Notes under the pieces: generated by a model
Told to the model about the DNA's origin: nothing
Databases searched by the model: none
What the model saw: the letters and a program-made list of their open reading frames with translations, nothing else
In this document: positions 1-64,000 of the stretch, piece by piece
Layout: every line of letters begins with the position of its first letter
How positions within the stretch are numbered: the first letter of the stretch is position 1
Translations under genes and position numbers: made by a program
From: an uncultured Clostridiaceae bacterium
GTDB taxonomy: Bacteria; Bacillota; Clostridia; Monoglobales; Firm-18
DNA: 64,000 nt
Assembly: GCA_964573775.1 (NCBI GenBank)
Contig: CAZNKU010000003.1
Location: 2,997-66,996 of the forward strand
Reading direction: 5' to 3'

Positions 1-857
1 TAGGTCATGAAATTCTTGGTATAGTTGAAGAAATCAATTCAGATTTCCCAACAGACATTAAGGTTGGCGACAGAGTTACTGTAAACCCACTTATCGGTTG
101 CGGTCACTGTGAACCTTGCAGAAAAGGTATCCACGTTTGTAAGTCACTTAAACTTCTTGGTATCCACGAAAACGGCGGTTACGCTGAATACACAAAGGCT
201 GACATCAGAAAGGTTGTTAAAATCAACGAAGGTATTTCTGATAAAATTGCTGCACTTGCAGAACCTTTCGCAGTTGGTTACCACGTAACAATGCGTGCAG
301 GCGTTAAAATGGGTGACAGCGTTCTTATCATCGGTGCAGGTCCTATCGGTATGGTTCTTGCTCTTTCTGCTAAAGCAGCAGGTGCTGATAAGATTATCAT
401 TTCCGAACCTGCAGAAACAAGACGTTCAGTTGCTGACGAATTTGGTTTTGAAACAATCAACCCAATGGATTATGATGACGTTATGACAAAAATCAACGAG
501 CTTACAGACGGTAACGGCTTTGATGTTGTATACGAAGTTTCAGGCTCTAAGGCTGGCGTTCTTCTTACAACAAAAGCTTGTAAAATCCGTGGTACAATCA
601 TCTCTATGGGTCTTTCAGGTCTTGAATATCCATTCCCAATCGGTCAGATTTCATTTAAGGAACAGACTTTGGTTGGTTCACGTACCTATTCTGAACCTAA
701 CTTCATTGGTGGTGTAAGAATGCTTGAAAAACTTGACAAGGAATATGACCTTAGCAAGCTAATCAGTGATGAACTTACTATCGACCAGGCTCAGGAAGCT
801 ATTGATATGATGATTAACAAGACTAATAATGGTAAAATCCTTATCAAATGCAACTAA
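1..857 (+). CDS. Zn-dependent alcohol/polyol dehydrogenase (MDR family), 5' end outside the window
   Basis: The frame is open from nt 3 and starts GHEILG (catalytic Zn GHE motif). It has a structural-Zn Cys cluster CGHCEPC and a Rossmann motif LIIGAGPIG. The stop is at 855-857. Confidence 0.8.
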   Translation, partial: GHEILGIVEEINSDFPTDIKVGDRVTVNPLIGCGHCEPCRKGIHVCKSLKLLGIHENGGYAEYTKADIRKVVKINEGISDKIAALAEPFAVGYHVTMRAGVKMGDSVLIIGAGPIGMVLALSAKAAGADKIIISEPAETRRSVADEFGFETINPMDYDDVMTKINELTDGNGFDVVYEVSGSKAGVLLTTKACKIRGTIISMGLSGLEYPFPIGQISFKEQTLVGSRTYSEPNFIGGVRMLEKLDKEYDLSKLISDELTIDQAQEAIDMMINKTNNGKILIKCN

Positions 858-863
858 AAAACT

Positions 864-952
864 TGTGCTTTTGGCGATGACCGTTCAAAAGCGATTTATA
901 GCATAATAAATGTTATATAAAGTAGAAATCCGTATGATTACATACGGATTTC
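864..952. repeat. 89-bp direct repeat, copy 1; contains two hairpins, the second followed by a T-run (terminator of the ADH gene)
   Basis: Near-identical to 1066-1154 (2 mismatches). Hairpins are GCTTTTG..CAAAAGC and GAAATCCGTATG..CATACGGATTTC, followed by TTTTTT. Confidence 0.85.
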
Positions 953-1065
953 TTTTTTGCTTTTGAACTATAAACAAACTTCACCCTCGACATACCTTTG
1001 TATGCCTTCGGGTAACCCTTCGGTTCAGTTTGTTTATTCCTCATCCAAAACCCCTGCGTTTTGGA

Positions 1066-1154
1066 TGTGCTTTTGGCGATGACCGTTCAAAAGCGATTTA
1101 TAGTATAATAAATGTTATATAAAGTAGAAATCTGTATGATTACATACGGATTTC
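1066..1154. repeat. 89-bp direct repeat, copy 2
   Basis: Near-identical to 864-952. It abuts the stop of the DUF1653 gene. Confidence 0.85.
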
Positions 1155-1155
1155 T

Positions 1156-1359
1156 TTATTCTACAAACTCAAATCTTCTTACCTTTTTTCCGTCAACCTC
1201 TACTTCTTCCTCCCACATATATGCAGGACGTACCCAAACCTTTTGTTCTCCATAAAGTGCACGGTATACAATCATTTCTTCCAATGTTTCGCTGTGTAAT
1301 GCAACATCTATAAGTTCATATTCATTACCCTTGTAATGTCTGTAAATTCCTTTTTTCAT
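1156..1359 (-). CDS. DUF1653 family small protein
   Basis: The 67-aa sequence YRHYKGNEYELI..ALHSETLEEMIVYRALYG matches my recollection of the DUF1653 pattern. Confidence 0.65.
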   Translation of the reverse strand: MKKGIYRHYKGNEYELIDVALHSETLEEMIVYRALYGEQKVWVRPAYMWEEEVEVDGKKVRRFEFVE

Positions 1360-1490
1360 AATATCAACCCCTTCCTTTACATTATAACATATTTATGCCA
1401 ATAATAAAAGATATTGTATTTTATCATTGACTTTTTAAGTTCATAATGATATAGTTGTCTAAAATGATTATTTAAAAAAGGAGTCGAATT

Positions 1491-1991
1491 ATGTTTATAG
1501 CAGGTCAAATTGCGGGCATTTTCAATACAATATTCGCTATACTTTCACTGCAGTGCAAAAGTATGAAGCGTTTACTTATATTGCAGATTATTTCAAACGG
1601 ATTGCTTATGCTTAATTTCGCCTTACTGGATGCATGGTCATTAATTGGTATAATAGCAGCGGTACAAACAGTAATTACCTTCGTATTCAAAGTAAAAAAA
1701 TTGAAAATACCGTCTTTTGTTATAGTTTTGTATATAGCTTCCTTTATAACAAGTACAATATACATATATGAAGAATTTTTAGACATTCTGCCGGGTATAG
1801 CTGCTATGATATACACATTAAGTATTGTACAGAAAAAATCTTCAGACTGCAGAATACTCACAATTTTCATTGCAATTTTATGTATTATATTTGACATAGG
1901 TTCAGGAATATGGATAAAAGTAATACCACATACATTCTTGCTTTGCTGTACGATAGTTGGAATAATGAGGTTAGACACAAAAAAACGTTAA
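1491..1991 (+). CDS. YgjV-like inner membrane protein
   Basis: 166 aa with multiple TM helices. The N-terminal pattern (IAGIFNTIFAILSLQCKSMKRLLILQIISNGLLMLNFALL) resembles the YgjV family. An RBS (AAGGAG) lies upstream. Confidence 0.5.
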   Translation: MFIAGQIAGIFNTIFAILSLQCKSMKRLLILQIISNGLLMLNFALLDAWSLIGIIAAVQTVITFVFKVKKLKIPSFVIVLYIASFITSTIYIYEEFLDILPGIAAMIYTLSIVQKKSSDCRILTIFIAILCIIFDIGSGIWIKVIPHTFLLCCTIVGIMRLDTKKR

Positions 1992-2061
1992 AAAACAAGG
2001 ACTGGCAAAAGCGACTTCTCACTATGTGAACGCCGCTGATGTCGGTCCTTTTTAAATTTAT

Positions 2062-2586
2062 TTACTTACTAAAAACAAAGCTTGCCTTTGTGTCGTCCAT
2101 TATATCAGGTTGCACCTGAATTTCCAAATCATTCCATTCACTTGATATTTCAACCGCATAATAGCCTATTAACTTTTTGCCCGGTGCAATTGTTCCATCA
2201 AGTGTGGTCGAACCGTCTTCAAATGCCATCATACCGGAAAGTGAATAATCACATGCAACATCATTATTGTATGCCTCAAACATTAATAATGAACTGATGT
2301 TTTGATCTTCATCAGAAACATTTTCAATTTCAAATTTTACACCAACAAAGACATTTCCGTCTGCCGCCTCAAAAAATTCAACACCGTCAGACTCCTGCAA
2401 ATCGGTTGCAGTAATTTTCAAATTATCAAATACTGCAGTTTCATTAAGTCCAAATGTTGTATCTTGTGTTGTAGTAACTTCACCGTTTGAATCCGTTACT
2501 TCCTTTTCCACACCTTCATCACATGCTGTTATACATAAAGCCAGCACAACAATCAGCCCCAAAACCAACATTCTTTTAATTTTCAT
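2062..2586 (-). CDS. Lipoprotein, DUF4352-like
   Basis: Signal peptide with lipobox LCITAC. The beta-rich C-terminal domain has a VGVKFEIENVS pattern typical of DUF4352. Confidence 0.6.
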   Translation of the reverse strand: MKIKRMLVLGLIVVLALCITACDEGVEKEVTDSNGEVTTTQDTTFGLNETAVFDNLKITATDLQESDGVEFFEAADGNVFVGVKFEIENVSDEDQNISSLLMFEAYNNDVACDYSLSGMMAFEDGSTTLDGTIAPGKKLIGYYAVEISSEWNDLEIQVQPDIMDDTKASFVFSK

Positions 2587-2603
2587 GATATTTTCCTCCT
2601 TTT

Positions 2604-2675
2604 TATAACCTAACGGTTATAATTTAGTATATTATAGCATATTATTTGGTACAATGTCAATAACCAAACGGTTAT
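2604..2675. promoter_or_regulatory. Two copies of the inverted repeat ATAACC-N4-GGTTAT in the divergent XRE/lipoprotein intergenic region (candidate operators)
   Basis: TATAACCTAACGGTTATA at 2604-2621 and ATAACCAAACGGTTAT at 2660-2675, both seen directly in the sequence. Confidence 0.45.
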
Positions 2676-2699
2676 CAAAAAATATTAGAGGGTGTTTTC

Positions 2700-2906
2700 G
2701 TGAATTATTATCCACGTATACGAGATTTAAGAGAGGACAATGACCTTACCCAATCAGATGTTGCCAGTATGCTTTCAATGAAACAATCACAATATTGCAG
2801 ATACGAAAAAGGTTACAGGGATATTCCTACAGATATTCTGATAAAACTGGCTGACTTTTATAAAACCTCTACAGATTATATTCTTGGCAGAACAAATGTA
2901 AAATAA
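2700..2906 (+). CDS. XRE-family helix-turn-helix transcriptional regulator
   Basis: 68 aa with a GTG start. LREDNDLTQSDVASMLSMKQSQYCRYEKG is a classic Cro/CI HTH pattern. Confidence 0.8.
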   Translation: MNYYPRIRDLREDNDLTQSDVASMLSMKQSQYCRYEKGYRDIPTDILIKLADFYKTSTDYILGRTNVK

Positions 2907-3003
2907 ACCATTTACCTTTGTTGACAATAATCAGTAAAAACATTATAATAAAAATTGCAGTGATATTAATGCTCTGCAATTTTTTTATGAAAGGTGATGT
3001 AAG

Positions 3004-4173
3004 ATGTTAGATTTCACATATAACACACCTACCAAGGTGTATTTTGGAAAAGGAAAACACAAAGAAGTCGGAAATATAATTAAAGAATACGGCTTCGACA
3101 CAATTATGATGCAATACGGTAAAAGCAGTATAAAGGCAAATGGTCTTTATGATGATGTTATGTCATCACTTAACGAAAATGGTATAAAAGTAATTGAAAT
3201 GGGTGGTGTAGAACCTAACCCTAAACACACATTTGTTCGTGAAGCCGTAAAGGTTGCAAAAGAAAACAATGTTCAGATGATACTTGCTGTTGGCGGTGGC
3301 AGCGTTATAGATTCCTGTAAATATACCGCACTTTCCGTTGCAAATAACTGTGACGTATGGGATATTGCAACAGGCAAGGCTAAGGCTACAAAGACTATAC
3401 CCGTAGGTTGTATTCTTACAATTTCTGCGGCAGGCAGCGAAATGAGTAAATCTGCCGTTATTACAAATATGGAAGAAAATCAGAAAAGAGGCTATGCGCC
3501 TGAAATTAACAGATGTATTTTTGCAATAGAAAATCCCGAGCTTACATATACAGTAAGCAAATATCAGACAGCCTGCGGTGTAGTTGATACTATGATGCAT
3601 ACCATGGAAAGATACTTTACAGTTGGCGAGCCTACCGACCTTACAGACAGAATATCCGAAAGTATCATAAAGGCTGTTAAGGACGCAGGTACGGTTGCAA
3701 TAGAAAAGCCTGATGATTATGAAGCCCGTGCCACAATAATGTGGGGCTCCTCCCTTTCTCATAACGGTCTTACAAACTGTGGCAGAAACCTATACCTTGC
3801 TGTACACCAGCTTGAACACGCACTTAGTGGAGAATATGACCATATTGCCCACGGTGCAGGCCTTGCAGTTTTGTACCCTGTATGGTGCAGATATGTTTAC
3901 AGGGAAAATACTTCACGTTTTGCACAACTTGCACGCCGTGTATGGGATGTTGTTGAAGCCGATGACGAAAAGGCTGCTTTAATGGGTATTGAGGCTATGG
4001 AAGAATACTTCAAATCTATCGGTATGCCTTCAAAATTAGGCGAATTTGGCATAACAGAAGATTGTATAGACAGACTTGCAGACCTTTGCACATTTGGCAA
4101 GACACGTACAATAAACGGCTATATCGAGCTTGATTATGACAAAGTAAAAGAAATATTCAAATTAGCTTTTTAA
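3004..4173 (+). CDS. Iron-containing (group III) alcohol dehydrogenase, butanol dehydrogenase/YqhD-like
   Basis: 389 aa with the GGGS(V)ID NAD(P)-binding motif (AVGGGSVIDSCK) and His-rich metal site segments (HxxxH: HQLEHALSGEYDHIAHG). Confidence 0.85.
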   Translation: MLDFTYNTPTKVYFGKGKHKEVGNIIKEYGFDTIMMQYGKSSIKANGLYDDVMSSLNENGIKVIEMGGVEPNPKHTFVREAVKVAKENNVQMILAVGGGSVIDSCKYTALSVANNCDVWDIATGKAKATKTIPVGCILTISAAGSEMSKSAVITNMEENQKRGYAPEINRCIFAIENPELTYTVSKYQTACGVVDTMMHTMERYFTVGEPTDLTDRISESIIKAVKDAGTVAIEKPDDYEARATIMWGSSLSHNGLTNCGRNLYLAVHQLEHALSGEYDHIAHGAGLAVLYPVWCRYVYRENTSRFAQLARRVWDVVEADDEKAALMGIEAMEEYFKSIGMPSKLGEFGITEDCIDRLADLCTFGKTRTINGYIELDYDKVKEIFKLAF

Positions 4174-4239
4174 CAACAAGATCCGAATGGTTGTGTCAGG
4201 TACTGTTAAGGACAGTTTTTTAAAATAACGAAAAAGAAT

Positions 4240-4870
4240 ATTTATGTACTTTTGGAGTCAAAAGTACCAAAAACGCGAGGGTTTCGATTCCCTCGCGCTC
4301 CTAAACGACAAGGGCTCTGCCCTTGACCCGTTCCGGGGGTTTCTTTATTTTATAAATTAATACTTTGTTCTTTCTGTCAAATCCAAAAAACTACAGGTCG
4401 GGGCTATACGAAAACTTATTTCGCTAGCCCCTAAAATCATTGTCCTGCAGCGGAAATTGATAACAATGATTTTTCCTTTGTTTTTGGATTTTCTGTTTGT
4501 GTTTTTTCTGTGACACAAAGTATCACTCAAGCAAGAACGCCGTAGAGTGAGGGATTGCAAATCGTTTCGAGGTTTTGAAAAAATTGGCGTAAAATTGCGC
4601 ATATCATTTCCCTCTGCTGCGGATGAGTCCAAATCTTTGATTTGGCTAACGAATCCCATGCAAAGGATGTCCAAGAAAACGAGCATTTGCGAAGTTTGAT
4701 TGGAAACAGCCGACTGTTGATGCGTAATTTTAGGAGTCAGTGCGATAAGTTCGCATATGACGACGGCGACAATTTTAAGAAACTGACGAATTACGAGTTG
4801 CTGACCGAACGTCCCGGCGCCGATTTTTTGCTTACTTTTTGTCGGGGCAAAAAGTAAGTCCCACGCGGAT
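4240..4870. repeat. Mosaic island A of short hairpin modules (M2 4537-4618, M1 4619-4716, M5 about 4717-4765, M3 4766-4863 and others)
   Basis: Long stretches are near-identical to 50871-51193 and 20372-20464. There is no credible ORF. Confidence 0.8.
4619..4716 (+). repeat. Module M1 copy A (about 95-nt GCGGATGAGTCC...GGAAACAGCCGACTG element)
   Basis: Matches 51075-51166 (+) and 20372-20464 (-) with a few substitutions and a variable 6-nt patch. Confidence 0.8.
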
Positions 4871-4938
4871 AGCGTAAAAATTAAAAAGGATAGTTAAAAC
4901 TATCCTTAAGGGTACTTCTCATAATTATTCGGATTTTT

Positions 4939-5598
4939 TTAATAAACATAGAGATAAACACAGAAAAATTGTAATATGCTTCCTGCAAGTACAAATATGT
5001 GCCATATAAAATGAAAAAATTTAAGCTTCTTGTTTTTGTAGAATATAATACCTACTGTATATGCCACACCGCCTGACACTAAAAACACAAGTGCCGCTGG
5101 TGTAAAAGAAAGTATTGATTTTATGGAGAAAACTATCATCCAACCCATAATTACGTAAAGAGCAAGGGATGCTTTTTTCCACTTTTCCATATTTATTGCA
5201 TTAAATACTATACCAAGCACCATACACCCTGCCTGAATACCGAAAATCGTCCAACCCAAAGCACCTTTTATATAGTTAAGTGCAATAGGAGTATATGTGC
5301 CGACAATTAAAATAAAAATTGAACAGTGGTCAAGTATCTGAAACACTTTTCTTGCACCTGTTTTTGCCAATGCGTGGTACAAACAGGAAAGCAGATACAA
5401 AAGCACAAGACTTCCGCCGTAAATGCACGCACTTACAACCCCGAGCGCACCCGAATTATGTGCAGCTTTTACTATTAAAAGCACCAGTGCAGCAACGGAA
5501 AGACCTGCTCCTATACCGTGTGAGATTGAATTTGCTATTTCCTCACCCAATGTCTGCGTTTTAACTTGCTTTAACATTCCCATAGTTTTCGCCTCCAA
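4939..5598 (-). CDS. Hemolysin III / PAQR family membrane protein
   Basis: 219 aa with 7 TM helices and conserved His positions (SHGIG.., DH(C)SIF.., FHFIWH). Confidence 0.8.
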   Translation of the reverse strand: MEAKTMGMLKQVKTQTLGEEIANSISHGIGAGLSVAALVLLIVKAAHNSGALGVVSACIYGGSLVLLYLLSCLYHALAKTGARKVFQILDHCSIFILIVGTYTPIALNYIKGALGWTIFGIQAGCMVLGIVFNAINMEKWKKASLALYVIMGWMIVFSIKSILSFTPAALVFLVSGGVAYTVGIIFYKNKKLKFFHFIWHIFVLAGSILQFFCVYLYVY

Positions 5599-5661
5599 TA
5601 ACCGTTCATCAGTTTTTCAATACCATATTACCACTTTTTAGTTAACTTGTCAAACGTTTAT

Positions 5662-6393
5662 TCAAAAATTCGGCTTAAAACTTGGCATAAGTTCAAGCTT
5701 AAACAGGTTCATTTTATGCTTTCTGTCTATAATTTCTTTTTTATCTTTATCCTCTATTACACCTGTGCGGATGTAAACGTCAAGCTCTGCATAGGTAAAG
5801 CCTAAGTTTTCCTCATCAGTTTTACCGCAAAGTCCGTCTATTGGTACTTTGTCAACCAACACATCAGGAAGACCCAAAAGTCTGCCTATTTCCTTAACCT
5901 CTGTTACTGTAAGGTGTGACATAGGTGAAAAGTCACCTGCCGCATCACCGTAACGTGTAGAATAACCTACCCAGTCTTCAGAAAGGTTACAGGTATTGCA
6001 AACTCTGCCGTTACAGCTTTGGGAAATTGCATAAAGTGTAGTCATTCTCACTCTTGGAGGAATATTTGTTACAGTCTGTGTAGAAATTTCCAAATCCTTT
6101 GGCATACTGTTTTTAAGACCTTCAACAGCGTCCTTTATGTTTACAACATAGTGCTTTATACCAAGGTGGTTTACCAAAAGCTCTGCCATGTCAATATCGT
6201 GCTGTTCACCGCAGGGCATTAAAACACCTATAACTCTGTCCTTGCCAAGAGCCTCAACACAAAGTGCCGCCGCAATTGAGCTGTCCTTTCCGCCGGAAAT
6301 CCCAACAACAGCATTACAGCCTTTTCCGTTTTCCTCAAAAAAATTCTTAATCCATTCAACACATTGATTTTTTACTTTTACAGCATCAAACAT
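5662..6393 (-). CDS. nadE: NH3-dependent NAD+ synthetase
   Basis: 243 aa with the PP-loop SGGxDS motif (GISGGKDSS). Confidence 0.85.
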   Translation of the reverse strand: MFDAVKVKNQCVEWIKNFFEENGKGCNAVVGISGGKDSSIAAALCVEALGKDRVIGVLMPCGEQHDIDMAELLVNHLGIKHYVVNIKDAVEGLKNSMPKDLEISTQTVTNIPPRVRMTTLYAISQSCNGRVCNTCNLSEDWVGYSTRYGDAAGDFSPMSHLTVTEVKEIGRLLGLPDVLVDKVPIDGLCGKTDEENLGFTYAELDVYIRTGVIEDKDKKEIIDRKHKMNLFKLELMPSFKPNF

Positions 6394-6405
6394 AAATTAT
6401 TCCTC

Positions 6406-7845
6406 CTATTTTAGGCTTATTTCATAATCCTTCACACAGCCGTGTGCACCGAATATCTGCCATTTACCTGCACCCAACCTTTGCATAACTGCATTACGCT
6501 CAACTGCACAAAGCTCAGGATTGGTATCCACAGATGTCATAAGTATCGGTGCATATTGATTATACTGCTTTTGTTCGGAAGTCATACCCTTCAAATTAAC
6601 ATAAACGTCACCGGTAAATGTGATATGATGTTCATAATCTATAAGCACAATTTCACCGGGCAAGTGTCCTCCTCTTCCCTCGTAAACTTCAAAGTGCAAA
6701 TCACCGAAATCAAAAAAGCCAATTTGCCACAAATCCCCGCTTTTTGGGTCATTTTCATTCCACATAACCTTAATTTTTTCAGGATTTGGTGGCATATAGT
6801 CTGTCAAAGTCTTGCATATACGAATGTAAGGCTTGTGCAGAATATTTTGTTCACGGTAGCCATCCTTACCATCAAATTCCGCCTTAAGACTTTGGGCACT
6901 TTTAGCACTTGCAAAAACTTCATCAAACATTGCGAGAAGTCCGCAGTGGTCAACATCTGCATGGGTTATAAGTGCTCTTTTTTTCATTTTATCAAAACCT
7001 GGAATAAGCTTTCTGAACAAGTCTGTCATTTCGTCTTTGTAATAAGCATACCCCGTATCTACAAACAAATATTCATCCCCGCTTTTTATAATTGCCGTAT
7101 TACTTCCGCAGGGAGGTTCTATAAGTATAATTTCAGTATTTTCTGTTATTGTATGTTTTGTTATACGTGGAGAAAAGGCTTCACCTTTGCATTTTGCAAG
7201 CAGGTCTGCAAACTTACTTATGCTGTCAAAGGTTTTGTATGGTGAAAGCCCCTGTTCATCAAGTATCTGCATAGCAAGGTTTGTGTTTATCAAAAGGTCG
7301 TTTTTCTCACTTTCCGAAATTCCGCTTGCCTCAATAAGACTTGTAACAAAGGAATTGTAAAAAATACTGTTGTCAAAAACCTTTTCCGAACGGTTGTATT
7401 CCACAACGTTTACGTTACATATATTCTTTGCCTTATCAATAAAAAGTTTTATCTTTTCCGCATCTTCTACAAACAAGCCCATTTTAAAAAGCTGATGCTC
7501 TGTGTTACTTTCCTGATAGCTCATATAGGAAATATTAAAGCTGAATTTTTCAATAACCTCCAGAATTTTTGTTACACTGCCGGGGCGGTTTTCAAGATAA
7601 AATTCCAATAAAATAATATTTGACTCCGCTTGATTCCCCTGCAAATATCCTATTGCCTCAAGCTGCTTGTCCGCTTCTGCAAGAGCTTCAGCAGAACCTT
7701 CTGCATCCAAAAACAAAGTATGGGAATCCACAGCCTTGTTATAGCTTACCCTTGAAATATTAATACCCAAATCCGCAAAGCATTTGCTCGCCTGCAAAAA
7801 TGCACCAATGTGGTTAGGCATATTTGTTACATAAGTTTTTTTCAT
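6406..7845 (-). CDS. ACT-domain / metallo-beta-lactamase-fold fusion protein
   Basis: Two N-terminal ACT-like repeats and a C-terminal MBL motif HADVDHCG. The ATG at 7845 follows an AAGGTGA RBS; the ORF-track start at 7854 is a GTG inside that RBS. Confidence 0.65.
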   Translation of the reverse strand: MKKTYVTNMPNHIGAFLQASKCFADLGINISRVSYNKAVDSHTLFLDAEGSAEALAEADKQLEAIGYLQGNQAESNIILLEFYLENRPGSVTKILEVIEKFSFNISYMSYQESNTEHQLFKMGLFVEDAEKIKLFIDKAKNICNVNVVEYNRSEKVFDNSIFYNSFVTSLIEASGISESEKNDLLINTNLAMQILDEQGLSPYKTFDSISKFADLLAKCKGEAFSPRITKHTITENTEIILIEPPCGSNTAIIKSGDEYLFVDTGYAYYKDEMTDLFRKLIPGFDKMKKRALITHADVDHCGLLAMFDEVFASAKSAQSLKAEFDGKDGYREQNILHKPYIRICKTLTDYMPPNPEKIKVMWNENDPKSGDLWQIGFFDFGDLHFEVYEGRGGHLPGEIVLIDYEHHITFTGDVYVNLKGMTSEQKQYNQYAPILMTSVDTNPELCAVERNAVMQRLGAGKWQIFGAHGCVKDYEISLK

Positions 7846-7903
7846 AAATATCACCTTAGATTCAATTTTATCACATATTTTATAAAAAGTAAATTGTCAA
7901 TTA

Positions 7904-7929
7904 GAAAAAGCCTGAACTTTAAGTTCAGA
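7904..7929 (-). terminator. Rho-independent terminator after the his operon
   Basis: Minus-strand hairpin CTGAAC..GTTCAG followed by a T-run. It overlaps the stop of the histidinol phosphatase gene. Confidence 0.55.
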
Positions 7930-8728
7930 CCTTTCTGTCTACAAATCCGTCTTTAGTTAAAACCTTTACGGTTTCAAAACCGCACTTTTTCACACGTTCT
8001 ATGGCTTTATCATAGGCGTTACCAAGAGTTTCGGCATCGTGACAATCAGAAGTTATAACCACGTCACAACCACGTTTTTTAATTTCCTTTAATATAAATT
8101 CCGAAGGGTAAATTTTGTTATACCCTCGGCTTATTGCGCCTGTGTTTACTTCAAATACAGGTTTTGCTTTAGTAACCTCGTCCAAAGTATCAATTACACA
8201 TTTTTTATACCAATCGGCATCTTCATCAAAATATTTATTACCCTCGTTGAATTTTGCAACAAGGTCAAAATGCCCGACAATATCTGCATCTGTTTTCTTT
8301 GCAACATTTTTTACTGTTTCATAATAAAGTTCAACAAAAGCTCTGTAACTTCCGTCAAAATACTTTTCTATATTTTTCTCAAAAATATCATAATAATCAA
8401 CATCCACAAATTTACCGTCTTTTTTTACATAGTGAACTGAGCCTATTACATAGTCATATTCCTGACCGTCAGGGGTGAAATAATAATCTCTCTCAATACC
8501 TTTTAGAATATCAATCTGCGGATATTTTTCTTTTAAAACTTCTATTTCTTCACAATATTTTTTTGTATTTTCCAAAGACATACACCAACCACTATCAAAA
8601 TCCGTATATGAATGTCCTGAAAAACCAAGGGACTCAAAGCCAATTTCTATGGCCTTTTTTACCATATCTTCAAGTTTGGTTTTTCCATCACAATACGTAG
8701 AATGAACATGGATATCGGAATAAATCAT
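7925..8728 (-). CDS. hisJ: Histidinol-phosphatase, PHP family
   Basis: N-terminal DIHVHSTYCDG PHP motif. It is the last gene of the his operon. Confidence 0.75.
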   Translation of the reverse strand: MIYSDIHVHSTYCDGKTKLEDMVKKAIEIGFESLGFSGHSYTDFDSGWCMSLENTKKYCEEIEVLKEKYPQIDILKGIERDYYFTPDGQEYDYVIGSVHYVKKDGKFVDVDYYDIFEKNIEKYFDGSYRAFVELYYETVKNVAKKTDADIVGHFDLVAKFNEGNKYFDEDADWYKKCVIDTLDEVTKAKPVFEVNTGAISRGYNKIYPSEFILKEIKKRGCDVVITSDCHDAETLGNAYDKAIERVKKCGFETVKVLTKDGFVDRKV

Positions 8729-9369
8729 TTTGTCATCTTCTCCTGTTTAACCTTATGGTCAATAATATGACGTGAAGCAAGCTCCTTCATAACGTCGTCA
8801 ACACTTATACCCATTTCAACCATCATAACCATTGTATGATACATAAGGTCTGCAATTTCATAAATTGTTTCTGCCTTGTCGTTATCCTTTGAAGCAATGA
8901 TAACTTCTGTACATTCTTCACCAATTTTTTTAAGAATTTTATCAATGCCCTTCTGGAAAAGGTATGTTGTGTATGAGCCTTCGGGAAGTTCAGCCTTTCT
9001 GCCCTGAAGCATTTCGTAAAGTCCCTGTACGGAAAATGTATTTTCTTCACCAAAAACTATGTTTGTAAAGCAGGAATCTGTACCCTTGTGGCATGCAGGA
9101 CCGTCCTTTGTAACAGTTACGGTAAGGGCATCCATATCACAGTCTGCTACAATGCTTTCAATGTGCTGGTAGTTACCTGATGTTTCGCCCTTTCTCCATA
9201 TTTCTTGTCTGGAGCGTGACCAGAAGCAAGTCTTCTTTTCCTTAATGCTTATTTCAAGGCTTTCCCTGTTCATATATGCAAGTGTTAAAACCTTTTTACT
9301 TTGTGCATCCACAACTATTGCAGGGATAAGTCCTTTTTCGTCAAATTTCAAATCATTTATATTAACCAT
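8725..9369 (-). CDS. hisIE: Bifunctional phosphoribosyl-AMP cyclohydrolase / phosphoribosyl-ATP pyrophosphatase
   Basis: 214 aa with an N-terminal HisI pattern (LIPAIVVD..LTLAYMN..FWSRSR) and a C-terminal HisE pattern (ELPEGSYTTYLF..KILKKIGEE). Confidence 0.9.
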   Translation of the reverse strand: MVNINDLKFDEKGLIPAIVVDAQSKKVLTLAYMNRESLEISIKEKKTCFWSRSRQEIWRKGETSGNYQHIESIVADCDMDALTVTVTKDGPACHKGTDSCFTNIVFGEENTFSVQGLYEMLQGRKAELPEGSYTTYLFQKGIDKILKKIGEECTEVIIASKDNDKAETIYEIADLMYHTMVMMVEMGISVDDVMKELASRHIIDHKVKQEKMTK

Positions 9370-9371
9370 TT

Positions 9372-10130
9372 TTACAACCTCACATTAATATTATTGTTTT
9401 TAAGCTCCTGCTTCAAATCCTTAATTTCCACTTCACCAAAATGGAAAATCGAAGCCGCCAATCCTGCATCAATATCAGGAATTTCGTTAAACAAATCCAC
9501 AAAGTGTTGAATACTTCCCGCACCGCCTGATGCAATAACAGGAACATTAACAACATCGTTTACAATCTTTAAAAGCTCTATGTCAAAGCCCTGCTTAACA
9601 CCGTCGGTATCGATGCTGTTTACCACAATTTCGCCTGCACCGTTCTTTTCACCCTGTTTAATCCACTCTATGGCATCCATTCCTGTGTTTTCTCTGCCAC
9701 CCTTTGCAAATACGCAGAACTTACCGTCCACGCGCTTTACATCCACGGAAAGTACAACACACTGGTCACCGTACTTTTGGGCCGCCTCGTAAATAAGCTT
9801 TGGATTTTTAATGGCACCTGAATTTACGGAAACCTTGTCGGCGCCGCATTTTAAAACTCTGTCAAAATCATCAAGTGTGTTTATGCCGCCGCCTACTGTA
9901 AGAGGGATAAATATTTTGCTTGCAACCTCTGTTAAAATATCGGTAAAAAGCTTTCTGCCCTCAAAGGATGCTGTAATGTCGTAAAACACAAGCTCGTCTG
10001 CACCGCATTGGCTGTAAAATTCAGCTAATTTTACAGGTGATGAAACATCTGCAAGCCCCAAAAAGTTTACGCCCTTTACCACTCTGCCGTCCTTTACATC
10101 AAGGCACGGAATAATTCTTTTAGTTATCAT
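9372..10130 (-). CDS. hisF: Imidazole glycerol phosphate synthase, cyclase subunit
   Basis: KRIIPCLDVKDGRVVKG start and TIM-barrel HisF motifs. Confidence 0.95.
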   Translation of the reverse strand: MITKRIIPCLDVKDGRVVKGVNFLGLADVSSPVKLAEFYSQCGADELVFYDITASFEGRKLFTDILTEVASKIFIPLTVGGGINTLDDFDRVLKCGADKVSVNSGAIKNPKLIYEAAQKYGDQCVVLSVDVKRVDGKFCVFAKGGRENTGMDAIEWIKQGEKNGAGEIVVNSIDTDGVKQGFDIELLKIVNDVVNVPVIASGGAGSIQHFVDLFNEIPDIDAGLAASIFHFGEVEIKDLKQELKNNNINVRL

Positions 10131-10840
10131 TTTGCCACCTCTATTGCTTCCTTCAAATCTATGGCATTTGTATATATTGCCTTACCAAGTATTGCACCGT
10201 ACATATTCATATTCGCAAGTGCTTTAACATCATCAATAGAAGAAACACCGCCTGATGCAATAATATCCATGCTGTATTTTTCCGAAAGATATTTATACAG
10301 TTCAAGGTTTGTACCCTGCATTGCACCGTCTTTGGAAATATCTGTGCAAATAACAGTTTTTACACCGTCCTTTTCAAGCTTTGCAAACATATCATCGCAG
10401 GATATTTCGGAAACCTCTGTCCAACCGTGAATGGCTACCATACCGTCGGAAATATCTACACCCACAGCAATTTTATCACCGTATTTTGCAATCATATCTG
10501 TTGCAAACTGTGGGTTTTTAATAGCTATTGTGCCAAGTATTACCCTCATAACACCTGCATCAATGTACTTTTTTATAACCTCTTCTGTACGGATGCCGCC
10601 GCCAACCTCAATTTTAAGGTTTGTGTTATCTGCAATCTCTTTAACTATATCATAGTTTGGATTATTGCCGTCCTTTGCACCGTCAAGGTCTACAATATGG
10701 ATGTATTTAGCACCTGCCTCCTCAAAGGATTTTGCAACCTCCAATGGATTATTGCCGTAAACTGTCATATTGTTGTAGTCACCTCGAAGAAGGCGTACCA
10801 CATTTTTATCTTTTAAATCTATTGCCGGAAAAATATTCAT
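10127..10840 (-). CDS. hisA: ProFAR isomerase
   Basis: IFPAIDLKDKNVVRL pattern. The start at 10840 (MNIFPAIDL) is preferred; the longer ORF reaches 10864. Confidence 0.9.
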   Translation of the reverse strand: MNIFPAIDLKDKNVVRLLRGDYNNMTVYGNNPLEVAKSFEEAGAKYIHIVDLDGAKDGNNPNYDIVKEIADNTNLKIEVGGGIRTEEVIKKYIDAGVMRVILGTIAIKNPQFATDMIAKYGDKIAVGVDISDGMVAIHGWTEVSEISCDDMFAKLEKDGVKTVICTDISKDGAMQGTNLELYKYLSEKYSMDIIASGGVSSIDDVKALANMNMYGAILGKAIYTNAIDLKEAIEVAK

Positions 10841-10850
10841 AACTTCACCT

Positions 10851-11471
10851 TTATTCAATTTCACAAAATGCTTTTAAAATTTTCATACCCACTTCACCGC
10901 TTTTTTCGGGGTGGAACTGTGCACCGTACACATTTTTATAGGCAACTGCCGCTGTAAGCTCTGCACCGTATTCAGTAGTGGCAATTACAGATTCGTCACA
11001 GTTTGTACCAAAATATGAATGTACAAAGTATACACAGTCATTTTCATTTATATACTTAAAAAGCTCGTTCTTTGGCTTATCCGCAGGGAAGTGCAGACCG
11101 TTCCAGCCTATGTGAGGTATTTTGTAGTTTGCAGGTACAACGCCCTCCATAGATACAATGTCACCTTTTATAAGCCCCAAGCCTTTATGCTCACCGTATT
11201 CAAAGCTGCGTTCAAAAAGCATCTGCATACCAAGGCATATGCCAAGCAGGGGCTTTCCGTTTTTAACCTCTTCCACTACCACATCTGCAAGACCACTTTC
11301 GTAAAGCTTTTTAGCCGCATCTGCAAAAGCACCTACACCTGGAAGTATAATTTTATCTGCCTTTTTAATTTCTTCAGGGTCAGATGTCAAAATAACCTCT
11401 GCACCAATGTATTTAAAGGAGCTGTAAAGAGAAAAAATATTACCTACTCCATAATCTACTATTGCAATCAT
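10851..11471 (-). CDS. hisH: Imidazole glycerol phosphate synthase, glutaminase subunit
   Basis: MIAIVDYGVGN start, the nucleophile Cys in GICLGMQ, and the HPEKS motif. Confidence 0.9.
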   Translation of the reverse strand: MIAIVDYGVGNIFSLYSSFKYIGAEVILTSDPEEIKKADKIILPGVGAFADAAKKLYESGLADVVVEEVKNGKPLLGICLGMQMLFERSFEYGEHKGLGLIKGDIVSMEGVVPANYKIPHIGWNGLHFPADKPKNELFKYINENDCVYFVHSYFGTNCDESVIATTEYGAELTAAVAYKNVYGAQFHPEKSGEVGMKILKAFCEIE

Positions 11472-12058
11472 TATAAAACTCCTTTAGTTGATGGTATCTC
11501 GTTTTTAAATTCCTCATCAATTTTTACAGCCTTTGCCATAGTTCTGCCCAAAACCTTGAACATACCCTCTATAATGTGGTGAGAATTTTTGCCGGCCATT
11601 TGTTTAAAGTGCAAAGTAACATTTGCGTTTCTTACAAATCCAAACATAAATTCCGAAACAAGCTCTGTATCAAAATCCCCAACCTTTGAAGTTGGAATTT
11701 CAACGTCGTATCCAAGATAATCTCTGCCGGAAATATCCACGGCACAAAGTATCAACGCTTCATCCATTGGAAGTATTATATCACCGTAGCGGATAATACC
11801 ACGCATATCACCCAAGGCATCTGCAAAAGCCTTACCCAAGGCTATACCAATGTCCTCAACCGTGTGGTGATAATCCACCTCAATGTCACCGTCACATTTA
11901 ACATCAAGGTCAAATCTGCCGTGCTTTGCAAAAAGTGTCAGCATATGGTCTAAAAATCCACACTTTGTATCAATATTGCTTTTGCCTGTACCGTCAAGAT
12001 TCAAGGAAAGCTTAATGTCTGTTTCCGCAGTTTTTCTTATAATTTCACTTGTTCTCAT
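11471..12058 (-). CDS. hisB: Imidazoleglycerol-phosphate dehydratase
   Basis: RKTAETDI.. and DxHHxxE motifs (DYHHTVED). The ATG at 12058 follows a GAGGGTGA RBS. Confidence 0.9.
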   Translation of the reverse strand: MRTSEIIRKTAETDIKLSLNLDGTGKSNIDTKCGFLDHMLTLFAKHGRFDLDVKCDGDIEVDYHHTVEDIGIALGKAFADALGDMRGIIRYGDIILPMDEALILCAVDISGRDYLGYDVEIPTSKVGDFDTELVSEFMFGFVRNANVTLHFKQMAGKNSHHIIEGMFKVLGRTMAKAVKIDEEFKNEIPSTKGVL

Positions 12059-12062
12059 AAAT

Positions 12063-13124
12063 TCACCCTCTGACAATTTCAGTTATTTTTTCAATAAATA
12101 TTTTCATCTGCTCACATGAGCCGATTGTTATTCTGTTATACTGGCAAATACGCTCATTTGTAAAATGACGTACCAAAATGCCTTTGGCCTTTAATTCATC
12201 ATAAATCTTTTGACCGTCAAAATCAGGATGCTTTGCAAAAATAAAGTTTGTTTTTGAATCTATAACCTCAAAGCCAAGCCTTTCAAGCTCTTTGGTTGTG
12301 TACTCTCTTGTATTGCAGATTTTTTTGCAGTTTTCCATGTAATAATCGTTGGAATCCACCGCAGCCTCACCTGCAACCATTGTAAGTCTGTTTATGTTAT
12401 ATGGATTTGTGGAATACTTAATTTTTTCCAAGTCTTCTATAATACCTTCGGAAGCTATTGCAAACCCAAGTCTTGCACCTGCCATACTGCGTGACTTTGA
12501 AAAAGTTTGTACAACCAAAAGGTTGTCATATTTTTTTGTTAGTTTGTATGCACTCTCTCCACCAAAGTCTACATATGCCTCGTCAATAAGTACTACGTTA
12601 TCAGGATTATTCTTTATAACCTCTTCAATTGCATCCAAAGGAAGATTTAACCCTGTTGGAGCATTAGGATTTGCTATCACAACCATACCTTTTGCATTAA
12701 AATACTTTTTATAGTCTATCGAAAAGTCATTTTCAAGCGGCAAGGCTGTATACTTTACACCATGTAGTTCTGCAAATACCTTATAGAATCCATAGGTAAT
12801 ATCAGGAAACAAAGCTTGCTTACCATCACCGCAAAAAGCCATAAACGCAAAGTTTAAAATATCATCAGACCCATTTGCAAGATATATGTTCTTTTCAGTT
12901 ACGCCATGTAAAGCCGCAAGCTTTACTTTAAGCTTTTTAGCCTCAGGGTCGGGATAAAGCTTCAAAAGCTCAACCTCACTTTTATTTATAGCCTCCAGCA
13001 CCTCTTTTGAAGGAGGATACGGAGATTCATTGGTATTTAGTTTTATATACTCCATATCCTTTGGCTGTTCACCGGGGGTATAGGCTTCCAAATTTTTATA
13101 TTTAGAATTAAAAAATCTACTCAT
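12063..13124 (-). CDS. hisC: Histidinol-phosphate aminotransferase
   Basis: 353-aa class-II aminotransferase. The PLP Lys lies in the TFSKS context, and the gene is in the his operon. Confidence 0.9.
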   Translation of the reverse strand: MSRFFNSKYKNLEAYTPGEQPKDMEYIKLNTNESPYPPSKEVLEAINKSEVELLKLYPDPEAKKLKVKLAALHGVTEKNIYLANGSDDILNFAFMAFCGDGKQALFPDITYGFYKVFAELHGVKYTALPLENDFSIDYKKYFNAKGMVVIANPNAPTGLNLPLDAIEEVIKNNPDNVVLIDEAYVDFGGESAYKLTKKYDNLLVVQTFSKSRSMAGARLGFAIASEGIIEDLEKIKYSTNPYNINRLTMVAGEAAVDSNDYYMENCKKICNTREYTTKELERLGFEVIDSKTNFIFAKHPDFDGQKIYDELKAKGILVRHFTNERICQYNRITIGSCEQMKIFIEKITEIVRG

Positions 13125-14404
13125 TAATTTTCATCCTCAAATCGTATTGTAGCACTTTTAGCGTGTGCAGACAAGCCTTCTTTTTCTGCAAAGTATGCTA
13201 TGTCGTCTGCCACCTTTGAAAGGGCATCTTTTGTATAATAAGTATACTGTGTTTTCTTCACAAAATCATCTACCGAAAGGGGACTTGAAAATCTTGCTGT
13301 ACCGCTTGTAGGCAGTGTGTGGTTAGGTCCTGCAAAGTAGTCACCCAAAGCCTCAGGGCAATATTTACCCATAAATATTGAGCCTGCATGCTTAATGCTG
13401 TCAAGGTAATCAAACGGATTATCAACACAAAGCTCTAAATGTTCAGGAGCAATTTCGTTAGCAATATCTATAACGCATTTTATATCGTCTGCAACAATAA
13501 TTTTACCGTTGTTATCTATTGATGCTCTTGCAATCTCACATCTTGGGAGCATCGGTATCTGTCTTTCAAGTTCAGCACTTACAGCCTTTGCAAAGTCCAT
13601 ATTGTCTGTAACTAAAACAGCACTTGCCATTTTGTCGTGCTCCGCCTGTGAAAGCAAATCTGCCGCTACATATTTGGGGTTGCAGGTGTTGTCTGCAACA
13701 ACAAGTATTTCACTTGGTCCTGCAATCATATCAATTGATACAATGCCGAATACCTGTTTTTTAGCCTCTGCAACAAATGCGTTACCAGGACCTACAATTT
13801 TATCAACCTTTGGTATACTTTCAGTACCGTAAGCAAGTGCCGCAACCGCCTGGGCACCGCCTACCTTGAATATTTTATCAACTCCTGCAATTTTAGCGGC
13901 AGTAAGTATTACAGGGTTAACCTTGCCATCCTTCATGGGAGGTGTAACCATTACAATTTCACTGCAGCCTGCAATTTTGGCAGGAATACTGTCCATCAGC
14001 ACTGTTGACGGATAAGCCGCTGTACCACCAGGCACATATAAGCCTACCTTTTCAACGGGTATAACCTTTTGCCCAATAACAACGCCGTTTGTTTCGCTTA
14101 TAATAAAGCTGTTGCGTACCTGACGCTTGTGGAAGTTACGGATATTACAAGCCGCATCCTCTAAAATTCTTACAAATTCTGCGTCCATAGACTTGTATGC
14201 TTCCTCTATTTCTGCATCTGTAACCCGCAAGGTGTCAAGCTTTACACCGTCAAACTTCTCGCAGTAGCCCTTTACAGCCTCATCCTTACGTTCTATAACG
14301 TTTTTAATGATGTCAGCAACAACATCCTCAATATTTGTCTTCATATTAACACGGGCAAAAATTTCGCTGTTCGGAACCTCACCGTATTTCATTATTTTAA
14401 TCAT
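13124..14404 (-). CDS. hisD: Histidinol dehydrogenase
   Basis: HisD motifs are present (GPGNAFVAEAK, SQAEHD). The start at 14404 overlaps the hisG stop in an ATGATTAA junction; the ORF track extends to 14449. Confidence 0.9.
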   Translation of the reverse strand: MIKIMKYGEVPNSEIFARVNMKTNIEDVVADIIKNVIERKDEAVKGYCEKFDGVKLDTLRVTDAEIEEAYKSMDAEFVRILEDAACNIRNFHKRQVRNSFIISETNGVVIGQKVIPVEKVGLYVPGGTAAYPSTVLMDSIPAKIAGCSEIVMVTPPMKDGKVNPVILTAAKIAGVDKIFKVGGAQAVAALAYGTESIPKVDKIVGPGNAFVAEAKKQVFGIVSIDMIAGPSEILVVADNTCNPKYVAADLLSQAEHDKMASAVLVTDNMDFAKAVSAELERQIPMLPRCEIARASIDNNGKIIVADDIKCVIDIANEIAPEHLELCVDNPFDYLDSIKHAGSIFMGKYCPEALGDYFAGPNHTLPTSGTARFSSPLSVDDFVKKTQYTYYTKDALSKVADDIAYFAEKEGLSAHAKSATIRFEDEN

Positions 14405-15029
14405 TTTTATCAACCACCTGTTGTTCCAATCCTGTACGGATTTTTTCAATCATTTCATTTTTAAACTTAAAGCTTGATTTGTTGGCAATTAGTCTTGCAC
14501 TTATGGGCACAATGTCTGTAAATGGCTTTAAGTCATTTTCAAGTAGAGTTTTTCCTGTTTCTACAATATCGACTATAACGTCTGAAAGGTCAAGTATAGG
14601 TGCAATTTCAATTGAGCCGTTAAGCTTTATAATGTCAATATCACGGCCTATGCCTGCATAGTAATTTTTTGCAATATTAGTAAACTTTGTTGCTACACGA
14701 AGTGTTCTGTCCGTGTTGTCACGGAAGTCGCATTTAGCGGCAACAGCCATACGGCATTTACCGATATTAAGGTCAAGAAGTTCATACACATCGGGTTCGT
14801 ATTCAAGCAAAATATCTTTACCTGCAACGCCAATGTCTGCCGCACCACGTTCAACATAAATTGCAACGTCGGAAGGCTTAACCCAAAAATATCTTACGCC
14901 AACTTCTTCATTTTCAAAAATAAGCTTTCTGTTATTTTCCTTTATAGACGGACATTCAAAACCCGACTTTTCAAACATATCATACACCTTTTCACCAAGT
15001 CTGCCCTTGGGAAGTGCAACATTAATCAT
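14397..15029 (-). CDS. hisG: ATP phosphoribosyltransferase, short form
   Basis: ALPKGRL start pattern and about 210 aa short form, paired with hisZ. The start at 15029 overlaps the hisZ stop (ATGATTAA). Confidence 0.9.
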   Translation of the reverse strand: MINVALPKGRLGEKVYDMFEKSGFECPSIKENNRKLIFENEEVGVRYFWVKPSDVAIYVERGAADIGVAGKDILLEYEPDVYELLDLNIGKCRMAVAAKCDFRDNTDRTLRVATKFTNIAKNYYAGIGRDIDIIKLNGSIEIAPILDLSDVIVDIVETGKTLLENDLKPFTDIVPISARLIANKSSFKFKNEMIEKIRTGLEQQVVDKND

Positions 15030-16131
15030 TGTTTTCAAGGATTTCAAACCCCCTGTCCTTTAAACTTATAAGCTGTCTGTATTTCAAATTTTCAGGAATA
15101 GCCTTTACAGCAAGCACACTGTTGCCGTTGTCGGTAAACATCTTAATCAAGTTTGCAATGTTCACCTCGTCAGCACCTGTGTTGTACAGCAACACTGTAT
15201 CAACATCGTATTTCTTTACATCTTCGTTTAATCTCTCTAACATATCAAGATACACTGCAAAGCCTATTGCACCGCATTTTCTGCCCATTTTAGCCATCAG
15301 CTTGTCATACTGACCGCCAGAAAGTATACCTGTGGGAATACCCTCCACAAAACCACGGAAAACAATACCGCTGTAATAATTCATATCATTAACTATTGAA
15401 AAATCAAGGTTAATGCACTTATCAAAGCCCTCGTGCTTCATAAATGAATTTATCTTTTCAAGTTCGGAAAGTGCAACCTCAAAACCGCAGTTCATCTGTT
15501 TCAATTTATCAATAACAGTATCAAGACTGCCGTATGTAGAAACCAAAGCAACGATGTTTTCGCAACCTGCACCATATTCGTCACATATCTTTTTAATGTC
15601 GTGTGTATTCTTTTCGCCTATACATTTTAAAATTTCTGCCTTTGCATCATCAGGTACATCAATACCATCTAAAACTGCTGAAACAACACCCATATGTGAA
15701 ATATCAAGTACAAAGCTGTCACTTATGGCATTAAGACTCTTAGCTGCCAAAGCCACAACCTCACATATATTGAATGTATCTATGTCACCAACACATTCAA
15801 GACCTGTCTGCATAATTTCCTTGAATGTATGTGTACCCTTTGAAACACGGTATACGTTTTCATTATAATACACTTTTTGCACACTGTTTTTTATATCCTG
15901 AGTATTTTTTATAATGGATAAAGTAACGTCAGGCTTTAGTGCCAACAGCTTGCCGTTTGTATCGTTAAAAGTAATAATACTGTCGGAAACCAAAAAGTCC
16001 TTGTTTTTAACATACAGGTCATATTCTTCAAACTTACTCATTTTATATTGAACAAACCCATATTTTTCATATAGCGAACGAAGCTCAAAAATAGCTTTTT
16101 CATCAGTTTTCAAAACATTTGCGTAGTTCAT
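15022..16131 (-). CDS. hisZ: ATP phosphoribosyltransferase regulatory subunit
   Basis: HisRS-like paralog lacking an anticodon domain, located directly upstream of the short hisG. The ATG at 16131 follows an AAGGGTGA RBS; the track start at 16140 is a GTG. Confidence 0.85.
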   Translation of the reverse strand: MNYANVLKTDEKAIFELRSLYEKYGFVQYKMSKFEEYDLYVKNKDFLVSDSIITFNDTNGKLLALKPDVTLSIIKNTQDIKNSVQKVYYNENVYRVSKGTHTFKEIMQTGLECVGDIDTFNICEVVALAAKSLNAISDSFVLDISHMGVVSAVLDGIDVPDDAKAEILKCIGEKNTHDIKKICDEYGAGCENIVALVSTYGSLDTVIDKLKQMNCGFEVALSELEKINSFMKHEGFDKCINLDFSIVNDMNYYSGIVFRGFVEGIPTGILSGGQYDKLMAKMGRKCGAIGFAVYLDMLERLNEDVKKYDVDTVLLYNTGADEVNIANLIKMFTDNGNSVLAVKAIPENLKYRQLISLKDRGFEILENND

Positions 16132-16132
16132 A

Positions 16133-16420
16133 TTATTCACCCTTTATTCGTTCTAAAATTTCCTTATATCCGCCTGTACCATACATAAGGCACTTGTTAA
16201 CACGGCTTATGGTAGCACTGCTTGCACCTGTAATTTTAGCAATTTCGCTATATACCTTACCTTCGGAAAGTAATCTTGCAACATCCATACGCTGTGCAAG
16301 GTCCTGCATTTCCTTAATGGTGCAGATATCTTCAAAAAATTTGTAGCAATCCTCAATATTTTCAAGGGATAAAACAGCCTTGAAGAAATAATCCATATCT
16401 TTTGAATGCCCAATACCCAT
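16133..16420 (-). CDS. YerC/YecD (TrpR-like) family DNA-binding protein, candidate histidine-operon regulator
   Basis: 95 aa. The pattern C..FF.DICT..E...L.QR..VA..L..G..Y..I...TGAS.ATISRV is typical of YerC/YecD. It is translationally adjacent to hisZ. Confidence 0.7.
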   Translation of the reverse strand: MGIGHSKDMDYFFKAVLSLENIEDCYKFFEDICTIKEMQDLAQRMDVARLLSEGKVYSEIAKITGASSATISRVNKCLMYGTGGYKEILERIKGE

Positions 16421-16476
16421 ATCAAATACTTCCTTTACTTATATTTATAACTTTCACTTTTAACTTTCACTTTCAC

Positions 16477-16505
16477 ATTTTACCACACTAAAGTGCTAAA
16501 GTCAA
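16477..16505 (-). promoter_or_regulatory. Sigma-A-type promoter of the yerC-his operon
   Basis: On the minus strand, TTGACT is followed by 17 nt and then TAAAAT, about 60 nt upstream of the yerC-like start. Confidence 0.45.
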
Positions 16506-16520
16506 TATAAAAACCATAAA

Positions 16521-16556
16521 AAAAGCGATATCGTCAACTTTTTAGACGATATCGCC
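16521..16556 (-). terminator. Rho-independent terminator of the SLH protein gene
   Basis: Minus-strand hairpin GGCGATATCGTC..GACGATATCGC followed by TTTTTTT. Confidence 0.65.
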
Positions 16557-16564
16557 AATAGATA

Positions 16565-18199
16565 TTACTTTACGTAGTCAATTGTTGTAAATTTTGCATT
16601 ATTTGCAGGAATTGATGTACCGTTAAACTTTGCACCTGTTGCCAAAGTCATATACATTACAGGCAATTCCTTAAGGTCAGGCTTTTCACCCTTCACAATA
16701 TCAGGGAATATTTCATCAAATGACTTTGTATCATCAAAAGCCATAGTTGAAACTCTAACCTTCATAACGTAGCCGTTTTCAGTTTCACATACCAAAGACG
16801 GATAGAAAGTAACAGATGCATAAATACCTGCTTCAAGCATATTGTACTGTAAATTTTCAATAAAGAATTCAAAAAGGTCTTTGTGGTCGCGTGCAAATTC
16901 AAAAGTATCCTTTGTTGAAGATGTAGCAGCATTACCGTCAACATCTATAAAATCAGAATGATAAACAGCATTAGGAACATCCTTTAAAATCATATTGAAC
17001 TTGTCGCTGTTATTAGGATAGTTAAGAATTTCTGTTCTTATAGGTGTATCAATTTCAGCACTTATATCAAGATTTACAACAAGCGCAGAGTTAAAACCGC
17101 CAAGCATATCAAGCTGAGTCAAAATCAAGGCAAGGTTTTTACCTGTAAGCTCCTGATTAGGATAAATGTTGTCTGAGTTATCAAGTCTTATACCATTTTT
17201 ATGTGCCCCGGAAACACAAACATTCATGGTACTGTTATCAACAGCTTTTACGTCAGCATAAAAATCGTTTGTTGAACCGTCAATCAATGATTTGTATGAC
17301 TTGTTATGCATTACAAAAGTGAAAAGTGCAACTGCATCAAGGTTTGTAGCCTTTGCATCATAGAATGCTTCAGTCATTTTATCCTCACCCCATACGTGAT
17401 TACAAGCCGCACTGAAAGCAAGTACATTTGAACGATTAAAAGGAATTTCTACTGTAACACCGTCAAACATAGGTAGCGATGTTCCATACAAAAGCTGCAT
17501 TGCATAACCTGCAAGCTCACCGTTTGTATATGTTTTATCGGGATTATATTCACCAAGGAAACCCATACCCTCGTAAACATTTTCAACAATATCACTGTTT
17601 ACTGTTGAAGCAAAATCTTTTTTAGAACCTGCATCAACTGTTCTTGAACGACAAATTAAAGCCGCGGCCTCTGCACGTGTAACACCGTCGGAAAGACGCA
17701 TTGTAACACCGTCATCACCTGTCATAATACCGTAAGCATATGCCCATGCCGCAGCTTCAGGCTTTGCAGACTGATTTGTAATAACACCTGGTGCATAAGC
17801 CTTTGGAGAACCTGCACGTTTCCATAAAAGACGAATAACATCATCACGTGTAATTGCTACGTCAGGGTTAAACTTTGTACCCTCAACATCCATATCGGAA
17901 TACATTATGTAGTCATAAGCCCAATGACCTGAAATATCTTCAAAAGGTGTAGAAAATGACTTGTCTGTCATACCAATCATTTTTACAAATTCAGCACGTG
18001 TAACATTGGAATTAGGGCGGAAAGTGCCGTCCTGATAACCGTTTATTGTGCCATCACCAACAAGGGTCTGTACGTAAGAGTATGCCCAGTGGTTTGTTGA
18101 AAGGTCTGAAAAAGACCTGTCCGCATTAACTATGGTAACTGTACCCAAGGTAAGTACAAATACCAAAAGTAAGGATAAAATTTTTGTGAAATTCTTCAT
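16565..18199 (-). CDS. SLH-domain cell-surface protein
   Basis: Signal peptide, then three S-layer-homology repeats (FSDL..HWAY.Y...L...G...GY.DGTFRP....TRAEF). Confidence 0.8.
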   Translation of the reverse strand: MKNFTKILSLLLVFVLTLGTVTIVNADRSFSDLSTNHWAYSYVQTLVGDGTINGYQDGTFRPNSNVTRAEFVKMIGMTDKSFSTPFEDISGHWAYDYIMYSDMDVEGTKFNPDVAITRDDVIRLLWKRAGSPKAYAPGVITNQSAKPEAAAWAYAYGIMTGDDGVTMRLSDGVTRAEAAALICRSRTVDAGSKKDFASTVNSDIVENVYEGMGFLGEYNPDKTYTNGELAGYAMQLLYGTSLPMFDGVTVEIPFNRSNVLAFSAACNHVWGEDKMTEAFYDAKATNLDAVALFTFVMHNKSYKSLIDGSTNDFYADVKAVDNSTMNVCVSGAHKNGIRLDNSDNIYPNQELTGKNLALILTQLDMLGGFNSALVVNLDISAEIDTPIRTEILNYPNNSDKFNMILKDVPNAVYHSDFIDVDGNAATSSTKDTFEFARDHKDLFEFFIENLQYNMLEAGIYASVTFYPSLVCETENGYVMKVRVSTMAFDDTKSFDEIFPDIVKGEKPDLKELPVMYMTLATGAKFNGTSIPANNAKFTTIDYVK

Positions 18200-18252
18200 T
18201 TCTTTTTCCTCCGTTTGTTAATATATTATTTTATATTGTTTACAATCTCATT

Positions 18253-18280
18253 GCGGTACGTCGAAATCGCCGTACCCTAC
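18253..18280 (-). repeat. REP unit flanking the 3' end of RAYT-1
   Basis: The minus strand reads GTAGGGTACGGCGATTTCGACGTACCGC. The TAG of GTAG is the stop codon of RAYT-1. Confidence 0.8.
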
Positions 18281-18801
18281 ATATTATAAAAACAGTCCTG
18301 TTTCCATTTCAAAACATTTGTATCTATGTATTCCCAAATTTTACGGTAATCCTCATCACCGCGTATTATGTGATCGTGGAATGATGATTGGAATAATTGC
18401 CTTTCTTCCAAACCCCTTTTTCTGCACAACCTTGTTGTTATAGATTTAAATGCACATATAACATCGGAAATTGTAGGGCAGGGGCTTGCTCCTGCCGCCA
18501 TTTCATAATTAGAAATCAAAACATGTATGTGATTTGGCATAATAACATATTTTTCTATTTTAATTCCTTTATAACGTTCTTCCAATAATTCTATTTGCTT
18601 TCTTGCAATATCTCCATATTTTGTTAATATGTTTTCGGCAGGAGCAAGCCCCTGCCCTACGATTATATTTGACAATATACATTTTCTGTCCTTTACACAT
18701 ATTGTAACAAAATATGTTCCGGGTGTTGAGTAATCATAATTTTTTAATCTTGTAGACTTTCTATTTGGGAGTTCATTTACCATATAATTACCTGTTTTCA
18801 A
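18277..18801 (-). CDS. REP-associated tyrosine transposase (RAYT, IS200/IS605-like Y1 HUH family), copy 1
   Basis: HUH motif PNHIHVLI, a C-terminal Tyr-helix (YRKIWEYIDTNVLKW), and an N-terminus RLKNYDYSTPGTYFVTICVKDR. The likely start is M7 at 18783. Confidence 0.8.
   Translation of the reverse strand: MKTGNYMVNELPNRKSTRLKNYDYSTPGTYFVTICVKDRKCILSNIIVGQGLAPAENILTKYGDIARKQIELLEERYKGIKIEKYVIMPNHIHVLISNYEMAAGASPCPTISDVICAFKSITTRLCRKRGLEERQLFQSSFHDHIIRGDEDYRKIWEYIDTNVLKWKQDCFYNM
18473..18497 (+). repeat. REP unit inside the RAYT-1 ORF
   Basis: GTAGGGCAGGGGCTTGCTCCTGCCG. It encodes ..AAGASPCPT.. on the minus strand. Confidence 0.8.
18636..18660 (-). repeat. REP unit inside the RAYT-1 ORF (inverted partner)
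   Basis: CGGCAGGAGCAAGCCCCTGCCCTAC on the plus strand. It encodes ..VGQGLAPA... Confidence 0.8.
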
Positions 18802-18804
18802 ATA

Positions 18805-19662
18805 TCAAAAATCCAATTTGCTTTTAACAACCTCAACCGCATCTCTTGAAATATTGCATTTTAAAAGATATGCAGGAACTGTTTTAAACAACTTATTGTA
18901 AAATTCAAGCAAAAGGTCTGACTGCTTTTTAAACACGGATATAGAGATTTCTCTCATCATACGAATAACTGCCTCCATAGGCTCTATTTCAGTAATTGAA
19001 CATTCTTCTGCACGCTCTATAAACACCATTGCATGAAGGGGAGCAGACATATTTTTATTGATAAATGTCTTTCCTGCCCAGGGTGTACCAAAAGCATGAA
19101 AAACACCGTCCACACAACGTATTGCAGGCATATCGTCATTTATTATGACTGTTTCAGGATAATATTTTTGCCACAATCCTGTATGGGTGGACTTTCCTGT
19201 ACCTGAAGCGGCTGTAAAGGTTACAGCCTTGCCATTATGCATTATGGTGGATGCGTGTAAAACTGCACCGTCAAAACATCTTAACCCCTGTGCAAAAAGG
19301 TGACCAAGCACGTTAACAGCAGTAAGGTCGGGGGCAATTCCGAAAAGCTCTGTAAGGTCGCTGTATGTATAGGAAAAATCATTCCATTTTTTATTAGTTC
19401 TCATAATCGAAACAGTTTTATCAACCTCGGTTATGTAGTCATAAAAACCGCATTCTGTTTCCGTTTCAAAAAAGCTTCTGCCGTTTTTGGTAACAAAAGG
19501 CTCAGGTGTATTACGTACAATGGAATTGTTAAGCTCGAATTTAACAGATATATCCGTACTGTCAAATTTTTCAACCTCGTAATCCTTCATTCTTGAATTA
19601 AAATAATCATAATTTACACCGTCAACCGCAAGGTTTAAACCGGCAATTTTATAATATTTCAT
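18805..19662 (-). CDS. HPr-kinase-like (HprK C-terminal domain-like) P-loop protein
   Basis: The segment LHASTIMHNGKAVTFTAASGTGKSTHT...VIINDD parallels the HprK/P core (Walker A followed by a DD segment). The ATG at 19662 follows a GAGGT RBS. Confidence 0.65.
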   Translation of the reverse strand: MKYYKIAGLNLAVDGVNYDYFNSRMKDYEVEKFDSTDISVKFELNNSIVRNTPEPFVTKNGRSFFETETECGFYDYITEVDKTVSIMRTNKKWNDFSYTYSDLTELFGIAPDLTAVNVLGHLFAQGLRCFDGAVLHASTIMHNGKAVTFTAASGTGKSTHTGLWQKYYPETVIINDDMPAIRCVDGVFHAFGTPWAGKTFINKNMSAPLHAMVFIERAEECSITEIEPMEAVIRMMREISISVFKKQSDLLLEFYNKLFKTVPAYLLKCNISRDAVEVVKSKLDF

Positions 19663-19748
19663 AGCATACCTCGTAAGAAAAACTATACACATATATAATA
19701 CTATATTTTGATGAAATAAGCAAGGTTTTTTTAGTGAATAATTGATTT

Positions 19749-20371
19749 GATAAAAACGTAGGGGAGGGTTTCCACACCCTCCCGATAATATGTGCCTTTT
19801 GCGGGCGGGTACAGAGACCCGCCCCTACGTTTGTGTTTTCACATTTATTCGTAGGGTACGATGCCTTCATCGTACCGCATACATATACCTTTTCGGGCTG
19901 ATGTGGGCATCCGCCCCTACAATGTTGTTTTAAAAGATGTTACAATTAAAAAGAAACACAAGGTGTTTCTACCATAATTATTCATTATTAACTATTTGCA
20001 CTCATCCGTAGCGGGCACAGAGGCACCTCCCCTACGATGTTGTTGGTAAAATTGTAGGGGAGGGTTTCCACACCCTCCCGAATGATAAATGTTGTTGGTA
20101 AAAACATAGGGAGGGTTTCCACACCCTCCCGATAATATGTGCCTTTTGCGGGCGGGTACAGAGACCCGCCCCTACGTTTGTGTTTTCACATTTATTCGTA
20201 GGGTACGATGCCTTCATCGTACCGCATACATATACCTTTTCGGGCTGATGTGGGCATCCGCCCCTACAATGTTGTTTTAAAAGATGTTACAATTAAAAAG
20301 AAACACAAGGTGTTTCTACCATAATTATTCATTATTCATTATTCATTATTCATTATTAACTATTTGCAGTC
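19749..20371. repeat. REP array: 10 GTAGGG-hairpin units in alternating orientation, including a tandemly duplicated block of about 250 bp (19749-19999 and 20096-20357, period 347 bp) and a 7-bp microsatellite
   Basis: Units lie at 19758-83(+), 19801-28(-), 19851-78(+), 19894-920(-), 20008-35(-), 20054-80(+), 20105-30(+), 20148-75(-), 20198-225(+) and 20241-67(-). The heptamer TTCATTA has 2 copies in the first block and 5 in the second. Confidence 0.85.
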
Positions 20372-20464
20372 GGCTGTTTCCAATCAAACTTCGCCATCAC
20401 TCGTTTTCCTGGACATCCTTTGCATGGGATTCGTTCGCCAAATCACAGATTTGGACTCATCCGC
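20372..20464 (-). repeat. Module M1 copy C
   Basis: The reverse complement matches 4619-4711 and 51075-51166. Confidence 0.8.
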
Positions 20465-20493
20465 AAAAAAAAGACGGGTATAAAACCCGTCCT
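20465..20493 (-). terminator. Rho-independent terminator after the 67-aa peptide gene
   Basis: Minus-strand hairpin GACGGGTTTTATACCCGTC followed by TTTTTTTT. Confidence 0.65.
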
Positions 20494-20518
20494 TTAAAAT
20501 TTAACATTTCAATTTGGT

Positions 20519-20722
20519 TTAGCCTTCTACTGATGCAGGAAGTTCTTCTCCATTACCGTTACTTACTGTATTTGAGTAAATAGAAACTGCATAATCAGTA
20601 CTTGCTGTTCCATTCAAATAAGATTTAATCATCTGTTTTCTTAGGTTAGTAAATGAGGCTGCAATATCATTTGAAGATTTTAGATTTACAACCTTTACTG
20701 ATGGTTTTGTATACTTTTTCAT
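20519..20722 (-). CDS. 67-aa Ser/Thr/Asn-rich peptide with a KKYxKPxV N-terminus (candidate RiPP-type precursor)
   Basis: The ATG at 20722 lies 9 nt after a GGGAGGTG RBS that directly follows the stop of the upstream gene. The sequence is MKKYTKPSVKVVNLKSSNDIAASF... Confidence 0.5.
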   Translation of the reverse strand: MKKYTKPSVKVVNLKSSNDIAASFTNLRKQMIKSYLNGTASTDYAVSIYSNTVSNGNGEELPASVEG

Positions 20723-20739
20723 ACTATATTGCACCTCCC

Positions 20740-22095
20740 TTATTCTGTGTACTGTACTAAACGTTCTACTGTGTAGTACTTACCTGGTAAGTCAGTACCG
20801 TCACCAAGAACTGTAAGCTCTTTCCAAACCGGAGCATCTGTTGTACCTTCGTTGATTACAGGTGTAGCTTCGATATCCCACTGTGTAGGATCAAGAGCAC
20901 CTGTGTCAGCACCGTCAAACAACTGGATAGCGAAGTTAGTCTGACCTGTGTAAGCGTTAGCGCAGATACCAAGTTCTACAGCTTGATTTTTTGCATCCTT
21001 AGTAGTAACTTTTGTAGCATCCATAGAAACTGTACCCTTAGGATATGCAGTAATCTTAAGACCTGCTTTATCAGCGATATCTACGGTTGGAGCTGTTACA
21101 AGGAATGTAACTGAATCATACTCAGCACTACCATATTTACCATAGATAGGCTTAGAATCAATTGACATATACTGTTCCAAATCATTCTCTCCCGATGATT
21201 CCATTTTTCTATAAAGAGAAATAATTGCACCAGGTTCAAGAGTAATATTACCGAACATACCGTCTGTAATGTCGTCCTTATAGAAACCATTAACCATCAA
21301 GTTAGTTGAATTATTATCTAAAGTATTATAAATTGTGAATGTAGTACTATCATCGTTAAGTTCACCTGTTACAGAACCTGTTCTTTTTGTATATCTAATA
21401 CGAACGCTATCATAGTTGTTGTCTGTTTCATAGGCAGCCGCATTAACTACGAATGCTACAACATCATCAAGAGGAGCAAACGTCATACGGTTACTTGACA
21501 TGTCGCCGTCATACCAGTTAGGATCAAATCTACTAGCATTCATATTACCTGTTGGGGAAGCAGGAACAACCGTACCGTCAGTTTTAACATAGTACAAATC
21601 TGTTTTATTACCATTGTCGCCTTCGTTCATAAATGTGATACCTGTCAATACATCTGTGAACTTTTCAACGGACTGTATGTAGTCGTAAGGTGCTGTACCG
21701 CTTGTTGCACGAGAAAGTGTATCAACTGTAGATGTGAATTTAACCTTACCGCCTTTAAGGTCTGCATAAGCAGCAGTAAAAGTATCCATTGTAGCAACGC
21801 CATCCGCACCAACTGTAGCCTGGTCGATGTGAAGAATGTTTGAACCGTCTTCCAAAACATCGTAAGATGTTGTAGCTTCTTCACCTTCACCTGTTGTAAC
21901 AGGAGCAACGATAAGGTAAGAAACCATTGAATCTGCAGTACCGCCTGCGATTGCAGCGTTAACTGTAATGTTCTTTGTAGAAACATCATAAGTTGTTGTT
22001 ACATTGTATGTACCGTCAGCACTAACGGAACATACTGCGCATGTCATCACCAAAGTGAAGACAACCAAAGCTGAAATAATTCTTTTTAGCTTCAT
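20740..22095 (-). CDS. Secreted protein of unknown function
   Basis: 451 aa with a signal peptide (cleavage near SVSA/DG). It is Thr/Asp/Gly-rich and I recognise no motif. The ORF is strong and uninterrupted, and its codon usage resembles the SLH gene. Confidence 0.7.
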   Translation of the reverse strand: MKLKRIISALVVFTLVMTCAVCSVSADGTYNVTTTYDVSTKNITVNAAIAGGTADSMVSYLIVAPVTTGEGEEATTSYDVLEDGSNILHIDQATVGADGVATMDTFTAAYADLKGGKVKFTSTVDTLSRATSGTAPYDYIQSVEKFTDVLTGITFMNEGDNGNKTDLYYVKTDGTVVPASPTGNMNASRFDPNWYDGDMSSNRMTFAPLDDVVAFVVNAAAYETDNNYDSVRIRYTKRTGSVTGELNDDSTTFTIYNTLDNNSTNLMVNGFYKDDITDGMFGNITLEPGAIISLYRKMESSGENDLEQYMSIDSKPIYGKYGSAEYDSVTFLVTAPTVDIADKAGLKITAYPKGTVSMDATKVTTKDAKNQAVELGICANAYTGQTNFAIQLFDGADTGALDPTQWDIEATPVINEGTTDAPVWKELTVLGDGTDLPGKYYTVERLVQYTE

Positions 22096-22246
22096 TTTTA
22101 AACCTCCTTGAGTGTTAAAAAATTATAAAAATAATATTAATCATATTTTACAACTTTTTTACAGAAATGTCAATATGTTTTTTAACTTTTTTTTAAAAAA
22201 TATTTTTTAAGGGATAATTGTGGCAGAAACGCCTTGCGTTTCTTTT

Positions 22247-22274
22247 GCGGTACGATGTGGGCATCGTACCCTAC
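22247..22274 (-). repeat. REP unit flanking the 3' end of RAYT-2
   Basis: The minus strand reads GTAGGGTACGATGCCCACATCGTACCGC. Confidence 0.8.
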
Positions 22275-22282
22275 GATTATGT

Positions 22283-22774
22283 TTACATGTTGTTATAAAA
22301 ACAATCCTGCTCCCATTTTAAAACATTGGTATCTATGTATTTCCAAATTTTACGGTAATCTTCATCACCGCGTATTATGTGGTCGTGATAGGAACGTTGC
22401 CAAATAGATACACCAATTGTTTTTGTAACCATTATTTTAAATGAACGCACAATGTTTTCAATATTTACTGTAGGGGACGATGCCCTCATCGTCCCGTTAA
22501 GGACAATAATCAAATGTATGTGATTTGGCATAATCACATATTTATCAACCGTCACATTGTTGTATTTAATATTTATATTCTCAATGTACTTTTTGCATAT
22601 CAATCCACATTCAGATAAATTATTTTTCGGGACGATGTAGGCATCGTCCCCTACGATTATATTTGACAATAATTGTTTTCTGTCCTTTGTACATATTGTA
22701 ATAAAATATGCACCAGGTGTGGAATAATCAAAATTCCTTAATCTTGTTGGTTTTCTTTTTGGCAATTTTTCCAT
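22283..22774 (-). CDS. REP-associated tyrosine transposase (RAYT), copy 2
   Basis: 163 aa, paralog of 18277-18801, with HUH PNHIHLII and a C-terminus YRKIWKYIDTNVLKW. Confidence 0.8.
   Translation of the reverse strand: MEKLPKRKPTRLRNFDYSTPGAYFITICTKDRKQLLSNIIVGDDAYIVPKNNLSECGLICKKYIENINIKYNNVTVDKYVIMPNHIHLIIVLNGTMRASSPTVNIENIVRSFKIMVTKTIGVSIWQRSYHDHIIRGDEDYRKIWKYIDTNVLKWEQDCFYNNM
22470..22496 (+). repeat. REP unit inside the RAYT-2 ORF
   Basis: GTAGGGGACGATGCCCTCATCGTCCCG, with a 9-bp perfect stem. Confidence 0.8.
22628..22654 (-). repeat. REP unit inside the RAYT-2 ORF (inverted partner)
   Basis: CGGGACGATGTAGGCATCGTCCCCTAC on the plus strand. Confidence 0.8.
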
Positions 22775-22788
22775 AATATCATCAATTA

Positions 22789-24471
22789 TTATATTTTAGA
22801 TTTCGGGACGATGTGAGCATCGTCACATACGGTTATTATTTTTCCTTCATTTACAAAAATTTTCTTATCCATATACTCTTCCGCCGCATTTTTATGGGAA
22901 ATAAGTATGCAGGTTTTATCTTTAAGATTTTTTATGTTGCCAAGCATTTTTGCCTCTGTGGCAGAATCCAGTGCCGATGTAGCCTCGTCCAGAAGCAGGA
23001 CAGAAGCATTACGATACAAAGCCCTTGCAACTGCAAGGCGTTGCACCTGACCTTCGGAAATGCCGACACCGTTTTCACCAATTACGGTGTTAATGCCATC
23101 CGTCATTTCGGAAATATCGTCCCAAAGGCAAGCAATTTTAAGACATTCTTCTATTTTTTTGCTATCGGCATTTTCACCAAAAAAAACCACATTTTCCGCA
23201 ACGGTACCTGAAAGCACCATATTACCCTGTGGTACGTAGGAAAACAGATTTCTATAATCTGCACCGAGCATATGCTCGTTACCCTGTGTATCGGTAAGTA
23301 TTATTTCACCGCTATCGGGGCTGTACATAGCAAGCAGTAATTTTAAAAGTGTGCTTTTACCTATGCCTGATACTCCCGATATAAGTACAAAGTCGCCTTT
23401 ATTAATTTTAAGGTCTGTATTTTTAAGCACTGTTTCATCCTTATTATAAGAAAAGGAAACTTTTTTAAATTCTATGCTTTCAAAGTCTGTAATATCAACT
23501 GTATTTTTATCTTCGGCATATTGCACAATGTCCATTAGTCTTTCTGCAGATGCTATCATCTGATAATACTGTGGTATTACGGAAGCGATACCTTTAAAGG
23601 GTGACTGCACCTTACCTACAAGCTGTACCATAGCCATAAGGTTGCCGTAGCTTAGTGTGCCGAAGGCTATGCCGAAAGCACCCCAGCCAAGTGCCAGAAA
23701 GTAACCGAAGGTAAATGCAAATTCTGCCGCAAGGCTTGCCATAATATTATTGTTATTACGTTTTTTTAGTGCCTTATAGTTATTATTCTGTATGCCCTCT
23801 GCATGCTTTACAACTCTATGTTCATTTGCAAAGGATTTTATAACCAACAGGTTTTGTATACATTCCAGCATAAAGGAATTGCTTTTATCACTCCATTTGC
23901 GGCATATAAGGGTATACTTTTTAAGACGTTTGCCCCAAAGCATTGCACCTACACCGACAACTATACCAACAGCCGCACATACAAGTGCAAAAACAGGCTG
24001 TATAACAAGCAGTGCACCAAAGGCGGAAACAACGCCTGTTACAAATGCAAGTATCTGCGGAATTATGCCGATTATTGCACACATTACCACATCGGAATCT
24101 ACGGTGATGCGATTTAAAATTTCACCGCTGTGCATAGAAGTTGCGTGGGCATACTGCATATTTATTGCATTGGAAAATATCTGTCTTTGCAGTTTTAATG
24201 TATGCTTTGCAACAATATCTGCACTTATTTTCATATAAGAAAAGCTTAGCAAAAATTGCAGAATAATCAAAACGCCAAGTAATGTTGCGGATTTTATAAG
24301 TCCATCTTTGTTTTGTGCCACCGCAAAGTCTATTACACTTTTGGACTGCAGTGCAAGCACTACTCCACAAAATGAATTAAGTATTCCTACAATACTTATT
24401 ACGCAAATTCCAGGTATAGCGGGCTTTCCTATGCTTTTTATCCATTGGAGGACAGGATTTTTATTTTTCAA
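22789..24471 (-). CDS. ABC exporter, fused permease/ATPase (type I exporter; no C39 peptidase domain)
   Basis: 560 aa with 6 TM helices, then Walker A GVSGIGKST, the signature ISEGQVQR and Walker B LLLDEATS. The last 11 codons run into a degenerate REP (22804-22830). Confidence 0.85.
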   Translation of the reverse strand: MKNKNPVLQWIKSIGKPAIPGICVISIVGILNSFCGVVLALQSKSVIDFAVAQNKDGLIKSATLLGVLIILQFLLSFSYMKISADIVAKHTLKLQRQIFSNAINMQYAHATSMHSGEILNRITVDSDVVMCAIIGIIPQILAFVTGVVSAFGALLVIQPVFALVCAAVGIVVGVGAMLWGKRLKKYTLICRKWSDKSNSFMLECIQNLLVIKSFANEHRVVKHAEGIQNNNYKALKKRNNNNIMASLAAEFAFTFGYFLALGWGAFGIAFGTLSYGNLMAMVQLVGKVQSPFKGIASVIPQYYQMIASAERLMDIVQYAEDKNTVDITDFESIEFKKVSFSYNKDETVLKNTDLKINKGDFVLISGVSGIGKSTLLKLLLAMYSPDSGEIILTDTQGNEHMLGADYRNLFSYVPQGNMVLSGTVAENVVFFGENADSKKIEECLKIACLWDDISEMTDGINTVIGENGVGISEGQVQRLAVARALYRNASVLLLDEATSALDSATEAKMLGNIKNLKDKTCILISHKNAAEEYMDKKIFVNEGKIITVCDDAHIVPKSKI

Positions 24472-24502
24472 AATCTTTTCTCCCCTTTGTATAGTTATAA
24501 TA

Positions 24503-24648
24503 CGGGAGGGTGCAGAGACCCTCCCCTACGATTATATTTGACAGCAATTGTTTTCTGTCCTTTGTACATATTGTAACAAAATATGCACCCGGTTTGGAAT
24601 AATCAAATTTTTTTAATCTTGTGGCTTTCTTTTTGGCAATTTTTCCAT
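24503..24648 (-). pseudogene. Truncated, frameshifted RAYT N-terminal fragment
   Basis: The minus strand reads ATGGAAAAATTGCCAAAAAGAAAGCCACAAGATTAA... It is colinear with the RAYT-2 5' end but has a 1-nt deletion, and it ends at its first internal REP (24503-24529). Confidence 0.7.
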
Positions 24649-24677
24649 TATATCACCAATTTTTATATTTTGGATTT

Positions 24678-24761
24678 CGGCAGGAGTACCCACAGGGCAC
24701 AGGCAACCCTGTCCTACGATTGTGTTTTATCTTGCGGTACGTCGAAGTCGCCGTACCCTAC
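24678..24761 (-). repeat. Two REP-type units between the RAYT fragment and the S24 peptidase gene
   Basis: 24692-24717 has stem ACAGGG/CCCTGT plus CCTAC. 24734-24761 is GCGGTACGTCGAAGTCGCCGTACCCTAC, 1 nt different from 18253-18280. Confidence 0.75.
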
Positions 24762-24763
24762 GA

Positions 24764-25237
24764 TTATTTAGATTTATCTTTGCGTCTGAACTTCATTGCA
24801 AATTTAAATACAGACGGTCTTACAGGCAACACAAGGCACCACAAAAAGCTGTATATTCTGTACCAAAGACATTTAGTGCTATATTCCTTGCCCTTACGTT
24901 CAAAGGAAGTCATTACTGCCAATATATCTTCTTGCTTAACAGGATATTCTATGGCAACCTGGTCATCGCCGCAAAGCTTAAAACCAAGCTTGCCTTTGCC
25001 CACCACACGGTGCAAAACGTAACTTCCGTCTGCACGGCGATACAAAATTATATCACGCTTTTTAATTTTTTCTGCCCCTGCAACAGTAACCTTATCTCTG
25101 TTATTTATAAACAGGGGATACATACTGTTGCCAACTACCGTAAACTTTATTTCCCTGCCCATTTCTAAAAACGGCAAGGATATATTTACAATATCCTCCA
25201 TAGAGGTCAGTGAAAATCTACCAATTAAATCAGACAT
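24764..25237 (-). CDS. S24/S26-family (LexA/signal-peptidase-like) serine peptidase with a C-terminal hydrophobic segment
   Basis: GNSMYP Ser-nucleophile motif, downstream ..YVLHRVVGKG.., and a hydrophobic stretch IYSFLWCLVLPV. Confidence 0.65.
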   Translation of the reverse strand: MSDLIGRFSLTSMEDIVNISLPFLEMGREIKFTVVGNSMYPLFINNRDKVTVAGAEKIKKRDIILYRRADGSYVLHRVVGKGKLGFKLCGDDQVAIEYPVKQEDILAVMTSFERKGKEYSTKCLWYRIYSFLWCLVLPVRPSVFKFAMKFRRKDKSK

Positions 25238-25505
25238 CTATTACTCCTGCTGCCGCAAGCTCTTTTATAAATATTTTAATATCTCCTGCTGCAGTTTCTT
25301 TATCCACATCATATTCTTTTAAAACAGCTTTAAGTAAATCGCCTTCTGTTTTATCCTCTAAAAGCTGTAACCACAAAAATGCACTTACATCGTTAAGCAT
25401 TATCATAGAGCTGAAATCCAGAACATTGCTTTCGGTAGGTATTACAACGTAGTTGTCGGCAATTTCTCTTAGTTCAAAGCCAGGTTTGATTTTCAATACA
25501 TTCAC
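25230..25505 (-). CDS. PqqD-family protein (RiPP recognition element-like)
   Basis: 91 aa. The pattern ..Y.V.P.......MI.LNDVSAFLW..L....T...L........Y.VD.E.A..DI..FI..L...G is typical of PqqD/RRE proteins. Confidence 0.7.
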   Translation of the reverse strand: MNVLKIKPGFELREIADNYVVIPTESNVLDFSSMIMLNDVSAFLWLQLLEDKTEGDLLKAVLKEYDVDKETAAGDIKIFIKELAAAGVIDV

Positions 25506-25510
25506 CCCAA

Positions 25511-26962
25511 TTATTTAATATTTTTTGCAAGACTCAAAGCTCTTTCATACTGTTTATCTACCAAAACCTTTGAAATCTTTAGTTCGTCATTTAATCTTAT
25601 CTGAGTTGTTATATCCGCAACGCCGTATGGAAAAAGTCCTGTGTTAGCCTGAAAGTTTTTAACAGCATTTGCGGTAAGTTCGTCATATACGTCGTTTACC
25701 TCAAGTCTGTAACCCAAAGCATTGAGTCTTTCTTTTACAGCGTATACATCTTCACCTGTATCACCGATATTGAGTGTTCTTGTAACCGAATAAGATGTTA
25801 CTGTGCTCATATCAAAATCAGCATATTTGTTTGAAACTGCATAATCGGGCTCTATCCCTACTTTATGTATATTATTATGGCTTGGTGTATAATATTCCGC
25901 TACAGTGTACCACATATAATGATTACTTCTAAGGGGAACAGTTGTCTGCACAGTACCCTTACCGTAGGAGGTTTCACCGACTATTATACCTGTGCCGTAG
26001 TCCTTTATTGCACCCGATACAAGCTCTGATGCAGATGCACTGTATTCATTTATAAGTATAACACCGTTAAACTTATACTTTGTTTCATCAGCATAATGCT
26101 TTTTGTTGTTCTTTTCATTTTTATATTCCTCTGTTGCAATAAGCTTGCCGTCGGGTATAAAGTAGCTTGCAACCGATATTGCCGCATTCATATAACCGCC
26201 AAGGTTATTTCTAAGGTCAAGAATAACTGTCTTTACATTTTTTTCACCAAAATAATCCATTGCCTGTGCAACAGACTCTTCAGTGTTGGCATTGAAAGAA
26301 GATATTTTAAGATAACCCACATTACCGTCTTCTATTATTTCATATGTAACAGGATTAATCTTTATAGTAGCTCTTTTTAATGTATATGTATAATTAACAC
26401 GGTTTCTTGAAACAGTAATGCTTACTTCTGTTCCCTCTTCACCCTTAATAAGTGAGGTAACCTTATCAAGACCAAAACCTTCAACACTTTCGCCGTCAAC
26501 CGCTACTACAATATCACCAACCTGAAGCCCTGAATTTTCAGCAGGTGAATTTGGAAGTGCTTCACCAAGAATAACATATTCTTCATCAAAGTATACGTTT
26601 ATACCTATTCCCACATAAACACCGGAAACATCCTCAAAGCGGGCTTCAAATTCCTCGGCACCGTAAAACATTGAGTTTTCGTCAAGTGCCTCAAATGCAC
26701 CCTTACCGAAATCCTCCAAAAGCTCGGGATGGTCTGTTAAAATCTTGGTAACAGCCGCTTCCATAAGCTCTTCTCTTGTAATATCATATCTGTAATATTT
26801 AACAATGTAGTCCAAAAGGTTGCTGTAAAATTCCGATACAACCTCACCGTTTGTTGTGTCAATTCCGTTAAGTATATGTACTCCTTCCGCATTTACGCTT
26901 ACACAGGAAAGCAACATAACAATACAAAGTATTGTTGCAAATATTTTTTTAACATTTAACAT
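25511..26962 (-). CDS. S41 C-terminal processing peptidase with PDZ and C-terminal peptidoglycan-binding domain
   Basis: Signal peptide, a PDZ segment (GLQVGDIVVAVDGESV), an S41 core (NEYSASASE ... GKGTVQ) and a PG_binding_1-like end (G.DV..VKERLNALGY). Confidence 0.8.
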   Translation of the reverse strand: MLNVKKIFATILCIVMLLSCVSVNAEGVHILNGIDTTNGEVVSEFYSNLLDYIVKYYRYDITREELMEAAVTKILTDHPELLEDFGKGAFEALDENSMFYGAEEFEARFEDVSGVYVGIGINVYFDEEYVILGEALPNSPAENSGLQVGDIVVAVDGESVEGFGLDKVTSLIKGEEGTEVSITVSRNRVNYTYTLKRATIKINPVTYEIIEDGNVGYLKISSFNANTEESVAQAMDYFGEKNVKTVILDLRNNLGGYMNAAISVASYFIPDGKLIATEEYKNEKNNKKHYADETKYKFNGVILINEYSASASELVSGAIKDYGTGIIVGETSYGKGTVQTTVPLRSNHYMWYTVAEYYTPSHNNIHKVGIEPDYAVSNKYADFDMSTVTSYSVTRTLNIGDTGEDVYAVKERLNALGYRLEVNDVYDELTANAVKNFQANTGLFPYGVADITTQIRLNDELKISKVLVDKQYERALSLAKNIK

Positions 26963-26977
26963 ATAAACACCTCCGTA

Positions 26978-27700
26978 TTATTGGGAAATACCCATTACTT
27001 TAATATTTCCACCATAGCTATCGGCAAAAACATAGATGTATTTATCAAGATTTTGCATAACAAAACCTGTACTTATTCCAACATTCGAGCTGTCAAGTTC
27101 AATGTATGAGCCTGTACTTTCATTAATCCACAAATCATATTCTTTTCTGTATATATCGCTGACTATCATTTGCTTTCCCTCTGCCCAATAAAGCTTAACT
27201 TTATACAAGGCAGGCTGTACAATTTCACCGGGCTTCCACACAAAAAGTGCCTTACCGTCCTTATCTGCCACGCAGGTACATATTTCTGCAGTTTTAATAT
27301 CGGACTGTCTGCCCTTTTCCGTAACATAAAAAGTATCCTTGTCAAAAACTATATTTTTGTTTTTCAACTCTTCTGCTGTTCCGGATACAAATATATAATT
27401 GTCATCATTTATATATCTTTTAATAATACCGTCTGTTAAAGGAGTAAAGTCTGTGCCTGTTTCATTAACAATACCACTTCTCGAAACAATTATACCATTT
27501 TTAATTGCAGCCGATATAAGCCTTGGATTTTTCAGGTTACGCCTGTTTTGTAACTTGCTTATTCCACTTACATCCTCTGTAACCTTTACATCATAGTACT
27601 TTAAAAGTTTTTCAGTCATTTCAGTCAAATCCGTTGCACTGACATTTATACTCAAAAGCAATATACATACGGTCAATATACATAATATTTTTTTCATCAT
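26978..27700 (-). CDS. Secreted hypothetical protein
   Basis: 240 aa with an N-terminal signal peptide. I recognise no motif. Confidence 0.5.
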   Translation of the reverse strand: MMKKILCILTVCILLLSINVSATDLTEMTEKLLKYYDVKVTEDVSGISKLQNRRNLKNPRLISAAIKNGIIVSRSGIVNETGTDFTPLTDGIIKRYINDDNYIFVSGTAEELKNKNIVFDKDTFYVTEKGRQSDIKTAEICTCVADKDGKALFVWKPGEIVQPALYKVKLYWAEGKQMIVSDIYRKEYDLWINESTGSYIELDSSNVGISTGFVMQNLDKYIYVFADSYGGNIKVMGISQ

Positions 27701-27703
27701 AAA

Positions 27704-29365
27704 TCACATTTTTTCGGGTGCTTCAACCTTCAAAAGTTCAAGCACATTTGCAAGAGCAATTCTTGCACAGTCGATAAGTTTTAGTCTTGCATTTAAAAGT
27801 TCTTCATCTTCAATATTCACATGACATTCGTTGTAGAATGAATGGAATGAATTTGCAAGCTCTACTGAATATCTTGTAAGCTTTGAAGGCTCTAAAGTTT
27901 CAGCCGCCGCCTTGATTTCGTCAGGCAATTCCGCAATTTGACGAAGAAGGTTGAATTCTTCTTCCTTTACAAGAATTTGGCTGTTTATTTCGGTTGCAGA
28001 CTTAACCTTTTTGCCCGATTCCTCCAAAAGACGTATAATACTGCAAATTCTTGCATGTGCATACTGAACATAGAAAACAGGGTTGTTGTTTGACTGTTCA
28101 ACAGCCAAGTCAAGGTCAAAGTCAAAGTGACTGCCTGCATTTCTCATATTAAAGAAGAAACGTGCAGCATCTATGCCAATTTCTTCAAGCAAGTCATCAA
28201 GTGTTATAGCTTTACCTGTACGCTTTGACATTCTTGCAACCTCGCCGCCACGCATAAGACGTACAAGCTGCATCAAAACAACCTCAAGCTTTTCACCGTC
28301 TACACCAACGGCATCCATAGCATACTTCATACGTGCTACGTGACCGTGGTGGTCTGCCCCCCACACGTCAATTACTCTGTCAAAGCCACGGGTTACGAAC
28401 TTATTTCTGTGGTATGCAATATCTGCCGCAAAGTATGTAGGAATACCGTTAGCACGTACCAAAACGTCGTCCTTTTCTTCCTCATCTGCGGATTTTAGCC
28501 ATATTGCACCGTCTTTTTCGTAGGTATAGCCCTTTTCCTTCAATATTTCAACGGTTTTCATAACCTCACCGCTTTTGTGAAGCTCGCTTTCGTAAAACCA
28601 AACATCATAGTTTACACGGTAGTCACCCAAGGTCTTTTTCATAAGCTCTACGTTTTTATTAAGAGAATATTCTACCAAAGCCGCTTTACGTTCTTCACTT
28701 TCCGCATTTACGAATTTGTCACCGTTAATTTCTATAAATTCCTTTGCACGTTGTGTAATATCTGCACCCTGATACCATTCTTCTTCAAAAGGTACATCTA
28801 TGCCACATTCCTGCAAATATCTTGCTTCAAGTGAGCAAGCAAACTTTTCAACCTGATTGCCTGCATCGTTAAGGTAAAATTCACGGGTTACATCAAAGCC
28901 TGCAAAGTCAAGCACAGCCGCCATGGAATCACCCAAGGCACCTCCCCTTGCATTACCCATGTGCATAGGACCTGTCGGGTTGGCACTTATGAATTCAACC
29001 ATAACCTTTTTGCCCTTGCCATAGTCTATGCTACCGTAGCGGTTACCCATTTTTTCAACAAGATTAATCACGTCATAAAGCCAGCTTTTGTTAAGATAAA
29101 AATTAATAAAGCCGGGACCTGCAATTTCTACCTTTTCAATATAAGTGCCGTTGCAGTCCATTTTGGAAACAAGCTCTTCCGCAATCATTCTCGGAGCTTT
29201 TTTCGCAATTTTCGTTAAAAGCATTGCCGCGTTTGTGGAAAAGTCACCGTTTGCCTTTTCACGCGGTGTTTCAACCTGATAATTAACTGCTTCAAAGCCA
29301 CAGTCTGCAATTGCTTTATCTACAAGATTTGAAATCTGACTTCTTACTGTTTCTTTTATATTCAT
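27704..29365 (-). CDS. argS: Arginine--tRNA ligase
   Basis: 553 aa with the class I HIGH-type motif (PTGPMHMGNARG), the MSKRTG (KMSKS-like) motif and a DALR anticodon-binding C-terminus. Confidence 0.95.
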   Translation of the reverse strand: MNIKETVRSQISNLVDKAIADCGFEAVNYQVETPREKANGDFSTNAAMLLTKIAKKAPRMIAEELVSKMDCNGTYIEKVEIAGPGFINFYLNKSWLYDVINLVEKMGNRYGSIDYGKGKKVMVEFISANPTGPMHMGNARGGALGDSMAAVLDFAGFDVTREFYLNDAGNQVEKFACSLEARYLQECGIDVPFEEEWYQGADITQRAKEFIEINGDKFVNAESEERKAALVEYSLNKNVELMKKTLGDYRVNYDVWFYESELHKSGEVMKTVEILKEKGYTYEKDGAIWLKSADEEEKDDVLVRANGIPTYFAADIAYHRNKFVTRGFDRVIDVWGADHHGHVARMKYAMDAVGVDGEKLEVVLMQLVRLMRGGEVARMSKRTGKAITLDDLLEEIGIDAARFFFNMRNAGSHFDFDLDLAVEQSNNNPVFYVQYAHARICSIIRLLEESGKKVKSATEINSQILVKEEEFNLLRQIAELPDEIKAAAETLEPSKLTRYSVELANSFHSFYNECHVNIEDEELLNARLKLIDCARIALANVLELLKVEAPEKM

Positions 29366-29369
29366 AGTA

Positions 29370-29789
29370 TTAACACTCCCTTACCTGCATATGGAAATCA
29401 TTTTTTCCAACCAAATTATTGTCTACATCTATACTGTAATCGGCAAATATTTCACCGCCGTTGTCGTCAAGTTCAATTTTAACATTCTGCGCCCAAACAC
29501 CTACGGATATTGCACCGTACATAGTGTCGTAGCAACAAACATGGTGCTTGCCCTTTTCAAAAATGAGCTGTGTGTTGTTGGTACCAAAACGAAGTATTGT
29601 AACCTTTTTGTCCTGAACCTTTACGGTTGTGGTAGTACCATCCATACCCGTAAGCTCCGATTCCTTATAAGTAATATAGTAGGCATCGCCTTTTTTATAC
29701 ATACTGCCTTCTGTTATAAGCTCTACCTTATCTTTTTCACCGTCATTATCCTGTGTGCCCACAAGAGTAATGAGTACATCCTTTTTCAT
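29370..29789 (-). CDS. DUF1934 (YwiB-like) protein
   Basis: Small beta-rich protein directly upstream of argS, as in Bacillus ywiB-argS. The ATG at 29789 follows a GGAGA RBS. Confidence 0.65.
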   Translation of the reverse strand: MKKDVLITLVGTQDNDGEKDKVELITEGSMYKKGDAYYITYKESELTGMDGTTTTVKVQDKKVTILRFGTNNTQLIFEKGKHHVCCYDTMYGAISVGVWAQNVKIELDDNGGEIFADYSIDVDNNLVGKNDFHMQVREC

Positions 29790-29931
29790 AAAAATCTCCA
29801 TTCCGCCGCCATACGTCGGCACAAAAAGTAATTAAAGTTCTCTTATCCGTATGGCAAGGAGTTGTAAATAATACTCCAAATTATATTGTAACAGATTTAT
29901 TGATAAATTTCAATAGATATATTAGGGAATT

Positions 29932-30387
29932 TTATTTTTCGTCAATTGCTTTTAAAAGCGCCCTGCAACCTGCAACTACATCACGGTATGTTACATCAAA
30001 ATTGCCCGTATACCAAGGGTCTGCGACATCTGCATCGGAATCTGTAAATTCCAGCAATTTATAAATTTTGCTTTCGGTGTCAGCACCCACAATACGCAAG
30101 GTATTACGCACATTTGCCTTGTCCATACATATTAAATAATCGTATTTTGCATAGTCACTTTTTTCAAGATGCACAGCACGCTTGCCCTTGTAAGAAATTC
30201 CAAGTCCGTCTAAAATCCTTGCTGTACCGTAATGGACACCGTTTCCGATTTCCTCATAGCTTGTAGCGGCAGATGCCACATAAAACTCATCACTCCTGCC
30301 AAGCTTTGCAACCATATCCTTAAAAATAAATTCCGCCATAGGACTGCGGCATATATTACCGTGACATATAAATAAAATACTTGTCAT
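29932..30387 (-). CDS. Low-molecular-weight protein-tyrosine phosphatase
   Basis: CHGNICRS P-loop (CX5R-S) at the N-terminus and a DPWY/DP motif near the C-terminus. Confidence 0.85.
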   Translation of the reverse strand: MTSILFICHGNICRSPMAEFIFKDMVAKLGRSDEFYVASAATSYEEIGNGVHYGTARILDGLGISYKGKRAVHLEKSDYAKYDYLICMDKANVRNTLRIVGADTESKIYKLLEFTDSDADVADPWYTGNFDVTYRDVVAGCRALLKAIDEK

Positions 30388-30549
30388 AAAACCACCTCAT
30401 TTCATCATTACTACTTTAACACAAAAAATAAATGTTTGCAATACATTGCCAATAGTGATTAAGATAAAAAAACAACGTCAAATAACAAGAAATTGAATGT
30501 AGAGGTATTTTGCCTCCGCTTTCATCATATCATCAAAAGAGGTGATTTG

Positions 30550-31716
30550 ATGATAACTTTAAGACTTGGTGAAATAGGACCAATAGTGGAAATGCTACAG
30601 CTGGCTTTACAAAGAGCAGGATATGATACAGAGATAAACGGTAATTTTAATGAGGAACTTGAAAACACCGTAAAGGAATTTCAACAGACAAACGGTCTTA
30701 CCGCTGACGGAATAGCGGGAAAAAGCACCTGGGCAAAATTAGAGCCTTATTTACGTGGATATACAACAGACCCACAGGGTAATGTGACACAGCTTGACTT
30801 TAATATAGTACCAACAAACATCCGATATGTATGGGAGCTGATTTCGTACATTATAGACGGTATGGCTGTACGGTATCCCTTTATAGAAACAGGCAACATA
30901 GGTAAAAGCATAATGGGCAAGGACTTATTTTACATAAAAATCGGCACAGGTCCTGTGGAGGTTATGTACAATGCCACCCATCACGGTAATGAATGGATAA
31001 CCACTCCTCTGCTTTTGAAGTTTGCAGAACAGTATGCAGACGCTTTTGCAAATAACGGTGAAATAGCAGGAAAGTCCGCAAAAGAACTGTATGACACCAA
31101 AACACTGTACATTATCCCCTGCATAAATCCTGACGGAATGGATGTTGTAAACGGCGGACTCCCCGCAGGAGAATTTTACAACCGTGTACTTGAAATAAGC
31201 GGTAATTATCCCCAAATCCCTTTTCCCGACGGTTGGAAGGCAAATGTTGCAGGGGTGGATTTAAACCTTAACTACCCCGCAAACTGGCAAAGAGCAAAGG
31301 AAATAAAATACGAGCTTGGATTTACTACCCCTGCACCCCGTGACTTTGTAGGTGAAGAGCCTCTTTCAGAACCCGAAAGTCTTGCAATGTATAATTTTAC
31401 GGTTGCACATCAGTTTGCACTTACACTTTCTTACCACACTCAGGGAAAGGTTATATACTGGAAATATCTTGACTATATGCCTAAAAACTCATACACCATA
31501 GCTCAGGCGCTGGCAGATGTATCAGGCTACACCCTTTCGCTTACACCTGCCGAATCTTCATACGCAGGATATAAGGATTGGTTTATTCAAGCCTTCAACA
31601 AGCCAGGCTATACCGTAGAAGCAGGCATTGGCGTAAACCCACTGCCATTAGAACAGTTTGACGAAATTTATACCGACAACATAGGGCTTTTGGTTACAGC
31701 ACTTGAAATGGCATGA
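30550..31716 (+). CDS. M14 zinc carboxypeptidase-family peptidoglycan hydrolase (gamma-D-Glu-diamino acid endopeptidase-like) with an N-terminal PG-binding domain
   Basis: PG_binding_1 pattern (VEMLQLAL..AGY....NGNF...L...V..FQ..NGL..DG..G) and the HHGNEW zinc motif. The ATG at 30550 follows an AGAGGTGA RBS. Confidence 0.8.
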   Translation: MITLRLGEIGPIVEMLQLALQRAGYDTEINGNFNEELENTVKEFQQTNGLTADGIAGKSTWAKLEPYLRGYTTDPQGNVTQLDFNIVPTNIRYVWELISYIIDGMAVRYPFIETGNIGKSIMGKDLFYIKIGTGPVEVMYNATHHGNEWITTPLLLKFAEQYADAFANNGEIAGKSAKELYDTKTLYIIPCINPDGMDVVNGGLPAGEFYNRVLEISGNYPQIPFPDGWKANVAGVDLNLNYPANWQRAKEIKYELGFTTPAPRDFVGEEPLSEPESLAMYNFTVAHQFALTLSYHTQGKVIYWKYLDYMPKNSYTIAQALADVSGYTLSLTPAESSYAGYKDWFIQAFNKPGYTVEAGIGVNPLPLEQFDEIYTDNIGLLVTALEMA

Positions 31717-31763
31717 TTTTTGTAGTAAAATAGTATCCAATAGAATAACAGGTTGGTGATTTT

Positions 31764-32933
31764 ATGGGACTATTACTTTGGTTTCAATCTATAAGCAACA
31801 TTTTTTTGGATATATTATTTAAAATATTCACCCTTATGGGAGAAGAATATTTTATAATGCTTATTTTCTGCTGGCTTGCATGGAACGGACACAAGACCTT
31901 TGCTCACAAAACAGGGTTTGCATTCTGCTTTGGTATGGGAATAAACCAGGTTTTGAAAATTATATTCTGCGTACAGCGTCCCTGGATTTTAGACAACAGA
32001 ATTAAGGCATCGTCTTACGCACTTGAAAGTGCTACAGGATATTCCTTCCCAAGCGGACACACCCAAAGCGGGGTAACGGTATTCGGTTGTCTTGCAAAGG
32101 AATTCGGCAATAAAGTATTTAAGGCAGTATGTATATTTCTTGCTGTAATGGTTGGCGTATCCCGTCTGTACTTCCGCGTACACACACCATGGGATGTAGC
32201 AACATCCTTTGTAATAGGCATATTGGTAATACTTGCAACCGAAAAAATATACAAATTGTGCGACAAACATGACTTTGCCACATTGCTTACAGGTTTTGCA
32301 GTTTCAATTGCTATGGTGATTTTTACACTTACAAAACCGTATCCTGCCTATCATCTTCCGGAATATTCATACGACTGCATAAAAATTGCAGGTGCAATAG
32401 GTGGCTTTATTATAGGTTGGTTTGTGGAAAGGCGTTACATCAAATACAAATCAACAGGTAATACTTTACAAAAAATATACAAAACAGCCCTGGGACTTAT
32501 ACTTCTTATTGCTATAAAGCTTGCATTTAAAAAATTTGTAGATGAAACATATGCGGTAATGTATATACAAAATTTCATACTGATTTTCTGGTGTATTGCA
32601 ATGTACCCATTTTTGATGAGCAAAACAGGTCCTCAGAAAAAAATAATTAAAATCCTTTCCGTATGTGTACTTATACTGTTTATTTTAACCGCTTCTCTTT
32701 TTGCCAACAGCGGTGATGTTACCATTGATGAATACAACAAGCTACACGAAGGCATAAGCTACAAAGAAGCCGTAAGAATTGTCGGAAGTGAAGGCAGTGT
32801 TGTTCACACCTACTCAAAGGGAAATTACAACACTGTTGTATATGAATGGTACGGCAAAGAGGACGATTCATACGTATCTGCCATATTTATAAACAACCAA
32901 CTGGTAACAAAAGAAAAGTATAATTTTGACTAA
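31764..32933 (+). CDS. PAP2-family phosphatase membrane protein with a C-terminal extracytoplasmic domain
   Basis: Acid-phosphatase motifs KIIFCVQRPW, PSGHT and SRLYFRVHTPWD, with multiple TM helices. Confidence 0.7.
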   Translation: MGLLLWFQSISNIFLDILFKIFTLMGEEYFIMLIFCWLAWNGHKTFAHKTGFAFCFGMGINQVLKIIFCVQRPWILDNRIKASSYALESATGYSFPSGHTQSGVTVFGCLAKEFGNKVFKAVCIFLAVMVGVSRLYFRVHTPWDVATSFVIGILVILATEKIYKLCDKHDFATLLTGFAVSIAMVIFTLTKPYPAYHLPEYSYDCIKIAGAIGGFIIGWFVERRYIKYKSTGNTLQKIYKTALGLILLIAIKLAFKKFVDETYAVMYIQNFILIFWCIAMYPFLMSKTGPQKKIIKILSVCVLILFILTASLFANSGDVTIDEYNKLHEGISYKEAVRIVGSEGSVVHTYSKGNYNTVVYEWYGKEDDSYVSAIFINNQLVTKEKYNFD

Positions 32934-32937
32934 AATA

Positions 32938-32974
32938 AATGCAGTGAAAGAATCATCCTTTCACTGCATTTGTT
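32938..32974. terminator. Hairpin between convergent genes (bidirectional terminator candidate)
   Basis: AATGCAGTGAAAG-aatcatc-CTTTCACTGCATT. It overlaps the last codons of the radical SAM gene. Confidence 0.45.
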
Positions 32975-34536
32975 ATATCTTTTAATATTTTATTTCTATA
33001 ATCCATCATATAAACCTTTTCGCCTATCGGTTCAAAGCGTATATATTCCAAAGCCTTGCGGTCTTCAACAAACGAACTACACATTTTTTTAAACCCATCA
33101 GGATATTTAACATTCGCAAATGATGGCATAGGTCGGTTTGGACTGTTTTCAATAAAATCAAGACAAAGCTCTTCATAAACCGTATTGCCGAAAATTTTAT
33201 AAATTTCTCCGTAAATATCAAAACGGCTTAACGTCTTATTTGTATCAAATATTACAGACAATTTTTCAAAAAATCCAAAGGCATCATTACCCACAAGCTT
33301 TTCAACCGTTCTTTTAAAAGCACCGCTGTTGTTTATAGCATCAACTGCTTTGTCTATAAGTTTAAGCTTGCATATTTCAAGAGGGCTTATCCATTTGGTG
33401 GACACAACCTCGTATGGAGGAAAATCAGCGTAGACAATATCCTCATTTTCCTGAATAGGAGTACCGTGAAGCACCTTTAAAAAACCAAGCTGCAACATAT
33501 CCGGCTTTAAGTAATACACATAGTTAAAAGACTTTTTAAAGCTTTCGTAATCCTCATATGGTAATCCTGCAATTAAATCCAGGTGTATATGCATATTGTC
33601 TGCTTTTTTAAGCCTTGCTATATTATTTGCAACTGTATTTAGCTTATCATTTCTGTTAACAGCCTTTAAGGTTTCGGGGTTTGCAGACTGTATGCCCATT
33701 TCCAGCTGAAACAAATCTTTTGGTGCACCTGCAAGAGCATCAATAAGTTCATCACTGAGTATACCAGGGTCAACTTCAAAATGTACCTTTGTAGATTTGG
33801 AATTTTCAATTATATAATTAATTATTTCTATTGCACGTTTGCTGTCTGCATTAAAAGTTCTGTCTATCAGCTTAACAAGAGGTATATTGTTTTCAAAAAA
33901 CACATCAAACCCTTTTTTTACGTATTCCATAGGAAAATAACGTATACCCTTTTCTATACTTGAAAGGCAGTACGAACACCTGAAAGGGCAACCTCTTGAG
34001 GTTTCAAAATAAACAATTTTATTTTTTACATCTTCAAAGTTTTCGTAAGGGAATTTTACAGTATTCAAATCCACACAGTCAGCAATTTGCGATATGTCAT
34101 TTCTTGTAGCTACACCTTTTATTTTAACATCCCTGTCATTTTCTAGAGCATCTATAAGACAACCTGTTATATATTCTCCCTCACCCCGTAGCACATAGTC
34201 CAGAAAATCATGCTTTTTAAAAAGCTCTTTGGGGCAGTAACTGCATTCAGGTCCACCAAAGGTTATAATTACATCAGGCTTTGCCTTTTTTAGCATCTGT
34301 GCAACCTTTAAGGTTATTTCCACATTCCATATATATACGGAAAAGCAGTACATATCCGCATCCTTTTTAAGGAGTGTTGAATAAGCGTGCTGTATGTGGT
34401 CATTTATGGAAAACTCTGCTATATCAATATTCTTTTTTGAATTATAAGTCTTTATATACCTTAGTGCTAATGAAGAATGCGAAAACCTTGCATTAAAGGC
34501 AACTAAAACAGTTTTCAAAAAATCACCTTGCTTCAA
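32953..34536 (-). CDS. B12-binding-domain radical SAM protein (DUF4080-type)
   Basis: N-terminal cobalamin-binding-like domain and the radical SAM cluster motif CPFRCSYC. Confidence 0.75.
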   Translation of the reverse strand: MKQGDFLKTVLVAFNARFSHSSLALRYIKTYNSKKNIDIAEFSINDHIQHAYSTLLKKDADMYCFSVYIWNVEITLKVAQMLKKAKPDVIITFGGPECSYCPKELFKKHDFLDYVLRGEGEYITGCLIDALENDRDVKIKGVATRNDISQIADCVDLNTVKFPYENFEDVKNKIVYFETSRGCPFRCSYCLSSIEKGIRYFPMEYVKKGFDVFFENNIPLVKLIDRTFNADSKRAIEIINYIIENSKSTKVHFEVDPGILSDELIDALAGAPKDLFQLEMGIQSANPETLKAVNRNDKLNTVANNIARLKKADNMHIHLDLIAGLPYEDYESFKKSFNYVYYLKPDMLQLGFLKVLHGTPIQENEDIVYADFPPYEVVSTKWISPLEICKLKLIDKAVDAINNSGAFKRTVEKLVGNDAFGFFEKLSVIFDTNKTLSRFDIYGEIYKIFGNTVYEELCLDFIENSPNRPMPSFANVKYPDGFKKMCSSFVEDRKALEYIRFEPIGEKVYMMDYRNKILKDITNAVKG

Positions 34537-35890
34537 TCTTTTTCATCCATTTTCTGCTGTGAAGCCTATAAACACACCAAATACACTTTATAACCTGGTC
34601 GATTTTAAGAAGTGTATAAATCCAAAATTCAGGCCAATGGAAAACCAAACCTGCCAAAGCACCGAAGGGCACAGATACAACCCACAAAAACAAAATATCT
34701 CCTGCCATTAAAAATTTTGTATCTCCGCCTGCACGAAGCACACCCTTTGTAAGTATAGAGCTTACTGCCTGGAAAATAGTAATAAAAATAATAGCATTCA
34801 TAAGCTCACCTGCAATAAGCTTTGCCTCAGGTGAAACCTTATAAAAGTCTATAACAGGCTTTTTGAGAATAAATATTAAAAATGCTGCAAAAAAGCCAAT
34901 TAAAAATCCTATAAGTATAAAAGTATAACCCTGTTTTTGCGCCTTTTCAAAATCTCCTTCACCCATTGTATGGCTTGTTATAATACCGCTTGCATTACCG
35001 ATACCAACGGCAAGCACATTGCTAAGCTGTTGCACAACCATAGTTACAGAATTTGCGGCAACAAATGTTGTGCCTATATGTCCCATAACTATTGCAACCG
35101 CAGTGTTACCAAGTGCTAAAAGGCCGTCACTTATAAGTACAGGAATACTAAGCTTCATATATTCCCCATACATTTCCTTACACTTCATTTTAAGGTCGCG
35201 TAATCTGTAGCCTATTTTTTTATCTATAAAAAACAGATAACCGCACATAATACACAGTTCAAAAATACGGGAAACAAGTGTAGCCAAAGCAGCACCGCCT
35301 ATTTCCATTCTCGGTGCACCAAGGTTACCAAAAATAAATACCCAGTTAAAAAACAAATTTATAAAAAAGGCTGTTATTGAAGATATAAGCGGTATCTTTA
35401 CCTGACCTACGCCACGCAGTACAACCATAGTTGTAGTGGAAAATCCCATTGTAAAAAATGTAGGCGTAAGCCATCTTAAATATAATGTACCGTAACGGAT
35501 TATTTCCGGGTCAGATGAAAAAATCCTCATAATTCCCTCGGGGAACAAAATTGTTACCACTGTAAACAATGCACCGAAGGCAAAGCTAAAGCGCATCATT
35601 ATAGTAAGAGCTTTTTTAAGAGAGCCTATCTCCTTCATGCCCCAATAACGGTTAGTAAGTACCGAAGCACCCATACCTATACCCATACAACAAATCATAA
35701 AAAATGTTACAAACTGTGAAGCAAGTGAGGATGCTGAAAGCTGTGCATCACCCATACTTGAAAGCATCAGTGTATCCAAAAGATTAATGCCCACATTTAT
35801 TAAAGACTGTGCAGATATTGGAATAGCAATTCTAAGCATCAGTTTATATAAACTTTTATCCCCTAAGTATTCTCTGATATTTACGTTCAA
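34523..35890 (-). CDS. MATE-family efflux transporter
   Basis: 455 aa with 12 TM helices and a typical MATE N-terminus (L..IA.P......L......L.DT.M.....). Confidence 0.8.
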   Translation of the reverse strand: MNVNIREYLGDKSLYKLMLRIAIPISAQSLINVGINLLDTLMLSSMGDAQLSASSLASQFVTFFMICCMGIGMGASVLTNRYWGMKEIGSLKKALTIMMRFSFAFGALFTVVTILFPEGIMRIFSSDPEIIRYGTLYLRWLTPTFFTMGFSTTTMVVLRGVGQVKIPLISSITAFFINLFFNWVFIFGNLGAPRMEIGGAALATLVSRIFELCIMCGYLFFIDKKIGYRLRDLKMKCKEMYGEYMKLSIPVLISDGLLALGNTAVAIVMGHIGTTFVAANSVTMVVQQLSNVLAVGIGNASGIITSHTMGEGDFEKAQKQGYTFILIGFLIGFFAAFLIFILKKPVIDFYKVSPEAKLIAGELMNAIIFITIFQAVSSILTKGVLRAGGDTKFLMAGDILFLWVVSVPFGALAGLVFHWPEFWIYTLLKIDQVIKCIWCVYRLHSRKWMKKIEAR

Positions 35891-35905
35891 TTTAAACCCT
35901 TCTTT

Positions 35906-37612
35906 TTATAAATTTTCATTTGCCTCTTTTTCAAGAACGGTATAAGCAACCTTGCCAACCAAGGTTTTCGGCAGACTTTCACGGAATTCTATATCGTATG
36001 GCATAGCATACTTTGCAATATGCTTTTTACAATGCTCCAATATACTCTGTTTTGTTTCTTCGTCGGGCTTGTGACCTTCCTTTAAAACAACATAAGCCTT
36101 TATCTTCTGCATTTTATATTCGTCCTTAACACCTATAACACAGCTCATAACTACTGCATCGTGTGCATCTATTATATTTTCAAGCTGTGACGGATAAACA
36201 TTGTATCCGCTGGTGATAATCATTCTTTTAATACGCTGTTTAAAATATACAAAGCCTTCGTCGTCCATATATCCGAGGTCACCTGTATGAAGCCATACCT
36301 CACCGTCGTCATGCTTTTGCAATGTGTCGGCAGTTTCTTTAGGGTGGTTTATATATTCCATCATAACAGTAGGACCGCAAAGGCATATTTCACCATCTGT
36401 AGCGTAAGGTACCTCCTCTGTTGTGCCTGGCTTGCATATTTTAAAATATGTATCAGGGTATGGAAGACCAATACTACCCTCTTTTTCAATATGATAAGGT
36501 GTAAGACAACAAGCTGTTACACACTCGGTTGTACCGTAGCCTTCACGTACACGAATGCTTGCATTGTGATTTTTCAAAAATTCATCAAACTTCTTTTTAA
36601 GTTCTATTGAAAGCGAATCGCCACCTGAAAATACACCCATAAGGTGACTAAGGTCTGCACCGTCAAGATAGTCACTGCGTATAATAGCCTCGTAAAGTGT
36701 AGGCACACCTGCAATGTAGTTTGGCTTTTCCTTTTTAATAAGCTCGGAATAGCTTTTAACATTAAATTTGGGTACAAGTATCGAACAACCGCCCACAACA
36801 AGCATAGTATGTACACATACACCCAAGCCAAAGCCGTGAAACATAGGCATAGCCGCAAGCATTCTTTTACCGCACACCTCTGCATTACACATTACGGCAG
36901 TCTGTATTGCCAAAGCATTAAAGTTATAATTTGAAAGTAATATACCTTTTGTTACACCTGTTGTACCGCCTGAAAAAAGTATAACGGCAGCATCTTCACC
37001 CTTTTTATCAACCTTCACTTTTCCTGCATAAAGCTTGCCTGCGTTTATAAATTCCTTCCACTTTTTAGTATCTTCACCGTACTGAGGCTTTGTAAACTTT
37101 CGTTCGGTTAAATTACGGTATGCAAATGCCTTTACAGCACCAAGCTCGTCGGAAACACTTGCAATTACAAGTTTTTTGACACTTATATTTTTACGAACTT
37201 CTGTAAATTTATCATAAAACTGGTCAACAGTTACAACACAGCAGCTTTCAACTTCCTTAAGGTAAAATTCTATTTCACCTACTGCAGAAAGAGGATGTAT
37301 CATACTTGCAACAGCACCAATTTTATTAAGTGCATAAAGGCAATATACAGTCTGCGGAATATTTGGCATACAAAGTGTTACTCTGTCACCCTCACAAATA
37401 CCATATGCTTTAAATGCACGTGCTGTAGCGTCAATACTCTTTACAAGGCTGCTGTAAGAAATATGTCTGCCCATAAAGGCAAGTGCTGTGTAATCAGGAT
37501 ATTTTTTTGAAATTTCCTCCACCGCATCATACATCGAATGTTCAGTATATTCAAGATTAAAAGGAATATCTCCGTAATATTGAAGCCATGGTGTTTTTAT
37601 ATTTTCTTTCAT
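35906..37612 (-). CDS. AMP-dependent synthetase/ligase (acyl-CoA ligase-like)
   Basis: AMP-binding motif LFSGGTTGVTKG, GYGTTE, and a C-terminal conserved Lys region. Confidence 0.8.
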   Translation of the reverse strand: MKENIKTPWLQYYGDIPFNLEYTEHSMYDAVEEISKKYPDYTALAFMGRHISYSSLVKSIDATARAFKAYGICEGDRVTLCMPNIPQTVYCLYALNKIGAVASMIHPLSAVGEIEFYLKEVESCCVVTVDQFYDKFTEVRKNISVKKLVIASVSDELGAVKAFAYRNLTERKFTKPQYGEDTKKWKEFINAGKLYAGKVKVDKKGEDAAVILFSGGTTGVTKGILLSNYNFNALAIQTAVMCNAEVCGKRMLAAMPMFHGFGLGVCVHTMLVVGGCSILVPKFNVKSYSELIKKEKPNYIAGVPTLYEAIIRSDYLDGADLSHLMGVFSGGDSLSIELKKKFDEFLKNHNASIRVREGYGTTECVTACCLTPYHIEKEGSIGLPYPDTYFKICKPGTTEEVPYATDGEICLCGPTVMMEYINHPKETADTLQKHDDGEVWLHTGDLGYMDDEGFVYFKQRIKRMIITSGYNVYPSQLENIIDAHDAVVMSCVIGVKDEYKMQKIKAYVVLKEGHKPDEETKQSILEHCKKHIAKYAMPYDIEFRESLPKTLVGKVAYTVLEKEANENL

Positions 37613-37633
37613 ATACAGTTACCAATCTTTCTA

Positions 37634-38518
37634 TCAATATTCTATTTCTGTTTTAATAGGCTTATCCAGAATTTCAGGATTTTTCAAAATTGCACGCAAA
37701 AGTCTTATACTCTTTGCAAAGTATACGCCGTCTGCAATACGTTCGTCTATTGTAAGGCCTAAATCCACACATTCGTGTAACTCCATATTTCCCTCTTCAT
37801 CATATACAGGGTGTTTGTGCTTTTCACCTATTACAACAAAAAATGAATTTGTACCCCAGTTTGCAAGATGATGATAATTTGCATTCATCTTTATACTGCC
37901 GAGGTTGGAAAGAAAAACGCTTGAATGGTAAGGGTCAATCTTTAAAAAGAAGCTTGGTAACCAACCGTGGTATTCCAAAAAATTAAGTACCTTGACAAAA
38001 ATCTTCAAAAGCCATCTTGGAAGCTTTGCAAGAACGCCCATAACATCCGTTGCACCGTCGTTTTTATTTTCCTTACGTACACTGTATACTATCTTTTTAA
38101 TCTTTTCCCTTATCTGCACCATTGGTGATTCTTCACTGTCACGGTCAACATTTACAATTGCCAATGTTTCGGGAGCATTATCCGTAAACTTCTTTTTAAC
38201 AGTAAATGCAAGCACAAGGTCTTTTTTCTCGTACAATCTGTAACCCGAATAAAAATAATTCATTTTAGGACGCATAGTCATAACCTTTGCTACAGCCGCA
38301 CAAAAGACGTGAAACAAAGTATATTTAAATTCAGGATTATCCTTGTTTTTTTCTTCAAGATATTTCATTACTGCAGTAAGGTCTACTTTTTCATTTAAAA
38401 CCGCCTCATTATCTGCACGGTTTGGTAATAAATAGGGCATAAAATTATGCATAGGGGCCGTTTCTCTTATACGGTATGCATCCTTTCTATCTCCCCATCT
38501 TTTCTTTCTCTCTTCCAT
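37634..38518 (-). CDS. CAT/2-oxoacid-dehydrogenase-E2-catalytic-domain-like acyltransferase
   Basis: 294 aa. A C-terminal DERIADG lies at the position of the family DHRxxDG motif, with typical preceding beta-strand patterns. Confidence 0.5.
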   Translation of the reverse strand: MEERKKRWGDRKDAYRIRETAPMHNFMPYLLPNRADNEAVLNEKVDLTAVMKYLEEKNKDNPEFKYTLFHVFCAAVAKVMTMRPKMNYFYSGYRLYEKKDLVLAFTVKKKFTDNAPETLAIVNVDRDSEESPMVQIREKIKKIVYSVRKENKNDGATDVMGVLAKLPRWLLKIFVKVLNFLEYHGWLPSFFLKIDPYHSSVFLSNLGSIKMNANYHHLANWGTNSFFVVIGEKHKHPVYDEEGNMELHECVDLGLTIDERIADGVYFAKSIRLLRAILKNPEILDKPIKTEIEY

Positions 38519-38738
38519 GGACTTACCTCCATAAGCACACGGGAGTCGAACTCCGTGTGCTCAAATATTTACATAATTGTATCACAATATGTAGTATGTT
38601 GTCAAATTAAGGCATACAACATGGTAAAATCCATCTTAGTAGCTTTCATTTACATAAGAAAAAGGCAAAGCGATGCTTTGCCTTCAGACCGTCGAAAAAG
38701 TCGTTCTACCTCAAGTGATTTAATAATAATATTCAATT

Positions 38739-38763
38739 GTAGGGCAAGGGCTTGCTCTTGCCG
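38739..38763 (+). repeat. Isolated REP unit
   Basis: GTAGGGCAAGGGCTTGCTCTTGCCG. It belongs to the same stem class as the units inside RAYT-1. Confidence 0.7.
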
Positions 38764-38966
38764 AAAAAGAATTATAACTATAAAACCGCAAGGAAAACAT
38801 CGAATTTTCCTTGCGGTTACTTGCTTTTTGCCAATTTGAACTCTACCGTACCATCGTACGCCGACGAATTCAAATTGACAAAATATAACTTCCTTTTTCG
38901 AAATCTGCCAGCGTGTCGATAGGTTTATCGACACTCCGAAGGCAAAGCGATGCTTTGCCTTTTAAT

Positions 38967-40250
38967 TTAGAACAATATAATTAAGAACTGTGAAATCAGT
39001 ACTACCGCAATAAGAGCTATTGGGTATGTAGCCGCATAAGCAGCCGCAACATCTTCAGTACCTGCAACACCTATAAGTGTACCAAGAGCAGGAGTACTTG
39101 TCATACCGCCTGTAATTGAACCAAGGTTGTTAAGAAGACTAAGCTTCAATACATACTTAGCAAACAAGAAACCAATGATTAGAGGTACTATTGTCATAAT
39201 AACACCGTATACAAAGTACATTGGGTCGAAGTTAGCAACAAAGTCTGCACCGCCCGGGATACCTGCACCTACAAGGAACAGTACAAGACCAAGCTCTCTG
39301 AAAAGCTTTAATGTATGTGTATCGGGCATAATGCAAAGCTTACCTATTCTGCCGAAGTGCCCCATCACAAGTGCAACAAGCAGACAACCACCTGTTGTTG
39401 TAAGAGCAAAGCATGTACCCGAAAGACCTGCGCCCGAAAGAGGTATCTTAATTGCACCTACAAGTATACCCAACACAGCCGCAAGGGAAAATGCCGCAAA
39501 GCCGTGTCCGTCAAGATGCAAAAGTTTAAGGTTATTACTTTTTGATTCCGCTTTTTCATCCTTTATTGCAATTTTTGCTCGCTCAACTTCCATATCAGCC
39601 TTTGCCATTTTTGGAATAATCTGAACAAATAATACAACACCGATAACACCGAATATGTAAGCTATACCGTGACCTACAGAAACCAGACTTGTATAATCAA
39701 CGCCCAATGTTGCCGCTTCACTAGCAACAGTTGCCTTAGCAGCAGAAAATGCAGGAGTTGATGTAAGTGAGCCTGAAAGCAAGCCTACAATCATAGCTGT
39801 AAAGCCTTCTGATGTGCCTGCAGGACCAAAGCCAATACCTTTACCCATATAAATACAAGCAACAGCAGCAAGACCTCCCGCAATGATTATAATAAGACCA
39901 AGCAAAACGTATGATTTAAAGTTTTTCTTCATATTACCGAAGAACTTAGGTCCTGCAATGAAACCAACTGATGTTACAAATAGGATAAGGCCTATTTTTT
40001 CAATAATATCTAATGCCTTTTCAGTAAAGTTAACAGCTTCTGCTTCCCCCTTTATAATAAGTTGGCTTGCCAACGGGTCAAACAAAAGTGCCCCGAAAAC
40101 AAGAGCAACAACGAATACGCCTGCATCACCAAGACATACACCTTTGATTGTAATACGTCCCAATGCATAACCTACAAAAAGAACTGCAAAAAGACAGAAC
40201 ATCAAAAATGTAGTGCCTGTAACGGGAATAACTCCTCCAAATAATGTCAT
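38967..40250 (-). CDS. AAE-family (aspartate:alanine exchanger / YidE-YbjL / SucE-like) permease
   Basis: 427 aa. The Asp-Al_Ex-type pattern GRITIKGVCLGDAGVFVVALVFG is repeated in the second half (FGRIGKLCI..). The ATG at 40250 follows an AAGGAAG RBS. The 588-aa ORF-track version overlaps the upstream gene. Confidence 0.65.
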   Translation of the reverse strand: MTLFGGVIPVTGTTFLMFCLFAVLFVGYALGRITIKGVCLGDAGVFVVALVFGALLFDPLASQLIIKGEAEAVNFTEKALDIIEKIGLILFVTSVGFIAGPKFFGNMKKNFKSYVLLGLIIIIAGGLAAVACIYMGKGIGFGPAGTSEGFTAMIVGLLSGSLTSTPAFSAAKATVASEAATLGVDYTSLVSVGHGIAYIFGVIGVVLFVQIIPKMAKADMEVERAKIAIKDEKAESKSNNLKLLHLDGHGFAAFSLAAVLGILVGAIKIPLSGAGLSGTCFALTTTGGCLLVALVMGHFGRIGKLCIMPDTHTLKLFRELGLVLFLVGAGIPGGADFVANFDPMYFVYGVIMTIVPLIIGFLFAKYVLKLSLLNNLGSITGGMTSTPALGTLIGVAGTEDVAAAYAATYPIALIAVVLISQFLIILF

Positions 40251-40311
40251 TTTTATCTCTTCCTTTCTAAATATACCACAGGGCCGAACAAAATTCGTCC
40301 TGTAAGTTTTA

Positions 40312-41907
40312 TTATTTTCTACGTGTATAATCAGGCAACAGTCTTGGTGAAACAGTTGTTGTTTCAACACCTGCGGCCTTTCTTTCAGCATCAAACTTGT
40401 TGATGTGTTCCAAAGTAAGTGTGCCAACCTTAACATCCTTAGATTTTGCAGATGCATTTTTACCTGCATTTCTGCCAAATACGATAATGTCAAGCAACGA
40501 GTTACCCATAAGTCTGTTTCTGCCGTGGATTCCGCCAACAGCTTCACCTGCAACATAAAGGTTTTCAATGTTTGTAACACCTTCAGCGTTAATCTTAAGA
40601 CCACCGTTCTGGTAATGGAGTGTTGGGTAAACAAGGATAGGTTCTTTACGAATATCGATACCATACTTAGCGAACATTCTCCACATAGCAGGGATTCTCT
40701 TAATAATAGTACCTTCACCATGAATCTTTTCAATCATCGGAGTATCAAGCCATACAGCTCTGCCGTTAGGAGTTTCAACACCGTTTCCTCTTTCGCTGCA
40801 TTCACGAATGATAGAAGCTGCAGAAACGTCACGGGTTTCCAACGGATGCATGAATACTTCACCGTTTACGTTAATAAGCTTAGCACCCAATGAACGTACC
40901 TTTTCAGTAACCAATGCACCGAAAATCTGGTCAGGGAATGCCGCACCTGTTGGGTGATACTGTAAGGTATCAGCATATATAAGCTCTGCACCTGCACGAT
41001 AACCAAGTACTAAACCATCAGCTGTAGCACCGTAGTGGTTTGATGTGGGGAATCCCTGGTAGTGAAGTCTGCCTGCACCACCTGTTGCAATAACAACTGT
41101 TTTAGCCTTTGCAACAAGGATTTCCTTTGTTTCCATGTTCATCAAAACTGCACCTGCAGCCTTGCCTTCATCGTCAAGAATAAGTTCAATAGCAGATGTA
41201 AAGTCAACAACTGTAATACCTCTGTTTAGAACCTCGTCACGAAGTGTACGCATAATTTCAGCACCTGAATAGTCCTTTGCAGCGTGCATTCTCTTTCTTG
41301 AAGTACCGCCACCGTGTGTTGTAACCATTCTACCATCTGCGTCTTTATCGAATTCTACGCCAAGGTCGTTAAGCCATTTAATAGCATCAGGAGCCTCGTT
41401 AACAAGCTTGTAAAGAAGCTCAGGAACAGCAGCGAAATGTCCGCCACCGAAAGCATCTATATAGTGGATAGCGGGGGAATCGTTTTCCTTATCAGCAGCC
41501 TGAATACCGCCTTCTGCCATCATTGTGTTAGCGTCACCGATACGAAGCTTTGTAACAATCATAGTTTTAGCACCGTTGTTGTCAGCTTCAATAGCAGCAG
41601 ATGAACCTGCACCGCCACCACCGATGATAAGTACGTCCACGTCATAATCAGGGTTTGAAAGGTCCACATCACCAGGCTTAATTCTGCTTTCGCCTTCAAG
41701 CAAAGCAACAAGCTCTGTTGGAACCTCACCGCCCTTGTTGGGACCAACTGTCAGTGTTCTGAATTCTTCCTGCTTGTAATCAGGATGGAAAGTCGCAAGC
41801 AATTTTTCTTTTTCTTCAGCAGTCATTCTGCGTGGTTCGTATGCTGTATTATTATCTCTTGCAGCTTCAACTTTCTTAATTGATTCTTGGAATTCTTTAC
41901 TGTACAT
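40312..41907 (-). CDS. FAD flavoprotein of the fumarate reductase / succinate dehydrogenase / L-aspartate oxidase family
   Basis: Dinucleotide fold DVLIIGGGGAGSSAA (residue 91 onward), QYHPTG, and HGRNRLMGNSLLD near the C-terminus. Confidence 0.75.
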   Translation of the reverse strand: MYSKEFQESIKKVEAARDNNTAYEPRRMTAEEKEKLLATFHPDYKQEEFRTLTVGPNKGGEVPTELVALLEGESRIKPGDVDLSNPDYDVDVLIIGGGGAGSSAAIEADNNGAKTMIVTKLRIGDANTMMAEGGIQAADKENDSPAIHYIDAFGGGHFAAVPELLYKLVNEAPDAIKWLNDLGVEFDKDADGRMVTTHGGGTSRKRMHAAKDYSGAEIMRTLRDEVLNRGITVVDFTSAIELILDDEGKAAGAVLMNMETKEILVAKAKTVVIATGGAGRLHYQGFPTSNHYGATADGLVLGYRAGAELIYADTLQYHPTGAAFPDQIFGALVTEKVRSLGAKLINVNGEVFMHPLETRDVSAASIIRECSERGNGVETPNGRAVWLDTPMIEKIHGEGTIIKRIPAMWRMFAKYGIDIRKEPILVYPTLHYQNGGLKINAEGVTNIENLYVAGEAVGGIHGRNRLMGNSLLDIIVFGRNAGKNASAKSKDVKVGTLTLEHINKFDAERKAAGVETTTVSPRLLPDYTRRK

Positions 41908-41922
41908 TACTTGCTCACCTCC

Positions 41923-42597
41923 TTATTTCTCTATTTCTCTGTTATTGTAAAGTTCTTTCATTTCTTCAATAGGCCTCTGCATCAATTCTTCAAGAAGCTT
42001 TACAAAATCGCCGTTTTCAATTTCCTTAACTCTGTTTTCAAGATGTTCTGTCTTTGGAGCAAGGTATTTACCTGTAATACGTCTTGCAAGCATAGCAACC
42101 TGAGGATGAGAGATACCTGCAGGACAACGGGAAGAACATACACCGCACATTACGCAGTCAAATGATTCTTCAGCGCATTTTTCAAATTCGCCACGCTGAG
42201 CATAAGCAATGTACTGCATAACGTTAAGCTCCTGAGTACAGCTCTTTGTACAAGCATTACAGCCGATACAAGCGTAAATTTCAGGATAAAGCTGCATCAT
42301 AACAGCTTCTGTAACAGGTATCTTTTCGATATCATAAACCTGTTTAACAAGTGGGAAGAAAGGAAGTGTTGCAATGAACATACCTTCTTCAACCTTTGTC
42401 TGGCAAGCAAGGCAAACCTTAAGTTCCTTGTCGCCCTGAATTCTGTATATTGTTGCACAGGCACCGCAGAAGCCGTTACGGCATCCGCAACCACGTACAA
42501 GCTGATAGCCGGCATATTCCATAGCGCCCATAATTGTAAGCTCTGATGGAACAGAATATTTTTTGCCGTATAAATAAATGTCAACAAATTTTTCCAT
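41923..42597 (-). CDS. FrdB/SdhB-like iron-sulfur subunit
   Basis: N-terminal 2Fe-2S-like cysteines (RGCGCRNGFCGAC), then CIGCNACTKSC and CVMCGVCSSRCP. Confidence 0.7.
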   Translation of the reverse strand: MEKFVDIYLYGKKYSVPSELTIMGAMEYAGYQLVRGCGCRNGFCGACATIYRIQGDKELKVCLACQTKVEEGMFIATLPFFPLVKQVYDIEKIPVTEAVMMQLYPEIYACIGCNACTKSCTQELNVMQYIAYAQRGEFEKCAEESFDCVMCGVCSSRCPAGISHPQVAMLARRITGKYLAPKTEHLENRVKEIENGDFVKLLEELMQRPIEEMKELYNNREIEK

Positions 42598-42618
42598 TGT
42601 CTTTGTCCTTTCTATCTA

Positions 42619-43446
42619 TTAATATTCATCCGGCAAGGCATCTAACTGGTCGAAACGGAAAACCGGACCGTCCTTGCAGACATACTTGGAACCGATGTTA
42701 CATCTGCCGCATTTACCCACAGCACATTTCATCTTAAGCTCCATAGTTGTGTAAACCTGTGTTTCCTTAAAGCCAAGTTCCTTAAGTGCTGCCAATGTGA
42801 ACTTAATCATAATTGGCGGACCGCACATCAAAACTGTTTTGCTAAGGTCTGGGTTAACTTCTTTAACGTAATTAGGAACAAAGCCAACGTGACCATCCCA
42901 GTTGTCCTGTTCACGGTCGATTGTAAGGTGAACGTTAATACCGTCCTCCTTCATCCATTCGTTAACTATTTCTTCATAGTCAACCAAATCTTCCTTAGAA
43001 CGTGAACCGTAGATAATATCAATAGTACCGTAGTTAGCACGGTTGTCACGGCAGTAGTTGATAACAGAACGTAGCGGTGCAAGACCTATACCACCTGCTA
43101 TAAACAGAAGGTCTTTACCCTTAAGGTCAGTTTCAACAGGGAAACCGTTACCGTAAGGTCCGCGTACCGTAATCTGCTGACCAACTTCCATAGCGTGTAG
43201 CCATTCTGTTACACAGCCGCATCTTTTAATGGAAAATTCCATATAGTTAGTCTGTGTCGGTGAAGAAGTAATTGAGAACAACGCCTCACCTACACCGGGC
43301 ATTGAAAGGAATGCACACTGTCCCGGCATATGCTTGAACATAACGCCGCCTTCAGGAGCTTCTACTCTGAAGGTTTTAACATCAGGAGTATCTGTTCTGA
43401 TATCTGTTACGATACCAACTTTTGGTATTAAAACATCTTCTCTCAT
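42619..43446 (-). CDS. FAD/NAD(P)-binding oxidoreductase with a C-terminal 2Fe-2S site (AsrB / PyrK / FlxA-like)
   Basis: Ferredoxin-reductase-type fold (FSITSSP, LLFIAGGIGLAPL) and C-terminal CAVGKCGRC..C. Confidence 0.75.
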   Translation of the reverse strand: MREDVLIPKVGIVTDIRTDTPDVKTFRVEAPEGGVMFKHMPGQCAFLSMPGVGEALFSITSSPTQTNYMEFSIKRCGCVTEWLHAMEVGQQITVRGPYGNGFPVETDLKGKDLLFIAGGIGLAPLRSVINYCRDNRANYGTIDIIYGSRSKEDLVDYEEIVNEWMKEDGINVHLTIDREQDNWDGHVGFVPNYVKEVNPDLSKTVLMCGPPIMIKFTLAALKELGFKETQVYTTMELKMKCAVGKCGRCNIGSKYVCKDGPVFRFDQLDALPDEY

Positions 43447-44471
43447 TATTCATTCACCCCCAAAGCCTTAATAACTTTTACAATGTTCATTGAAACAGGG
43501 CACTTCTGCAAGCATCTGCCGCAGCCTACACAGCCGTAAACGCCGTCGTTGTTAGCAGGGAAGTATACAAGCTTGTGCATAAATCTCTGTCTGAAGCGTT
43601 CTACCTGGCTGTTACGGTTGTTACCGTGTGCCATTTTTGTAAAGTCGGAATACATACATGAATCCCAACATCTGTATCTTTGGATACCATGACCTGTATC
43701 ATAGTCACGGATGTCGTAGCACTGGCATGTAGGACATATAAAAGTACAAGTACCGCATCCCAAGCATGATGATGAAAGTTCATTCCACAATGGTGAATTG
43801 AATTTTTCCATCATATGTTCTTCATCAAAGCCGTCAAGACAAAGGTCCTTTAGTGGAAGTTTGTCTAAAATCTTTTTAATTTCTTCCTGCTTGGCAGTAA
43901 CCTTTGCATCATCAGTTTCAGCAAGTACGTCTTTAGCAAGGTTCAGCGCCTTTTCGCCTTTTTCATTGTTAGCCCTGATGCAAAGCTCACCGTCTACAAT
44001 CCATGCAGTTGCATCTGCAACAGGGTTTGCAGGGTCGATACCAAAAGTTGTACAGAAGCAAGTTTCTTCAGGCTCGCCGCAAGCAAGTGCAACGATTACT
44101 ACCTTTTCTCTTCTTTCAGCATAAAAGCTGTCAACAGGCTCTGCAAGGAATACCTTGTCAAGAATTTCAAAGCCCTTTAAATCACATCCGCGTACACCGA
44201 AAAGAATAGTAGGTTCACTTGGGTCACGGTTTTCAATAACTTCCACAGTTTTATCACCTGTTTTAAAAGCAACAAGATTTTCTGTCTGTGGGAAGAAAAT
44301 ATCCTTAGGAGATTTTATAGTATTAAGGTTTGTAAGGCAAACCTCCATACCTTCGCTCCACATTTTGTAGTTAGAGCTGTTATCATCCTGCTTAATGGGT
44401 GCGTATACAGCGTTTTCCTTTGAAAAAGCCGCAAATAACTTATCTATATCGTTAAGTGAAATCTTAAACAT
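43446..44471 (-). CDS. 4Fe-4S dicluster protein (AsrA / sulfhydrogenase-beta / FlxB-like)
   Basis: CLGCGTCTFICPTCQC and CVGCGRCLQKCP motifs. Confidence 0.65.
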   Translation of the reverse strand: MFKISLNDIDKLFAAFSKENAVYAPIKQDDNSSNYKMWSEGMEVCLTNLNTIKSPKDIFFPQTENLVAFKTGDKTVEVIENRDPSEPTILFGVRGCDLKGFEILDKVFLAEPVDSFYAERREKVVIVALACGEPEETCFCTTFGIDPANPVADATAWIVDGELCIRANNEKGEKALNLAKDVLAETDDAKVTAKQEEIKKILDKLPLKDLCLDGFDEEHMMEKFNSPLWNELSSSCLGCGTCTFICPTCQCYDIRDYDTGHGIQRYRCWDSCMYSDFTKMAHGNNRNSQVERFRQRFMHKLVYFPANNDGVYGCVGCGRCLQKCPVSMNIVKVIKALGVNE

Positions 44472-45448
44472 TACTGCGCACCCCTTTCTTTAACAATGCT
44501 TGGCTCTACATCTTCTTTAGTAAAGCTTGTAAGCGGAGGTACTGTTTCAAGGTCTGCACCTGCCTGATATTCGCCATAAAATTCATTTATATCCTTAATG
44601 AATTTACGGTTAAGCAAATGAAGCGGTATGTTCTGAGGACATACTCTTGCGCATTCACCGCAGTCTGTACAACGTCCGCAAACGTGGAAAGCTCTTATAA
44701 TATGGAACATATTTTCTTCAAAAGTATCCGCATTAGCCTTACTTGCTACGCCTGAATTTGCATTGTCAAATACACAAGTTGTGCAAGTACAAGCAGGGCA
44801 GGCATTTCTGCAGGCATTACATCTGATACATTTTGAAAGCTGACTTCTCCAGAATTCAAATCTTTCTTCTGATGTCATATTTTCAAGCTTTTCAACCATT
44901 TCAAAACGGTCAACTGTCGGTGTTTCAAATTCTTCACCAATTACTTCATCAGCGCAAACGTGCTTTTTACCTTTACAGCAAAGACACTTATCAAGCAAAA
45001 CTTCGTTTCTGTCAAGCTCCTTGTCACCGTACAAAGTAGATATTTTAAGTGTTTTACCGTCATCTTCAATCTTTTCGATACCCTTAATGCCTTTTGCCCT
45101 AATCTTTTCGATATCAAGCTTACCCTGGCAAGGAATACCTACGATTGTAATATTTTCTCTTTTAATCCTATGCTCTTTAATAAGCTGGTTAATACTGTAT
45201 GTATCACAAGGCTTCAAAAAGGCAAGGATTTTTTCATCGCCCTTTGTTTCACGTACAAGATACTTTGTAAGATTGCTACCGCAAAAGCTGTCATATGTGA
45301 AACCGTCAAGGCTGTCGTCTTTAGTAAACAAAGCAGGTGTAGGGTCATAGAAGAATTCGCCCTGTTTCCAGGCAAGTACTTTATTAACTGTACCGTCTGC
45401 AAGTAATTTTTCTGCTTTTTCTTTCATTAAATCGAAAACTCTTTGCAT
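44471..45448 (-). CDS. FeS oxidoreductase subunit (FlxC/FrhB-like)
   Basis: CIRCNACRNACPACTC and CGRCTDCGECARVCP motifs. A strong GGAGG RBS precedes the ATG at 45448. Confidence 0.55.
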   Translation of the reverse strand: MQRVFDLMKEKAEKLLADGTVNKVLAWKQGEFFYDPTPALFTKDDSLDGFTYDSFCGSNLTKYLVRETKGDEKILAFLKPCDTYSINQLIKEHRIKRENITIVGIPCQGKLDIEKIRAKGIKGIEKIEDDGKTLKISTLYGDKELDRNEVLLDKCLCCKGKKHVCADEVIGEEFETPTVDRFEMVEKLENMTSEERFEFWRSQLSKCIRCNACRNACPACTCTTCVFDNANSGVASKANADTFEENMFHIIRAFHVCGRCTDCGECARVCPQNIPLHLLNRKFIKDINEFYGEYQAGADLETVPPLTSFTKEDVEPSIVKERGAQ

Positions 45449-45876
45449 CTCAAATCCTCCAATCTCTTATTCTCACCTAATTCGTGGATTTTCTTTGCAA
45501 AATCATTCATTGTATCAGCAAACTTAGCACCTTCAGCTGCAGAAACCCATTCAACACGTGTACGGTCTCTTTCAATACCCAAAAAGTCAAGCATACTGAA
45601 CAACAATGTCATTCTTCTTCTTGTATAATAGTTACCTGTTGTGTAGTGGCAGTCACCTGGATGACAACCGCAAAGGATAACACCGTCTGCACCCCTCTGG
45701 AAAGCACGAAGGATAAACATAGGGTTAACACGGCATGAGCAAGGCACACGGATAATCTTTACATTTGCAGGGTAGTTAAGTCTGTTAGTACCTGCAAGGT
45801 CAGCGCCTGCATAACTGCACCAGTTACAGCAGAATGCAACAATCAACGGTTTGAATTCTTTGTTTTCTATTTGCAT
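45427..45876 (-). CDS. mvhD: MvhD/FlpD-like hydrogenase iron-sulfur delta subunit
   Basis: FCCNWCSYAGADLAG and CSCRVNP..GADGV...GCH.GDCHY patterns. Confidence 0.8.
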   Translation of the reverse strand: MQIENKEFKPLIVAFCCNWCSYAGADLAGTNRLNYPANVKIIRVPCSCRVNPMFILRAFQRGADGVILCGCHPGDCHYTTGNYYTRRRMTLLFSMLDFLGIERDRTRVEWVSAAEGAKFADTMNDFAKKIHELGENKRLEDLRCKEFSI

Positions 45877-47852
45877 ATTGCATCCACCTCCGCCATGATT
45901 TGTCTGTTAGAAAATCCCTTAAGGTCCATAGCGCCTGAAGGACAAGCTACTGTACAAGCACCGCAGCCCTGACATACTGCTTCGTTAACCTGTGCAACAC
46001 GTCTTACCTCCATACCTCCCGGGATTCTGAATTCCTTATCTGCATACGTAATAGCACCGTAAGGACATACCTTTTCACACTGTGAGCAACCGTTACAAAG
46101 CATTTCATTAGACTGAGAAACGCATGGGTTACATGTAAGCTTATCTTTTACAAGCAAGCCTATAACCTTAGCAGCAGCGGCAGAAGCCTGAGATACTGTT
46201 TCAGGAATATCCTTAGGACCCTGACACATACCCGAAAGGAACACCCCTGCTGTTGGGCTTTCTACAGGGCGAAGCTTTGGATGAGCTTCTGTGAAGAAGT
46301 CGTTTGTATCCATACTTGCTGTAAGCTTTGTAGCAAGAGGACGTGCAGTTTCATCAGGTTCAATAGCAGCAGCCAAAACTACCATATCAGCACTGATGTG
46401 TAGCTGTTCGTTTGAAATAAGGTCTGAAGCCTGAACTTCAAGCTTACCGTTTGAAGGAACAACCTTGCCAACCATACCCTTGATGTAATGTACACCGTAT
46501 TCTTCAACAGCACGGCGGTAGAATTCATCAAAGTTCTTACCGGGAGTACGTACGTCAATATAGAATACATAAACGTCCGTATCGGGATATTTTTCTCTTG
46601 TAAGCATAGCATGCTTTGCTGTATACATACAGCAAACCTTTGAACAATAAGGCTTACCGCAGCCTGAAGTATCACGTGAACCTACACACTGCACGAAAAC
46701 AATTGTGTGTGGATGTTCACCGTCAGAAGGTCGAAGTAAAGTACCGTTTGTAGGACCTGCCGCGTTCATAAGTCTTTCATATTCAAGTGATGTAACTACG
46801 TCAGGACTCTGCTTATAAGCAAATTCCTCGTATTTATCAAGATTAATTGTGTTAAAGCCTGTTGCAACAACAATTGCACCATATTCTCTTTCCACAAATT
46901 CATCCTTTTGAGTATAGTCAATAGCCTTAGCACCGCAAACCTTTGAACAAACACCGCACTTACCTGTTTTTAACATTGTGCAGTAGTCAGGGTCAATTGT
47001 AGCAACCTTAGGTACAGCCTGTGCAAAAGGAATGTAGATTGCACGCTTTGTATCCATACCCATATTAAAGTCGTTAGGAACTTTTTTCTGTGGGCATTTT
47101 TCTGTACATACGCCGCAACCTGTACATAAATCTTCGTTTACATAACGGGCTTTTTTTCGTATTGTAACGTTAAAGTTACCTACGAAGCCCTTAACATCTT
47201 CAACCTCACTGTAAGAGAAAATGTTAATCTTTTCATTCTGTGCAACGTCAACCATTTTAGGTGTAAGGATGCATGCCGCACAGTCAAGTGTTGGAAAAGT
47301 CTTGTCAATCTGCGCCATTTTACCGCCGATTGTAGGCTTTTTCTCAACGATATCAACTTCAAAACCTGCTTCTGCAATGTCAAGAGCAGTCTGAATACCT
47401 GCAATACCGCCACCGATAACCAAGGCTCTCTTTGTAACAGGGCTTTCACCTGCTTTAAGCGGTGTGTTAAGCTGTACTTTAGCGATAGCAGCTCTGCCAA
47501 GTATAACCGCCTTTTCAGTAGCAGTTTCCATATCCTTATGAATCCATGAGCACTGTTCACGGATGTTTGCAATTTCAACCATATATGGGTTTAAGCCTGC
47601 TGCCTGAGCAGTCTTACGGAATGTAGCTTCGTGCATACGAGGTGAACATGAACATACAACGATACCTGTAAGGTTATGCTCCTTAATGGCATCCTTAATC
47701 ATATTCTGACCTGCTTCAGAGCACATGTACTGATAGTCAACAGAGAAAACTACGCCCGGTTCATTTTTAAGTGTTTCAGCAACCTTATGCACATCAACAG
47801 TAGCAGCAATGTTACTTCCGCACCAACATACAAATACGCCTATTCTTTGCAT
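45867..47852 (-). CDS. hdrA: Heterodisulfide reductase subunit A-like flavoprotein
   Basis: 661 aa with an N-terminal VFVCWCGSNI, the FAD fold VIGGGIAGIQTALD, and four ferredoxin-type CxxCxxCxxxCP motifs. Confidence 0.85.
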   Translation of the reverse strand: MQRIGVFVCWCGSNIAATVDVHKVAETLKNEPGVVFSVDYQYMCSEAGQNMIKDAIKEHNLTGIVVCSCSPRMHEATFRKTAQAAGLNPYMVEIANIREQCSWIHKDMETATEKAVILGRAAIAKVQLNTPLKAGESPVTKRALVIGGGIAGIQTALDIAEAGFEVDIVEKKPTIGGKMAQIDKTFPTLDCAACILTPKMVDVAQNEKINIFSYSEVEDVKGFVGNFNVTIRKKARYVNEDLCTGCGVCTEKCPQKKVPNDFNMGMDTKRAIYIPFAQAVPKVATIDPDYCTMLKTGKCGVCSKVCGAKAIDYTQKDEFVEREYGAIVVATGFNTINLDKYEEFAYKQSPDVVTSLEYERLMNAAGPTNGTLLRPSDGEHPHTIVFVQCVGSRDTSGCGKPYCSKVCCMYTAKHAMLTREKYPDTDVYVFYIDVRTPGKNFDEFYRRAVEEYGVHYIKGMVGKVVPSNGKLEVQASDLISNEQLHISADMVVLAAAIEPDETARPLATKLTASMDTNDFFTEAHPKLRPVESPTAGVFLSGMCQGPKDIPETVSQASAAAAKVIGLLVKDKLTCNPCVSQSNEMLCNGCSQCEKVCPYGAITYADKEFRIPGGMEVRRVAQVNEAVCQGCGACTVACPSGAMDLKGFSNRQIMAEVDAICK

Positions 47853-47869
47853 TTTACGTTTTCTCCTCC

Positions 47870-48262
47870 TTACTTACTGTATTTTCTGAACGCACTTACA
47901 ATAGCCTGCTGTGGCAAATCCTCATCAAGCAAGCCAGGAACGTCGTTAGGTGTCATGTGGTTTGCACCCTGCTGTCTTATCTTCATAAGTCTTACAGCTT
48001 CAATAACATTTGCAGGTTCAACACCTCTTGGGCATCTTTCAACACATGCAAAGCATGACAAACACTTGTAGATTGATTTTGATTCCATCAAAGGTTCAAT
48101 GTTGCCCTTTTCAACCATATATACGAATTCATGTGGATGATATTCCATTTCATCGTACGAAGGACAAGTTGCGGAGCATTTACCGCATCTCATACATTTC
48201 AGAACATTAACACCACTTGTACGGAGGATTTGTTCTGTTTTTTCAGGGTTTTTGTTATACAT
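47870..48262 (-). CDS. hdrC: Heterodisulfide reductase subunit C-like
   Basis: Two 4Fe-4S motifs, CMRCGKCSATCP and CLSCFACVERCP. Confidence 0.75.
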   Translation of the reverse strand: MYNKNPEKTEQILRTSGVNVLKCMRCGKCSATCPSYDEMEYHPHEFVYMVEKGNIEPLMESKSIYKCLSCFACVERCPRGVEPANVIEAVRLMKIRQQGANHMTPNDVPGLLDEDLPQQAIVSAFRKYSK

Positions 48263-48276
48263 TTTAAAATCCTCCT

Positions 48277-49059
48277 TTATTTAACATCCAAAGCTTCAGC
48301 TAAAAGCTCTGTGAAATAGTAAACGGGAACATCATATTCTGTGCCATTCTTTTTAAGATTGTACATACAAAGCGGACAAGCTGTAATAACCATTTCAGCA
48401 CCGTTTTCAACAGCATCTTTCAAAACGTTGTTGCTCTTTTTCTGTGCCAATGCTTTGTCCTCCATTGTAACGTAACCGCCACAGCATTCGTTACGCATTG
48501 GATAAATTACAGGCTCACCGCCAAGTGCACGGATAAAGTCCTCAATAATTGTAGGATTTTCCGGATTATCCATCTGCATAGTTTTGCTTGGACGAAGAAG
48601 CATACAGCCGTAATAAGCCGCAATCTTCTTTCCTTCAAAAGGTTTTTTAACAGCTTCAGCAATTTTGTCAAAGCCGATTTTATCTCTTAACATTTCAAGG
48701 TAGTGAATAACATTTGTTTCACCTGCATAAGGTTCTTCAAGCTGCATATAGTTGTTAGCCTTTGTGCGGATGTTGTCATCATTTTTCATATCGTCATTAA
48801 CTCTTTTAATAACGTGATGACAAGCAGAACAAACGGTTACAAGGTCCTGCCCCTTTTCTTTGGAATAAGCAAGAGCACGTACGGATGAAAGTTTGGATGC
48901 GACTTCGTCCTTACCCATTGTGTAGACGCCGCCGCAGCACTGCCAATCCGGTATTTCTTCTAAAGTTACCCCTAAAGCTTCTGCAGATTTTCTTGCATAT
49001 GTATCAAGGTCAACCGCTTTAGTTTTAAGAGTACAACCAGGATAATAACTAAATACCAT
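48277..49059 (-). CDS. hdrB: Heterodisulfide reductase subunit B-like (two CCG domains)
   Basis: YYPGC...CCGG...C and YYGC...CCGG...CPLC patterns. Confidence 0.8.
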   Translation of the reverse strand: MVFSYYPGCTLKTKAVDLDTYARKSAEALGVTLEEIPDWQCCGGVYTMGKDEVASKLSSVRALAYSKEKGQDLVTVCSACHHVIKRVNDDMKNDDNIRTKANNYMQLEEPYAGETNVIHYLEMLRDKIGFDKIAEAVKKPFEGKKIAAYYGCMLLRPSKTMQMDNPENPTIIEDFIRALGGEPVIYPMRNECCGGYVTMEDKALAQKKSNNVLKDAVENGAEMVITACPLCMYNLKKNGTEYDVPVYYFTELLAEALDVK

Positions 49060-49096
49060 AACTCTTTTCCTTTCAAAAATTATTTGTTGAAAAACT

Positions 49097-49131
49097 TCGA
49101 TAGAAACGGCATATGGCGTCTCTATCGAAAA
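49097..49131 (-). terminator. Hairpin between ldh and hdrB (terminator or attenuator candidate)
   Basis: Minus-strand hairpin TTCGATAGAGACGCC..GCCGTTTCTATCGAA followed by GTTTTT. Confidence 0.4.
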
Positions 49132-49164
49132 TTTTTACTCATTTTTAAAGTACCTTAAAAGATT

Positions 49165-50118
49165 CTACAAGTTAATACTTTTAATAACTTCTTTAAGCTT
49201 ATCTGCACTTGCACGAAGCTTTGCAATTTCATCATCTGTAAGTGGAAGGATAACCTTACCGCTTGCACCTTTGTCATCGATAACAGCAAGTGTGCTTATA
49301 CATACATCATCAATGCCGTATTCACCGTTGTGCATTGTAGAAACAGGAAGTGCTGTCTGCATATCGCCGAAAATACATGAACAGATGTGACATACACAGG
49401 TTGCTACTGCATAGAAAGTAGCACCCTTTCTTTCAATAATAACACCACCGGACTTTCTTACAAATTCAATCATTTCGTCATAGTCAAATGATGAAGGTTG
49501 TTCGTCTCTGTACTTAACGGAATCCCAGTACTTTTCAAAAGGTACATTTGAAATTGTACTTACTGACCACGGAACAAACGATGTGTCACCGTGTTCACCC
49601 AATACAAGTGCGTGTACGTTCTGTGGGTTAATTGAATAATTGTCTGCAATTTTTGCACGAAGTCTTGCAGTATCCAAAAGTGTACCTGAACCGATAATCT
49701 GATTTCCAGGCAAACCTGAGAACTTAGCAAAAGCATAAGTCATTACGTCAACAGGATTACTTACTATAATATATATAGCATTTGGAGCATACTTAACAAT
49801 TTTTTCAGTAATACTCTTCATAGTATTTACGTTAGTCTGTGCAAGCTCCAATCTTGATTGACCGGGCTTTCTTGCAATACCTGATGTGATAATTACGATA
49901 TCAGAATCCTTAGCATCAGGATAGTCACCTGCATATATGTTTACAGGACTGCAATAAGGAGTACCCTGAGCAATATCCATTGCTTCCCCCTTTGCTTTTT
50001 CCACATTAATATCTATCAGACAAATTTCTGAAGACAAACCTTTTGTTACCATTGTGTAGGCGATAGTAGAGCCAACGCTACCTGCACCTATAATCGTCAC
50101 CTTATGACTCATTTTCAA
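49165..50118 (-). CDS. ldh: L-lactate dehydrogenase
   Basis: KVTIIGAGSVGS Rossmann motif and a catalytic-loop/His region (GEHGDS-type: LGEHGDTSF). Confidence 0.9.
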   Translation of the reverse strand: MKMSHKVTIIGAGSVGSTIAYTMVTKGLSSEICLIDINVEKAKGEAMDIAQGTPYCSPVNIYAGDYPDAKDSDIVIITSGIARKPGQSRLELAQTNVNTMKSITEKIVKYAPNAIYIIVSNPVDVMTYAFAKFSGLPGNQIIGSGTLLDTARLRAKIADNYSINPQNVHALVLGEHGDTSFVPWSVSTISNVPFEKYWDSVKYRDEQPSSFDYDEMIEFVRKSGGVIIERKGATFYAVATCVCHICSCIFGDMQTALPVSTMHNGEYGIDDVCISTLAVIDDKGASGKVILPLTDDEIAKLRASADKLKEVIKSINL

Positions 50119-50529
50119 ATCCTCCCTATAATTCAGTCAAAAGCAAATGATTGTCAATTTTTTAACAAAGACATACAAGCCAATAAGGGTGAAATACCCA
50201 CCCTTTTCAAAAAAAATACAATATATTTATAACTTTTTACTATTATTTGTTCCCGAAAACCTCCGAGGATACATTACTACGAATTATAACACACATTCTG
50301 ACAAAATTCAATACCTTTTTGTTAAATTTTTATCAGGTTTTTTATATCTATTACATATTATTAAATATGGAACAAAAATTCCATGGTTTTGTGGCAATTT
50401 TACACATAGAGTTAATATTTGTGTATTTCAAAAAAGCTTTCTTTGTTACTAAAGATAATGCATTGATTAACATTACAAAGGTAACGCGATGTGGAGTGTA
50501 ATCTGAAGGACAGTAATTGTAAGTTACTA

Positions 50530-51193
50530 TCCTTTTTGGGTACTTAAAGATATAATAATGTCTCCGACGGGGCACTTTTTTTGAAAAAAGTACCAAAAAA
50601 ACTTCAAGTCGGTTCTGTCGGTAAGAAAATGTAGTTGCTCAGCTCGTAATTGAGCCGTCGGGAATATTCGCGACCTTTCGCTCAGAGTCCCTAAAACCGC
50701 CCGCCAGCAGCGGAAAATGATACGGGCGGTTTTTCGCCTCAATCAACATCGCTTTCGCATACATTTTCTAAACCTCCGCCACAGACTTGTTTTTTCGTAG
50801 GAAAGTATGTGGCACTGAATAAAGATAGTTTTAAAATTAAAATGTGGCACATACTTTCCCATAAGTCAACACGCCGTAGAGAGAGGGATTGCAAATCGTT
50901 TCGAAGTTTTGAAAAAATTGGCGTAAAATTGCACATATCATTTCCCTCTGCTGATGTGCAATTTTAGGGGCTCGCGCAATGGGTTTGCGTATAGCCCCGT
51001 GCGACAATTTTAAGAAACTGACGAATTACGAGTTGCTGACCGAACGTCCCGGCGCCGATTTTTGCTTACTTATTGCGGATGAGTCCAAATCTTTGATTTG
51101 GCTAACGAATCCCATACAAAGGATGTCCAAGAAAACGAGCAGAGCGAAGTTTGATTGGAAACAGCCCCTGCTGTCGGCGCAAAAGTAAGTCCC
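50530..51193. repeat. Mosaic island B of short hairpin modules (M2 50871-50953, M5 50954-51000, M3 51001-51072 plus 51167-51193 interrupted by M1)
   Basis: Module-by-module match to island A (4240-4870). Confidence 0.8.
51075..51166 (+). repeat. Module M1 copy B, inserted in the terminal hairpin of module M3
   Basis: GCGGATGAGTCCAAATCTTTGATTTGGCTAACGAATCCCATACAAAGGATGTCC...GGAAACAGCC. Confidence 0.8.
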
Positions 51194-51619
51194 CCGCGGA
51201 CAGCGGAAAAACTTGTTGCATTTTTAAATTTTGTATGGTACAATTAGTTTGCGACACAACTTAATAGAGTTACCAACATAGGGTGTTTTTTTGTTTTGGC
51301 AAAAATGCACGCTCTCTTTTACACGCTTATGTTGGTGTCTAAAAGTTGTGTCGCAGCAAACGAGCTGTGCATTTTTCGGTGTACGGCTTATGTCGTGCAC
51401 CTTTTTTATCTTATAGGAAATTACTACACATGTGGTGTATGTAATTTCCTATATTACACAAAAGTGCACCTTAATCCCCTCAAGATTGAGGGTTGATGCT
51501 TGCCGGTGGCAAGCGCCTATCAACGACCGTAGCGGACAGCGTAGACCAGGGGAGTTGATGTGTTTTTCAAAACACTTTTTTATTTATAAAACGTAAGCTT
51601 TATCATTGCGACTTGAAAA

Positions 51620-51655
51620 AGAAATCCGCAGAAATTTATTACTCTGCGGATTTCA
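51620..51655 (-). terminator. Terminator of the THUMP methyltransferase gene
   Basis: Hairpin GAAATCCGCAGAG..CTGCGGATTTC followed by TTTTTC on the minus strand. Confidence 0.6.
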
Positions 51656-51658
51656 ACC

Positions 51659-52795
51659 TTATCTGTATTCATTTTTAAAATACTGGTATATATTACATTT
51701 AAGCATACCGTTATATAATTTTCGTTTTTTATCAGCCTTTTTGCCATAATACTTTTCAAAATTTTCATAGGATGTAAGTATATATTTTTTAGCATTCGGA
51801 AACTGCGAAAATTTAACGCCCATATCGTGATAAAGCCTCTGCACCGTCTTTTCCTCCATAAGTCTTTCACCATATGGAGGATTGCAGATTATAACACCCT
51901 TATCCTCAAAAGGTACGGCATCTTTCATATCGCACACTTTAAAGTCAATGTAGTCAAGCACACCTGCCGCTTTGGCATTGAGCTTAGCGGTTTCAATACA
52001 GTTTGAGGAAATGTCCGATGCAAATATAACGGGCTTTACATCCTTAATTATATTATCCTGTGCCTCTTCCCTTGCAGATTTCCACAGTGATTTATCAATC
52101 TGCCCCTTCCAGTTTTCCGCCACAAAGCTACGTTTCATACCCGGTGCAATGTTAAGGGCATACATAGCCGCCTCAATTGGAAGTGTGCCGCTACCGCAGA
52201 ATGGGTCCATAAAAGGTCTGTCACCCTGCCAACGGCTAATGTCTATCATTGCGTAGGCAAGAGTTTCTCTCATAGGTGCAACAACACCTTTTTGACGGTA
52301 TCCCCGCTTATACAGATTTTCACCTGTTGTGTCTATATATATTGTAACTATGTCCTTCATTATGGCAAACTGTATGGGGTATAAAGGCCCTGTTTCCTCA
52401 AACCACTCTATACCGTACTTTTCGGAAAGACGGCTTACAACAGCCTTTTTGATTATAGACTGACAATCGGGCACACTGTGGAGTGCAGATTTTAACGAAT
52501 GCCCTTTTACGGGAAATGCACAGTCCTTGCCTATATACGCCTCCCACTCTATTGCCTTTACATTTTCAAAAAGCATTTCAAAGGTAGTTGCCTTGAACTC
52601 CGCCATCTTAATCATTACACGTTCTGCACATCGTAAATTTATGTTGGCAAGACAAACTGCCTCTGCATCACCTTCAAAGGTTACTCTGCCGTCTACAACT
52701 TCGGTTGTTTCGTAGCCTAAATTTCTAACCTCATTTGCCACTATGGATTCCGTACCCAAAAGGGTAGGTATACAAAGCTGAAGTCTTTTATTCAT
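51659..52795 (-). CDS. THUMP-domain class I SAM-dependent RNA methyltransferase (RlmL/YpsC-like)
   Basis: SAM motif DPFCGSGT and motif IV NPPYGERL, with an N-terminal THUMP-like region. Confidence 0.8.
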   Translation of the reverse strand: MNKRLQLCIPTLLGTESIVANEVRNLGYETTEVVDGRVTFEGDAEAVCLANINLRCAERVMIKMAEFKATTFEMLFENVKAIEWEAYIGKDCAFPVKGHSLKSALHSVPDCQSIIKKAVVSRLSEKYGIEWFEETGPLYPIQFAIMKDIVTIYIDTTGENLYKRGYRQKGVVAPMRETLAYAMIDISRWQGDRPFMDPFCGSGTLPIEAAMYALNIAPGMKRSFVAENWKGQIDKSLWKSAREEAQDNIIKDVKPVIFASDISSNCIETAKLNAKAAGVLDYIDFKVCDMKDAVPFEDKGVIICNPPYGERLMEEKTVQRLYHDMGVKFSQFPNAKKYILTSYENFEKYYGKKADKKRKLYNGMLKCNIYQYFKNEYR

Positions 52796-52797
52796 AA

Positions 52798-55632
52798 TTA
52801 TTTCCTTTCCAGATACTTCTTTAAATACATACCTGTGTATGACTTTTTGTTCTTAGCAACCTCTTCAGGAGTACCGCAGGCAACAATTTCGCCACCCTTG
52901 TTACCCCCCTCAGGGCCTATGTCTATAATATGGTCAGCAACCTTTATAACGTCAAGGTTATGTTCTATAACCACCACAGTATTACCTGCATCCACCAGCT
53001 TTTGCAACACTTCGATAAGTCTGTGTACATCTGCTGTGTGAAGACCTGTTGTAGGCTCGTCAAGAATATAGATAGTCTTGCCCGTACTGCGTCTGCAAAG
53101 CTCTGTTGCCAATTTAACACGCTGTGCCTCACCACCTGAAAGGGTAGTTGACGGCTGACCTATTTTTACATAGCCAAGACCTACATCAAACAAAGTCTTT
53201 AACTTTCTGTGAATTTTCGGATGGTTTTCAAAAAAGCTTACACCCTCCTCTACAGTCATATCAAGTACTTCGTGAATATTTTTACCCTTAAACTTTACTT
53301 CTAAAGTTTCACGGTTGTAGCGCTTACCTTTACATACCTCACAAGGTACATAAATATCAGGCAAAAAGTGCATCTCTATTTTTATAATACCATCACCTGT
53401 GCAGGCTTCGCAACGTCCGCCCTTTACGTTAAAGCTGAAACGCCCTGCCTTGTAGCCACGCATTTTTGCCTCATTTGTTGTTGCAAACAATTCTCTTATA
53501 TCAGCGAACAGCCCTGTATATGTTGCAGGGTTTGAACGTGGTGTTCTTCCTATTGGTGACTGGTCAATATCTATTATGCTGTCAAGGTGTTCAATACCCT
53601 CAAAACGGTCAAACTTACCTGGTTTCTTTTTGCTGTGGTTAAGCTTGTTTGAAAGGTGCTTGAACACAACTTCGTTGATAAGTGAAGATTTGCCCGAGCC
53701 TGAAACACCCGTTACCGCAATGAATTTACCTAACGGAAATTCAACATCCACATTTTTAAGGTTATTCTGTGCCGCACCGTAAACCTTAAGCACATTACCG
53801 TTGCCCTCACGTCTTACGGCAGGTACGGGTATCTGCTTTTTACCGCTAAGGTAAAGACCTGTCTGTGAATCCTCACACTTTTTAATATCGTCTATTGTAC
53901 CCTGTGCAACCACATGCCCGCCGTGTATACCTGCACCGGGACCTATGTCTATAATGTGGTCTGCGGCGTACATTGTATCCTCGTCGTGTTCAACAACTAT
54001 AAGAGTATTTCCAAGGTCACGTAGCTTTTTAAGTGTTTCTATAAGCTTGTCATTATCACGTTGATGAAGGCCAATACTTGGCTCGTCAAGGATATAAAGT
54101 ACACCCATAAGTGATGAGCCAATCTGCGTTGCAAGGCGTATACGCTGAGCCTCACCGCCTGATAACGTGCCTGATGAACGTGCAAGTGTAAGATAGTCAA
54201 GACCTACATTTTTAAGGAATGTCAGACGCTCTGTAATTTCCTTTAAAATCTGTTTGCCTATAACCATATCCCTTTCACTAAGCTTAAGATTTTTAAAAAA
54301 TTCAAGTTCTTCGTCTACCGAAAGATGTGTAAGTGAATCAATATTCATATCTGCAACGGTTACTGCAAGTGATTCCTTTTTAAGTCTTGCACCGTTACAT
54401 TCCTCACACACAGTGTCGGTCATATACTTTTCAAGCTCTGCCTTTATCATATCGGACTGTGTTTCGGCATGTCTGCGGCGGATATTGTTTGCAACACCCT
54501 CAAAACGTGCGATGAAAGACCCACTGCCGTATTTTCTTTCGTATGAAAAACGTACTTTTTCCATACCTGTGCCATAGAAAATTTTGTTTATATGCATTTC
54601 GGAAAGCTGTGACATAGGTGTATCAAGGCTAAAGCCGTAATGGTCGGCAAGACCTTTTAAGTGCATGCCTGCCATATTATCCTCCGAAAACTTCCAACCG
54701 CTTGCAGAAATTGCACCCTCGTTTATGGACTTGTCCCAATCATCAACCAATAAATTAATATCCACCTTTAACTGATGCCCCAAGCCCGTACAAGCAGGGC
54801 AGGCACCAAATGGGTTGTTAAATGAAAAGCTGCGTGGCTGTAGCTCGTCAATACTTATTTCACAGTCAGGGCAAGAACAGTTCTGATTAAAGATAATTTC
54901 CTTATTTTCCGTAAGGTTTTCTATTATAACCATACCGTTGCCGTGTTTAAGTGCAGTTTCCAGCGAATCTGTAAGACGCTTTTTAATATCTTCTTTTACG
55001 ATAAGTCTGTCTATAACAATTTCAATACTGTGCTTTTTATTTTTTTCAAGCTTTATTTCTTCGGAAAGCTCGTACATTGTACCATCTACACGCACACGTA
55101 CAAAACCGCTTTTCTTTGCACTTTCAAAAAGCTTTACATATTCACCCTTTTTGCCTCGAATTACAGGTGCTAGAATATTCATCTTTGTTCTTTCGGGCAG
55201 TGCAAGTATTTTATCAACTATACTGTCTATTGTCTGGTGTTCAATTACCTTGCCACAGTTTGGACAATGAGGCACACCTACACGAGCATACAAAAGACGC
55301 AGATAGTCATAAATTTCCGTAACAGTACCAACAGTAGAACGTGGATTTTTACTTGTAGTCTTCTGGTCAATTGAAATTGCAGGTGATAAGCCGTCAATGC
55401 TGTCTACATCAGGCTTGTCCATCTGACCTAAAAACTGTCTTGCATATGCGGAAAGAGATTCCACATAACGTCTTTGCCCCTCTGCATACATTGTGTCAAA
55501 TGCAAGGGAAGACTTACCCGAACCGCTAAGACCTGTTATAACAACAAGCTTGTCACGTGGTATTGTAACATCTATATTTTTTAAATTGTGCTCTCTTGCA
55601 CCCTTAATTACTATACTGTTATTTATTGCCAC
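52798..55632 (-). CDS. uvrA: Excinuclease ABC subunit A
   Basis: 944 aa with two ABC modules ([24 protein letters not shown]) and zinc-finger Cys quartets. Confidence 0.97.
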
Positions 55633-57583
55633 TTAATTTTGCCTCCAATTCGCTTATTCTGTCACGAAGCTGTGCCGCAAGCTCAAATTTAAGCTCATAA
55701 GCCGCCGCCTGCATCTGACCTTTAAGCCTTTCTATTTCCTTTGCAATATCCTCTGTTGCAATATATTCTTCAATACTTTCTGTTTCAACCGCTTTTGTAA
55801 TTTCGATATTTTCATGTATCTTTTTAATAATGGTCTGTGGTACAATACCGTTTTCTTCATTATACCTCTGCTGTTTTTCACGTCTGCGGTTTGTTTCGTC
55901 AATGGCACGTCGCATACTGCCCGTTACCGTATCCGCATACATTATAACACGTCCGTTTGCATTACGTGCCGCACGGCCGATAGTCTGTATAAGTGATGTT
56001 TCGGAACGTAAAAAGCCTTCCTTGTCCGCATCAAGTATTGCCACCAATGAAACCTCGGGAATATCCAGACCCTCACGCAAAAGGTTAATACCTACAAGCA
56101 CATCAAATTCATTGGACCGAAGTGCATTTATTATCTCCGTTCTCTCAAGTGTATCAATGTCGGAATGCAAGTATCTGACCCTTACACCCATATTTTCAAA
56201 ATATGTTGTTAAATCCTCCGCCATTTTCTTTGTAAGTGTGGTTACAAGCACCTTTTCACCCTTAGCAGTTGTGGCATTAATTTCACTGTACAAATCGTCC
56301 ACCTGACCGCTTACGGGGCGTATATCCACCATAGGGTCTAAAAGTCCCGTTGGACGTATAACCTGCTCTGCTATCTGTGTGGAAAGTCCTTTTTCATAAT
56401 CACCGGGTGTAGCACTTACAAAAACTGCCTGATTTATTCTCTGTTCAAATTCCTCAAAGTTAAGAGGTCTGTTGTCATAAGCCGATGGCAGACGGAATCC
56501 GTTTTCCACCAGTGAAGTCTTACGTGCTCTGTCACCGTTGTACATACCCCTTACCTGTGGCAAAGTAACGTGTGATTCATCCACCACAAGCAAAAAGTCG
56601 TCAGGAAAATAGTCCATAAGTGTATATGGAGCTGAGCCAGGTGCTCTTCCGCTTATTACCCTTGAATAGTTTTCAATACCCTGACAAAAGCCAATTTCTT
56701 CAAGCATTTCTATATCGTAGCTTGTACGCTGTTTAATTCGTTGTGCTTCAAGCAATTTATTTTCCGCCTTGAAGTTTGCTTCGCACTCTTCCATTTCACG
56801 TCGAATTTCTTCAATCGCCCTTTTCATTTTACTGTCTGTTGTAACGTAGTGGGAATTAGGATAAATTGCCGCATGGCTCATAACACCAATTACTTCACCT
56901 GTAAGCACATTTATTTCCGTAATGCGTTCAATTTCATCACCGAAAAATTCTACACGTATTGCATTGTCAGACTGTGATGCAGGAAAAATTTCCAACACGT
57001 CACCACGTACACGGAACTTGCCTCGTACAAAGTTTATGTCATTTCTTTCGTACTGTATTTCAATAAGCTTTTCTATAACCTCGTCACGGTCCTTTATCAT
57101 ACCGGGGCGCAGTGAAACCACCAAGTCCGTATAATCCTCAGGGTCACCAAGACCGTAAATACAGCTTACACTGGCAACTATTATAACATCACGGCGTTCA
57201 AAAAGCGCCATAGTTGCGGAATGGCGTAATTTATCTATTTCGTCATTAATTGCCGCATCTTTTTCTATAAAAGTATCAGTAGATGCAATATATGCCTCGG
57301 GCTGATAGTAGTCATAATATGAAACAAAAAACTCCACACAGTTATTGGGGAAAAATTCTTTAAATTCACCGTAAAGCTGTGCAGCAAGAGTTTTATTATG
57401 TGCAAGTATAAGTGTTGGCTTTTGCACCTTTTCAATGAGGTTTGCAACTGTAAAAGTCTTGCCCGAACCTGTTACACCCAAAAGAGTCTGGTATCTTTCG
57501 CCACGGTTTACACCATCTGCAAGCATATCAATAGCCTCAGGCTGGTCACCCATTGGTTTGTAGTCCGAATGAATCTTAAACAT
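55619..57583 (-). CDS. uvrB: Excinuclease ABC subunit B
   Basis: [10 protein letters not shown] helicase motif I, DESH box, and a C-terminal UVR domain. The ATG at 57583 follows an AAGAGGTG RBS. Confidence 0.97.
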
Positions 57584-57812
57584 ATTGCACCTCTTTTCAT
57601 TTAAAAATATATAGACAAAATATCGTATTTGTGTTAAAATACACATATAATTATTATACTTTTTTTGAATATAAATGTCAACAAATTAATACCTCTTTAC
57701 ATAATATGTAATGGTATATGAAAATGCAGAATTTAAATCAAAAGCAAGCATAGCTTGCTATCCATAATTCTTCATTCTGCATTCTTAATTCTTCATTAAC
57801 ATATACGGAGGT

Positions 57813-58562
57813 ATGCTGATGCACATAGTATGGATTACAGCTTTAGGAGTAGGCGGTGCAACCATTGCAGGTTCACTGTTGGGTTTTATATTTAAAAACA
57901 TTTCAAAAAATTTCAGTAATGTTATTTTATCCTTTGCGGCAGGAGTTATGCTTTCAGCATCGGTTATAGGTCTGGTATTGCCATCTTTACAATATGGTGG
58001 CACATTTGCACTTCCTGTTACCGTTGCAGGTATTTTTACAGGTGCTCTTTGTGTAAATATGCTTGACAAATTGGTGCCAAAACTCAATAAGCTTGCAGGC
58101 GTAGACGATAAAAATTCAGCGCAGCTTAACAGTGTTTTGCTTTTTGTGCTTGCAATAGCAATTCACAATTTACCTGAAGGCATTGCGGCAGGTGTAGGCT
58201 TTGGTACAGGCAACATAAAAGATGCTCTTACGGTGGCAGGCGGTATAGCATTACAAAATTTACCCGAAGGTATGATTATTATAGCACCTATGCTTTCCGC
58301 AGGAATATCCGCAAAAAAAACTTTACTCTGTGCTGTGGGAACAGGTGTTATTGAAATAATCGGTACATTAATCGGCTATTACGCTGTAACACTTTCAGGC
58401 GTGATATTGCCCTTTGCCCTTGCACTTGCAGGTGGCACAATGCTTTACGTAATAAGTGACGAAATTATACCTGCAACCCACACGGACGGTTGCGAACGAA
58501 GTGCAACCTTTGCTCTTTTCTTAGGCTTTTGCGTAATGCTTGCTACAAGTTATTATATTTAA
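57813..58562 (+). CDS. zupT: ZIP-family divalent metal (zinc) transporter
   Basis: Two HNLPEG / QNLPEG motifs and 8 TM helices. Confidence 0.8.
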   Translation: MLMHIVWITALGVGGATIAGSLLGFIFKNISKNFSNVILSFAAGVMLSASVIGLVLPSLQYGGTFALPVTVAGIFTGALCVNMLDKLVPKLNKLAGVDDKNSAQLNSVLLFVLAIAIHNLPEGIAAGVGFGTGNIKDALTVAGGIALQNLPEGMIIIAPMLSAGISAKKTLLCAVGTGVIEIIGTLIGYYAVTLSGVILPFALALAGGTMLYVISDEIIPATHTDGCERSATFALFLGFCVMLATSYYI

Positions 58563-58586
58563 TTAACATAAAAGGAGGACAACAAA

Positions 58587-59123
58587 ATGTCAAAGTACGC
58601 AGGAACTCAAACAGAAAAAAATCTACAGGAAGCTTTTGCAGGCGAATCTCAGGCAAGAAACAAGTATACTTACTTTGCTTCAGTAGCTAAAAAAGAAGGC
58701 TACGAACAGATGTCTGAAATTTTCTTAAAAACTGCTGAAAACGAAAAAGAACACGCTAAAATGTGGTTTAAGGAACTTGGTGGCATAGGTAATACTGCTG
58801 AAAATCTTGCAGAGGCTGCAGCAGGAGAAAACTATGAATGGACAGATATGTACGCAGGCTTTGCTGAAACTGCCGAAAAGGAAGGTTTTACGGAGCTTGC
58901 TGCAAAATTCCGTCTTGTAGCTGCTATTGAAAAATCACACGAAGAAAGATACCGTGCATTACTTAACAACATAGAACTTGCTGAAGTATTCGCAAAAAGC
59001 GAAGTTCAGATATGGGAATGCCGCAACTGCGGACACATTGTAGTTGGCACAAATGCTCCTGAAGTTTGCCCTACATGCAACCACCCACAAAGTTATTTTG
59101 AACTAAGAAAAGAAAACTACTAA
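58587..59123 (+). CDS. rbr: Rubrerythrin
   Basis: Di-iron ExxH motifs (EKEH, EERY region) and a C-terminal rubredoxin-like CRNCG...CPTC. Confidence 0.9.
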
Positions 59124-59173
59124 GGCTTGAAAAAATGCACAGACTGAAATCATACAAGAAGCAATTATAAACT

Positions 59174-59206
59174 AAAGGACTGTAACTTAAACGGTTACAG
59201 TCCTTT
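59174..59206. terminator. Bidirectional terminator hairpin between rbr and sfsA
   Basis: AAAGGACTGTAAC-ttaaacg-GTTACAGTCCTTT. Confidence 0.6.
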
Positions 59207-59885
59207 ATAATTTTACATCTACAAATGTATTTATCTCTAAACTATCCTCTTTAACCTTACAATTTACACACAAAATTTTTACACCCTTGTCTTTTGCCTC
59301 CGAAAGTGCATCTGCAAACTGCGGATGAGTACGTCTATTTGTTGTAAAGTATTTTACCTTGTCGGTTTGAATTACAAAGCAAACATAGGCTTCATATCCA
59401 TCATCAATACATTTGCAAAGTTCATTTATATGTTTTACCCCTCGTTCCGTAGGTGCATCAGGAAACATCAGCACACCGTTTTCTTCTAAAGTAACGCCCT
59501 TTACTTCAACAAAAATGCGACGGTTTTGTGCCTCTATATAAAAGTCAAAACGTGAATCTCCATATTTGCATTCAGGCTTTATTAAATCTGTTTTGCCAAA
59601 ATAACCGCTTTTTAAAACCCATTCGTAAAAAACCTTATTTGGCGCCTGACTGTCTATATTGTAAAGTTCTTTCCCTTTACAAACTCCAATTAAATCAAAC
59701 TTAGTCTTTCGGCTTGTATTTTCAAACTCCTGAACAAAAACGGTTACTCCCTCTGTCAAAAGTTCCCTGCATCTGCCTGTATTTTTGACGTGTACTACTT
59801 CCACTTTGCCATCTATTTCCACATTGGCAATAAAACGGTTAGGACGGTCAATAAATATTCCCTTTTTTACATTTTCGTATTTCAC
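59205..59885 (-). CDS. sfsA: Sugar fermentation stimulation protein SfsA (nuclease-fold DNA-binding protein)
   Basis: The 226-aa pattern RPNRF.A.V..DG....VHV.NTGR..ELL..G is typical of SfsA. Confidence 0.8.
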   Translation of the reverse strand: MKYENVKKGIFIDRPNRFIANVEIDGKVEVVHVKNTGRCRELLTEGVTVFVQEFENTSRKTKFDLIGVCKGKELYNIDSQAPNKVFYEWVLKSGYFGKTDLIKPECKYGDSRFDFYIEAQNRRIFVEVKGVTLEENGVLMFPDAPTERGVKHINELCKCIDDGYEAYVCFVIQTDKVKYFTTNRRTHPQFADALSEAKDKGVKILCVNCKVKEDSLEINTFVDVKL

Positions 59886-60541
59886 TTTAACACCTCAAAC
59901 AAATTCCACGGTTTTTCATCAGGCGGATTTTTGGAAAAGCTTTTGCCGTCTGTTTCTATTTTGTGGGAAAACAAAGCTATTGGACAATTTATTTTACTGC
60001 CGTATTTTCCGTCACCCAAAAGCGGATGCTTACGACTTGCAAACTGTACACGTATCTGGTGACTTCTTCCTGTTTTTAATGTAACCGAAACAAGTGAGCA
60101 TTCCTTGCCGTTAAATTCACCTCTTTTTAAAACTTTATACGTAAGGCACGCTTTTTTCACACCCTTACGTTCCTTTTTAACAACAAAGCTTTTATTTTTA
60201 CGGGAATCCTTAAACAGCGAATCCTCCATTACACCTTCAGCTTCTTCAAAAACGCCCTCACATACTGTAAGATATGTTTTTTCAAAGTCAGAATTTTCTG
60301 CAATTTTTTTGCTGAATTTTGCCGCTGCCGATTTATTTTTGGCGTACACCATAACACCGCCCACAGGTGTATCAAGACGGTGCAGAGTATATATTTCACT
60401 TTTCAGTTGTTCTGCAAGTGCTTTTGGTAAATCCTCCTCAGAAGATATACCCACAGGCTTTACACAGAATACAATATCTTTATCTTCACATAATATTTCT
60501 ATCATAACATACCTCAATGTATTTTTGTAATATTGTACCAC
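59882..60541 (-). CDS. RluA-family pseudouridine synthase
   Basis: HRLDTPVGGVMV catalytic Asp motif and the RSHQIR motif. Confidence 0.8.
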   Translation of the reverse strand: MVQYYKNTLRYVMIEILCEDKDIVFCVKPVGISSEEDLPKALAEQLKSEIYTLHRLDTPVGGVMVYAKNKSAAAKFSKKIAENSDFEKTYLTVCEGVFEEAEGVMEDSLFKDSRKNKSFVVKKERKGVKKACLTYKVLKRGEFNGKECSLVSVTLKTGRSHQIRVQFASRKHPLLGDGKYGSKINCPIALFSHKIETDGKSFSKNPPDEKPWNLFEVLK

Positions 60542-60654
60542 AAAATATGTTATAATGCAATTCGTATCTTGACAAATTAAACAATAAATAGTATATTTTA
60601 TTTAGGTAAATTGTCACAATTTATCAAATAAAGTACGAAATGAGGATTAATGTT

Positions 60655-62019
60655 ATGAAACTTGTTTACGGGGTTAATGACAAACCCAAATTCGCACAAC
60701 TTATTATTCTGGCGTTCCAGCAGTTACTATCCATCATAACAGCAACATTGGTTGTTCCTGTTATAATTAACGGAACTTGCGGAACAAATATGTCTTCTGC
60801 TGCAGCACTTGTAGGCGCAGGTGTAGGTACACTTTGCTACATTTTATTTACACAGAAGAAATGTCCTGTATTTTTAGGTTCATCATTTGCTTTTATAGGC
60901 TCTATGACTGCCGCGTTTGCAGGCGGTGTATCAATGGCACTTGGATTTTTAGGTCTAATAATCGGTGCTGTATTTGCAGGTCTTGTTTATGTAGTTATCG
61001 CTATTATTGTTAAATTTGCAGGTGTTAATTGGCTTAATAAGATTATGCCTGTTGCAGTTATAGGTCCAACAGTTACAATTATCGGTCTTTCACTTGCAGG
61101 AAATGCAGTGGGTGACATTTCAAAGGGCAGTATCCCTGACGTAGCTGCTTCACCGTTAGCAACAGTTTTCTGCGGTCTTGTTACACTTATTATAGTTGTA
61201 TTTTGTGCCACATACGGCAAGAAAACTGCAAAACTTATTCCATTTATTATCGGTATTTTAGGCGGTTACGCTGTTTGTGGTATATTCACAATTATTGGTT
61301 ATACAGCTAACATTGATGCTATTAAAATTCTTAATGTTCAGCCATTTATTGACTTGGTTGCAAACGGTGTTAACTTAAACACATTCCTTTCGGTTCCCGA
61401 ATTTACATTTGTAACAGCGTTTAAAGGTATTGGTGAACTTAACGGAGCATACATTGCTACAATTGCAGTTGCTTACATTCCTGTTGCATTTGTTGTATTT
61501 GCTGAACATATTGCAGACCACAAAAACATTTCTACAATTATTGAAGAAGATCTTCTGGAAAATCCCGGTCTTCACAGAACACTTTTGGGTGACGGTATAG
61601 GCTCAATGCTTGGTGCATTCTTCGGTGGATGCCCTAACACAACATATGGTGAATCTGTTGGTTGCGTAGCTATTACTCGTAATGCTTCAGTTGTTACAAT
61701 TATAACAGCTGCAATTTTAGCCATATTAATTGCATTTGTTTCACCATTTATTGCATTTGTTAATTCTATTCCATCATGTGTAATGGGCGGTGTATGTATG
61801 GCACTTTACGGATTTATTGCAGTTTCAGGTCTTAAGATGGTTCAGCAGGTTAACCTTAACCTTAACAAAAACTTGTTTGTTGTTTCCACAATACTTATTT
61901 CAGGTATAGGCGGACTAACACTTAACTTTGGTAAAGTAACAATCACATCAATCGCATGTGCACTTATTTTGGGTATTATAGTAAACTTAGTTGTATCAAA
62001 GGCACCCGATCAGGAATAG
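60655..62019 (+). CDS. uraA: NCS2-family uracil/xanthine permease
   Basis: Multi-TM protein with an NCS2 signature region (..EHIADH..). It lies immediately upstream of upp. The ATG at 60655 is preferred over 60640. Confidence 0.75.
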
Positions 62020-62030
62020 GAGAAAAAACC

Positions 62031-62660
62031 ATGAAAAACGTTACAGTATTTGACCACCCGTTAATTCAGCACAAAACTACAATTCTTCGACAGAAAACCA
62101 CTTCAAATAAAGAGTTTCGTGAATCTGTTGAAGAAATAACAATGCTTATGTGCTACGAAGCTTTAAGAGATTTACCACTTGAAGACATAGAAATAGAAAC
62201 GCCAATTAAAAAGACTGTACAAAAAATAATAAAGGGCAAGGATATTGCAATTGTCCCGATTCTTCGTGCAGGTCTTGGTATGGTAAACGGAATGCTTAAC
62301 CTTGTTCCCACTGCAAAAGTAGGTCATATAGGTATGTACAGAGATGAGGAAACAATGTTGCCTCAGCCATATTACTGCAAGCTTCCTGCTGACATAGACA
62401 AAAGACTGGTAGTTGTTGTAGACCCTATGCTTGCAACAGGAGGCTCGGCAATTGATGCTATTGCACAAATAAAATCCCACGGTGCAACAAACATTAAGTT
62501 CCTTTGCTTGATTGCCGCACCGGAAGGTATTGAGGCACTTACAAAGGCTCATCCGGATGTTCAGATATACTGTGCAAACGTAGATGAAGGACTTAACGAA
62601 AACTGCTACATTGTTCCCGGCTTGGGGGATGCAGGAGACAGAATTTTCGGCACAAAATAA
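62031..62660 (+). CDS. upp: Uracil phosphoribosyltransferase
   Basis: HPLIQHK start, the PRPP-binding loop [11 protein letters not shown], and a C-terminal GLGDAGDR. Confidence 0.95.
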
Positions 62661-62668
62661 ATTTCATA

Positions 62669-62702
62669 AAGGCGGTGTAAAAAATTTACACCGCCTTTTT
62701 AT
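62669..62702 (+). terminator. Rho-independent terminator of upp
   Basis: AGGCGGTGTAAA..TTTACACCGCCT followed by TTTTT. Confidence 0.75.
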
Positions 62703-62748
62703 TTGACTAAAAATAAGTGTTTTGGTATAATAAAGTGAGGTGAAATTT

Positions 62749-63675
62749 ATGAAAATCTACACATCCGTTGACCAGCTTATTGGCAAAACACCAATTTTAG
62801 AGCTTACAAATATTGAGGAAAAACTTAATCTTAAAGCAAAAATTTATGCAAAGCTTGAATATTTTAACCCTGCAGGCTCGGTAAAGGACAGAGTTGCAAA
62901 GGCTATGATTGACGATGCCGAGGCAAGTGGAAAACTTAACAAGGATTCTGTAATTATAGAACCTACAAGCGGTAATACAGGCATAGGACTTGCGTCCGTG
63001 GGTGCATCAAGAGGTTACAGAGTAATTATAGTAATGCCCGATACAATGTCAAAAGAGCGCAGAATGTTAATGACTGCATATGGTGCAGAGCTTGTGCTTA
63101 CAGACGGCAAAAAGGGTATGAGCGGTGCAATTGAAAAAACCGAGGAGCTTGCAAAGGAAATTCCAAACAGCTTTGTTGCAGGTCAGTTTGTAAACCCTGC
63201 AAATGCAAAGGCACATTTTGACACAACAGGTCCGGAAATATGGGAAGATACTGACGGCAATGTGGATATATTTGTGGCAGGAATAGGTACCGGCGGTACA
63301 ATTACAGGAACAGGTGAATTTTTAAAGTCTAAAAAAGCTGACGTTAAAGTTATAGGTATAGAGCCAAAGGATTCTGCCATACTTTCAGGTGGCAGTGCAG
63401 GACCTCACGGTCTTCAGGGTATAGGTGCAGGCTTTGTGCCTGAAGTTCTTAACACAGAGGTTTATGATGAAATAATAACGGTTTCCACAGATGAAGCTTA
63501 TGAAGCTTCAAGACTTCTTGGTAAAACCGAGGGTGTATTGGTTGGTATATCCTCAGGTGCGGCACTGCATGGTGCAATTAAACTTGCTATGTTGCCTGAA
63601 AACGCAGGCAAAAACATTGTTGTCCTTTTACCTGATACAGGTGACAGATATTTGTCAACAGAGCTTTTTTTATAG
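62749..63675 (+). CDS. cysK: Cysteine synthase A (O-acetylserine sulfhydrylase)
   Basis: The PLP Lys lies in NPAGSVKDR, with TSGNTG and GIGTGGT motifs. Confidence 0.9.
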   Translation: MKIYTSVDQLIGKTPILELTNIEEKLNLKAKIYAKLEYFNPAGSVKDRVAKAMIDDAEASGKLNKDSVIIEPTSGNTGIGLASVGASRGYRVIIVMPDTMSKERRMLMTAYGAELVLTDGKKGMSGAIEKTEELAKEIPNSFVAGQFVNPANAKAHFDTTGPEIWEDTDGNVDIFVAGIGTGGTITGTGEFLKSKKADVKVIGIEPKDSAILSGGSAGPHGLQGIGAGFVPEVLNTEVYDEIITVSTDEAYEASRLLGKTEGVLVGISSGAALHGAIKLAMLPENAGKNIVVLLPDTGDRYLSTELFL

Positions 63676-63722
63676 TCTACTGTCAACTTATACGAAATCT
63701 ATATATAAAATGGAGGCTATCA

Positions 63723-64000
63723 TTATATCATAGCCTCCATTTTATATGTATGATCCAAAGGACCGTGACCCTTTCCCAAATCAAGCATTGCACCTATTGC
63801 ACCTGTTAAATATTCTTTTGCATTTTTAACAGCTTCCTCCATAGTTTTACCCTGTGCAAGATTACAGGCAATTGCAGAAGAAAGTGTACAGCCTGTACCG
63901 TGGGTGTTTGGATTATCTATCTTTTTAGTTTCAAACCACTTTATTTTTCCATTGTCAAAAAGTAAGTCCGAAGCATCACACACCATATGCCCGCCCTTTA
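63723..64000 (-). CDS. thiD: Hydroxymethylpyrimidine/phosphomethylpyrimidine kinase, 5' end outside the window
   Basis: The C-terminal segment HGTGCTLSSAIA..LAQG is typical of ThiD. The ORF is open to the window edge. Confidence 0.8.
   Translation of the reverse strand, partial: KGGHMVCDASDLLFDNGKIKWFETKKIDNPNTHGTGCTLSSAIACNLAQGKTMEEAVKNAKEYLTGAIGAMLDLGKGHGPLDHTYKMEAMI

Follow-up and report, generated by a model that had tools for sequence, protein, structure and literature searches.

The window, a 64-kb stretch of DNA from an uncultured gut-type Clostridium of a lineage in Clostridia, carries a string of eleven genes on its minus strand (38967-50118), which reads mdh-like, hdrB, hdrC, hdrA, mvhD, flxC, flxB, flxA, frdB, frdA and AAE permease. 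The genes and flanking features are as follows.

50283..50311, minus strand: candidate sigma-70-type promoter upstream of mdh, TTGAAT-17-TATAAT with extended TG, 10/12 positions (consensus match only)
49165..50118, minus strand: 2-hydroxyacid dehydrogenase of the LDH clade, Arg at position 102 (Pfam Ldh_1_N and Ldh_1_C)
49095..49130, minus strand: terminator-like hairpin between mdh and hdrB (stem 14 bp, loop 8 nt, then TTTTT)
48277..49059, minus strand: HdrB-like subunit, both of its CCG motifs complete (PF02754, twice)
47870..48262, minus strand: HdrC-like 2x[4Fe-4S] subunit (Pfam Fer4_8 and Fer4_17; HdrC models TIGR03290 and NF041779)
45867..47852, minus strand: HdrA, FAD and multi-[4Fe-4S] subunit (NF040770 HdrA2, 805 bits, residues 3-660)
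45427..45876, minus strand: MvhD/FlxD [2Fe-2S] connector subunit (PF02662 FlpD, 189 bits)
44471..45448, minus strand: FlxC-like FeS protein (4Fe-4S dicluster, residues 203-274)
43446..44471, minus strand: FlxB, AsrA/ShyB-like FeS protein (Fer4_22; ShyB 188 bits, AsrA 154 bits)
42619..43446, minus strand: FlxA, FAD/NAD(P)H-binding, [2Fe-2S] (FAD_binding_6, NAD_binding_1, DHODB_Fe-S_bind)
41923..42597, minus strand: FrdB-like FeS subunit (Pfam Fer2_4 and Fer4_9; weak NCBIfam matches to TfrB and SdhB)
40312..41907, minus strand: FrdA-like flavoprotein (PF00890, residues 91-471; motifs QYHPTG and HGRNRLMGNSL)
38967..40250, minus strand: AAE-family permease with two AspT/YidE/YbjL repeat domains and without a TrkA-C domain (PF06826 Asp-Al_Ex, twice; TIGR01625, twice)
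38784..38818, no strand assigned: terminator-like bidirectional closing hairpin with a 15-bp stem and T-runs on both strands

All eleven ORFs are intact and close-packed, with each assignment backed by Pfam and NCBIfam profiles, and the core genes are spaced by -22 to +21 nt (mvhD and hdrA overlap by 10 nt). The first-pass annotation had placed the same string here, and the domain models agree with it, save that what it called a 10-gene string counts eleven genes. The longest permease ORF (38967-40733) runs into frdA; a start at the Met at about 40250 rather than at 40733, giving 427 aa, is plausible, and the permease of a near-identical strain is called at 398 aa.

The terminator-like hairpin at 38784..38818 probably closes the operon. 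The other hairpin, noticed earlier near 49097-49131, is real: it lies at 49130-49095, with 14 bp followed by TTTTT, and the intergenic RNA between mdh and hdrB folds with a z-score of -3.0. A consensus scan of the gap gave no good promoter match between this hairpin and hdrB. It is possibly a partial terminator and, as a terminator-like element parting mdh from the remaining genes, was weighed against the pathway proposed below.

Subunits encoded in the string

The product of the first gene had initially been labelled ldh. It scores above the cutoff of an L-LDH model (340 bits, cutoff 303) and also above that of the MDH model NF004863 (292 bits, cutoff 283). Aligned to LDH structures (ITSGIARKPGQSR versus ITAGAAQKPGETR), this LDH-clade enzyme has Arg in place of Gln at the specificity position, residue 102 of LDH, and the Arg is kept in 38 of 39 cluster-linked homologues. 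Because of this residue, the gene is most likely mdh, its product being an NADH malate dehydrogenase that would convert oxaloacetate to malate; having mdh in place of ldh strengthens the fumarate-reductase reading.

Both five-cysteine motifs are present in the translation of the HdrB-like protein; the ten CCG cysteines that make up the heterodisulfide site are all kept, and the protein is predicted to hold two noncubane [4Fe-4S] clusters. It matches HdrB (TIGR03288) at 146 bits and the SdhE anchor model at 134 bits, under the latter's cutoff of 500, and can be aligned over its whole length to methanogen HdrB structures, 8rvv_B (E = 7e-38) among them. HdrA, the subunit at which characterised Hdr complexes bifurcate electrons, likewise aligns end to end with 5odc_A (698 bits, residues 3-658), as does MvhD with 5odc_D (177 bits). 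Among the Flx proteins, the AsrB-like FlxA (204 bits against AsrB, 236 bits against PRK08345) is the predicted entry point for NADH. The N-terminal 200 aa of the FlxC-like protein matched no Pfam or NCBIfam family; the place of flxC within the cluster is conserved among relatives.

FrdB, as read from its translation, has one [2Fe-2S] motif and carries CxxCxxCxxxC twice, for two [4Fe-4S] clusters; it lacks a [3Fe-4S] motif and, by Pfam and translation, a CCG domain, and the operon holds no membrane anchor subunit for FrdAB. Its partner FrdA has TfrA as top NCBIfam match (342 bits, far under the TfrA cutoff of 718), with NadB models at 273 and SdhA/FrdA models at 279 bits. It lacks the C-terminal SdhA domain and has a conserved 90-aa N-terminal extension, and its family forms an N-terminally extended group of its own, nearest to TfrA (a true TfrA, P0198, is 41% identical) and separate from the clade of short NadB-like proteins. 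The AF2 model (pLDDT 85.7) has E. coli FrdA (1kf6_A) as top fold match and NadB at rank 49. Residues H318, T320, E335, R338, H431 and R465, which form the catalytic set that binds the dicarboxylate, are invariant across the family. The conserved fumarate-binding His/Arg set and the nearness to TfrA are in keeping with the initial view of a dicarboxylate enzyme, and we predict FrdA to be the fumarate-reducing catalytic subunit. At the flavinylation site an Asn, invariant in the family, stands in for His, and FAD is predicted to be bound non-covalently.

Conservation among relatives and likeness to known systems

The nine core genes, hdrBCA-mvhD-flxCBA-frdBA, are colinear in 53 of 54 related genomes. 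More distant frdBA pairs (50-58% identity) still adjoin hdrCBA-mvhD, with the genes arranged in at least five ways, so that the linkage of the Frd pair to Hdr/Flx, claimed from the window alone, holds among close and rearranged distant relatives. In one distant locus (L098), in which no homologue of Flx could be identified, mvhD is followed by an Mvh-type [NiFe] hydrogenase; the donor module, Flx or Mvh hydrogenase, appears to be exchangeable, as in known bifurcating Hdr complexes. In 46 of 66 related loci the permease gene comes immediately after frdA, and the AAE permease is predicted to be a succinate exporter. Upstream of hdrB, 46 of 51 loci have a class II fumarase, in most relatives between mdh and hdrB; the 64 kb of the window contain none, which we weighed against the proposed pathway. 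FrdA family members always have an FeS partner, sometimes fused (P0122 is a natural FrdB-FrdA fusion), and their neighbours include fumarase, MDH, succinyl-CoA synthetase, aconitase and IDH; members without Hdr are still found among TCA genes. The cluster is also present in MAGs assigned to R. flavefaciens (L061, L072), a known succinate producer, which was weighed in favour.

TfrA of methanogen TfrAB is the closest curated family to FrdA. Heim and colleagues are said to have described in 1998 a TfrB with [2Fe-2S], two [4Fe-4S] clusters and CCG domains, a content equal to that of FrdB and HdrB together. The window differs in that FrdA lacks the C-terminal domain and is N-terminally extended, and in that the CCG motifs reside on a separate protein of an HdrABC set. 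HdrA, HdrB and MvhD are alignable over their full length with those of MvhAGD-HdrABC (PDB 5odc, 7bkb, 8rvu), whose acceptor is CoM-S-S-CoB, whereas the window is predicted to use fumarate via FrdAB, with NADH as donor via Flx. A CCG protein also partners SdhAB in the type E succinate:quinone and methylmenaquinol:fumarate oxidoreductases (SdhABE); unlike the window's system, these are associated with the membrane, depend on quinones and have an SdhA of full length. For Desulfovibrio vulgaris FlxABCD-HdrABC, Ramos and colleagues reportedly proposed in 2015 the DsrC disulfide as acceptor, the partner gene being an alcohol dehydrogenase. That set comprises, as it is summarised in PMC7282089 and PMC5861303, the same seven subunit types (Ramos et al. 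2015), whereas in the window FrdAB is attached and the order is reversed (hdrBCA-flxDCBA). A functional analogue is butyryl-CoA dehydrogenase/Etf, in which NADH reduces a C=C bond of the enoate type and thereby drives the reduction of ferredoxin (E0' about -10 mV, fumarate +33 mV; PMC5861303); the proteins are unrelated and the bifurcating flavoprotein is Etf, not HdrA.

The idea of fumarate reduction coupled to ferredoxin reduction is not new. It has been hypothesised for the 'succinate operon' of Pseudoclostridium thermosuccinogenes (Koendjbiharie and van Kranenburg, preprint 2019; 2020; PMC7282089) and for tubeworm symbionts (Rubin-Blum et al. 2019; PMC6315080). By its published description, the former has the same layout as the uncultured Clostridia window, namely seven Flx-Hdr genes, a two-gene fumarate reductase and a putative succinate transporter, but opens with a fumarate hydratase where the window has the LDH-derived MDH and no fumarase. 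Bifurcation is a proposal there too; that this homologous operon is co-regulated and that H2 abolishes succinate formation (PMC7282089) were weighed in favour of the same mechanism here. Tubeworm symbionts and Thioflavicoccus mobilis have tfrAB amid flxABCD-hdrABC and korABCD in their rTCA clusters, whose genes are co-expressed except for tfrAB (PMC6315080; PMC11636981; PMC13147460). Common to these and the window is a two-subunit soluble fumarate reductase adjoining Flx-Hdr, for which one bifurcating complex has been proposed; the gammaproteobacterial clusters are autotrophic and include 2-oxoglutarate:ferredoxin oxidoreductase, whereas the window is fermentative and includes an exporter. Loci such as L101 are closer to the rTCA-type tfrAB cluster than the window is.

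A putative electron-bifurcating fumarate reductase

As far as sequence evidence goes, the best-supported reading is the one first suggested, a cytoplasmic fumarate reductase of Tfr-like logic coupled to NADH and ferredoxin, with succinate export. We consider it probable, though well short of certain, that the operon encodes an NADH-driven, ferredoxin-reducing fumarate reductase at the end of a branch from oxaloacetate to succinate. We infer a physical association of FlxABC, MvhD (FlxD), HdrABC and FrdAB in a soluble multi-subunit complex, in which FlxA would oxidise NADH and pass electrons via the FeS clusters of FlxB and FlxC and MvhD to the FAD of HdrA, where the pair would be split. The low-potential electron would leave through the ferredoxin domains of HdrA to ferredoxin, and the high-potential one would pass HdrC and then the pair of noncubane clusters in HdrB; from there the [4Fe-4S]/[4Fe-4S]/[2Fe-2S] chain in FrdB would relay it to the non-covalently bound FAD of FrdA, which would reduce fumarate to succinate. 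Overall, the complex would catalyse 2 NADH + Fd(ox) + fumarate -> 2 NAD+ + Fd(red) + succinate. Malate would come from oxaloacetate through the Arg102 enzyme and fumarate from a fumarase, which most relatives encode within the operon and which is elsewhere or absent in this genome; succinate would exit through the AAE permease. The confurcating variant, also raised by the first-pass annotation, makes no thermodynamic sense, because NADH and reduced ferredoxin can each reduce fumarate unaided. Our literature search found no biochemical proof for this complex or any homologue.

The same genes might encode a plain, non-bifurcating soluble NADH:fumarate reductase, in which Flx and Hdr would do no more than conduct electrons from NADH to FrdAB, without reducing ferredoxin. 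This would resemble the soluble five-subunit NADH-dependent fumarate reductase of Hydrogenobacter thermophilus, which is not reported to need ferredoxin (Miura 2008, as cited in PMC13147460), and electron transfer from NADH to fumarate is strongly exergonic by itself (-58 kJ/mol; table in PMC13147460). We regard it as unlikely, given that a full-length bifurcation-type HdrA with ferredoxin-like domains is kept together with MvhD in 53/54 relatives and in rearranged distant clusters, that the donor module appears to be exchangeable and that H2 inhibits succinate formation in P. thermosuccinogenes (PMC7282089). Alternatively, a thiol/disulfide carrier could join two enzymes, Flx-Hdr reducing a disulfide (of a small thiol or a DsrC-like protein) while bifurcating to ferredoxin, and FrdAB acting as a thiol:fumarate reductase. 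Since the cysteine motifs of HdrB are those of the disulfide-reducing site, such an intermediate is conceivable. FrdB, unlike TfrB, has no CCG domain, each cluster has only one CCG protein and the tight core packing leaves no space for a carrier gene, which makes this arrangement quite improbable even with all ten cysteines kept, TfrA as nearest curated family and published models that leave room for it ('and thiols', PMC7282089; 'by way of ... a DsrC-like protein', PMC11636981).

That the flavoprotein is instead a dehydrogenase resembling L-aspartate oxidase, or an enoate reductase with a different substrate, which supplies electrons to Hdr or takes them from it while the permease moves aspartate or alanine, finds some footing in its nearly equal NadB and SdhA/FrdA scores, the same catalytic residues in NadB, the aspartate:alanine antiporters within the AAE family and the want of a fumarase in the window. 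The constant FeS partner, the family-wide linkage to fumarase and other TCA genes, the top HMM (TfrA) and fold (FrdA) matches and the separate clade of short NadB-like proteins speak against it, and this alternative, already raised from the window, is disfavoured to the point of being very improbable. Reverse operation, with succinate oxidised and its electrons confurcated with those of reduced ferredoxin to NADH, is hardly credible, even if bifurcating complexes are reversible in principle. Efficient succinate oxidation needs covalent FAD, and here the flavinylation His is an invariant Asn; the setting from oxaloacetate to succinate, the exporter-type permease and the fermentative gut Clostridia hosts also point in the fumarate-reducing direction.

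In the favoured reading of a bifurcating fumarate reductase, reduced ferredoxin could drive Rnf or a hydrogenase, which would make the system a quinone-free equivalent of fumarate respiration. If this is true, the operon would probably let a quinone-free fermenter conserve energy while producing succinate.

Layout of the gene string and assignment of its flanking genes

Eleven closely packed ORFs occupy the minus strand of the window from 38967 to 50118, and since neighbouring core genes either overlap by up to 22 nt or lie at most 21 nt apart, we treat them as a single operon-like string. Pfam and NCBIfam matches across all eleven ORFs agree with the gene assignments made in the first-pass annotation, with the first gene recovered as an Ldh_1 dehydrogenase. 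All seven subunit types of a FlxABCD-HdrABC set, that is, NADH-oxidising Flx and heterodisulfide reductase-type Hdr proteins, are encoded together in the window.

Features of the gene string (window minus strand, 38967-50118) and of the fumarase locus of a relative
49165-50118, minus strand: mdh-like dehydrogenase, Ldh_1_N/Ldh_1_C
next gene, minus strand: HdrB-like protein, two CCG domains, HdrB model 146 bits
next gene, minus strand: HdrC-like dicluster protein
next gene, minus strand: HdrA, HdrA2 model 805 bits
next gene, minus strand: MvhD/FlpD, 189 bits
next gene, minus strand: FlxC, FeS protein
next gene, minus strand: FlxB, AsrA/ShyB-like FeS protein
next gene, minus strand: FlxA, AsrB-like FAD/NAD/[2Fe-2S] protein
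next gene, minus strand: FrdB, [2Fe-2S] plus dicluster protein
next gene, minus strand: FrdA, PF00890 flavoprotein
last gene, minus strand: AAE permease, two Asp-Al_Ex domains
L001:1421-2785 (locus of a relative): class II fumarase; the counterpart site in the window, 49060-49164, is the mdh-hdrB junction and holds no fumarase

The hairpin that had been noticed between the first gene and hdrB is indeed there (49130-49095), a 14-bp stem followed by TTTTT and thus terminator-like, and the RNA between the two genes folds with a z-score of -3.0. At its other end the string is closed by another strong hairpin, at 38784-38818. Rfam gave no match in the whole window or in the 1.5-kb spacer upstream of mdh. 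In this spacer (50119-51658) ORFs do not exceed 101 aa, and because parts of it recur at 4399-4880 and 20372-20469 with 84-100% identity, it contains a dispersed noncoding repeat. A further terminator-like hairpin ends a 95-nt segment that is duplicated at 864-958 and 1066-1160, 202 nt apart and with 97% identity. Just downstream of the operon, at 35906-38518, lie an AMP-binding (acyl-CoA-synthetase-like) gene and a gene for a 294-aa protein, the latter comprising the C-terminal part only of the 2-oxoacid dehydrogenase acyltransferase domain; the pair is kept in a 98%-identical strain (locus L161), from which the MatE gene of the window (34523-35890) is absent.

The first gene had been called ldh, and its place in the lactate dehydrogenase (LDH) clade stands: the protein passes the cutoff of the L-LDH model TIGR01771 (340 vs. 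303.55 bits), and its best PDB matches are all L-LDHs. Its specificity for lactate is doubtful. At position 102, the substrate-specificity residue, an alignment places Arg where LDHs have Gln (ITSGIA-R-KPGQSR vs. ITAGAA-Q-KPGETR), and Arg102 recurs in 38 of 39 cluster-linked homologues among the matches listed. The exchange of Gln for Arg at this position is reportedly the classic LDH specificity switch, from pyruvate to oxaloacetate, said to go back to Wilks et al. in 1988. Since the protein also scores above the cutoff of the LDH-like malate dehydrogenase model NF004863 (291.7 vs. 283 bits), we read the gene as a predicted malate dehydrogenase, mdh. By eye, the LDH catalytic residues and those of the fructose-bisphosphate site (ARLR...NVH) are still seen in it. 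As the Arg102 enzyme passes the L-LDH cutoff, it is probably mis-annotated as L-lactate dehydrogenase in many genomes.

Most relatives carry a class II fumarate hydratase of 454-458 aa between mdh and hdrB, which scores 700-739 bits on TIGR00979, above its cutoff. Among the matches listed, 46 of 51 loci have a fumarase gene ahead of hdrB, either as mdh-fumC (36) or as fumC alone (10); mdh alone, the type of the window, was seen once, and neither gene in four. With the L001 fumarase as tblastn query, no fumC turned up anywhere in the 64 kb of the window, and an NCBIfam scan found no class I fumarase among ten other ORFs of the window. The independent assembly of the 98%-identical strain also joins mdh directly to hdrB, so the lack of fumC here is a genuine trait of the lineage and does not stem from faulty assembly. 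An ORF pair of the right size for class I fumarase, at 18277-19692, was rejected, as it encodes a Y1 transposase and an unknown protein. In the surrounding region (18277-25237), a palindromic REP-like element of 46 nt occurs seven times (19881-24767), alongside two transposase genes of the Y1/IS200-like (RAYT-like) kind (18277-18801, 22283-22774), a third, partial paralogous segment at about 24495-24685, and a 235-nt duplication of 99% identity (19762-19996 and 20109-20343).

Conservation of the core in near and distant relatives

With one genome per GTDB species, a scan of close relatives yielded at least 80 loci whose FrdA is 72-91% identical to that of the window; the 600 matches that this and the distant scan each returned reflect a loose motif and are not a count of clusters. 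By their titles, almost all close loci listed are metagenome-assembled genomes (MAGs) of gut or rumen Clostridia, joined by Yeguia hominis and by MAGs assigned to R. flavefaciens. Among the matches listed, 54 loci extend far enough upstream to show the order, and 53 of them keep hdrB-hdrC-hdrA-mvhD-flxC-flxB-flxA-frdB-frdA, the single exception being L069, where a CitMHS transporter gene precedes frdBA. The co-occurrence of Hdr/Flx and Frd-like genes that the first-pass annotation had proposed to analyse holds as strict colinearity of the core in these 53 loci.

The gene behind frdA is more variable. In the window, the longest permease ORF (38967-40733) overlaps frdA, and the hydrophobic protein itself starts at a Met near 40250; in the 98%-identical strain the gene is called at 398 aa. 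PF06826 and TIGR01625 each match twice, corresponding to the two AAE duplication domains, and the central TrkA-C domains are absent. An AAE permease directly follows frdA in 46 of 66 loci among the matches listed, a position from which succinate would be its predicted substrate. At about nine other loci among those listed (e.g., L004:11625-11936 and L069:11620-11967), the permease is replaced by a conserved small hydrophobic protein of about 105 aa (101-115) with predicted membrane helices and the motif FGLSWPISIRKS...RTAKGKS. This protein has no Pfam or NCBIfam match and may be an alternative, small succinate exporter.

A second scan, of metagenomes and seeded with homologues of 41-47% identity, added 80 further loci. 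Here, frdBA pairs with 50-58% identity to the window still adjoin hdrCBA-mvhD, although the genes are arranged in at least five ways and flxCBA may be present or missing. The environmental contig L098 (8782-18157) carries ferredoxin, frdB, frdA, hdrC, hdrB, hdrA, mvhD, the small and large subunits of a [NiFe] hydrogenase and a maturation protease, an Mvh-Hdr-Frd arrangement that could encode a putative H2-driven fumarate reductase. At L101, frdA is followed by a 2-oxoacid:ferredoxin oxidoreductase. Pairs of frdBA with no Hdr genes close by are likewise embedded in TCA-type clusters: L148 (4533-13693) has the order aconitase, monomeric IDH, frdBA, sucCD, and L156 (6400-12725) the order class I fumarase (alpha and beta), malic enzyme, frdBA, family III CoA-transferase. 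A linkage that survives rearrangement, together with a seemingly exchangeable donor module, is what would be expected if FrdAB served an HdrA-based complex as its high-potential acceptor arm.

A distinct FrdA family and its FeS partners

FrdA comprises 531 aa, of which residues 91-471 match PF00890 (227 bits); the preceding 90-aa extension is conserved across the family (consensus ...HPDY...FGxNxG...). Its nearest curated family is that of the thiol:fumarate reductase subunit TfrA (NF004900), yet FrdA (342 bits) and its relatives P0121 (334) and P0135 (322) all stay below the equivalog cutoff of 718 bits, which a true TfrA, P0198, exceeds with 765. The next models are a generic SdhA/FrdA model (279 bits, far below cutoff) and NadB TIGR00551 (273 bits, cutoff 452.75). 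The C-terminal helical SdhA domain PF02910 found no match in FrdA, and of the 546 positions of the TfrA model only 6-411 are covered. Among 1.84 billion representative proteins searched, a compact family of N-extended homologues stands out with 41-56% identity, beyond which lie short NadB-like and full-length TfrA/Sdh1-type proteins at about 35-43%. A rough neighbor-joining tree, built from distances with midpoint rooting and some fragments and used solely to show group separation, sets the N-extended family apart from both.

Six residues invariant in two alignments of the family (H318, T320, E335, R338, H431 and R465) align with the fumarate-binding and protonating set of SdhA/FrdA, namely, the HPT His, the TExxR Thr, Glu and Arg, the HYxxGG His and the NRL Arg, so that the dicarboxylate site on which the initial fumarate reductase proposal hinged is in place. 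Unlike respiratory SdhA/FrdA of complex II, the family has an invariant Asn (Asn127) where 7d6v_A and 1nek_A have the His that carries covalent FAD, and lack of covalent FAD fits a reductase rather than a succinate oxidiser. In an AlphaFold2 model (pLDDT 85.7) the N-terminal extension is confidently folded, and the best fold match of the model is E. coli FrdA (1kf6_A, TM-score 0.71), with NadB at rank 49. A Glu following the "TG" motif (SGAEIM) was discarded as a NadB marker, being present in M. smegmatis Sdh1 as well.

A natural FrdB-FrdA fusion, P0122 (727 aa), joins an FrdB part (residues 1-224, 39% identity to the window) to an FrdA part (229-727, 56%); judged from sequence, it is Rosetta-stone evidence that the two act together. 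FrdB itself has the SdhB-type [2Fe-2S] motif and two complete CxxCxxCxxxC motifs, and is therefore predicted to bind two [4Fe-4S] clusters and no [3Fe-4S] cluster. As the first-pass annotation had remarked, the gene string contains no membrane anchor subunit. The PF02910 domain, the anchor subunits and the [3Fe-4S] motif of subunit B, all features of respiratory complex II, are thus missing from the system.

HdrB has PF02754 twice, with five cysteines in each CCG motif, and aligns over residues 2-257 with the methanogen HdrB structure 8rvv_B; it misses the HdrB equivalog cutoff (146 vs. 345 bits) and scores nearly as high (134 bits) on the model of SdhE, the CCG partner of type E fumarate reductases. 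FrdB and HdrB together have what we take to be the domain content of TfrB. HdrA matches 5odc_A, the bifurcating subunit of MvhAGD-HdrABC, with 698 bits (residues 3-658 vs. 5-648 of 654). Its architecture is full length, with N-terminal, FAD, inserted ferredoxin and C-terminal ferredoxin domains, and it misses the archaeal HdrA equivalog cutoffs. MvhD matches 5odc_D with 177 bits.

A proposed electron path and its alternatives

We consider it highly probable that FrdAB reduces fumarate in functional partnership with Hdr/Flx, as part of a succinate-producing branch. The invariant residues, the Asn in place of His, the fold match, the separate family and the FrdB-FrdA fusion all argue for the assignment of FrdA as a fumarate reductase. 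The system is genuine, intact and strongly co-conserved, and the overall reading of the first-pass annotation, a soluble fumarate reductase coupled to Hdr/Flx, was well judged. With somewhat better than even confidence, we further propose that this route to fumarate is NADH driven and bifurcating. NADH would be oxidised at FlxA, and electrons would pass via FlxB, FlxC and MvhD to the FAD of HdrA, where the pair would be bifurcated. One electron would go to ferredoxin and the other through HdrC, HdrB, FrdB and the FAD of FrdA to fumarate. Given potentials of +33 mV for fumarate/succinate and -320 mV for NAD+/NADH (PMC5861303), the downhill branch could pay for ferredoxin reduction, as it does in Bcd/Etf. 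Whereas the genes present, their intact motifs and their joint conservation are shown by this analysis, the assembly of a complex, the path of the electrons, bifurcation, the direction of the reaction and the cargo of the permease are inferred.

A plain NADH:fumarate reductase that leaves ferredoxin aside has a reported precedent in Hydrogenobacter, but would leave the retention of a complete bifurcation-type HdrA and MvhD unexplained, and we regard it as unlikely. The cysteines of HdrB would permit a relay through a thiol or a DsrC-like carrier; FrdB, however, is without a CCG domain and a carrier gene is absent from the string, which makes such a relay quite unlikely. That FrdA is a NadB-like enzyme or acts on another substrate seems very improbable to us: NadB stands alone without an FeS subunit, whereas the flavoprotein of the window type always adjoins an FeS partner, to which it is fused in P0122, and the gene context speaks against NadB as well. 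Hardly any weight falls on the complex operating in reverse, against which the absence of covalent FAD argues.

Returning to the bifurcating Flx-Hdr-FrdAB route, the same idea is already in print, and the window adds one more case to a type of system that has been hypothesised in two other lineages. For Pseudoclostridium thermosuccinogenes, Koendjbiharie et al. describe a "succinate operon" in which a fumarate hydratase gene is combined with seven genes for Flx-Hdr, two for a fumarate reductase and one for a putative succinate transporter; it is up about four-fold under CO2 limitation, and succinate formation is abolished by H2 (PMC7282089). In rTCA clusters, Rubin-Blum et al. saw tfrAB intermingled with flxABCD-hdrABC and korABCD and proposed that one complex is formed (PMC6315080), and Mitchell et al. 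(2024), with co-expression data, left both direct transfer and a DsrC-like protein open (PMC11636981). A 2026 survey still treats Hdr-linked fumarate reductase as a suggestion (PMC13147460), and the 2018 review by Buckel and Thauer has no such enzyme among those it lists. Our literature search found no biochemical or structural proof of bifurcation by an Hdr-Frd complex. What is added here is the re-assignment of mdh, the fumarase-less variant, the tightness of core conservation in gut and rumen Clostridia, the definition of the flavoprotein family (N-extension, no C-terminal domain, no flavinylation His), the FrdB-FrdA fusion and the hydrogenase-linked variant.

A broader reading, to which we give even odds, would make the nine proteins one soluble supercomplex in which the noncubane clusters of HdrB do nothing but relay electrons to FrdB, without any thiol or disulfide. 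It would be the first Hdr-type bifurcating enzyme whose high-potential acceptor is a C=C bond and, for many Clostridia of gut and rumen, Ruminococcus flavefaciens among them, the main energy-conserving, quinone-independent succinate route. Such an enzyme would be modular too: environmental bacteria would have H2-driven Mvh-Hdr-Frd forms, and other versions would be embedded in rTCA clusters. The bifurcation hypothesis is open to direct experiment, since some carriers are in culture (Yeguia hominis, Solibaculum mannosilyticum and Phocea massiliensis).

If the mechanism is true, it would answer what Flx-Hdr reduces in bacteria that do not respire sulfate, and explain how Clostridia that have neither quinones nor cytochromes, R. 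flavefaciens and P. thermosuccinogenes for example, can reduce fumarate and gain energy all the same. Succinate is a major cross-feeding metabolite of gut and rumen as well as an industrial target, and a fumarate reductase that generates ferredoxin would alter the redox and ATP balance assumed by metabolic models.
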